Of a stretch of 64,000 nucleotides of DNA, positions 1-64,000 are shown piece by piece; position 1 is the stretch's first letter, and the number at the start of each line of letters is the position of its first letter. The notes below the pieces were generated by a model that saw nothing but the letters and a program-made list of their open reading frames with translations, did no database searches and was not told the origin of the DNA. Made by a program: the position numbers and the translations under genes. Source of the stretch: Paraspadella gotoi (taxonomy: Eukaryota > Animalia > Chaetognatha); NCBI GenBank assembly GCA_051294375.1, contig CM119268.1, positions 14,997,897 through 15,061,896 of the forward strand. Reading direction: 5' to 3'.

Positions 1-313
1 AATGAAGTATATCCGCTAAGGGTGACTCTGTAAAAACTACTTCATGTTTAAATAAAAAGTAAAACTAATATTTACATTTTTTCTCTCTTAATTTCAATCT
101 ATTAATCATTAAGGATTAAGCTTTAATAGAATTACCTTTAGTAAACAGTTACTCCATATTGAAAATGCATAAAAAAAACTAAACCACGACTAGTACTGAT
201 ATCTCCTTGGAACTTTAATGTTAACGATGACATTTTAAAAAGCTGTCACTAACTTAGTAAATCACGAAGTCTCGTCAATGGCACAAACGATTTCATGTAA
301 AGTAGACTAAGAA

Positions 314-3300
314 TTATCGGGTAGAAACATTGATCACGACGATAATTGTTGTATAACTTCGAATCGGATCTTGTCGACGCATGCGCTTGCCTAGATCCTT
401 TACCTTAATCTTGTCTTTCTCGTACTCATTCGTATACTGCGGTGCATAGTCGTAACCGATTTCTCCGCTGGCGAAGAATCCGACGAGCGGCACTCCGGGA
501 AACGCTTTACGAAACAGGTTGGCCTCAACATTCGCTTGTTTGAACCGATGCGTTCCTTTTGCCTCGCAGATGAACATAAAAGCAAACGAGACAGAAGGAG
601 AGCACGTAGACGACGATACCCCGGGTGAGGACGAAGAGAGTAAATTGGGCACGACGCCGCTTCGACGAAGCAGTAACAGTTTCGTTTCCGTGACAATGCG
701 GTTTGCATCCGGCGGAATGACCACAGAGGCAGCCTTAACGCCTTTACCGCCGAAGGCCAAACAGTGGAACATCATGGATGAAGTTAATTTGTCATCGGGG
801 CTTCGAGAACGGTCAAAGTCTTCAGGATCGAAGTGACTTTAAAGAAATTTAAAATAGAGACTTTTAAACGATACTGAAATACAGAAAATAGAATAGATAT
901 ACACAACCTTTTTCACGACTTACAAGAACGGACTTCTCTTTCGAAAGTCAGTGAAGGGCAGCGGCACTTCCTTTATCCTGCTTACGCCAATATATTCCGT
1001 AGAATTTACAATACCCCCAGCAACGACGCACTTTTTATCAACAACTCTAAAAAAATCTTGAAGGGCCTTTTGAGCTAAATTACCGGCCGAGGGACCCGGA
1101 TATGTTCTTTCGAATGTATCTGCAAAAAAAAAATATGAGAGTAAGCAGCAGGAAACCTCACTAGTATGTATAATTATATATATAGTATGTATAATAACTA
1201 ATTAATAAGTATAACTTCTGTAAAAAAATTACCATCTACGATGCGCTTTTGGAAATCGGTGAAAACCAACAGAACTTTAGCGTCGTCAAGACGTGGAACA
1301 TCGTAAACATTTCTATACTTGATTTTATGGGCGCGAAGAGAGAATTGAGACGAAGGCATCAGAGGAAGGACAAGATAGGAGAAATATTCTCCCTTGAGAG
1401 AGAAATAAAATATTAAAAAAATTATAATTACGTTGATCAAATACAGTGGGGTTCATATTATAAAATTAGGTAACCCTGTTTTGTGACCAGAACACGTTCC
1501 GAGAAAACTACTGGACCGAATTTATTGAAATTTGGTACGAACGATCCCTATGTGAATACAAATAGAACTATCGAGACGAATATCAATATTTGATCCCTGA
1601 CCCGAGATATGGGGCCCCGTAGGGGTTAACTCATAAGGGCCAAAAATGGTCACATTTTTTTCTTCAAATTTTTAAATTATTTTTGTTTTGAACAGTTGCA
1701 CGGTCGTTTACTCTTCCACAAAAACGTATTTATTATCACAAAAATATTAGTTCATTTTCAGCAATCATGAAATCAGCAGTTCAAGTCAGATTTGGAATAA
1801 TTTGGGAAAATAGGAAGTTAAACGATGAACCATTCATCTTCAAACCATGCTCAATTATTGTCAATTTATCAATTTCAGTTCTAAACTGTTTTTTATACGT
1901 TTAAAACGTCAATGCACCTGATGCTACTAAAAAGTTTGAAAGAATGAAACAAAAAAATTTTAGCTCCCAGGGCCCCTGTATCTTTTTTCAGGGGTTGAAT
2001 ATCAAAATTCTCCTCGATAGTTCCATTTATATTGTCATTAGAACTATAAATGTAAAATTTCATGAATTTCTATCGTGTAACAGGTTCTGGTCACAAAAAA
2101 GGGGTACCTAATTTTATAAAATGAAGCCTTCTGTATTGATTCGTGCTAACATTCGTTCATACCTCTTCAAATTCGTGAACTAGACCATCTTCATCGGTTC
2201 CGACGCAGCCACTCCCGCTAACACAGAACAAGTCAGTATCGACAGACTTGGTGATTGAGGGAGCTCTGAGAGCCCCCGTTTCGCGCGAAGTCGAAGGATG
2301 AGATGTTGAGATTGTCGACCAGAGCGTTTCTTCCGACGGGAGTCGCTCGTGCGATGAGGCGACGGAAGGTGATAAAGATGACATTGATTGTTCAGGCTGC
2401 GGAGGAGCAGCGGAATTTGATGGCGAAGATACCAAATTCTTCTCCTGTAATAAAAAAATATTTTTTTACATATTGGCATTATCGTTATTAATACTAGGCA
2501 GGGATCGTAAAACGAATGTGTAAGTTTATGAAAAATACAAACACTGGTAATATGTTTTGTATGTTTGGCAATCTAACTTTCTAAGGCAGCATCAGTAATA
2601 TAAACATATTGGCATATAGCTACGTATTTCGTAACTAAAAATGATTGCTCAAGTCTAGGATCAATGATTGTTTACTTTTCGTTTCGAGTTAGGATCACCA
2701 GCCTCCTAATAAATAATTCAAAAATTAATAAATAAGTATAACATAAATCGTACAGATCACAGCAGGAATAAGTATATTGTATTTTGTATATTGTTTTGAA
2801 AAAGTATAAAAGTGTATTGACCACAAACTAGAAAGAAAAGTATATCTAAATTCGAGATAAAATATATACGTACTATCCATAGTATATATCATAAAATCCC
2901 AAGTAAACACCGATGGTAGCGCGTTGTCAGTAGTGGAGTTTTTCATAGTGACGTTCGAAGAGGAAGGTAAGCTCAGACCAGAATTTTCTTTAACGAATAA
3001 ATTAACTAAAGAGTCGATAAGCTTTCCATTGGCAACTATGCGGCGACGCTTGCGTGAAGGGCCTTCATCTGCGATGCAATCACATTTTCAAAGTTGCGCG
3101 AAAAGGCAAAGTTTTTTAAAAATTGAAGGATTACCAGAAGATTCGCGGTCTTCTTCGCTTTCGGATTCAGAATCAGTACCCGGGTCTGGAAACCCCCCTT
3201 GTTCGGGACCTGAAAAAGTGATCACCATCGCCGGTGCAGACCAGAGTTCTTTGAAACGAGTCGACAACAGTTTAGCCTCCTTGCGGCGATTAGAGGCCAA

Positions 3301-3575
3301 TCCGTAAACACCGTAGACCAATGCGCAGCGACGATTTAGAATCTAAAATGGGCATAAAGAAAACGTATACTATAAAACTTGTTGAAATTACAACCACGAA
3401 GAATGAATAAGTCAATTACCTTTTCAACCACTGCTTTCCAGAACTCGTTGACGGGCTGGCATGATCGTTGCAATGTTCGTGAGGGTAAAAAGTTGAAAAT
3501 GTTTTCCAAAATGTGGAGATAAGTGTCAGTGTTCAATAAATGATTCCAGTCAGTGGAGCATAACGTGGAATCCAT
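314..3575 (-). CDS. FBXO22: F-box only protein 22-like (F-box + FIST domains), ~7 coding exons
   Basis: First exon encodes an F-box (HILENIFNFLPSRTLQRSCQPVNEFWKAVVEK). Middle exon has the FIST-N-like SGSGCVGT motif. Last exon is FIST_C (FMFICEAKG...NVEANLFRKAFPGVPLVGFFASGEIG). Exons join through GT-AG sites in frame. Confidence 0.85.
1444..2133. mobile_element. Tc1/mariner-type MITE in an FBXO22 intron
   Basis: ~50-bp imperfect TIRs (cagtggggttcatattataaaattaggtaaccctgttttgtgaccagaac at 1444-1493; inverse at 2084-2133). TA on both sides. No coding capacity. Confidence 0.85.
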
Positions 3576-4151
3576 GGGATCAGAGAAGAAAGTTCTGCCT
3601 AAATGCAGATATTCTAGTGATAAAATTCCGATCCTAAAAGCCGAAAATAAGTAAATACAAAAAAATTTAAAAAAGAAAAGAAATCCTCGTAGTAATCACT
3701 GCAACCTATGACCTTAGAGGATACGTATGTAAAGCATGCTCGGAACGATTTTCCGTACATGTATTTTAAAGAATTTTCACAAACTGGTTGACCGGTTGAT
3801 AATTGTCATTAATCAGTAAAAAAAAGGACCTCTTCACACGAACCAATCTCAAAATAAAAATTCGACCACAGTAACCACAAAAAAAAAAACCTTTTTTAAA
3901 TTTAAAAGTCTTACAGAAATAAATAATAAATTTGATTTATTACTACTGAATCCGTTGAAAATACAATCATAAAAAATAATACTAAACCTAATAGTAAGTT
4001 TTAACTTTTTGGTAAGATTTAAAAGAATAAAAAGGGGATTTTTTCCATTTTTTTGTTCTCCCGAGTCGGGGGGAGGGGAGTAAAGGAGTCGAATTTAAAG
4101 TATTTTCGATCGATCTTGATGAAAATTAAGTCAAGACCATTGATTAAGTTT

Positions 4152-7100
4152 TCATTTTCGTCTCCTCGCACTAGCGGAGACCCTGGAGCGAGATCGCTGG
4201 GCCGATTTGCCCGTTGACGTACCCCCACCAATGCTGAACATGTTAGCGTTCGGGGTGGGTTGCTGAGGAACGGCCGCACCACCATTCAAACCCGCGGTAA
4301 AGTTGATGACCGGTTTCGTGGAAGCGTTCATGGAAAAATTAAATCCTCCTGGAGAGGGGGAACTCGAGGCTCCTGCCGAACCGAAATTAAACGCAGGCGC
4401 CATAGCATTACTGGTGGTGTTGTTATTGTTGTTGTTGTTAGTGAAGTTAAATACCCCGGGGGTGGCAGCGCTCTTCTGCGGAGCACCGAACGTCGAGGCA
4501 GAATTCGATGGATTAGGGTTGAAATTGCCGCCGCCGCCGAAAGCAGAAGTAGCGCCAAACGTGGGAGATGTTTGGGCTTGAAAAGGCGAGACTGACGCGG
4601 GTGTTCCAAAGGGAGAAGTCGTCGAGGTAAAGCCCCCACCACCTAACAAGGTATTACTGCTCGATGAGGTGCCGCCAAATTGTGTCAGGGTGGAAGTCGT
4701 GACAGGCGTGCCGAAAGGCGATGAGACACTTTTCGAGATTCCACCGCCGCCAAATGGAGAATTGCTGCCGAAAATTGACGTTGCCGAAACAGTTGTTGAA
4801 GAGGACGAGGCTGTCGAACCACCAAAAGGGGAGGGTGCCGAAGAGGACCCGCCAAAATTTAAAGTTGCTGTCGTCGTCGTTGTCTTGGCGCCAAAAGTGA
4901 ACGTCGCCGGTGTATTTGTATTCGGCGTCTTTTGAACACCGAAAGCCGCGGCCCCGGTAGCGGCGGAGGAACCGAAAACGCTTTGGGAAGCCGTGTTCGT
5001 CAATTGAGGGACCGTTTTGGCTGCGCCGAACGAGAAAACCGGCGCGCTCGCCTGAGCGATGGTTGTCGGGGCCGCGGCGGTTGTCGATGCAGCGGCACCG
5101 AATGAAAATGGTGCGGACGAGCTTGCTATAGCCACCGTTCCTGTTTTACCCGCCGTTGTCGTTTTAAATGAAAACGCTGCGGAACTCTTAGCTGTCGTTT
5201 GTGACGCCGTCGCTGCGAAGGAAAACAGCGGCGCCGGATTCGAAGCGGCCGTCGTTGTTTTGGCGCCGAAAGTAAAGGCGCCCTTGGCGACACCTTCGCT
5301 TGTAACCGGTGGCTTAAAAGATGCGGATCCGTTCATAGTGTTAAAGTCCCCAGCACTGGCAATATTACCCGAAGATTGCGAAGCCATTGAGAAGGAAAAA
5401 CCAGCGGTTGATGGAGCCTTGGCAATCGTGGTCGAAGGACCTGAAACTCCGTTAGGTGTCAGTTTCATCTGCGAAGGAGTAGTGGTGGTTGCCGTCGCAG
5501 GCGTCGAAGATTGGGAACCGAAGGTAAAACCAGAATTGGAGGATTTGGCGGTGATGCCGAAAACAAAGGAACCGGTCGATGCCGGGTTGGAAGATTTAGA
5601 AACAGACCCCGACAAAGAATTAACGGCAATATTTGAGGGAGCCATAGAACCAACGGCGGTAGTCATGTTAGGGGCAGAAGCCCCAGTAGAAAGGACATTA
5701 GAGCCAATAGTTGCGGGCAAAGCAGAAGAATTAGCGAAGGTAAATGAATTTTTCGAAGTTACAGCAGAAGTGATATTCTGGGTTGATAAGGGATTCGACA
5801 ACGCGGCTTTGATAACAATCGGCTTTGAGACTCCACCGATCGGGGTAGCACTCGACGACGGTGTTGAAGACACATTCGACGTCGTCGAGGCGGCGTTCGA
5901 AGAGGACGAGGAGGTTAAAGACGTGATCGGAGTGCCCGGTCGAGGAGGAACCAGGGCTGCAGGTCCCCCAAAAATCGACATCGATTTTGAAACGGTCGTT
6001 GGAATGCTTTGTGGAACGTTTGTTGAAAGGTTCATCGGAACGCCGGTTGGTACGCCTGATGGTCGGATTGATGGTATTCTAGACGGTACACTTGATGGTA
6101 TGCTTGAGGTTAAATTGGATGGTACACTTGAAGGTACAATTGATGGTACGCTTGACGGTACGCTAGACGGTACGCTAGACGGTACGCTAGACGGTACGCT
6201 AGACGGTACGCTAGACGGTACGCTAGACGGTACGCTAGATGGTACGCTAGATGGTACGCTCGAGGTTACCATCAACGGTACGCTCGACGGTGTGCTTGTG
6301 TTTAGCGGTACACACACAATTGATGGTATAGTTGACGGAACGCTTGTTGGAAAGCTGTTTTGCAGAGAGTTGCTTAGCGGCAGGGGCGTTGGTGGCGTCA
6401 CCGTAAACCTCGGAACTAAATAAGAGAAAAATTTACCATAAATAATAAGTCATATAAAAAATGGTTTTCCGATTATAATTACTCGAAACGGGTAAATTCG
6501 CTGAGGTCGAGGAATTTTTCAGTGGAGTCGAGGGTCGCGATGATACGAGCTTCAAGGAAGAAGTGGTTGACCGATCGTCTTCGGAATCGCTCGCGTCGAG
6601 TTCGTCCAGAATCGACTTGAGCCTCTCTTTCTCAAGCAGCTCGTCCTTCTCGAAATCCTCCATCGTGGGCGTCCTGCCGACCGCTTGGTCCGAGGCGGAA
6701 AATTCCTTCAAAGACGATTTGAGGGCGGCAGTGCCGAGGGGAGGCGCTTTGGCCGATGAAAAGTCGGATACGTCGCTTGAAATCTCAAGGGTTCGTTTGG
6801 TTGCAGCCGAATCGACAGGCGAATGAGAGGTGTGAGGAAGAACCTGAGATTAAAAATAGAAAGTTTTTTACAAACATGACGCATAAAATAAATTTTTAAT
6901 TTACTCATTAAATGTACAATTGTACATACATACTTTACAATTAGTGACTGTCAATATATCTATTAAAGCATCATTTATTGTAATTAATGAGTTAACCTTC
7001 GAAGCATTCGGTTCATTAGAACGAGGGAGCGTTTTTGGTTCCGGCGTAGAAGTCTTCGGTACTTCTTCCGAACTCATTGAAGTCGTCGTCGTCGTCGTCG

Positions 7101-8710
7101 TCGTCGTCGTCTTAACGGATTTATTCCTTCGTTCATCTTCCCTTTCATCATCCACGAAGAATTGTTTCCTTTTCGCTCTCATTGAGGAACTCAAGGAGCT
7201 CAAGATGGAGTTGTTGAGACTCTTATTCATCGACGTCGTGGAAGTTACTCGGGATCGCTTCTTGTCGTTGTCGACGGCGGCGCCAGCGTTGTCCGATGCT
7301 GCAGCGTTTGCGGCGAGGGCCCGTTTGACGGATCGGCGCGGTGGAGCCGAGGTGGATGGCACGAAGGCAGCGGATCCGCGGCGAATCCGTTTGGGAAAAC
7401 CTTCGGCAGCGTTCAAGTCTTCGACGTCGTCGTCGAATTTATCGTCGACGGGCGACTCGGCCGACGAGCGACAAGAGGCGTTGTTTGCTGGTACACCATC
7501 AGAATCGCTTCTGTCCGTCATTGGACGCTTTTGCCCGACGTCACCTCCGGGAACATTACGTTCGCTTTCGGATGCCGGAAGAGCCACGCCCCCCAGCGGT
7601 GTACGCCGAAGCGCCGTCACCACGGACGTAGTCGAAGTCGTATTTTCGTCATATTGGCGACAGTCGCCACCATGCAAAGCCGACGCTTGCAAAGAAACGT
7701 TGTTGGTTCCGCGACGATAAGTTGCTTCGGAGGGCGGCGCGATCTTGACGGTGGAGCGTCGATTGGAGTTGGTGTAGGACTCCTGGAGCGAGGGGAGCGA
7801 CGTGCGGTGAAGCCGGACGGTGGGCAGGTTGCCAAGCAGCATTGGGGAAGAATGAGAGGAGACGGCGGCGGAAGAGAGCTGGGGCACAGGACCCTATAAA
7901 GGCGCGCGAGGTTTTAAGTGACGAAATTTTAGATAAGCATATTTTGTGTTTTCTCTTACTTGTCGAGGGAAGGGCGATTTCGGCGATGACAAAGGCGACT
8001 GCATGGCTCCCACAAAAAGCCTCCTTCCGGCGAGATAAGGCGACGAAGAAAATGAACCGGAATGCGGCGACGTCATTCTCGATTGCTGACAAGTGTTTAA
8101 CTTTCTGAGAAGAGGAAGCCAAAAGTTTGACAAAAATTACTTGCTACGGACTAAAAAGAAAATTATGAAGATAAAAATGGCAAATATAATAAAAATAAAA
8201 AACAAATCTAATATTATATTTCATTTGTTGCCGGGACGATTTCCAGATTGAAAACTTAATATTAACGGTCACGCGGATAAAAGAGGTTGATTAAATTTCC
8301 ACCTCAGCTCGAGGCACCAACATAATTTTTTTCTGGGATTGAGATGCTCCTTTGTTTCGCGGTTTTTTTTAATTGTTTGTCAAAAATTTCCTCTGGTGGA
8401 TGCTACGTAAACTTGTACATGGGTAAACAAACGAACATCGTGGTAGAACTAAAAGTCTCGTCTAATTTCTATAGATTGAAAATAGTAGAATATAGAATAG
8501 AATGTAGAATAGAAAATAGGCTCTGAGCCGATAAACCTTTCAGTTAAGGGAAAAATATTTTTTCATACTATGAGTAATTTCCATCCGAACAAAATCGACA
8601 TGATTGTTATTCAATATTTTCCAAAATACTTTTATTTAAAAAAAAATTCTTAATGACAAAAAAAAAAAAAGATAAGCATCAAACAAACTGTGTACTTTAC
8701 CGTTTGTCAT
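4152..8710 (-). CDS. POM121: POM121-like transmembrane FG-repeat nucleoporin, 6 coding exons
   Basis: Exons 8710-8701, 8207-8141, 8104-~7959, 7893-6997, ~6843-6483 and ~6416-4152 splice in frame. They give an N-terminal TM (MTNDLFFIFIIFAIFIFIIFFLVRSK), the TVKIAPP and SILSSLSS motifs, basic NLS-like clusters, a long S/T-rich FG/FxFG domain and a C-terminus FSIGGG...ARRRK resembling vertebrate POM121. No Nup153-type zinc fingers seen. Confidence 0.8.
6118..6290 (-). repeat. Coding 12-bp minisatellite encoding (PSSV)n inside the POM121-like gene
   Basis: Tandem gacggtacgcta units on +, about 10 near-perfect copies, translated as PSSV repeats on -. Confidence 0.9.
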
Positions 8711-9196
8711 ATTTCTAGGTTTAGAACTTATTGCAGTCCAAATCCTAGAAGAGTGGCGGGAACCAGCCAAGCGAATTTATAGACTAGACTATATTGCGGA
8801 AAGAGAAGTATGTCTTCGTATTATACGTAATAACAAATAAAACATGCTTTTTCTCATCCTTCAAAAATATCGGCGCGAGTAAATATATAGATAATATGAA
8901 TATATATGAAGATAGTATATAATGTGAATAACTCTTTAAGCTATCGTCATCATCATGGACTCGGTATTTATATCTCTTATTTGTTAATGGATTGTTCTTT
9001 TTTATAAATTCTTTTGTTTTTTGGCCACCAGATGGGGGATGTGAGAGCCGTCCCCAGCCTCCGCCAACGCGGCCGCTTTTTGCAGAAAAATTTTCCGTTT
9101 TGGAGCAAAAAGGGAAAAATAAATAATTTCGGAAATAGAAAAATGAAGGATGTTGCGCAGAAAAAGAGAACGACCCAGAGAGACATGGAGAGAAAA

Positions 9197-9327
<131 letters not shown>

Positions 9328-9754
9328 CTCCCAGAAGTTACATGTTTTTCAAAAGTTCAAGCCTTTGTCATGAAATAAAAATCGGCGCAAAAAAGGAATT
9401 TGTAAATTTTTTAACAAAACAATAATGACTATTTTGTTCTCAAATTTTAAAACAATAACTATTAAATAATGCTACAGCTCCACAGTAAATGGAGAGAGAA
9501 TTTTGCGTTTTTGATTTAATAAAGTAAATAAAAACTAAGAAAAAAGATCTAAGTTAGCAATCATCCATTTACGAAAAAGTTTTTCTCTAACAATTCCACG
9601 CTCCATTCCTATCTCTTCCCCCACTTGTCTCTGTCGCCATGAAAAACGTTTTTTCCCTCGACTAATTTAAGCTAAGGTTTATCCGCGCGCCACCCTTTGG
9701 CCGATCTAAAAAACCTTTTCTTTCCCCTTCGAATCCCCGCTTTTTGCGGTTTTG

Positions 9755-9756
<2 letters not shown>

Positions 9757-9834
<78 letters not shown>
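9757..9834. repeat. (CT)n microsatellite
   Basis: Perfect dinucleotide run. Confidence 0.97.
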
Positions 9835-9838
<4 letters not shown>

Positions 9839-10879
9839 CTTCTCTTATTAACGACCTCTCGTCCGATCGGTGGCTCCCCCCGTCATCAGAGGAACACCCC
9901 CTTTCACCCCCCCCCCGTATTGCCGTCGTTGGCTCCTGGCACCCTCTGATGGGAATCGGAACATTTTTGTCCAATCGATGTCTCCACGAACTGTGGGTTT
10001 GCGGTGGTCCTCTCTTCGACTTTCATTTATTCCGTCTCAACTTAATTCCTTAAATCGGTCCGATGTCTTTCCAGGAAAATCTCGTAGAACGCCGATATAC
10101 CCGCGGTTTTTTAAGCAACAGAATTTGGGTAAAAAAAAAGAAACAAAAATAAATTCAAATCGTCGACTTAAAATCTGGAGTTGATGTTCGAATCATTTCG
10201 CCTGGCAAAGAGTCATTAAAAAAAGAAAGAAGAAAAAAAAACAAAAACAAAAACACAAAATGACAAGAAAAAAAATTGATGTGAATCGATAAAGGAAAGG
10301 GAGGTTTTTATTTCTCGACAAAAGTTTTGAGGTTAGAAAGTGTCGTTAAAAAAGATAGTCTATGAAATTTTTTGGAGTGATTTTTTTTGTATTTCTTTGT
10401 ATTTAATTTTTTTTCAAAATTCATTCTCTCTTTCTTTTTTACACTCTTTGTTCAACTTGAATTATATATCATTACTCAATTCGTTCTTTCCCCCTTGTCG
10501 CAACGTTCATCTTTCGGGTTTTGGATATTTTTCGTTTCGATTCTCTCTCTCGCTCTCTCTCTCTCTCTGATGCTCTCGGATTCACCTTTAGAAAACAAAA
10601 GTTTGATCCGTCCGTTCAACCTCGGAGGTCAAGTTTTTTCTTTCGACAACAACGGAATGGTTTCGACCCGATGATTTGACCGTTAAGTTTGTCTAAATCA
10701 TCGCTTTGAAAAAAAAAATAATTTGGGGAATTAATTTAAAACCTTTTTCTTCATTTTTTTGCTATCGAATCTTATCTTGAAGAAACCTCACTCCCACTAT
10801 TCATATCAAAAAGAAAATGTTTTCGTCTGTGTTGAGACGAGAATAAAGTAACTCGAAACCCAAGAAAAATAAACAAAAT

Positions 10880-13800
10880 ATGGCGCTTTACAAACTTCGT
10901 CGAAACCCTCGGCGCCTTTCTATCGCCGCCCTCTGCTCCTTTGTTTGTTGGTTCCTTCCGCCACCGACAGATGTCGCGGCCGCCACGTCAATTTACGTCG
11001 TGGAAGTGGAAAATCCCGAAGTCGGCTACGAGTATTCGAAATTTTCTTGTAAGGTATTATTTTTCCGTCGTTCTTTCTTGAGAAAGACAAGCACGTAGTT
11101 GTTTCTTGCTTCTTTTTTTTTTTAAAGCCAATTCTTTTAATCGCGATTTAGGGAAAGACGGGCGGCCCCTTTCCCGACCCAGACGATTGCGCCATCTATC
11201 ACCATTGCATGTTCGGAAGAGACTTCACGCAAAACTGCGCCAAAGGGTTTGTCCTCATTTCTGAAATGCTTTTTTTTCCCCCAATTAATATCTGTCGATG
11301 TCTTTGCTTTCTGCCAAGAATGGGAAGGAACATTTTCTTTCCTCCCATCTTAGACTGCGTTTTAACCCTCGGCTCCTCGTCTGCGATCTGGCGGCCAAAG
11401 TCAAAAACTGCGGCGCCAAAGTGAAGCCGACGCCGTCCAGCGCCGCTACCGAGAAAACGGAGACGACGAAGGAGACGACGAAGAAGACGACGAAGAAGGC
11501 GATCGAGAAGACGACGACTAAAAAGGTGACGTTATGGCAACAGCCGGGTTTCCTGTGATGCCCATTGGGATGGGGCATCTCACTGTTGGCTTTGGGGGCT
11601 TCCGACCCTCAGTGACGCCTCCTGTTACTGGCGCGGTTACCCTAGAACGGTATCGCTTTGCCAACGCAGAGTCGTTAGGACTGTGGATGGAACACAAAGC
11701 TTGGGATGGTGAGTTCCCCCTCTGAGCCAATGGGATTGGCTGAACGATGATGGACGTCAGGCGGTGTGAATATACTGCCACAACGTTTGAATAAGAGAAT
11801 GATACTCTGGTAAAATTCACCCTTATTAAGCCAATGGAAGAATAGAAAGAAAATGTCCAAAGGTTCGTAGATTACGAGGAAATTTCAAGTTTGTAGATTT
11901 GACTGTTATATGAAAGGAATGAATGAAATGAAATGCCCATATAAGTTAGGAGGAAAGATACGACTTTGCTTGTTGAACGGATCAATAATCGTTATATTGG
12001 TGTTAGCAATTTCATAACCAACAGCTCCTGTTAATTCTCTTCATGAAAGGTTTCGGTGGTGACTCGACCTCCCACGATTCCTTCGTCCACGATCGTCTTC
12101 GGCGCTGAATTTTGTCCTCCACAGGGCACCTACGTTTTTCCATCCAAACAGGGTGAGAGATCGTTAAATGAAAAATGATTGGTTGACAATCATTCGTCAA
12201 TCTTAATTTGTTTTTTGCATAAAAGTGTTTTTATAAGTATTTCCCCAAACTTCATTCGAAATTCAAGAATGTTCAATGAATTGTTCATCGTCTAATTCGA
12301 CCCCATTTAGGCTGTCATATATACGTCAGATGTTACGAGGGTCTTCGAGAGATCAACACCTGCCCCTATCCAAAGTACTTTGACGAGGCAACCCTCACCT
12401 GTCTCGATTGGCGCCGTGTCAAGTGCGGCGATAGGCCCGAGGTACGTATTGCTCATCATACATATTTTGGCACTATTTTCCGAAAGCGTTACTTAATCCC
12501 TTAATTGTATTTTAACCTTAATGTTTAACTCTGATCTTTTTTTTATACTTATTCTAATCCCTAACCCATACCTAATACCTAATTACCCATACCTAATTTT
12601 TAATCCTTATCCCCAACTACAATACCTAATCTAAAAACCTAACCCCTAATCTTATCTTCTAATCTTAAACCCTGATCCCTAAACCGAACCCTTAACCCTA
12701 ATCTTAAATTATAATTCTAATCTCTAATTTAATTTTTAAGCTTAAAAATTAACTTAATTCGGAATTTAAGCCGAAATTGGGCACTTTTGTAAAATATGGT
12801 CCATATTTGTAGCATAATTTCAATTCACTTTTTCGCACCTGAGGCTAAAGAGCCATGTGAGTACAGAATCGGGGCTCCGGGAGAAATCAGAGCTCCGCCT
12901 TGTTGGTTGACTCCCACGTGCAAGGAGAAGTCCAACGATATGTATGCGGACGTTAGAAGGGATTGCAGGCGAGTTGGTTCAGATTTTGATCTGATTTGAT
13001 TTGTAATGCTCAAAGATGTGAGTTAACACATTAACAATACATATTGTTAATGAGAATTTTGTCTTGCTCCTCTCATTAGCGAGACTATTTTTTAACATCC
13101 ATTCATCACTAGGCTATTAAGATGTATTTAAATTAAATCCATCTTCCGTTTCAGATCGTTCTACCGCTGCGAGGAAGGAAGAACGATGGAACTAAAAAAG
13201 TGCGACCAGGAAACTGAGTCCGCGTCACTCTCGGCCTTCGGGATGATGTTCAGGTGAATGAAGAAGAGTCGCTCTCGAGAATTCGCCAGAAGGAGGTTCG
13301 ATGTTGACAAAAATTGGAAGCAAGCTTTAAAATTTGGCTTGAACTTATTTTCTACTTGCCAATTTTTTATGTCTTCGTGACTATTCCTATAGTGCTATGT
13401 TTATTCTTATCATTGCACCGCAGTATAACAAATATTGTGCCGACCATTCCTTAAAAGTATCAGCAGAGAACGCTCGAAAAATTACGCCCAAAAATTACGC
13501 ACAGAAAATTATTGTTTTATATATCTAATACCGGAAGAAGTTTTCGCAATAAATTAAAGTCTCAATTTCATGTTATTATTGGTTATTGTTGTATGTTATT
13601 GTTATTGTTATATGTTATTATTATTTAGCGAAAAAACTAAACGATGCGAAGACGCGATGCTCGTCCAATTTCCCTGCGGCCCAAACCTTCCTCTGAGTAA
13701 AAAGGGTCAACCCAAGTGTCCCTCCGGTGCTGACGGATGGTGGGGCGATCCATTTGACTGCAGGGTCTACCACAAGTGCAGGTGAGAAGATATTAATAAA

Positions 13801-14141
13801 AGGTATTCATTAAATCGCCTCTATGACTATAAAAAAAACAACACATTCCTGATCGTTGACAACGTTTGTCAATTTTGTATTCGCCTCTTTCTGTTCCTTT
13901 CAGCAAAACCGGAAGGCAACAGACCTTTGTTTGTTCACCCGGAACCGTTTGGGATCAGGACAAGAAAGCTTGCGTCCTGAAGACGGCCAAGGAAGAGTTG
14001 CGGTAAGTTTTCTTCTTTGTTTGCCCTTTTTTTCTTTTTATCCCTCTCGCTCATTTTTATTTATTTACGCTCTTGCAGCTCGTTGGTTGTCTGTCGTGTT
14101 GATTTTTTTTTTACTCTCCTGTTTTTCCGTTTATTTTTTTT

Positions 14142-14238
<97 letters not shown>

Positions 14239-14367
14239 GCCTCCCCCGATCTCACACCATCGCCCTCCTGTCATCTCCCCCGATCTTTTCACAGATGCTC
14301 ACGGGTTTCGTCGTACATGTGCGATGGTCGGACGAAAGAGTCCTTGACGATGCCAGATTTGGACTGA
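10880..14367 (+). CDS. Secreted peritrophin-like protein with four chitin-binding type-2 (CBM14) domains and a Thr/Lys-rich linker
   Basis: Signal peptide, then Cys-patterned repeats such as CKGKDGRPFPDPDDCAIYHHC...NCAKGLRFNPRLLVCD, CPPQG...CHIYVRCYEG...CPYPKYFDEATLTCLDW, CKEK...DCRSFYRC and CPSGADGWWGDPFDCRVYHKC...CSPGTVWDQDKKAC. About 10 exons with canonical sites, except one GC donor at 12969. Confidence 0.88.
11533..11782 (-). mobile_element. Solo LTR of a divergent subfamily of the tRNA-promoter TRIM
   Basis: TGTGGCA...TGCCATA termini on -. ACGT duplicated at 11529-11532 and 11783-11786. Shares the core ACAGGAGGCG-TCACTGAGGGTC...GTGAGAT with the LTRs at 35804-36540. Confidence 0.8.
12469..12801. 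mobile_element. Degenerate MITE with internal CCCTAA/CCTAAT-like repeats (Merlin-like)
   Basis: Degenerate ~20-bp TIRs. 8-bp flank duplication catatttt/catatttg at 12461-12468 and 12802-12809. Confidence 0.55.
14146..14236. repeat. (CT)n microsatellite in the last intron of the chitin-binding gene
   Basis: Perfect dinucleotide run. Confidence 0.95.
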
Positions 14368-15315
14368 AAAAACCCCGACTTTTTGGGAATTAAGTCCGGG
14401 AACATTGCTTGTTTGGGCAAAATTCCGACCAATCGTGAAAGTTGCATTTTTAAAAAATGAACCCTATATTATTTAACGAGGCAAGCGCGTCACCCTATAG
14501 TAAGCAAACTTTGTACATTCTACAAGCAGTGAATCTAAACCGAAGCAAAAATCCTGATATACAAAGAAAAAGAAGACGTGGACGTGTTTGGAAAAGCGTA
14601 TGCTTTCTTTTTTATTGATGGATCTAATTTTTTTTATTATTGACCAACTGTGCTAGCGAAATAGAACGAACCCTCTTGACTTGCGTAGAATCTCAAGCTA
14701 TGATACTTTTGCGCAAAATGCTTGATTCTTATGCATCGCCAATTTAAAAAAAAAAAACGTTATTCTTTTGTTCTCTCGCTGTTTCTGAGTGTATTTCGAG
14801 CGCACCTGTTGATCAGGTGTCCTCTGTCGTCAAAAATTTGATTTATCCATAACTTTTTATGTATTAGCTACAAGGCTTGCTTCATATATTCCGCTCAAAT
14901 AAAATTTTGATATCGAAACTTGTTCTTAAAGTACTGTACTTTATAATTTTTTTAATGCTTATTATCGAGAAATATAGAAATTTATTACAAGGCCAAGATA
15001 GCTTGTTTATTGAATGAATGGATAATTTTATATTTTTTGAACCATATTCTGATTTTAGAAATATTCTTCGAAATTACTAATGGCTATTTTCTATATTTCT
15101 GGTCAAAATGGTCAAAAAGTAAGATCGATCGTTTCGCCAAATTAAATATGAGACAAGGCGAAAAGTCTCTCGATAAATCGCTTTACCCAAACTCTTAATG
15201 ACCGTCTCGGAAAGAGGGTGTTAACGACACGATTTCAAAACGGTCTCGCACTCTCGGTCAGGTTCATGCTCATCGCTTAGACAATATTATGCTATACTCT
15301 TTCCCTTTGCTTGAC

Positions 15316-15929
15316 TAGCCATAGCCGATGAAATTTAAATACTAATGTATACAGCGTTAAAATAATCTATCATGACCATAGATTATGGTATTAAAGTATT
15401 TTTTGTCAAAAATGCTTTCTTCTGAGGGTACTCGCTTAATTAAAAATATTATATTACTATATAGAACAAAAAATCTTTTTTAAAAATCTTAAAATTTTTT
15501 TATGGATTCTGATAGAGCATAAAAGTTAAACTAGAAATATAATTACAGCTTTTAAAAATTCTTACGTTTTCTAAGTGAAAATATAAAAAAAAAATAAAAA
15601 TCATCAAAAGATGATGATGATGATGATTTTTTATAGTTTTTCTCATTTTTGACACACTTATCGTAAAAATATTTAAAAAATAATCATACTTTGTGTAGAC
15701 AACTTTTTATGAGCTATCTGAATCTGGTCCTAAAATTCAAAAATTCCCAAAAAAAATTTTGGCCTTTCCTATCTATAAATAAATATTAAAAAATTAATTA
15801 CTAGGTATAGAGCCATATTAGAAATTTTTTGTCCATTGAAAGTATTCTTAAAAATGTCTAAATATTCGTTTGAGCATTGTACTCTCACTCTAAATTTTTG
15901 ACTTACCCCATTGAGTGCGGCTACCCCTA
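15316..15929. mobile_element. Foldback-type non-autonomous DNA transposon
   Basis: Termini tagccatagccg / cggctacccta-like. gcttgac duplicated at 15309-15315 and 15930-15936. Internal inverted arms (gattctgatagagcataaaagtt vs aactttttatgagctatctgaatc). Confidence 0.6.
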
Positions 15930-18133
15930 GCTTGACAGACTATGATAGAATATGTATATTGATCAATGATCAATGATCATGGAGCTATCCTTCTTATTAT
16001 TACGCGAAAAATTCAGATTTTATTGCCTGTAATTGACAAAGACAAATCCTTGTTGTAGTAGAGGTGGAAAAACAAGTCAAAAAAGGGAAAAAAAATGTTC
16101 GGCAAAGCCTTTGGCAAAGGCAAAGTGGAGAGTTTAAAACAACCCACGAGGCTAAGAATTTTTTGGATTTTGATCAACTTTCTTATGTATATCTTAGATT
16201 AAGCATCTCTTAAATTTCGTTTCGGCAACCATAAAGTTACTGTTCCAGGAATCAGATCAATGATATGCATTTTTTTCTAGATTCATCTGCCGTTACTTCG
16301 CCGCCGCCTTTTTACCTTGGACTCTCTTCATCGGTAAAAGCCTGAATTATTCGAAAAGTTGTAACGTCTCGGCAAGGGTCAGACTTTTACATATTTGCGT
16401 ATTGATTATTCAAACAAGGAGGGATGGATGAATCTTATGGATAAGAAAGGACACGCGAGGGATTTCCGAGACCTTTCCGAATAAGTCACCCTTTGTAATA
16501 AAGTGGAATAACGACGGAAGGTTGGCCAAACCGAAAAGGTTTTGAAGATTATTATGGAAGTACTTTAAACCTGACATTTCTTTTTGAAAGAAAATGGCTA
16601 AAAAAAGTATTCAAAAATTTCATAGGGGAAAATAATTTTCTTTTAAGAAATTCTTTTTATTTTTAAAAAATTCTAAATAATAACATTATCAAAGATTTAT
16701 TTAAAAAGTAACTAAATGGCGGTATGTAATAAAGCCGGAAAAACAGATTTTTTTTCTTAAATATACAAAAAAGATTTTCGCTCTAAACTAATTGGCGTGG
16801 ACATAAGCTTTATTGTCTCTTCTTTGAATGCTTTTTTTACAACGTATTTTTTTTTGTAACTCGCTTTTCTCTTTTTTAGTACCAGAGTTTTATTTGTTCT
16901 GTATCTTCATAATAGATGTTCTAAAGGAATTCTCAAAACTTTAAGATAAGACGTATCTAAGTTTTTTCGTGTTTATTATTTTTCGTTTCTTAATCCATGT
17001 TGACTTGTTTTCGAAATTTCCTTCCATTGGGACAGAGATTATTTCATGTGTCCAATTTATGGGGAAAAAATCATCGGAAAAAAAATCAAAAGGATCTCAT
17101 AAAATATAGACTAATAACGCCTGCTGTTTTTTTGTATAAAAACAAAAAATGACACGAAAATATGCAGTTAAATAATCTTCATTAAAGGAAAATATAATTT
17201 CTAAAGTTAATTCTTTAATCATATTGAATTATACGAGTTTCTACTTTCAATTTGTTTGTCAAGGATCCTTCAGTCTGTTATAAAATTTAAATTTCTTTAA
17301 CCTAGGTCAATGACAAGATTCAAGCGACATCCACTTTTCAACGAATGAACAAAAAACTAACAATAACATTTTTTCGGATTTATATGAGCGTCACAAACTC
17401 TGCACCTCCCAAACCGTCGAGCGCCACCGCATGAGATAAAATCTAAACTATCATGACGAAATAAAACAGAATGAAAACAAAAGTCTAAAAGAATTCAACA
17501 AATCGTCGGTGTGTATGATGCAATTAGAAGTTTCCATCATTCACCCCCCCGAATAATTTTTATTAGTTTCTTTTCTTTCAAAACCTGACTATTCGCGCAG
17601 ATGCTGAGTACTAGGTATACTTGTTCTTTTCTTTAAACCCTCTTTCTCTTCCTTTCTTTATGGCGACGACACACGACAAAAAAGAACAACAAAAAACAAA
17701 CTAACAAAATGACAACACGTAAAAAGCACTCATGGGAAACGCGTGCGTTTGGAAAGAAGAAAAAAGAAAAGTCGCGAGGCTCGCGAGGGAAAATATTTCG
17801 AAACTAGCAGCAGGTGAACCACGACATGACAATATATACTTGGCATACTGGAATTATACTATTTATAGTAGTTGTTTCCATAATTTAATTAAAAATATGT
17901 TTTAGACAACGGCAAAGTATATAATAAACTTTGTAATAATTTTTGCCGTTGTACAAATCAAAACGAATTTCTCCTTTAAATTCAACATATTTTAATTGTA
18001 TAAACACAGTAACTACTAAGTAGTTACGAATTGGCCTTATCGATTAATGGTGATGTAGGACATAACCACTAATGGCCCTAATGACAGAAAATTAAATACA
18101 ACATTTTACCTTTCTTTACAAATCTCCCGTTAG

Positions 18134-25109
<6,976 letters not shown>

Positions 25110-26395
25110 TAGATTCCGATTTCCTCGAATCGCGATTGACTTCGTCATTGCGAACGGAACTTTGATGGATTCCGACGTTTTTCACGGTTTTTGTGAAAGT
25201 GAAAAACGAGCGTGGTCGTGAGAAATGTCGATTTTCTTGTCGCTGGCGTCGAGAAGACCCGCGAGCAAGAACTCGTGGCGTGGAAGGAGTTCGCGCGGGA
25301 AAACGGAGCAAGAGCCCTTTTAATAAAAAAAAAAAAAAAAAAATTCTAAAGGTCGTTTGAAGTGGAAATTGTTTAGTGATTCTATGAGGTTTTTTGTCAA
25401 ATATTTAGGGAAGTTACCAGGAAAATACCATTTCTCGGAGTCACCTTGAAATTTGTCATGTGCAGAGATAAGGAAACGGTTTTCAGAAAGTAATGCCAGA
25501 AGCATTTTTATATTATATTAATACTGCCCGCTCTTTTATACGAAATACTGCTTTTTGCACACCCCCTAAACGAGATTACTTGAACTCACGAAACAGCCAT
25601 AACCAACAGAAAATCATTACTAACAAGGCTTGTGCTAATACTTACAAAGACATGTGATCTCTCGTATGACAAACGTGGTATCTAACACCCACTGAAACAC
25701 ACCTAAAATATATACGAAATATATTTTAGGAAACTTTTTTGGAAGTTGAGAAAGCTTGCGCTCCAAGCAAAATACATCCGAATGAAATAGTTTTCGTGTA
25801 ATCTGGTCCTCTTGTGTTAATATTGTTACAATATGTTAATTTTAAGTGTAATTTAGTGTTTGTTTATTCAAACTTAGTTGGCACAATAAAGTATGATCCT
25901 AGGTTGTTTTACTGGTTTAGGATTTTCATAATTTTCATGACCTTGTATCATCTGTAATTAATCGAGATTGAGCGCAACTCTCTTTGGACTTCGTGTGCTA
26001 ATTTTTGCTTCTATTGATTTTTTTTCACTGTCGTATTACAATTCGCTTTTTTAACTCACACTTCATACGCTAAGAAATAAAAAGGAATTGTTATCTAATT
26101 GAGCTATTAGTTTTTTTAGATTTAATAAAAACGAATCCAACAACTCTTGCTTTTATAACAGCAGTGCAGAATTAGTTGAAAATTTACACTCGAATGTGAA
26201 AAAAAAATTTGTGTTCGTGTTTTTTATTTTTATTTTTAAGAAACAAATTTTAATAAACAGAAACTAAATTAAAAATAAATTATTTAACTCATCTATCAAT
26301 CAATCAATGAAGCAATCAATTAACCAATCAAAATTATGTACTCAATCTATTTTGAGGAAATTCCTCGCTAAAGTATTTCTTCTCGCTTTTCTCTG

Positions 26396-28449
26396 TCACC
26401 GCGGATTCATGTAGTCTTCGCCAAAGTATAGCCGGAGATACTCGTCGATCTTCTTGTCGGAACAGGGGACGTGGACGAGGAATCCGTGAAGGTCGGCCGA
26501 GCAGACGTTGTCGGTAAAGTCCATTGAGTCGACGGTGCCGTGATGGTGGCGCGTGTCGTAGATCTTGCGTTCGTAGTTAAAGTAAAGATCCACCGTTTTC
26601 CCGCCTTTCACGAGGACCTGTTTTTATTGTTTGTTTTGTTTTACGTTTGATTTTGGTTGAAAATTATTGTCTGCGGAGAACTGAAGGTCGCTGAAGCACC
26701 CTGACGGTTTTATTTAAAAAGTTAAGAGGAGCGAAAAATACTTTATCATTTATACGAAATCGAAAGAAAAATAGCTCCTTATATCTTATTGGGTGTTATG
26801 ACTATTAGACTAATGCCTATTAAAGAGAAAACATTCCACAATATTAATTTAATACCCACAGACTTTAAAGTACCATCCTTCACTTCTTCTAATACGTCCC
26901 TTCTCTCCACTCACCTTGATATAAAACCCTTCTTGCTTCCCATGGATTTGGGGGAAGGGTCCGTAGTCCAATTTGGCTTTGAGCATCCTAAACTCGCGTG
27001 GCCGCCGCAAAATCTCCCTCATGATCCGAGGATAGTGGTCCATGCTGTTCCACTGCAGCAGATCCACGTCGGGGTCGCGGGGAATGATACTGCACTGGCG
27101 CCACCAGCCGAGTAGCGTCCCGCAGTTGAGCCAGGGGCGGATCCGAATGCTCTTAAGCAGCTTGTCAAGAGCGACGATGCTCTTCATGTAAGGCCAAATC
27201 TCCCGTTCGTCCCTGAGGCGTCGACTCTTGAGCCCGGGTCCCCGACGCCTCGCTCTATTTTTATCGCAGGCCTTAAACTCTGACGCCCCACGTTGCCAGT
27301 GAAAATACTCAAAGTTCTTGGGGGCGTAGAAAAGAGGAGGCGCCCCTTCGGGATCCGACCGGTCGTGGATGGGTTCGAGTTGGAACTCCTCGAAGGCCTC
27401 GGCGGGAATCTTAAAGTTTCCGTCGTCGTCGGGCTCCGGCCCCGCCCAGAAGTAGGTGGATCTGGGACGTCCGCGTCGATGGAGGATGCGGATGTGGAGA
27501 CGTTTCCATTCGTAATATGGAAGAGGAAAAGGATTGGAGGAAATGAAGGTAGGGATCACGTTGGAGGCGATGTCGACGATGACGAAGATGTTCGTCAAGA
27601 GAGGCCCTTCCTTCAGCTTGACGACTTTGACGAACTCGGCGCAGGAAATGACGAGGCTGCGGGATTGAAATGGGGGCGTGATTGGATGAGACTTTCACCG
27701 AAATTGTAGTTGTCCTTTGATTGTCCTATTAATGTCTTCCATTGTTATTGTTCTTGTCATTGGTGAATAAATAATTCTCTATTTAAACATTGTGTTGTAA
27801 ACATCTGTCACAACGTATATATATATACACATCGGCGAAAGGTCAAAAAGGAGAAAATTTACAAATTTTCTGAATGATAGTTTGAATATACGAATAAATC
27901 CTACTGCCACGCCTACAATTTCTCCTTTGTGCCGCCTCACCCTTCGTTCAGCGACTCCATAACCCTTTCCTCGTCGTCGGCAAAGATCCCAAACCGGCTG
28001 ACGACCGTCTCCGCGCTCAAGACGTTCGCCGTCAAGTTTCGTTCCAGCGACTCTAGAAAATCTTTTAATTCGAGGACAATGAGCTGCACGCGGAGGAGGC
28101 GGAAGCGATGGAGGAGGTCGTTGAAGATGGAGGAGGGGTTGCAGGAAGGAAGAGTGGAGGAGGATGTGGTGGAGGTAGAGGAGAGGGTCGCGGAGGTCGA
28201 CGAAGAGGAGGAGGAGGGAGAGGTCCGAGGGCGAGACGACGAGGAGTTGGAGAAGAACATCGTTTCGTAGGCGACGATAGACGTAGAAGTCGACGAAGAA
28301 GACGATGACGAGGAAACAAGGTTCAAAACGTCGTCGTTGTTGCTGTTATCGTTGTCGTTGGCCCGATGTTTCGTGGCTATTAAGAGTTCTACAATCACCA
28401 TGGCAACGGCGATCAGAGTCAAGTACAGAAGAAACTGACGCGGACGCAT
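26396..28449 (-). CDS. FKTN: Fukutin-like LicD-family phosphotransferase (type II membrane protein), 3 exons
   Basis: N-terminal signal-anchor and Ser/Thr stem. WLNCGTLLGWWRQCSIIPRDPDVDL matches the fukutin/LicD catalytic motif. Exons 28449-27941, 27656-26915 and 26617-26396 splice in frame; C-terminal VPC...YL...FGEDYMNP. Confidence 0.85.
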
Positions 28450-29222
28450 CTCGATTTTTTTTTGTTGGTTAAGTTATGAGACAAAGTTTATGTAAAAAAA
28501 AAAACAATTCTTTTGAGTGAACTGTACAGAGAAATTCTTCAATGCTTTCGTTAACTCAGTAATTCTTTTACTCGGCAACGACAATTGATTTATGGACTGA
28601 CAATTCACTATTTATTAACTGATTAAACGATTAATTCTGACTAATAAGGATGTTTTGATCAATTCTCAAAACAATATAAAATACTGAATTAGAACTTATA
28701 TTCATTGTTACTGTTATTTTCTTTTATTTTTTTGTTTTCATCAGTTATATTTTTTCAATGAGCCTGTAAATGTAAGTGTAACTGCATAAAAAATTTAATA
28801 TGAAATATACTTCTCACAATTTTAGGCTAAACTTTTTTTTGCAGAATAGAAAAAGAACTTTACAAAATAAATTCAGATAACTTTCTACTGAAATCCAGAT
28901 AACTAAAGAAAAAAATAATACAAATAGGAAAAAACTAATGTCGAACATGACAAATTAAACAACAAATGCGTATTATTGGTTTATATTTATAAACTATTTT
29001 AGCAATCATTCGATTTGCAAAACAAAACAAAATAACCGCAGAGTGAAACATGAAATGAAGTGGGAACAGTGGCGATAATAAAATCCTTAAAATAACATTG
29101 AGTGTTAAATCCAATCAACGAGTGTGACCACATAAAAGTTTTAGCACAATAGGATAATGTCTGACCACATAAAATTATCCAAATCGATATAAACAATGTA
29201 GTGAGACTGAGACGAAAAGTTT

Positions 29223-32200
29223 CTAGCGCAGCTCTCTGAAAGAATAAAAAATCCTCATATCTCTTTATGTTTTTTACACAGGACAAAGTATAATCTCATT
29301 GTAATACCTAATTCGAAGGATTCTTTCGAAGACGGACCTTTCCTTAGCCGCCTCTTCTGCCGTCACATCGAACAATCGCTCCCGATGCAACAACAAAAAC
29401 AGAAGAATGTTTTTTTGCTCCAAGCAACGACTTGGCTCACCGCTAATCAAGATTGGTCCCATGATGGCGCTTAAGTTGTCCAAACTCTGTAATGTAGCAA
29501 TAATGTAATAATAAATTATTAGAAAAATAAAAATTGAAAAAAAAAAAACTGCAAAGAGCCTATGTGGCTTATTAAGGAAAGTATTAGTTTGCAGAGTTCT
29601 TACCATTAAATTAACGTTTTGTTTTGAGGCAATTCTAACTAAATGCAACGACAGCATCTTGAGCGTCGCATGATTGACGAGCGGAAGGCGTCGCAGTAAA
29701 TTCTTGACGTCGCTAAAAGTCTTTTTGTTGTTATTATGACAAGAACTTGCCAGGTTGAACCAATCATCCCGAAGTGAGGACTTTAAAAGAGGCTCGGGTA
29801 ACTGGCAGAGGAACCTGCAGAATAGGAGGAAATAGTAAGAACCAATTAATGAAAAATCTTAAAAGTATAGTGATCTCGCCAGACGTTACTAACAAAGAAA
29901 ATTAATGAAAAAATCCAAATTATTAGTGTAATAGTAATTGATTGATTGATGTAATAGTAATTGATTGATTGATAGAATAGTAATTGATTGATTGATGTAA
30001 TAGTAATTAATAGTAATTGATTGATTGATGTAATAATAATTGATTTATTGATATAATAGTAATTGATTATTGATGTGATTGTTGCGATGATAACCAAATG
30101 ATTGATTCGATGACAGTCATTCATTGATGCGATGATAATCATTCATTGATGTGATGATAGTCCTTCATTGATCCGATGATAGTCATTCATTTATGCGATG
30201 ATAGTCATTTATTGATGCGATGATAGTCATTCATTGACGCGATGAGTCATTCATTGTAAATAAAAACAAACAAATGCGTGTATGAGTGAAAAAGAGAGAG
30301 AACCCCAGAACTTAATATTAACCCTAATCTTATACAAAAACCTAATTCCTAACCCTACTAATCTCTAAGTAGTACATTAAGATACTTTTTGACTGTATCC
30401 GCTACGTCGAAAATATTGTTCTCGTTGTTGTCATCTCCTAAATTAGTTGAGGATGGAGGTCGAAGTGTGACTGAGCTGGCATCATCGTGGAACTGGGCCA
30501 AAAGGCGAGTGACGCGCTCACCGTCTCCAGAATGTCTGAATATTCCTTTTGACTCAATTCCGTGGCTCAGAATGTGATCAAGGCAAGTTTCAAGTAAAAC
30601 GGGAACGTTGCGCTGATCAAAAAAAAAAAGAAAAGAAAAAAAAAATTTATAAAATATTTTTATGAAATTAAAAGCATTGAAGCTTTTTTATCTTAAGAAG
30701 CTAAATTAAATTTTTGTAACGCAATATTAAGAATTACTTGGTTATTATATTAATCATCACAGAATTTGCGTTATTTCAAATACCATGTCAAAGTTGTGAA
30801 AATTTCAATACTACCAAAAGCTTTTAGTTTTACCTGGCTGAGCATTTGGTCTTCGATTTTGTTTCCCGCTTTTCTGGACCGAAGGATTAGACGCAACCAA
30901 TCTTCCGTTAAATTCTTATTTTCCGCTTGGAGACAGATGCATCCGCCGTCGGGTAGTTTGAAAAGAATCTGAAATCCCTCCAGATAGACTACTGAAATGA
31001 ATAAGGTTCAAAATGTTTAAATTAAAACTTACGATGACGCGACCAGCCCACTTTTTAGTACTTTAGTACAACTACTCTATAAGTCACTTTTCGGTCGGTC
31101 TGTCGGTCGGTCTGTCCCACTTACGTTAAAAATGTTCATAACTTGCATATAATTGGTTGTTCGATCTCATTTGTCATATCATATCACATCATGTCATTTC
31201 ATGTCGCGGCGCAACACATTTGAATTACCGTTCTTATTACTTTATTTATACTTTAGACTGTTGACCTGGAATTCCTATGCTTTTATGGTCGTCAGGATCA
31301 AATCCGAGACACTCCTTCGCATCTTTTCTCAGATCAATTTCGGTAAAACTTTTCGTTTCCTCCTCAAAAACCCAGAGGAAATTATCCTATAAAAATCATT
31401 ACTAGAATATTTATGATGATTTAATTTTTAATCTCATTTTTATCCTCAAGAATTTTATGCAGATAAAAAAATATTTAATGTAAATACCTTGAGTACAACC
31501 CAAGCCAGTTTTAATGCATCATTCATTTTAAAATTGAGTTTTCCAAATCTCTGAAATCCATCATCAGCAACCGATAGTAAGGCAGTTGGAAGAATATTTA
31601 GAGCGAGAGACCGCATCCATTTAACCTGATAATTAAGAAACTAGAACTTACAAATTTCCGGCCTGATTCACAAAGTAGGTAATAATCAAACTAATAATAA
31701 AACTAATCAACCTTTTTCTCTGAAGTCTCTGTTGCATAATTTTGCATTTGTCCCAGAGTACTTATCAAAAATCCATGCAAATCATCCCTTGTTTATTGTA
31801 AATAAAACTTAGTGAATTTTCACTATATTCATTTTAATTAGAAATAATAATAATTGTTAAAAAATAATTTTAGAAACTTTTCTATCTGGATGAAACCGAT
31901 TTTTTGTACAATATTTTTTAGTAAGACTTACCGATCCCCAAAGACATCCTTATCGATGATTTCAGAAATAAAAGATGCGTCTTTCAAAGACATGGAATAT
32001 AATGCTTCCAGAGAATCTGGGTTTTCAAAACACTTGAAAGAACCATTGTGGCAAACACAAAATTGTTTTGAGTTGACTTTAGGTTTCTGCTTGGTTTTTT
32101 TAAACAATTTAGTTTTGCGATTGGGAGTTATGATGAGTGGGAGATAAGTCAAAATTTCTCTCATTGTTGGCTCTGTTAAATCAGAAAAAAATAAAATGAT

Positions 32201-33878
32201 TTAACAGAATATGAAATATTTAATAAATATTAAATTCATATCACCGGCGTCAGTAGAAAAGATTCCGCGAAGTTTAGGTTGATTGCTGTGCAGCTCAATT
32301 AAGGCTGCTTGGTAATTTTGGCCAAAACTTATTAAAAAGAAAATAAATAAAGAAAATAATAATAAATTAAAATTTCACCCTAATCAGCATTCTACAGAAT
32401 TACCTTAAAGCGAGTGTACTCAACGAACTGTGGGCACTTAGACGGCTGTTTCCTATAATGTTTGCGCCTGAAACAATCAACTGCAACGTCTTCATAAGAT
32501 CAGATGTCTAAAAAATTTTTTAACACTAAATCATATATACCATACATAGTTAAAATATTTTCTAAAAACATCTTTCTAAAAACCTGCATATTAGCAGCGA
32601 GAGCAGTATCGAGGTTATCTTGAGCGCTCAGAAGACGTCGTACATCGCAAAACGACTTTAGTTTGTACTTTGCAATGACAAAGTTTTTTCTCATAAACTG
32701 AGAAGAATCGCGCGCCATGATGGTTCTTCCCAATAAATCCGCTACTTTTTCGTTACCTAAAAATTTTAGGACACATAAATAACTTTGCCGTATATGTAAA
32801 TGTGAAATAGTGTGAATCTTAAATTTGTAATAAAAAATCAAACGCAAGTTTAATTGCATGTGATGTGATCACCCATGGTGGAGATTATTCCGAGGTCTTC
32901 AGCGCGCCAATCTTCTATTTCCGTCTTAAGCGACATGAATCTCAAATTCAAGAATCCCACTTCTCGATGAGCGACGCAACAATTCCTGCAGACGACGATT
33001 CCCCAGTTGAGGACGACCCACTCTGGGTCGAGCTGCCCACAGTCTGCGCAGGCGCGGTTGGAGGGATTGCTTCGTACTCTGAACCAAACGCTGTAAAATT
33101 CCCGACAAGATTAAAAAAAAAAAAAACAATATATGGGGTAATGTGGCGCATTTGTTTGACTGTGATTTGGATACTAAATGGTTATCAACAGTTTTTTCTT
33201 ATGTTGGTTCTTTCCTCACTCTTTCCTCACTCTTTCCTCACCAGTTGAATAATTTTTGGAATATTCTGAAATCGCCGCATAGACTTTTAACTCCAACCCC
33301 CCAAAAAATTGTCAGCAACCATCTTGATCACCTTCTAGGTTGCAACCTTCTTCCTTCAGCGATGGCTTCTTCCATCCTGCATTGCCACTCGGCTAAACTG
33401 GCAGCGGAATCAAAGGAGAAGCACAATTCTATCGAGGACCCGAAACGAAGCACCAGTTCATGAACATCGTCAAAAACCCCAGATGTCTGCGATTAAGAAT
33501 GAGGGAAATGTTATTGTAATCAAACTTTATGTTATTTCCTTTCTTTTCGTTGTGTATATATATTATATAAATTAATTAGAGAAAACAAAGTTTGTTTGTT
33601 TGATAACAACGATTTTTATTTACATTAGGACATGTTTCGGCTCTTGCTTTAAGTTAAATTTGTTAGTTTAATCCTTAAATTTGTTATTTTAATCCTTAAA
33701 TTTGTTATTATTTATTTCATTTATTTTTGTTATACATTACAAAATATAATTATTTTCTCTCCCTTTGTCTCTCTCAATATTTCACCATTCATATTTCAAC
33801 CACTTTCCTCTTCTTCTCTCCCCTTACCTGTCCTTAATCTGACCACTGTCCTTTTCTCACTCTGTGTTGGAAGCTTTA

Positions 33879-33932
<54 letters not shown>

Positions 33933-36900
33933 ACTCAATGTTAAAGAGAAAAATTTGTTATTGAAACAAACGCTGATGAAGAGCCGAAACATGTCCTAAT
34001 GAGTAATGTAAATAAAAATCGTTGTTATCAAACAAACAAACTTTGTTTTCTCTAACTGTAATCAAACTTTTACATTCGCTAAATTGCTTAATATCAAATC
34101 GTAATTAATACTTACTTCAACGTAAGCTAGTCCCATCTGAATCATTATCATCGGGACATCGTCATTGAAATGTTTCTCCTCCTCATAAATGCAAAGCCAG
34201 TGGTCTTTGATAGCAACAAATTGTGGACCGAGAAACATGAATTCATTTTGAATCGGCTGTATCGACTTTAGCACGATGGAACCTAAAATTATTTAAATCT
34301 AAACAGTTTAATTCTAAATATCGAAGTTTATCATGTCACAAAAATTTAAATTAAAACTGCAACAATAAAAGCGTGATGAGATATTTTGATTTAATTATTA
34401 CTTCATTTGTGCACTACCTTTTTTGATAGGGTCGTAAAGTTCACCTCCATCTTTTTCCCACTCTTCAACACAACTGTCTAACAGTATTACCTATTTCAAT
34501 AAAGAAATTTCAATTTAATTTTAAACACTCATGACAAGCTTAGTTTTATACTTCAATAAAATAAAAAAGAATAATTAATAAATGAATTTCTAGCATCTTA
34601 TCAATCAAAGCGCAAAGGCGACTGAATTAATAAATTATTTTACCTCATTAATCAACTTGATCCATAGAGTCATCTCATCCTGAGATTCAGCTGTGAAGGA
34701 GAATTTTCCTTTTTTGGTTCTAACCACGAAGATGTTCTGTGAGATGGTGTTTCTGGCTGAAGACTCTGCTGGTGACACCAAAGTCATACCACGGATGATC
34801 AGTCTGTAATTGCAGGAATATAACTTGTGCCCAATAAAAGACGTTAATTTTTTTTGGATTTTGTAAACTCGCCTTGAAAGTAAACTTTTGTTATCGTAGT
34901 AGCATGTCAATTCCCCTCGAATGAAGCCTTCTCTGGTATTTCGTTTCGTCAGTCGAAACCATCGCTTCATATATGATTTGGCCCCTGGGAGAAATGCCAA
35001 TAAAAATATATGTATTGAATACCAGTAATGATCCATATCTAGGTATTATCTGTGAAGAGAGAGTATTATCAGTACAATCAGAAGCCTGGAATCAAAACTC
35101 ACCCTTGTCAACTTTGACCTCTAGACTCAAGAGACCTTCGTTGAGCAGGACCGGTTCGAGCATTTCCGGCGTATCGATTTCCGAGAAGACCTCCGAGTCG
35201 GGCCTTTGGCTGGAGAATAGGAACTCCGCGGTGTTAACAATATACAAAAATACTGTTGTAACATTATACATAATAAAATTCTTCTCTTTTCTCAAGCAGT
35301 GAACATTAAGACGTAGTAAAATTCCTAAGTTTAACTTTAATTAAAAATCTAAAAGTGAGGAACGAACAACATTATACTTATGAACATTTATGCATAAAAA
35401 AAATTTATAATAAATTTTACAATTTACGCAGTAGGCCATATTTATACTAGTACTAAACCAATAAATGTTAAAATTTCAAAACAGTTTTTTCTAAGATTTG
35501 TTAGCAGATTTGGATTTGTCATAAAAAGTTGATAAAAAGAAATATAACTCTTTTTGAAAAATTCCTTCATTAAGTGGGTCAAAAATTAGAAAAAGCTATA
35601 TTTTAACTTAAAATTTAAGCTGAAAATTAATTTTTTATATATTAAATATAGTTTTTTTAATTTTTAACCCACTTAATGAAATAATTTTATATATATATTT
35701 TTTATATTTATATTTTCTTTTATCAACTTTTGACGAGGAATTAATCTGCAATCAAAATTAAGAAAAGCCTATTTTGAAATTTTCGATTTTATAAGGATAG
35801 TACTATGGCAACGGGAGGAGAGCCTGTGATCACCGGGGCGGGGGTATCTCACCAACTGGCGTAGGGGCTGCGGACCCTCAGTGACCGCCTCCTGTCACAT
35901 GGCATGTTTATACCAGCACCGTCACATTTAAGCCAGAACCGGGATACCCAGGGATTGAACCCGGGACGCACGGATGGAATGAGATGATTTAGCCTGCTCA
36001 GCCATTGAGACGAGGCTGAGGACGGAGAGCAGTGAGGCAGCTTTAAGTCTTGCTGCCACAGGATCCCCCCACCAGACTTCTCCACAGGGGCCTCAATCCT
36101 GAGGAGATGTCTGAGAGAAGGTTTTGATCTCATTGCCATAGTGAGAGCGAGCGGGCGAGCGAGCGAGGAGTCTGGAGCGTTACCAGAGAAGTAGGGCATA
36201 GGCGTGATATGCATACCCTAAGCGACGTAAGCATGGGCGCACGGTGCGCAGCGGTTGCGTGTTCGAGAGTAGGGCTCACCACTTATGGCAACGGGAGGAG
36301 AGCCTGTGATACCCGGGGCGCGGGGTATCTCACCAACTGGCGTAGGGGCTGCAGACCCTCAGTGACCGCCTCCTGTCACTGGCATGTTTATACCGGCACC
36401 GTCACATTTAAGCCAGAACCGGGATACCCAGGGATTGAACCCGGGACGCACGGATGGAATGAGATGATTTAGCCTGCTCAGCCATTGAAACGAGGCTGAG
36501 GACGGACAGCAGTGAGGCAGCTTTAAGTCTTGCTGCCACAGTACTATATATAAATATAGCCTACTGCGAAAATTAAAAAACATAAAATTAATTTTTTTTA
36601 CAAATTAATGTTCACTGATGGTATGTTGTTCATAATTGACTTATAGAATTTTCGTATGTAACTTTCACTACGCCTTAGTGAACATACATAAAGCAGATTT
36701 GTATGTACTATTTCTTCCCCTATCTATTCGTACATGTCTTTTTTAAATTATTTGCAATATGAACAATTCAATTATTGTCGCAGAGCCGGAACCCACACCT
36801 TAATAAATACGTATATATACGTATATAATATATACGTATACGTATATACCTTGAGTCAGAACTTATTCCAGAATCTGGGCGACCTAAGGAAAAATTAAAA

Positions 36901-37916
36901 ATTTCAACTGAAAATTAAAATTTCAATTTGTTTTCCTACGCCTATGGCTTTTTGTTTTAGGTGTTCAAAACGCTTCTTTTGACTATTTTATAATTTATCA
37001 AGTGTGAAAGTAATTTAAGAAACCTAGCCTTATTTATTTTTTCTCTCTTTCTCCCACTCACTCTCAGCGTGTCTTTTTTTGTCGTAAGCTTTGTCTGCCG
37101 CTTCGTACAGCTCATTTAAGGTCCTCTGTTTTTTTGGAGGTAAAGGCTTTTTCGTTGATGATGACTCTGATCCCTTTGGTACATTGTACACCTCAGCTTG
37201 TTCAATCTCAGAAGAAACGCTTGTTTCTTCTGAGATTGAATTCAAAGGTAGGTTGCTGGGCGAAGTCTGATAGTAGGGTTCGTTGAAGGAGATACCTAGA
37301 GCAACAAGAATGGGGAAGATCTCTTAAGAACATGGAAAGAAAATATAAAAACAAATCATGTAAAAACATATCTTATCGCTATCTATCGCAAGCCTATCAG
37401 TTAGGCCCGTTTAGAGAACCTCGAGATAAAGTTTCTTACACAGGGAAATATCGTTACCATAAAAGGTGTCAAAAACTGAAACGGTTTTGCTTTTGACTTA
37501 TTTAAAAAATATAGCTTATACCAGAGTCGACCGAGTTGGACCGCCCAGGTATCCTGCGGGCGCCGCCACTGGATTTCACGCCTGGTTCGTCGAGGCTCCG
37601 GCACCTTTGAGGACCAACCGAAAAGCCACAGGCGCCCTCTGTCAAAGGTAAAGAATAAGGGAAAACGTACGGTAGGTTAGGACAGATGTGGGGGTTGAAT
37701 ATTTCATATATATCTAGATTCTAGAATCTAGATACGAAATTGAAAAGAAAATTTTGGTTTAAAAGCAATCAACTTTAAAATATAATAAAGATTCTAACTC
37801 TAGATTAATATTATCTTTTAAACGTGAAATTGAATAGAATCTGTGCATATGCCATGGATTAGCTTATTTTCAATGAGGGTAGAATGTTTCAAAAAGTATT
37901 TACCTTGCGATGCCAT
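29223..37916 (-). CDS. ARAP: ARAP-family ArfGAP/RhoGAP/PH-domain protein
   Basis: PH-like exons (MKRWFRL...FTAESQDEMTLWIKLI). ArfGAP zinc finger SNRACADCGQLDPEWVVLNWGIVVCRNCCVAHR (~32880-33090, not in the ORF track) followed by GNEKVA...FVIAKY. Further PH exons, then RhoGAP (VPVLLETCLDHILSHGIESKGIFRHSG...NHATLKMLSLHLVRIASKQNVNLM). Start MASQ at 37916 is inferred. Confidence 0.85.
29930..30256. repeat. Compound intronic minisatellite
   Basis: Units attgattgatgtaatagta followed by ~22-bp gatgatagtcattcattgatgc units. Confidence 0.85.
31052..31238 (+). mobile_element. HINE/DINE-like (Helentron-associated) element, 5'-damaged copy
   Basis: Shares taagtcacttttcggtcggtc...gtcccacttacgttaaaaa and the 3' gcggcRYaacac...gaatWaccgttc end with the copy at 52804-53090. 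Confidence 0.65.
33576..34055 (+). mobile_element. Penelope-like element remnant: pseudo-LTR with a 5' inverted partial copy
   Basis: ~70-bp inverted repeat (33576-33645 vs 33979-34055), internal (CT)n and a hammerhead core at 33973-33995. This arrangement is typical of truncated PLE insertions. Confidence 0.6.
33973..33995 (+). ncRNA. Minimal type-I hammerhead ribozyme core (PLE type; activity uncertain)
   Basis: CTGATGA-agagcc-GAAAC-AT-GTC with a palindromic short stem III (ACATGT). Stem I pairing is poor. Confidence 0.5.
35308..36677. mobile_element. Old AT-rich foldback element interrupted by the TRIM
   Basis: Matching inverted segments: taagacgtagtaaaa / tttcactacgcctta; cgcagtaggccatatttata / tataaatatagcctactgcg; aaaagttgataaaa / ttttatcaactttt; ttcattaagtgggt / acccacttaatgaa. 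Confidence 0.7.
35804..36540 (-). mobile_element. Complete TRIM (non-autonomous LTR retrotransposon) with a tRNA-like Pol III promoter in the LTRs (Helenus/TRIMp3-like)
   Basis: Two 257-bp direct repeats (35804-36060, 36284-36540; ~8 differences) and a 223-bp non-coding interior. GTAC TSD at 35800-35803 and 36541-36544. PBS TGGTGAGCCC 2 nt after the 5' LTR and a G-rich PPT before the 3' LTR. A box TGGCTGAGCAGG and T-arm/B box CCGGGTTCAATCCCTGG in each LTR. Confidence 0.9.
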
Positions 37917-38969
37917 CTTTTTAATTAAATGATATTTTGAAAATATGACCAGAAAACGGTACAGTTGATATCATATATTATTCTTTAAAACAATTTCACA
38001 AGTTCGATGAGTCCGAAACTTGATTTAATCGAAAATAGGACTTCAAATAAAAATGTTCTCTTTAATTGAAATACAAATGTGTCATAAGAAAACTGATCTT
38101 TTTCATTTTTTTGCTGATGAGGCGCTTTTCTTTGTTTATTTGACTTGCTTTACTAATTCGGTTTTTCCCGCAGGATGATGATTAATTTTGAAATTTTAAA
38201 AACAGGTTCTTCTATCGTGAATTATCTCCCAAATTCATTCGTCTACGTTCTCGGTTACCAGATGATTAGGATAAATAGTTTTTCAAGTCTAAACATACTC
38301 ATTAGTCATTACTCAATGCAGATTTTTAAAAAATAATCGTTCCTAAAGTTAACTTTTTTATCAAATTATCCCATGGATAATTTTTACATTGGTTGTATTA
38401 CTTCCATGTCTTCAAATCCACTCCCTCCTCAGCTTGTGCGTAAGGTTTTTCGTTCATCTACTTAATAATAGTTAAATACTACCATATTAATTTCTTGAGC
38501 CTCGGATTATAGTGATGTCGCTGTACTCATCAAAATATTCATTCTCAAGGAGCAAATATTTATCTTCCCCATTTTTAAAGTTATAGGATCTACTTATAGA
38601 GTATATTTCAATTAAGAAAAAAAATAACATTTCAAAACTTACGAACCTTAAAAATGAAAAAAAATATTTTAAAGATAAAGTATCGAAATGAATCGAATTC
38701 TAAAAGAAGAACAGAAAAATATGAAAGAAATCAAATAATGTTTAAATTTAATACTTAATTGAAATATGTTAAACCTTTTAATAAAAGTTTTATATTTGTT
38801 TAAAAATTTAATCTCAATTCTCACCAGAGACAAAAGTTCCTAATCGACAAAAGAGCAACGCTGAAGCGAAAAGAGCTCGCGCCTCTTGATTTTTACCGAA
38901 GGTTCTCAAATCATCAATCGTGCCCTTTCTAAATCGTATTCGACTCCATCAACGCCAAATTTTGCCACA

Positions 38970-39459
38970 ATGAAATCTCCGGCCATCGGAGTGAACTTAG
39001 GGACGACCTACTCCGAGGGCGTCTTCAAACACGGCAACGTCGAAATCATGGCAAAAACAGGACAACGCCGTCCTACGTCGGACTAGGAAAGGCTAGTCGG
39101 CGGCCACGAACCCAGCCAAAAAAGCCATCGACGCCAAACTGCCAGCCACAAGTTCGCCGACGCCACCGTCAAACGCAACGTCAAACTCAGGCTCTTTCAA
39201 GTCGTCAACGACTTAATTAAGGAAGCCCAAACTCCCATCGAAGAGAGATTGAGAATCAACCGGGACAAAATCAACGAAGAGGAGAGGAAGAAGGCGGAGT
39301 GGGTCAGCAAGAATCACTCGGTAGAGAAGAAGTTTGAGGAGAAAGAGAAAAGAGGTAGAGAAGTTTGTGAATTGTGAGGCCGATCTATAGCAAAGCACAC
39401 GGCGGAGGCAGATACGGAGCGATCAGAAGTGGCGGTTTTACGGGTGAGAGGATTGATAA
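38970..39459 (+). pseudogene. hsp70: Internally deleted, frameshifted hsp70 pseudogene
   Basis: MKSPAIGVNLGTTYS-GVFKHGNVEIMA, then ERLVG, DAK and KFADATV...FQVVND fragments. These are joined to C-terminal lid remnants (DKINEEERK, EKFV/CE...PIYSK) and an EEID-like end. Many small deletions and stops. Confidence 0.85.
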
Positions 39460-41014
39460 ATCCAATTTCCTTCCTCAATCCTCATTAAGGTAGCGATAAG
39501 TTATTAAGGTAGCGATAAGTACTGAAATATATACTCATGACACACAGCATCCAACACTACTCTCATTCAGTGACTTCATCAGCAGTAAAAACGCCCACCC
39601 GAAGAGAGAAAAAAACGAAAAGGTAATTCATCATTCGGATTTCGGAATGAACAGAAATAAACTCTGTCGAAAAGAAGTGGGGGAATAAGTCGAGAGGGAG
39701 TAACTCTTTCATCACCGAAGGGAAAGGCGAAGCGAGGCAGTTCAGAAAAAAATGAAGAGATGTTGACGGAAAAGGGCTGGGCAACCTCTTAAAAGTTATA
39801 CCGAGGGGAAAAACTTAAATATATGAAGCTTGAAAGCGAGACACTCAGGCAGGAAACAGCTCCGGCAACAGGGCCAACAGGGTCCATCGGACCATCGGAC
39901 AAAGTATTATCTCCTTTTGCAGATAGCAGTCAGGAGCGTAAATTGGAAAAATACTTATAAACGAGAAATGAAAAAAAAATTAGATCATTTCTTAATAAGT
40001 TAATAAAAGAACAGTGACGAGACAACTAACAACAACAGGTTAAACAGTTAAACAGTGCTATATAGTCTATATTGTAAACTTTCTAAAACTCACATAAAGT
40101 ACCTTTAAAAAATTTTATCCGCTTCTTACGAAAATCAATTAACTCTCTGAAGACGCTAGGGAACAGAGAAAAACTTAGAAAAATTGGAAAGTAGAAAAAA
40201 AAAAAAGTTAAGGGAAATTCTTTGAAAGATCGTCCAGATCAAGTTTAACCGAGTAGGCGTCGTACTTCGCTACTTTCGGGGGAAGGGGACACCGAAAAAA
40301 TCTGAGCTGCGAAAGTCGCTTCATTTTAAGTCAGCCCTATCTCTCTTTCACCGACCAGCGCGTAATCGGTAATGGATTGATAAGCTTGAGGGATTTCCGC
40401 GCCGATTTGTTTTAAAGTATCTTAAAACAAAATCGAGCGCGGGAAGTGGCAAAAAAACGGGGGAAGGAGATGATAGGGGGGGTGAACCGTTGAGAGCAAC
40501 CCTGAAGAGCTAAAAAGGATGAATTGAAACGGAGCAGTACCGGGAGTAAAGAGAGAAAAAAACATTCTATTCCCACTTTTTCTCCGCGGACTATTTTCGT
40601 AAACAAAACCACGAATAGAATGAGAAGCAACTGCGACGAGAGTGGCTTAGCAACTAATAAAACACTCCCGAGCAAAAAATCGTTGGTTGGTCGACCTCGT
40701 TTACTCATTTTATTTTTAAAATTTTCTTTAATTTCAACTTCCAAAAAGTAACATAACATCGGAATGACGCATGAAAATTCACCGAGGCTTTTCCGGTGAT
40801 CACGGTTGGTAACTATGACCTAATGAAAATTAAGGTTTTCATCGTAGAAAAAGGACAAGTGTTAGCCAAATGAGCTTTAGTTTACTGTACACGCAAACGC
40901 TTACATTTTATATACATAAGGACACAACCCTGAAAATCCGACTCGTTTCGAGATGGACATTTTGACAAAAACCTCCTCGTGAAGTAGCTGAAAAAATCAT
41001 CTAACGAATTCGTA

Positions 41015-43087
41015 ATGCGTCGTAAAACAACTTTAGTTTCATTTTCGTACATCAAGGCTAAGTTTCTCATCCTGCTCGCGCTTATATCGTCTTCCACAAG
41101 AGTGAGTAAATATATGTAAAATGATTAATAGGTGAAAATACGACTAAACCAGTGCGATAAATTTGCGACAGTTTCGAAACGTAGAGGGTCGATCGAATGC
41201 CGGGTTCACTGAACTTTCCACCGACTCTTCGCCCCCAAATGATGACGACGACGATAGTTCGTGCCTTCTCATTCACGAGCTTTCGACGGGAGTGTGCATC
41301 CGAGCGGGACTTACCTCGTACCCAACGAAAAAGGGTAATATGGAAACGGGAGGAATGCCTGTAATACTTGGGGCTCGCGATATCTCACCAACAGGCGTAG
41401 GGGTTACGGACCCTCAGTGACCGCCTCCTGTCACCGACATGTTAAGCCCGGCTCCGTCACATTTAAGCCAGAACCAGGATACCCAGCGATTGAACCCGGG
41501 ACGCCCGATTGTCACGAGATGATTTAGCCTACTCAGCCATTGAGACCAGACTGAGGACGGGCAGTAATGAGACAGCTTTAAGTCTTGCTGCCACAGTAAC
41601 ACATTGGTTGTACCAATTACATTAAAAGATCACCATCAAAACGCCATACCATAAGTGATAGCATTACAAATGAATTTGCCACCCTCGTTCAGACCTTCCC
41701 AAGTACATCCACGCTCTCATCCTTTCGGAGAACCGGTTGGCCGTCCTGAACCGAACTCTTGCAATGACGACCTTCACCAAACTCAGGGAACTGGATCTTT
41801 CGAGAAACGTCTTGTCGCTCATTGAAGAAGGAGCGTTGGAGGGAGCCAAGCATCTGAGGAAGCTTGACCTTAGTTGGAATCGGTAGAATACGAATAAAGA
41901 AGATAAGTCGGTTTTGATTTACCCAATTTTCTTTTTACCCTTTAATGATCAGATTGACGCGCATTCACCGCGCCGCCTTTCGCGGTGCACAAAATCTCCT
42001 TGTGCTCGACTTGAGCTACAATCTTCTTGACGTTCTCGAACCCGGCGCCTTCAAAGGACTAAGAAAGCTGAACAGGCTGTGGCTCCAGAGAAATTTAATA
42101 AAAACTATTAGCGAAGACACGTTCGAAGGACTTCGTGGTCCGAATCTCGAATTTCTGTTTTTGCAGGTTACCATAAGTCACTTTTTCGTTTATGCGGAAG
42201 CATTTATTAATTTTATGCATACACTTTCCGAGTTAGATTTAATAGGATAATTCGATATTTGTTATAGCAAAACCAAATAAACACCATCAAGAACGGTAGT
42301 TTCCACATGATGACAAGTTTAGTGATGCTTCAAATCGCCGACAACCTCTTAAAAAACCTTTCCTTGTCGCTCGTCATCGAGATGGCGTCGGTCGCAAGGT
42401 TGGTATCGAAAATTGGGATAACGCGTAGGCGACTCGCGATTAACCTTTTTCGCAGATTTGTGAACTGGGAAGGGAATCCATGGAGCTGCGACTGCAGATT
42501 TTCAAACGAAGCAGTGCAGTCGCTGAAGAACAATTCATTCCAAGGTGCTTTTTTTGTTCGACTAGTATTAGTATTACTTAAGTATTGTGTCGTACGAACA
42601 TTAACCGCCTTACCATGTATTGGTTATTGCTAAACGGTAATTCCATAATCATTTGGCATTTGTCGTCGTTTTTTATAATTTTGTCCTCTATTCACATCGA
42701 TTACAAACTTAACTAACAGTAATTATTACTGTAATATTCTCGCCGTCCTAATTTAAATTTTTTTTTTGCGTCAGAAGAGTTACCAGTAATCCGATGTGTG
42801 ACGACGATGTCGTGCGAAAGCAAAGTTCTTCATCTGACAGAGAAAAGTGATCGAAAAGAGACGGTTTCAGCTTGGTCGGGTAAGTAAATTAAAGTGAGAA
42901 CGTATTACTTTCATAAATTAAGCTGCTAAATTGATCGCTTTTTTCAGGTGGCGCGATTGCTGGTTTGTTCTTCGCCGTTTCATTTACAATAACTTTCGTT
43001 CTTATATGCGTTTCTCTCTCCTGTTGCAAAACTCGAAGACAAAATCAAAATTATGGATCCTCTGAAAATGCATGTTACAATAAATAA
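41015..43087 (+). CDS. Single-pass leucine-rich repeat membrane protein (signal peptide, ~7 LRRs, LRRCT, TM, short tail)
   Basis: Signal peptide MRRKTTLVSFSYIKAKFLILLALISSSTR. Repeats LRELDLSRNVL, LRKLDLSWNRL, LLVLDLSYNLL and LNRLWLQRNLI. LRRCT GNPWSCDC. TM GGAIAGLFFAVSFTITFVLICVSL. Stop at 43087. Confidence 0.85.
41339..41595 (-). mobile_element. Solo LTR of the tRNA-promoter TRIM
   Basis: 257 bp, alignable end to end with the LTRs at 35804-36540. GTAA TSD at 41335-41338 and 41596-41599. Confidence 0.92.
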
Positions 43088-43679
43088 TGAAACTTACTCT
43101 CAGATAAGGTTCAAACTCCAAAAGAAAATAGCTCCGCTAAGCTTGACTCAAACTCGGCATTCAAACATACCAGAAAAAACGAAAAAAGTTCATTTGTTCT
43201 GTTGTCTAGTTGAATCTCGCTAGAATTTGAATTGTATATCAATACGGAGTTTACTTCCTCGTATTTCCAGCTGACAGACGGGACTTGATTATTCTGTATA
43301 AATGTGACCTGGAGCATCTGAACATTTGCCATGCAATTAAAAATATCATAATATCATCCACCCGTTTTTATTATATCAATAACAATTTGTAAAAGAACAT
43401 TTCAAATCTACTGAATATTGATTTTAAAAAAAATTGTACTTTGTAATTAATTTAAATTACTTTGATTAGAATTAAGAGAAATTTTGTTTTGTTTACAAAC
43501 AACGAATTTGTTTTTATTTTCAAGGAGAAAAAACGTACATGGTTCGTTGTTTGTAAACAAAACAAAATTTCTCTTAATTTTAATTTCAAACGAAACGAAA
43601 CGAAAAGCTCAAAATAACAATTACTTTGATGTAATTAAAAAAAATTTAAATAATGGATTTGTCGAATGTAGTGAACTTT

Positions 43680-44800
43680 AGCATCCTGAGAGGTAAGTAA
43701 GACAAAGCCATTGAGCAAATATGATATCCAAGTATCTTCTTTCTCCGCCAAAGCATGTCCTGCCAAATCGAATGATATAACATTTAGAGAAACTTTCATG
43801 GCTTTATTTGAATGTCAATGAAATAACTACCAGTTTTTCAAATAGTAGTAACGCTAATATTGAGAAAACTATTTTTCCATGTCACATAATAGGCCAATCG
43901 AGTGCAAATTACGAAAGTTCCACAAAAACGTCTGCAAGATATCTAGTAACAGTAATTTATTTATTAAATTCATGTTTTGAAAACGACATAAATCCGGACT
44001 TACTAATGGATCCACGAAGCTGCATTTTGGATAGGCGTTTTGAAATTCGAAGCTTAACAAATTAAAATCACTTGTCTGAGCGCTCCAAAAGTATCTGCTT
44101 TCCATTCGTAGATCGAAACCATCTAAAGAAGGAAAAACACGATCAAGTTTCTAATGAATTTTTATACTTAGTTGGGTAATGTGGCCTAACCTTGGGTAAC
44201 AGTTCGAGGCCGTATTTCAGCCTTCAGAGTCACCGGTTGTCCTAAAGGCAAAAAGTAGCCACTTGTCCAAATTTGGAAGTAGAATGATGAAATGAATTGT
44301 ACGCATTTTTCATTCCACAACTCGGTGAACACTGTTTCGGCCTCCTAGACGAAAACCTAATAAGAAGAAAAAAAAATACCGCGGTTAGAAATTTGCAAGG
44401 TAAAAAGTAATACACTGTTTTACGAGTCGATTGGAGGAATATTTATCAACACTATATTGTAAGAGAAAATGCGAAATAATAAATCTGGGGAAATAAGTTG
44501 CTTTCGGGGTCATTCAAATATAACAGATGTTACCAAGAATTTTTCATATATACGCCTCTCAATTTCAGCGTCCGCGGGACTCTTTTTGACAAGCACCGTT
44601 GGGTGGAGGTCCCGATTGTTGGGATAATGATTGGGTCGAAGATGTGGGGCTCACACATGATTTATGCCGGCCATCTCTTTTTTCTCTCGGCAGAAATATT
44701 CACAGAAGGTGGGGCTTCAAGGGTCGCCTTCATCTACAGACGTAAGAAGAAATTCGCAAAGAGAGCAAGAAGGATGAAGAGAAGAAGCCATGAGGTAATA
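43680..44800 (-). pseudogene. Probable decayed multi-exon gene of unknown family
   Basis: GT-AG-bounded coding-like blocks (WLLLFILLALFANFFL; HPTVLVKKSPADAEIERRIYEKFL; EAETVFTELWNEKC; GFDLRMESRYFWSAQ) interrupted by in-frame TAG/TAA/TGA. Confidence 0.35.
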
Positions 44801-44908
44801 CTGCTTTCCTATTGATGTACCGGATGATTGAAAACAAAGTTTTTTTCGTATTTAAATTATTAAAGTAAAATTAGTAACATTTTTTTGCAAAAATCTATTT
44901 AAATGCTA

Positions 44909-45095
44909 GGCTAAATTTTACTTTCGCCGACCGCGGTTTTCACGGCTTTTGAAAAATCATTTAAAAATATTTAAAAAAAAATTAAAAAAAACTATTCCAT
45001 AATTACCCTAACCCTAAACCCATTTAACCCTAAACCACCCCAAACCCTAAACTACCCTTCACCCTAACCCCGGTCGGCGAAAGTAAAAGTAACCC
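44909..45095. mobile_element. Merlin-like MITE with internal CCCTAA-like repeats
   Basis: GG...CC termini, ~28-bp TIR core ttttactttcgccgaccg, and a perfect 8-bp TSD aaatgcta at 44901-44908 and 45096-45103. Confidence 0.85.
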
Positions 45096-46194
45096 AAATG
45101 CTATTTAGAATTTAAATACCATTTAGATCTTGATGGGTAAATTAATTTAAATTACCACTATTACATCGGCTCCTAAGAAATTCAGCAACCCTGAGTTTTT
45201 AACTATCCGGGACCAATTTAAGCCTAAAATGAAATCGCTCAGAATTAACGCTTCATGAAAAGTGAAACCAAAAGTTGTTTAATCAAGCGTAGGGCATACT
45301 CACCAATACGAGCCTGAAATCTGAAAAGATCTTTGCGATTTATCTTGGGCTTGAAAAGCAGATAAAATCTTCATGACTTTTATTACTTAATCGAAGAATT
45401 TGGAAAAAGGTGAACGAATATCAAAATATTTAATCCTGTAATTTGTCCATCTTTTTCCAAATTTTCGATGGCTTTAGTTTCAAATTAGTAGAAAAACCTC
45501 TTTCCTTTTTGCTTCTTATGAATGAAGTGATGCGCCGAGGTTTAAACAACTTAACCCGAAAGATGAAAAATATTTCGGCCCAAAAGGAGTAGTTAAATTG
45601 TAGACGAAAATTTTTTTTCTTACTTGTTAATATCGAATCCTGGCTCAAAATTTACATTTATTTAAAAAATATTTTAAGAAACGAAATGACTAGTTTTCAA
45701 ACTTTCTGCCTAATGAAAGAGATTGTAATCGGTAATAATTTATAGGAGCAACAGTAATCACTTACGATACAACTATTACGAATATTTGGTCAATTTTACA
45801 AACAAAAAAAATCCCAAAGAGCTAATATTCAATAAAACACCCCAGAGAAAAAAAAGGGACTAAGAATGTATATAATAATTTTTTTTATTATACATGTATG
45901 TTGTGGTGGCATGATATTGGAGAGCTATCCGGTACCACTAAGGAGAAAAAAGTTATACCCTTTTAAAGCGGTACTAGGTAGTAACGGTTACCATATAAAT
46001 AATAAAGCCATTAATAATCAGAAGTTATAAATGTACAACCAGAAAAAACAATTTCATTTTAATAGGAACAAACAACTACTATTTAGCATTTACATATATA
46101 CATAGGTTACTCGAGGTCGAGCCGTCGTCGGCCTCGACCACATCTTAGAGCTTCCCTCTCGTGACGAGCTCGCCCCTTCCCTACTAACATATAG

Positions 46195-48283
46195 TCATCT
46201 GCTTATGCTATGGGATCTATCGTCCCTAACTCTCAACCCCATCCGTGAAGATAAACGGGCAGAACTGGGAAGTCGATCGAAAAACGGGTGCTTCAGGGCC
46301 TCACCTAAGGTCACGCGCTTGGCAGGGTCGTACTCTAACATTTTGGCCACAAGGTCGTACAGTTCCCTATGGTCCTCGTCGTCCCTCTTCCCCAAAAAGT
46401 AACGTTTCAGCGGCTGACAAGTTTCCCTCACATAACGACCGGCAGAGCTTCGCTCGTCCCAGTCCAGCCTTCCGCGGTGGAAATACTTGGATTTTCTGCT
46501 TTTCTTTATCATTCTATAAGGTAAGGGCCCCAGAATTCTCTCCATCATGGCGAGATGTTCTTTGTTGTCGTGTGTTTGGAATAGGGTCATGCCTTTAAAT
46601 AGCTCGTAGATGATGCAGCCGATGGACCAGACGTCACAGGGCTGTGCCCATCCGAGCTCGAGTATTACTTCCGGCGCCCGGTAGTGACGCGTCGACACCA
46701 CCGTTGAGTGATGTTCGTCGTCAAAAGTAGCTGAACCGAAATCTATGAGACGAACTGAGCTGTCCAGGACCTGAGTTATCAGTAGCACAAAAAGTTTGGG
46801 TTGGCCCAATAGACCAAAAAAAAAAGACACCGAAAAAAAAAAATTTCTACGTGTGACAAACGTTAAAATTCGCCATCATTATCTCCACAAAACAGATTAA
46901 GCAGAAAAAAACCCCAGTATTTACAAAGCTCACCTCTTTAAATGATTTGCCCCTGGAACTGATTGCCGTGGAAAAGTCTGAATTGACGAAGAGGATGTTC
47001 TCTGGCTTCAAATCAGTGTGAGTTAGACGAGATTCGTGCAAGAATTTGCAGGAGAAGATTAACTGGCGAAAAATAAAGGTTAAAAGTTAGTTCAAACTTC
47101 AAATTGTATCAAAGAAACAAACTTTTAATAGCCAGCTTAGACTAAGTTAGAGACAGTTTGAGTTTAGTTTAAATTACCTGGTACGCAATGTGTCGCACTT
47201 GTTCAAGAGGATAAGGATTGTAGTTATTGTCCTTCATGAAATCGAATACGGAAGTTCCCAAGAGTTCGAACACAATGCAAATGTGTCCACAGAAATCGAA
47301 CCAGTTGAGCATCTTGACACACAAGTTCTTCCCTGTTGCGAAACGAAATAAAATAATGAGAAATAAAATAACAACTCTTCAAACGCAAGGCTCGTTTACC
47401 AAGAAAATTACTCACCACGGGGATCTTGTTTGTTGATCTTCTCCAAAACGTTGATCTCCAGCTTGGCGGCATCCCTGTACTTGTCGACGCTCTTGATGAT
47501 TTTTACCGCTATTCTTGGTCCGTTAGGGTCGAGATGATCCGCAACCTCCGTCACCTTACCGAAGGTTCCCTCCCCCAAGTGACGTAAAACCTCATATCGG
47601 CCGTGGATGAGGTCGCCAGGGTGGTATACGAGATGCCCCTCGGAATCGTCTGTGGTCGGAACCGGCATGCTTAAAAGTTTCGTGTAGAGGGGAATAGCAC
47701 CAGCGGTGGTGTCGGCAGCCGAGAAGGTCGGTAGAAAATGATGTGTAAATCGGGAAAGCTGTAAATGAAAAATGTATATGTGGACATTCATGACCGTTCG
47801 TTTCGTTACATTATCTATACCTTGGAAGTTTCGAAAACCGAGTTCTCTTTGTCGTTGAGAAGTTTGGTGCCACGTAAAACTCGTTTTTCGGCGGCAACGC
47901 TTGGGCTTCTGCCAACGCTACAGCTGCTGTTGCAACGTCGGCTTCTTGAGGTGACGCTATTATTGGCGAGTCGACGGGAGCGTCTTCCATTGTCGTATTT
48001 GGATTGGACACGGCTGGACTTGGTTCCGATATTGACGCGTTTGTGAGACCGAGAGGTACTTGGGTCCTTGCGGGATGTTTTCGAGAGGCTCGCTCGGTAA
48101 TCGTAAGATTTTCTAAAGGAAAAAATATCGATTTGAAAAATTATGTGACCTCTACAGACATATAACCCATAGCGACGATTAATACAACATTAGGAGCATT
48201 TTAAAGAACTGAGTTTAATCAACTTACCTAATCTGCGATCTTGTTTTGTACAATGGAATCTTTATTCGTTCAATGTAGTTCAT
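46195..48283 (-). CDS. CLK: CLK/Doa LAMMER dual-specificity kinase
   Basis: [41 protein letters not shown] and [11 protein letters not shown] motifs. R/S-rich N-terminal exons, spliced in frame from an ATG at 48283. Confidence 0.95.
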
Positions 48284-48722
48284 TGAATCGATTTCACCAT
48301 AGCTGATTGAAAAATAGTAACCGCTTTTAATAATTTTTACGCCTGGGTTAAGTCACCTCATTACAATCATTTATTCGCGCACCAATCAAAAGGCTAAAAT
48401 TATCTCTTAAAAGTGTACAGACATGTCAGGTCAAATATTTATTGTGAAATTTGTTAGTTTACCTATCAATAAAAGTACAACAATATGGTATATCTAAAAA
48501 TAGGGGTAACTTTACAATTCGACGTCCGCAACCATCTCTAGCTACCACCGGTCGGTGCTTTGTTAATCCATTTAATTTTGTTTTCCCTCTACTCGAGCGT
48601 CGTGTCTTAGTCTCAGTCTCTTGTTTTTTTATTCAGTAATATAAACTTTATAATTTTATAATAAATAATAATTGTTTTTATGTTTGAGGTAGAAAATGAA
48701 TGGCATTTTTAATTTTTCCTTT

Positions 48723-49329
48723 AATATTTTTTATTTCTGTTATATTGAAATTGGTACAACCAATATACATTTGGGTAAAAATTAAGGTTACAATAAATTA
48801 TGGTTAAGAATAAATTAAGATAAGTGTAAGTTAACTAGAAAAATTAGTTAAGGTTAAAAATAAGTTAGGGGTAAGTTAGAGTTAGGGGTAAGTTGCCAAT
48901 AACTTAACCCTCACCCAAACTTACCTCTACCCCCTAACTTACCTCTACCCCTAACCTCTACCCTCTACCCTCTAACTTACCCCTTACCCCTAACTTACCC
49001 TTACCCCTAACTTACCTTACCCTAACTTACCTTACCCCTAACTTACCCTTACCCTACTTACCCTTACCCTAACTTACTCTTACCCCTAACTTACTCTTAC
49101 CCCTAACTTACTCTTACCCCTAACTTACTCTTACCCCTAACTTACCCTTACCCTAACTTACCCTTACCCTAACTTATTATTTTTAACCTTAATTTATTTT
49201 TCTAGTTAACTTAAACTTATTCTTAATTTATTCTTAACCATAACCATAACCAAAATTTATTGTAATTTTAATTTTTACCCAAATATATATTGGTTGTACC
49301 AATTTCATATAACAAAAATAAAAAATATT
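48723..49329. mobile_element. Foldback element with ~170-bp inverted arms and an internal (CCCCTAACTTA)-type tandem array
   Basis: gaaattggtacaaccaatatacatttgggtaaaaattaa...gttaactagaaaaa is mirrored at 49180-49329. No clear TSD. Confidence 0.75.
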
Positions 49330-51545
49330 TAAAAAAAAATATTATATCTGAATTCCTTTATTTTTTTCCCGAAACGTTATCCTTTTCCGTTCCATTTCGT
49401 TCCTCTTCTTTTTTCAATTAATTCTTTAAGAAAAACCTTGCTCTTCGTTTTCCCATAGTGTTGAAAAGACATCTCACCCAAAGACAGTCTCTTCTTCCGT
49501 AGTAGATTTTATCTTCTTAGTCTTCGAGACATAATCGTAGTCTAAACAATCGTTTGGCGAATGACGGCGACGGCGCGTCTGCGGCATTTTGACTTGCATT
49601 GGCGTGGGTCTTCAGGGCGAATACTGAGGCCTCAACTTCGAGTTGAAATAAAATACGTGATAAAAATTGAGAAAAATGTTAGTCTTTGGGACTAACAAAA
49701 AAGAATTGAACACAACTGACGTAAAATACCGTAAATGAGTAAAGTGGCGATGTAAAAGACTACCGTAGAAGTTAGTCTGCCAGCTGAATAAGTAATTTAG
49801 GATTACATGAAACGACTTCACGAACGATGAAAGTCTTGACAAATATTTCATTAAAAAACGAAATTCCGAACAATTTTCGATGAATCTTCAAAAGAAAATG
49901 GCTGAAACAAAGGGAAGTGGAACAGATGCAATTTCAGTGAGGAAAAGAACATTCAAATGTATGCGTGATCAGGGCCTGACTCAGAGAGTTGAATTTGATG
50001 GTCAATTGAGTTTCCGATGGCGATGCGATAGTTTTCGTTCCTTTTCCGTAGGTAGAGTCAAAACAAAAGACATTTTTAATAGTGTAACGAAGTTTCTTTT
50101 TTTGGCGTTTCTAAAATTAACTATTAAGGAAATTTTACTATTTTTTTAATTTTTAATTATTAGACGTGTGGTTCCTGTGAAATCCATGAAAATGATTTAG
50201 TATATTCGGATAAAATCCTTAATTTTCTTTTTGGTGAAACTTTTTTTTAATAAAACAAATTACATTTAAAATAAAAGTAATATTACGCTTAATGCTTATA
50301 GTTCCTCTTTTAAAATGATTTTGAGTACAACTAAAATTAAATATTACACTGGTGCGACTTTCCAGTATTATCATGATAGTTATAGTTATTATTTTTTTTA
50401 GTGTTTTATCAATATTGTTATAATGATAAATAAATAATAATTCTAAGCACCGCTTGTTCAAGACAGCATCTCTTTAATAGTGAAGTCGCGAAGATATTTC
50501 ATGATCACGTGATTAACTTTCATACCGAAAATTATGCTTCTTTGTACAAATTAGCCAAGAGCAAGAGACTAAAGAGAAAGCATATTCTCTGTTACACGAT
50601 TTGTCGGGAATTTGTTTCTCGATTCAGATTGGTTGCACAGCCAGTTACGAAAGAACTTAGAAATTCTAGGAAGAAGTTAGATCGGAAAAAACAAGAGCAG
50701 AGATCACGAGTTTGTGAACACTCCTGTAAACTAGGTTGCGAAAACGGATGTGATTTTATTTTCAGCTTTTATCAACGAACCAAAGATAGACATTTGATAA
50801 TACTTGAATTTCGGCCTGTTGAAAGGCGATATCATTTTGATAAGACTAATCTCTTCAAGAATGTTTTTTTATGCTCAAACTTACAATCCAACCAACCGAC
50901 AAAAAAGTTTCTTTTAAAGTCGAGTCTTTAGCCGCGACTTTTTTGTAAATTTTTTACCAATTGTAATTTTGTTAATTCATTTCTTTTTGAAAACTGTGAC
51001 GACTTGCTTATAATTTTTTTCCCGGAAACTTTGAATTTCATCGATTTCGCCTGTTGTCATTCGCGTTCTCCTATCTTCAAAACTTTTGATCTTGGGACTC
51101 CCAGTCGACAACCTCTTACATTATCTTTCCCATAAGTTTTTCTCCGATTTCAATGTTGATTTAATTTGCTCTTTAACTTTAATTAAACTAATTATCTTTT
51201 AGCTTCTTTAGTTTAGTTAATGCCCATGTGTCTCATTTCATCCACTATAAACTAAATCTCATTTTCGGCTTCTTCTAGTCCCATGCTACCTGTGTCGTTA
51301 TTCAGTTGAAGAAAACAGGTAAACTTTGACGAAGGTACGCTAAATTATTATTTTTAATAATTTTTTTCCTATTAATATGAATGCGAAATAGAACCAATAA
51401 GAGGCCGACGACAGAGGTTTCACTTGTACCTTAATCTACAAATTGACAAGCAAGCTATCAGGACCGATATTTAATTTTAATATTTTTTCAAGGTATAATA
51501 CTAAATACTGAATATTAATTCAGGGGTGTTGTGGAAGACATCGCC

Positions 51546-52580
51546 ATGAAAGGTCACCTGTATTTTCTTGTATGCTTGGTTGGCTGCGTCAGTTTAGTGT
51601 TGACCCAAAGGTGAGGGGAAACAAAAATTTAAAGATTTTATTTTTATTTAAACCGTTGAATACAATTTCACTCTCAAGAGTTCCTTCACTTCACAGTTCT
51701 AAAGGGGATCCTCCGAAGATATATTCTTACCATGTTCGGACCATTATTCAGTGAGTAAAATTTAAAACGTAAGGTAGTATATTTTCTATGTAGGTTCTGT
51801 GTTAACAAAAAAATTCAAAAAACTAAAAAAGGAAAAATAAAAAATTAAAAATTCAAAGATCTCGTTTCGCGACGACCAACATCGTCTCACGGGTGGTGAA
51901 TCCTCACACGGAGGCACAGGAGACAGAGTTTCATGTCACGCTCCCGGAGGCCGCATTTGTTTCTAACTTCATCATGGAGATTGATGGAAAAAACGTCACG
52001 GGTCAGTTAAGCGTCAATTGTCACCGGAAACGTAGTGCTACTGGTTTTATGAGGATGGGCTCGTTCAAAATCACCACAAAAATCCAAACCGATGTTTTAA
52101 ACAATGTTTAAACTTTAAACAATGTTTCAATCTTTCAAGGGGAAATCAAAGAGAAAGAAAAGGCTCAGAAGATATACGACCGAGACAAGAAAAAGGGTCG
52201 CACCGGGGGACAGGTGAAAATTGTGTATGTTTTCGTGTTTATCTGTGTGTGTAAATGAGACTGCGAGAATGTTCAACGCCCCGCCAAAGTTCAGGAGTTC
52301 ACGAATTAAATTCGAATAAAAACAGACTTCTTTTTTGAAACCTGTGGTAGGGCCAAAGTCCGTTATAGTTTATACTATGGAAATCTGTTCTCGTAAAAAG
52401 AACATGGGAGAAAAAAGATAAAAAACTTAAAAAGTGTTACCATTTTCTCGTCCAAATCAAAATGAGTAGACGAGTAAACTGATCTTTGTATTAGAGTGAT
52501 GCCTGTTTCTTAAGAATTTTCTTACTATACTTATCTATATCTAAGGCATGAAATGATTACAGCAAAATGATTATCTCAAC

Positions 52581-52652
<72 letters not shown>

Positions 52653-55600
52653 TTCAATTCTTTCATTCGTTCTCTCTTTTCCTCCATCCTACCCGCTAGT
52701 TCCTTAACTCTTTTCCACTTTTCTTCTCATTCTCTCGTTTTCAGTTTCTCTCATACATTTCACTATTAAAATTTAAGAGTGAAAGATAATGATGGTTACT
52801 CGATTTTTGGTTGTGCCGCGAGTACTCGCGGAGCAACTCTTTAAGTCACTTTTCGGTCGGTCGGTCCGTCGGTCGGTGCGTCGGTATGTCTGTCCGTCGG
52901 TCTGTCCCACTTACGTTAAAAACGCTTATAACTTGCTTATAGTTTGTTGCTCATTTGTTAAAAATTAAATCTAAGCGACTACTGGCACCGCCTTTTGTTT
53001 TTAAAGAAATATTATAAACTATAAGGAATAAATGATAAATAAAAAGAAAAGTAATGCGGCATAACACCTTGGAATAACCGTTCCTTGTTTAATATATTTT
53101 TTGTTGTAAAGATAACTTAATTTCGAGATATTCGGTTTGTTGCATCCAAATGTTATTTTAGCCTGTTGGGAGTGAGATCCTTCTCTGATGTGTATTATAA
53201 AATCTAATGCTATAATTTCAGCCGATATTCTCCCAAACGTGACAGGTGAAAGCTAAACCACGGGACACTAACAAATTCACCATCTCCATCAATTTGAAGC
53301 CGACTGCTAAAGTGAATTTTTATCTCACTTATGAAGAGTTGTTGACGCGCACCTCGGGCTTTTATCGACACGCTGTCATCCTCAATCTGGGACAAGTTAG
53401 ATGGGGTGAAGGGGAAGAGCGAAGGGTTTGTTTCCTTTTTTTCTTTGTTTTGTTTTTACGAATGTCTGTCAAGTAGATAAAACGGTATTTATACGGACAA
53501 CTCTATAAACGACAACTGCAACAACTGTGGACCGACAAATCACCCAAATCAAAAAAACGGCCAACGATCCATCAGGTGGTTCCCGATCTGTCCGTCGACG
53601 TCCGCATCGTGGAATCGCGCAGGATCTCCTCGTTGAAGGCGCCGCCGTTGAAAGTGTCCGATGACCTCTCCAAGTTTCGCGAAGATTCTAGAAATCCCGA
53701 CGCGAAGGTCGACCTCGTCTCCGCGACGGAGGCGCTCATTAACTACGCCCCTGGGGAGGTTAGGGAGAAGAAATGGAAGAAGGGGAGATGCGGGGTTTCA
53801 TCGACGATGTCATCGATCTATTGCAGGAGGTTCAGCGTCAAGTGAGCGACACCGGCATTTCCGGACAGCTGCTCGTTCTCTACGATGTCGACCGAGCCGA
53901 TAACAAGGGAGAAATTCAGGTCGATTCTCTGAAAAGCTATACAATTTTTAATATTTTTTTTTTTCGCAATTGCATGTTGCGTTAATACAAATAAAACAAT
54001 TCTCGGAACTTTTTCCTCTTCCCTTTTTATCGTATTTATTCCAAAGCTAGTGGACGGATACTTCGTTCACTATTTCGCGCCTGAAGAATTAGAGCCTCTG
54101 AGGAAACACGTCGTCTTCGTTCTCGACAGGTTTTTATTTTTGTTGTTGTTGTTATTTTGCTGGATAGCAAACGAAGATTTTGTTCTTTGATGATTTTATA
54201 TTGTATTTTATACTATATTTGACGCTATACCTCAGTCCTAAAAACTTGGTATTGATGATAGAAACTATAATTGAAGGTCAGGCTCAATGTCCGGGACGAA
54301 GATGCGACAGATGAAAGAAGCGATGAGGACGATTTTAAACGATTTGGCGGACGGCGATTACGTCAGGTGACTTGAGTCAAAGCCCAATTTCAATAGACTG
54401 TGACCAATGCCCAATGCCTTCCATACATGCTATGCATGCAGGTTAATTTCGGTTTTACTCTGAAGAAAATTTCCCCCCGACAGCATCGTTCATTTTTCTG
54501 ACAACGTCCGCGTCTATAAACATGATGCCGTAAAGTTAACCCCCGCGGTTCGCATGGTTCTCCTGGGCTACATAAAAGCCGAAAGACCGATCAGAGCCAG
54601 CGGCGGCACGAACATCATGGACTCTCTCATCGCGGCGTTGCGCGACGTCAAGAAATTCGCGGCCGCCGAACACGAAAACGTCGCCTCGATAGTTGTTTTT
54701 TTGACGGACGGTCAACCCACAGCCGGGGAGGTAAGATTTGGGATTGTGCTTCCCTGGAACGATAACTCTAGAATCCATAAATAAAGAATTTGAAGGATTG
54801 TCTATTTTGGGGGACAAATTGTTGACTTTATTGTTCTTTGATGGCTCAGTGTTTTCTTGATTTTATTTCGGTCACTGACACTTTGGCTTCGGGGATATCG
54901 ATACTGTTGTCAACATAGATACTTCTGTTACAATGATATACAATAATATCTTCCTGCTTTAGTAGAATAAAATTTTAACCGTATTCGTCGTTATATTAGG
55001 TCAACCTAAACAAAATCGTGACTCATATTAAGAGGAAAAACGACCATATTGGTGCTCCATTTTATAGCTTAGCTTTTGGTGAAGGTGCTGATTTCGACTT
55101 TTTACAGGTAATTAATACAACAAAATACTATTTAACCTTATAACGATTTTACATTTAAATTCAATCATTTGCGGTTCTCATTTTCACGACAGAAACTTTC
55201 CCTTCAAAACAACGGCTTTGCCAGAAAGATCTATGAAGCTTCCGACGCTGCCTTGCAGCTGCAGGGATTTTACAAAGAGATTTCTTCACCGCTGCTGCAA
55301 GTTTGTGACGATTGGTGGTAGCTAAGTAACTGTTCGTTTAAATATTTAAAGTGATTTTCTCCCCACTTTTTCGTTAGAACGTGAGCTTTCACTACCCGGA
55401 GTCCAGCGTGGCCAACGTGACCTCCACAGATTTCATCAACTTCTTCGACGGGACGGAGTTGGTCGTCGCTGGCCGAGTTCACGAAGGTTCCGAAGCAAAC
55501 CTTCGGGCCAGCGTTGTCGGCATGGGAGCAAAAGGGGAGGAAGGCTTCGAGGACGAGGTAGAGGCGAAGACGCTAGTCGAAGAGACCGACAGAGGACTGG

Positions 55601-55905
55601 CCGGAGCCATGGAGAGAGCCTGGGCGTTTCTCTTCATTAAACAGTTGTACAAGAAGTATCAGGTGAGATTCTTTTCGAGCCGACGATTGGCGAGAAAAGA
55701 GTTTATAACGGGCGTAACAAATCTTTCTTGCCATCCTATCCCACAGGCTCTCGACTACGTTGGCCAGGACGCGGAGAAAGAGGAGCTAAAGCAGAAGATG
55801 ACGGAGTTGGCGCTGAGGTACAGCTTCGTCACGCCCTTCACATCGTTCGTGGTGACACAGTTCAAGGAAGAGCAGTTGCTGGAGGATGATGGCAAATTGC
55901 AGGGT

Positions 55906-55949
<44 letters not shown>

Positions 55950-55966
55950 AAGAGAGAAGAGAGAGA

Positions 55967-56001
<35 letters not shown>

Positions 56002-56236
56002 AGATGTTAGGAAAGAAATAAAGTAAAAGCAAGAAAAAAAATTAAAAAAGAAAAAGAGAGAATATCATAACAGAGATAGAAAGATACTGAGAAAGAAAGT
56101 AAGATAAAGATAGTAAACATAAATTGGATAATGAGAATTCCAAGCACTTAGTCTTTAGTATCTTCCGCAGACTCCCCCGGCTCTTACGCTCCTCGTAAAG
56201 CAGCTGCACCTTCTCTGACTCGATACGGGTCCCGCA

Positions 56237-56285
<49 letters not shown>

Positions 56286-57920
56286 AGGTTCACGCGGATT
56301 TGCCGACAGCGACCCCCACTTCGTCGTCGTTGTGAATGGTCTCGACCGACCCGTTTGCTTCGACATCCAAGGTCGCGTGGACGACGTGTTTCGTATTTTG
56401 GAGGACACCGCGAGGAGAATTTACGTCAACGGAGCCGTAATTGAGTCAGGTAAATCTGACATTGACAACAAAATGTTTATGACTATCGTTAAGCTCCGCG
56501 GATAACGGGTTCATTAACTAAATCATATCGCCATCTATTTATATATTTATCTCGCTTTGTAGGCATAGTCAACGGGAACACGGGCATTCCCAACACTTAC
56601 TTCGGAAGTATGACTCTGGCTTTCGGCTCCCACAACGTTTTCGTCACCCCTCATGAAATTAACATCGGCAGGTGAATTTTCACTGTTTTTGTTGAAGAGC
56701 TACTGGGTGACGAGGTTACTGCAGATTTGCCGATAAGTTCAAAAATTAAGCGAAATGTCGAGTTCTTGTACATCCTCCTTTGCCCACAGATGGAACGTCT
56801 CGTGGCGCGAGCGAAGACCCATGCGCGTGGGAAACGTCGCCCTTAAAGTGGAGAAGAAAAAGTATCTCTACATCGGAATCGATGATTTCATAAAATTCGT
56901 CGTCGTTCGCAGCAGCGTCGCGGGAAAGGGGAGAGGTGAGTTAGCTTGGGGAGAGTGCTGCGGCGTCGCGGGAAAGGGGAGAGGTGAGTTAGCTTGGGGA
57001 GAGTGCTGTGGCGTTGCGGGAAAGGGGAGAGGTAAGTTAGCTTGGGGAGAAACCGTCGGCGTCGCGAGACAATTTTCGTGAGGCGGACCTCATAGAAAAA
57101 TATGAAAAATAGATGAAACCTGAGAAACATAGTGGAAGAGAGGAGCGCTGTTAAAAAATGATTTGATGGGAATAGTTCCGCACTGTTTTGTACATTACAT
57201 CGCAGATGGCGTCGCACCACCAGCCGCCGTTCCAGTCGACGCCGCTGCAACCCCCTCCGCCATTTCCTCCAACGCCTCCTCCACCGCCGGCCATCGCAAC
57301 CGCGTGCCCTTCCTCGGTTTTTACGTGGAGGACGCCCGCGGCCTCGATCCTCGCGTCCACGGACTCATCGGTCAACTCATGAATCGCGAAGGAAAGGTTG
57401 GACTGAAAAATATGGACAGACAGTCAGAGAGACAGACAGACAGACTGTTTAATAAATAATATATCCTTTATTTTTTCAATTAAATGAATGAAGGAAAGAT
57501 TCAATGAATAAGTAAAACAATCATTCAATCAATATTAAATTAAGAAAAATCTATCCATCATTGAAAACATAATAAATTCAATAATTCTATTGTGTATCTA
57601 TGTATCCTTTCGTCTCAGAAATATATTTAGTTCATCGTTCATTTGGTATCCCTCACGCAATGATTTCAAAGGTGCAAACAAATGGTGTCGGCAACGCTAC
57701 GGAGTACGCCCTCGTGTTCGGCGCCCGACGCGTGCCCGCCTTTGTCGGCAAGCGACGCAACGTTCTAACCGACGAGCGGATGCCCTGTTGGTTCGTCAGG
57801 GACGAGGGGCGTGGCCTGATAGATGGTCGGAAGCCGGATTACTTGGTCGACGATTTAGGGGATTTCCGTCCCGTTCGGGGCAGAATTTTGGGAAGGGTGG
57901 AATCAGAGGTTTCGGAGTGA
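51546..57920 (+). CDS. ITIH: Inter-alpha-trypsin inhibitor heavy chain-like protein (signal, VIT, VWA, C-terminal ITI domain)
   Basis: VIT (RFATTNIVSRVVNP...LPEAAFVSNFIMEIDG; YEELLTR), DGYFVHYFAP, MIDAS DRSGSM, VFLTDGQPT, ARKIYEASDAALQLQGFYKEISSPLL, MERAWA, YSFVTPFTSFVV, DSDPHFVV and FLGFYV...HGLIGQ. Confidence 0.95.
52804..53090 (+). mobile_element. HINE/DINE-like (Helentron-associated) element
   Basis: T-rich ends, subterminal inverted repeat gttgtgccgc / gcggcataac, 5' hairpin ccgcgagtactcgcgg, (GTCG/GTCY)n microsatellite, and 3' stem-loop ggaataaccgttcc followed by ttgttt. Confidence 0.72.
56915..57066 (+). repeat. Three tandem 48-bp units spanning an ITIH exon/intron junction
   Basis: Units start at 56915, 56963 and 57011. 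Each contains an AG|GTRAGT donor. Confidence 0.92.
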
Positions 57921-58551
57921 TGACCAGGAAGTTGATGACTTTTAAGCCAGCGGAGTTCATGGAAGGACCGAAAGAACAAAGAATTGATGGTGCCCAAAAG
58001 TTATTCGTTAATTATTTTTTGTTTTAACTATCTTGGTTATAGATTGGTCTAGTCTATTATCGACTAATTGATGTTTTTGCAATGCAATAGCACAAAGTTA
58101 CTTCCTTTTGTATTATTTACCGTTTAGTTTTGTTATGACATTTTGCATGGATATATTTCTAGGAAATATTTTTTGTCCTTTGTTACGCCTTACGGTTAAC
58201 CTTTGATGCCAGTGTGGCTGTACATTTCAAGATTCGTCGGAAGAAACAACTGAACAGCGAGATTTATTATGTTACTTTTTAGTCATATTTAGTGAAGTCG
58301 CTTTTTCTTCACAATTGATCCGAACTCCCGGAAATAAATTCATAATAAAAAATGTTTCAATAGAATAATTTTTGATTCCTGATCCTACATTAAGTAATTA
58401 CAGAGATTAAACCGGGAACCGAGAGCAAAGTTTCGAGGATTGAAATAAATTAAACAAGTTTAAAACCCGCGTTTTGTTTGTTTTGTTTGTTTGTTTGTTT
58501 GCCATCGGCTTTGCAAGTCTAACTTGCGTTTTAAGAACTCTTTCACTCCTT

Positions 58552-63621
<5,070 letters not shown>

Positions 63622-64000
63622 TCGTCGTCTATACGATCAGAAATATTAATTTATCATTTAAACGTAAGGAATTTAGTCTCTTAACTCGGTCGAAGAAAAG
63701 ATGTGTCTATAGTCAAAAAGAAAAAAAACATTGTGGGCGTCATTTTTTTTAAAAAAAGAAAAAAGAAAAGTCAAGTAATTAGGGAGTGGTCTTTTCATAC
63801 AATTGAAACATTCTTTGAAACATTATACCACAGTGAATAAACGAGACTGTGAGAGAGTCTTGATTGAAAGCTTGCAGGAACCCGCTATTTCATTATCTGG
63901 TAAGAATGATGGAGGCCTTAAACCACCAAAGCCGGTCCAATGTCCATTGTCCAAAGTCAGGGGCAAGATAGCTTTATGTTATTAAATGAATGGATAATTT

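What the first reader, a model, noticed from the sequence alone, without database searches (positions are those of the whole stretch)
11533..11640. Covarying structured RNA core conserved between distant LTR subfamilies
The 11533 solo LTR is unalignable to the others over its middle but keeps the 3' ~100 nt. That part has the hairpin CAGTGAC-AGGAGGCG-GTCACTG, then GAGGGTC...GCCCC, then GATACCC...GGGTATC. The last stem reads GATGCCC...GGGCATC in the divergent copy, a compensatory A-U to G-C change. The 41339 copy replaces an A-U pair with G-U in the first hairpin. The invariant loop AGGAGGCG could pair with downstream CGCC/CTCC in the main subfamily (possible pseudoknot). A hairpin covering the A box is also kept (TCAGCC...GGCTGA vs AGCCAAT...ATTGGCT). 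Inference: a selected RNA element such as a packaging signal, processing signal or unclassified ribozyme. I do not recognise a known ribozyme core in it.
Basis: partly seen in the sequence, partly recalled or inferred. Interest (0 to 1): 0.75.

Follow-up and report, generated by a model that had tools for sequence, protein, structure and literature searches.

The report
Structured tail of tRNA-promoter mini-retrotransposon
Two strongly diverged families of a small non-coding jumping element, likely from an animal, share about 100 bases with matching hairpin arms right beside the primer site; this stretch likely works as the signal that lets a helper retrotransposon package and copy the RNA, and a new self-cutting RNA is less likely but untested.

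Summary
The repeat is a Helenus-type miniature LTR retrotransposon on the minus strand: one full copy (35804-36540) and two solo LTRs (41339, 11533), all with 4-bp target duplications and tRNA-type A/B boxes; the full copy has a PBS and PPT. The 3' ~100 nt is conserved between the two families, whose 5' parts align no better than shuffles, and it holds shared hairpins beyond chance (two 7-bp stems in 0 of 1500 shuffles; 3 of 36 stem vs 20 of 47 other positions differ). The 11533 copy does not carry the quoted first hairpin (private mismatch, shorter loop). The loop is not invariant, the pseudoknot partner is not kept, and only one pair covaries (137 of 500 shuffles match). No Rfam family or ribozyme descriptor fits. 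The conserved block continues across the PBS, and its end is predicted to pair with the PPT/LTR junction, so I read it as the U5 packaging/priming module for a Gypsy helper (0.55). An unclassified ribozyme stays open (0.15), because TRIMs with this layout carry hammerheads or, by unchecked scan notes on other families of this genome, twisters. The scan had no look-alike of this sequence.

The parts
11533..11782 (-). Solo LTR, family B (250 nt, TG...TA ends), 4-bp target duplication ACGT at 11529-11532 and 11783-11786
   Evidence: family boundaries at 11532/11783 in thousands of contigs
11533..11632 (-). Conserved 3' core of the family-B LTR (inferred U5)
11610..11630 (-). Hairpin H1 of family B: 7-bp stem, 7-nt purine-rich loop; this copy has a private mismatch at 11626
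11596..11608 (-). Hairpin H2 of family B (4 bp, 5-nt loop that differs between copies)
11557..11579 (-). Hairpin H3 of family B (7 bp, holds the one compensatory pair; C-rich loop not alignable to family A)
11719..11729 (-). Pol III A-box match, family B; no variant listed in the family
11685..11693 (-). B-box-like motif, family B (one mismatch to the recalled consensus), in a short T-arm-like hairpin; no variant listed, flanks polymorphic
11725..11741 (-). Hairpin over the A box (innermost pair lost in 57% of family depth); its first base is the inferred start site
11760..11779 (-). U3 hairpin at the LTR 5' end, 5 of 6 pairs, with a second compensatory change (C-G in family A, U-A here)
   Evidence: helix 1
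35804..36540 (-). Full-length TRIM, family A: two 257-nt LTRs around 223 nt, 4-bp target duplication GTAC, inserted in an AT-rich inverted repeat; empty-site joints seen in contigs
   Evidence: joints
36284..36540 (-). 5' LTR, family A: A box 36473-36484, B box 36432-36441, H1 36360-36381, H2 36346-36358, H3 36308-36329
35804..36060 (-). 3' LTR, family A (6 substitutions and 2 indels against the 5' LTR; H1 and H3 disturbed)
36272..36281 (-). Primer binding site starting TGG 2 nt after the 5' LTR; tRNA not identified (9 of the first 11 nt match the PBS of Helenus-2_SyJa, by eye)
36192..36220 (-). Leader hairpin; its arm motifs recur, by eye, in a family-B contig with a different loop
   Evidence: p 0.95; loose end of run X10
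36132..36145 (-). Internal antisense copy of the LTR 3' end, predicted to pair with it (9 bp, p 0.92; exact 8-mer expected 0.002 times)
36058..36073 (-). Polypurine tract and PPT/LTR junction, predicted to pair with the end of the core (5 bp p 0.98; 7 bp p 0.83)
41339..41595 (-). Solo LTR, older or variant family-A copy (~86% identical), 4-bp target duplication GTAA; H1 kept with G-U, H2 with U-A, H3 decayed

Best explanation
The conserved 100 nt is the 3' end of the LTR of a Helenus-type miniature retrotransposon, and it likely acts as the structured RNA signal by which a helper Gypsy element's proteins package the RNA and start copying it. Shown by sequence: LTR-PBS-internal-PPT-LTR layout, 4-bp duplications, A/B boxes, shared hairpin arms with diverged loops. 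Inferred steps: (1) Pol III starts about 12 nt before the A box and reads the whole element, which has no T4 run, ending at a T run in the flank. (2) The core is then the 5' leader (U5) directly before the PBS. (3) H1 displays a purine loop with a GGAG-type motif for Gag/nucleocapsid, and H3 stiffens the module. (4) The invariant end of the core pairs with the PPT/LTR junction and the LTR end pairs with an internal antisense copy, bringing the ends together and gating the PBS. (5) A tRNA primes reverse transcription by the helper, and integration leaves a 4-bp duplication. The promoter half drifts because only its boxes matter.
For: Architecture; definition of Helenus and its Gypsy dependence in animals: PMC10886601. 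Shared structure above chance. Wobble pairs work on the minus strand only (G-U in H1, U-G/U-A in H2), the strand of the PBS and boxes. The conserved block crosses the LTR edge: one 276-nt contig in run X10 joins a family-B LTR to a PBS/leader stretch that matches family A at 39 of 40 nt (31 of them outside the LTR), with further leader motifs shared. Predicted U5-PPT and U5-internal helices, and a 480-nt unit that folds better than shuffles (z -3.0 linear, -2.5 circular; 60 shuffles each). Precedent: end-to-end pairing is needed for Ty1/Ty3 priming (PMC4974528); a GGAG purine loop and the PBS are Gag-binding packaging signals in MMTV (PMC8096270); plant retrozymes share the LTR 3' end plus PBS with Gypsy helpers (PMC4918200).
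Against: No helper element, transcript or binding was examined. Covariation is one pair in the core. H1 and H2 are not robustly predicted: mean pair probability in the 5' LTR is 0.01-0.92 for H1 and 0.0-0.41 for H2 depending on context, and a rival helix competes with H1 in both families. GGAG is lost in 21% of family-B depth. The long-range helices rest on one family-A copy; the 3' end of the family-B internal region is unknown. The X10 evidence is a single low-depth contig labelled as another organism and may be carry-over. The 41339 copy is no better conserved in the core than elsewhere. In plant retrozymes the shared 3' box is only ~25 nt, not 100.
Confidence: 0.55

Rival explanations
1. 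The core is an unclassified self-cleaving ribozyme that would cut once in each LTR, releasing a 480-nt unit that circularises (a retrozyme with a new catalytic motif).
For: Same layout (tRNA boxes in the 5' part of a ~250-nt LTR, long 3' part) as Helenus-2_SyJa/SyUm, whose LTRs show a type III hammerhead core by eye, and as other TRIM families of this genome that unchecked scan notes describe with twisters. No terminator inside the element. The unit folds better than shuffles. Some unpaired positions are the same in both families.
Against: No Rfam match at gathering (0 in 64 kb), and only E 1.6-8.6 chance hits on the two LTR regions. My hammerhead, HDV and twister descriptors find 0 sites in 10 strands (no positive control). 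No junction or pseudoknot is kept in both families: the CTCC partner is missing in family B and loop-loop pairing is 4-5 of 5-6 bases, by eye. The motif is three hairpins in series at the LTR end, continuous with the PBS, not a compact unit behind the B box.
Confidence: 0.15
2. The identity step is historical: a template switch joined a different promoter half to the same U5-PBS-leader, and the hairpins are inherited inverted repeats with little selection on structure.
For: Sharp step from background to 80-90% identity. The shared block runs across the PBS. Template switching and module reshuffling are reported in non-autonomous LTR elements (PMC13570524). Only 1 compensatory pair.
Against: The 5' halves are collinear (same ends, A box at 57 vs 54, same upstream hairpins, a compensatory change in the U3 hairpin). 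Within the core 20 of 47 non-stem but 3 of 36 stem positions differ. The core is also less polymorphic within family B.
Confidence: 0.17
3. The core is a sequence-level or host-facing element (DNA or protein binding site, RNA stability or processing signal of the Pol III transcript), not a helper-recognition signal.
For: Stems are invariant rather than covarying (10 of 18 pairs never vary), which fits sequence-specific reading. Thermodynamic support is weak.
Against: Kept blocks are mutually complementary far beyond chance. Wobble pairs favour RNA on the sense strand. The position beside the PBS is where retroelement cis signals lie.
Confidence: 0.13

Closest known systems
Helenus TRIMs (TRIMp3; Kojima 2024, PMC10886601; main text parts 1-4 of 6 and passages, supplement part 9 of 11 plus two motif searches)
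   Same: Non-coding, under 1 kb, two LTRs, PBS, PPT, A/B boxes in the LTR, 4-bp duplications as in animal Helenus, solo LTRs.
   Different: Most LTRs seen in supplement part 9 have the tRNA-like part near the 3' end followed by a T run. Here it is in the 5' half, with ~150 nt after it and no T4. Ends are TG...TA. The core motifs were not found in the supplement (line breaks can hide matches), and the main text has no 'hairpin'.
Helenus-2_SyJa and Helenus-2_SyUm (same supplement)
   Same: tRNA boxes in the 5' half of the LTR, long 3' part, PBS starting TGGTGA, G-run PPT with a short spacer.
   Different: They show a hammerhead core after the B box (by eye); this element has none.
Plant LTR retrozymes (Cervera 2016, PMC4918200; passages)
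   Same: Non-autonomous, Gypsy-dependent; conserved LTR 3' end plus PBS; structured unit RNA.
   Different: No hammerhead here; Pol III boxes present; conserved 3' block ~100 nt rather than ~25 nt; circles not shown.
Retroelement 5' leader signals: MMTV purine loop and PBS (PMC8096270, passages); Ty1 CYC5/CYC3 and Ty3 bipartite PBS (PMC4974528, passages)
   Same: Purine loop with GGAG near the PBS; predicted pairing between the two ends of the RNA.
   Different: No sequence homology tested or claimed; analogy of position and shape only; here the signal lies inside the LTR of a likely Pol III transcript.

Membership tests
Helenus (TRIMp3) | Short non-coding element with two LTRs | tested here: met
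   737 nt, LTRs 257 nt, no ORF of 150 aa in the element
Helenus (TRIMp3) | tRNA-like A and B boxes in the LTR | tested here: met
   Family A: both boxes, 44 nt apart, the only such pairs in the window. Family B: A box plus a B-box-like motif with one mismatch. ARAGORN finds 0 tRNAs, so the head is degenerate.
Helenus (TRIMp3) | PBS and PPT in the internal part | tested here: met
   TGG-starting PBS 36272-36281 and G-rich PPT 36064-36073; primer tRNA not identified
Helenus (TRIMp3) | 4-bp target site duplication (animal type) | tested here: met
   3 of 3 insertions: GTAC, GTAA, ACGT
Helenus (TRIMp3) | Pol III transcription and Gypsy helper | not testable with these tools
   No RNA holder listed; no genome held. 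T3+ runs on the sense strand 1 vs 4.7 expected (P 0.03); absence of T4 not significant (P 0.30).
LTR retrozyme | Self-cleaving ribozyme of a known class in each LTR | tested here: not met
   Rfam; descriptors
LTR retrozyme | Unit-length linear and circular RNAs | not testable with these tools
   Only contigs were available
LTR retrozyme | Highly structured unit RNA | tested here: inconclusive
   z -2.5 (circular) and -3.0 (linear) on 60 shuffles, one copy
Twister ribozyme | UAA at the cleavage loop, P2, GAGGG with a CCC partner in L4, second pseudoknot | tested here: not met
   GAGGG and a C-rich loop are present, but there is no shared UAA or second pseudoknot (by eye); descriptor 0 hits; no Rfam twister hit. 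Motif definition recalled.
Hammerhead / HDV-like ribozymes | CUGANGA plus GAAA core; nested double pseudoknot with conserved L3 | tested here: not met
   0 hits in 10 strands (recalled descriptors, no positive control) and no Rfam hit
Covarying conserved RNA structure (R-scape sense) | Several significantly covarying pairs in a deep alignment | tested here: inconclusive
   1 of 18 pairs, 137 of 500 shuffles; only 4 sequences

The most novel reading that the evidence does not exclude
The core is a self-cleaving ribozyme of an undescribed class, filling in this TRIM family the slot that hammerhead and twister ribozymes fill in TRIMs of the same layout, and it releases a 480-nt circular retrozyme RNA.
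Probability: 0.15. Interest if true: 0.92.

Novelty: new variant of a known kind. Interest (0 to 1): 0.4.

Why it matters
How a TRIM that shares no LTR sequence with its helper is recognised is stated as unknown in the Helenus paper. Two abundant families that have diverged everywhere except promoter boxes and a 100-nt U5-PBS module point to a small, testable candidate for that signal. If the module instead cleaves, it would be a new ribozyme class, and a one-day assay separates the two.

Tried and rejected
Rfam: 0 hits at gathering; at E<=10 three chance hits per LTR region; 4 microRNA-like hits elsewhere at E<=1. Own genome not held, so no deep alignment. Genome index: one answer, 18 genomes with matches, all to the (GAGC)n-like stretch or next to it; LTR-only queries did not complete. 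Pattern scans: metagenomes 2 hits (the pattern fitted only the A-starting loop, so it missed the commoner family-B form), viral contigs 0, prokaryote genomes 3. The five loci match the LTR profile only over or near the pattern (4 at the pattern, none over the LTR's length) and are treated as chance. No RNA holder listed; X9 and X10 are only guessed to be RNA, so nothing is concluded on expression. Run X12 laid 0 contigs. No extra LTR copy in the window. A twister-like reading (helix before GAGGG, C-rich loop of H3) was considered and dropped for lack of UAA and a second pseudoknot. HDV-like and hairpin-ribozyme readings failed by eye and by descriptor. A recalled link to a human MER6 structured-RNA paper was wrong: 0 mentions in PMC7941889. 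Exact core motifs in the literature: 2 unrelated papers. Slips: the A-box helix was placed one column off, so that row and the whole-structure totals are not used (one search gives those pairs); the outer two H1 pairs of the 35804 LTR are out of register. For the polymorphism test I dropped 5 of 23 listed positions as private to the window copy (97% or more of depth differ) and the one insertion. Published SINE central domains (V, CORE, Meta, MESC and others) were not compared; their figures and supplements were not read.

Full report
What is in the window. Self-comparison finds four copies of one LTR: 35804-36060 and 36284-36540 (97% alike, 223 nt apart), 41339-41595 (~86%) and, over its last ~100 nt only, 11533-11782. 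Each insertion has a 4-bp duplication (3 of 3: GTAC, GTAA, ACGT). The minus strand is the sense strand: a TGG-starting PBS follows the 36284-36540 LTR after 2 nt, a G-rich tract precedes the other LTR, and A/B box pairs occur only on that strand. Contigs of public runs show both families at very high depth, with sharp borders at the LTR ends and joints for the empty site of the full copy. These are the features that define animal Helenus TRIMs (PMC10886601). The host is likely an animal, inferred from the duplication length and the eukaryotic gene fragments; I did not identify it.

Noticed in passing
PMC10886601 supplement, Helenus-2_SyJa-LTR and Helenus-2_SyUm-LTR: Both published LTR consensus sequences show, by eye, a type III hammerhead core after the B box with a long loop-loop complement; the main text does not mention it.
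   Followed up: partly
window 35448-35803 and 36541-36652: The full TRIM sits in an AT-rich inverted-repeat element (MITE-like, ~71% self-complementary), very abundant in the runs; empty-site contigs exist.
   Followed up: partly
window 36147-36170: (GAGC)n-like microsatellite in the internal region; it caused the genome-index matches.
   Followed up: yes
window 36206-36211: The loop of the family-A leader hairpin holds a 6-nt palindrome (ATGCAT), a possible dimerisation site; not kept in the family-B contig.
   Followed up: partly
window 48712-49340, 12622-12728, 44991-45037: Degenerate CCCTAA-like tandem arrays, with an inverted arrangement at 48712-49340.
   Followed up: no
window 31074-31162 and 52836-52952: Second dispersed repeat (86-90% alike) with GGTC/CTGT-type microsatellite, Helitron- or SINE-like by recall.
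   Followed up: no
window 4152-6449 (-): 765-codon open frame with a 12-nt tandem repeat at 6000-6350; no Pfam match.
   Followed up: partly
window 314-838 (-), 29274-29858 (-), 46195-46875 (-): Exon-sized frames matching FIST_C (below cut-off), RhoGAP and protein kinase.
   Followed up: no
window 41339-41595: The solo LTR lies just before frames that read like a leucine-rich-repeat gene (41700-42200, by eye from the DNA); not translated or tested.
   Followed up: no
window 43465-43584, 45390-45469, 33576-34055, 1440-2137: Further palindromes or inverted repeats, probably MITE remnants.
   Followed up: no
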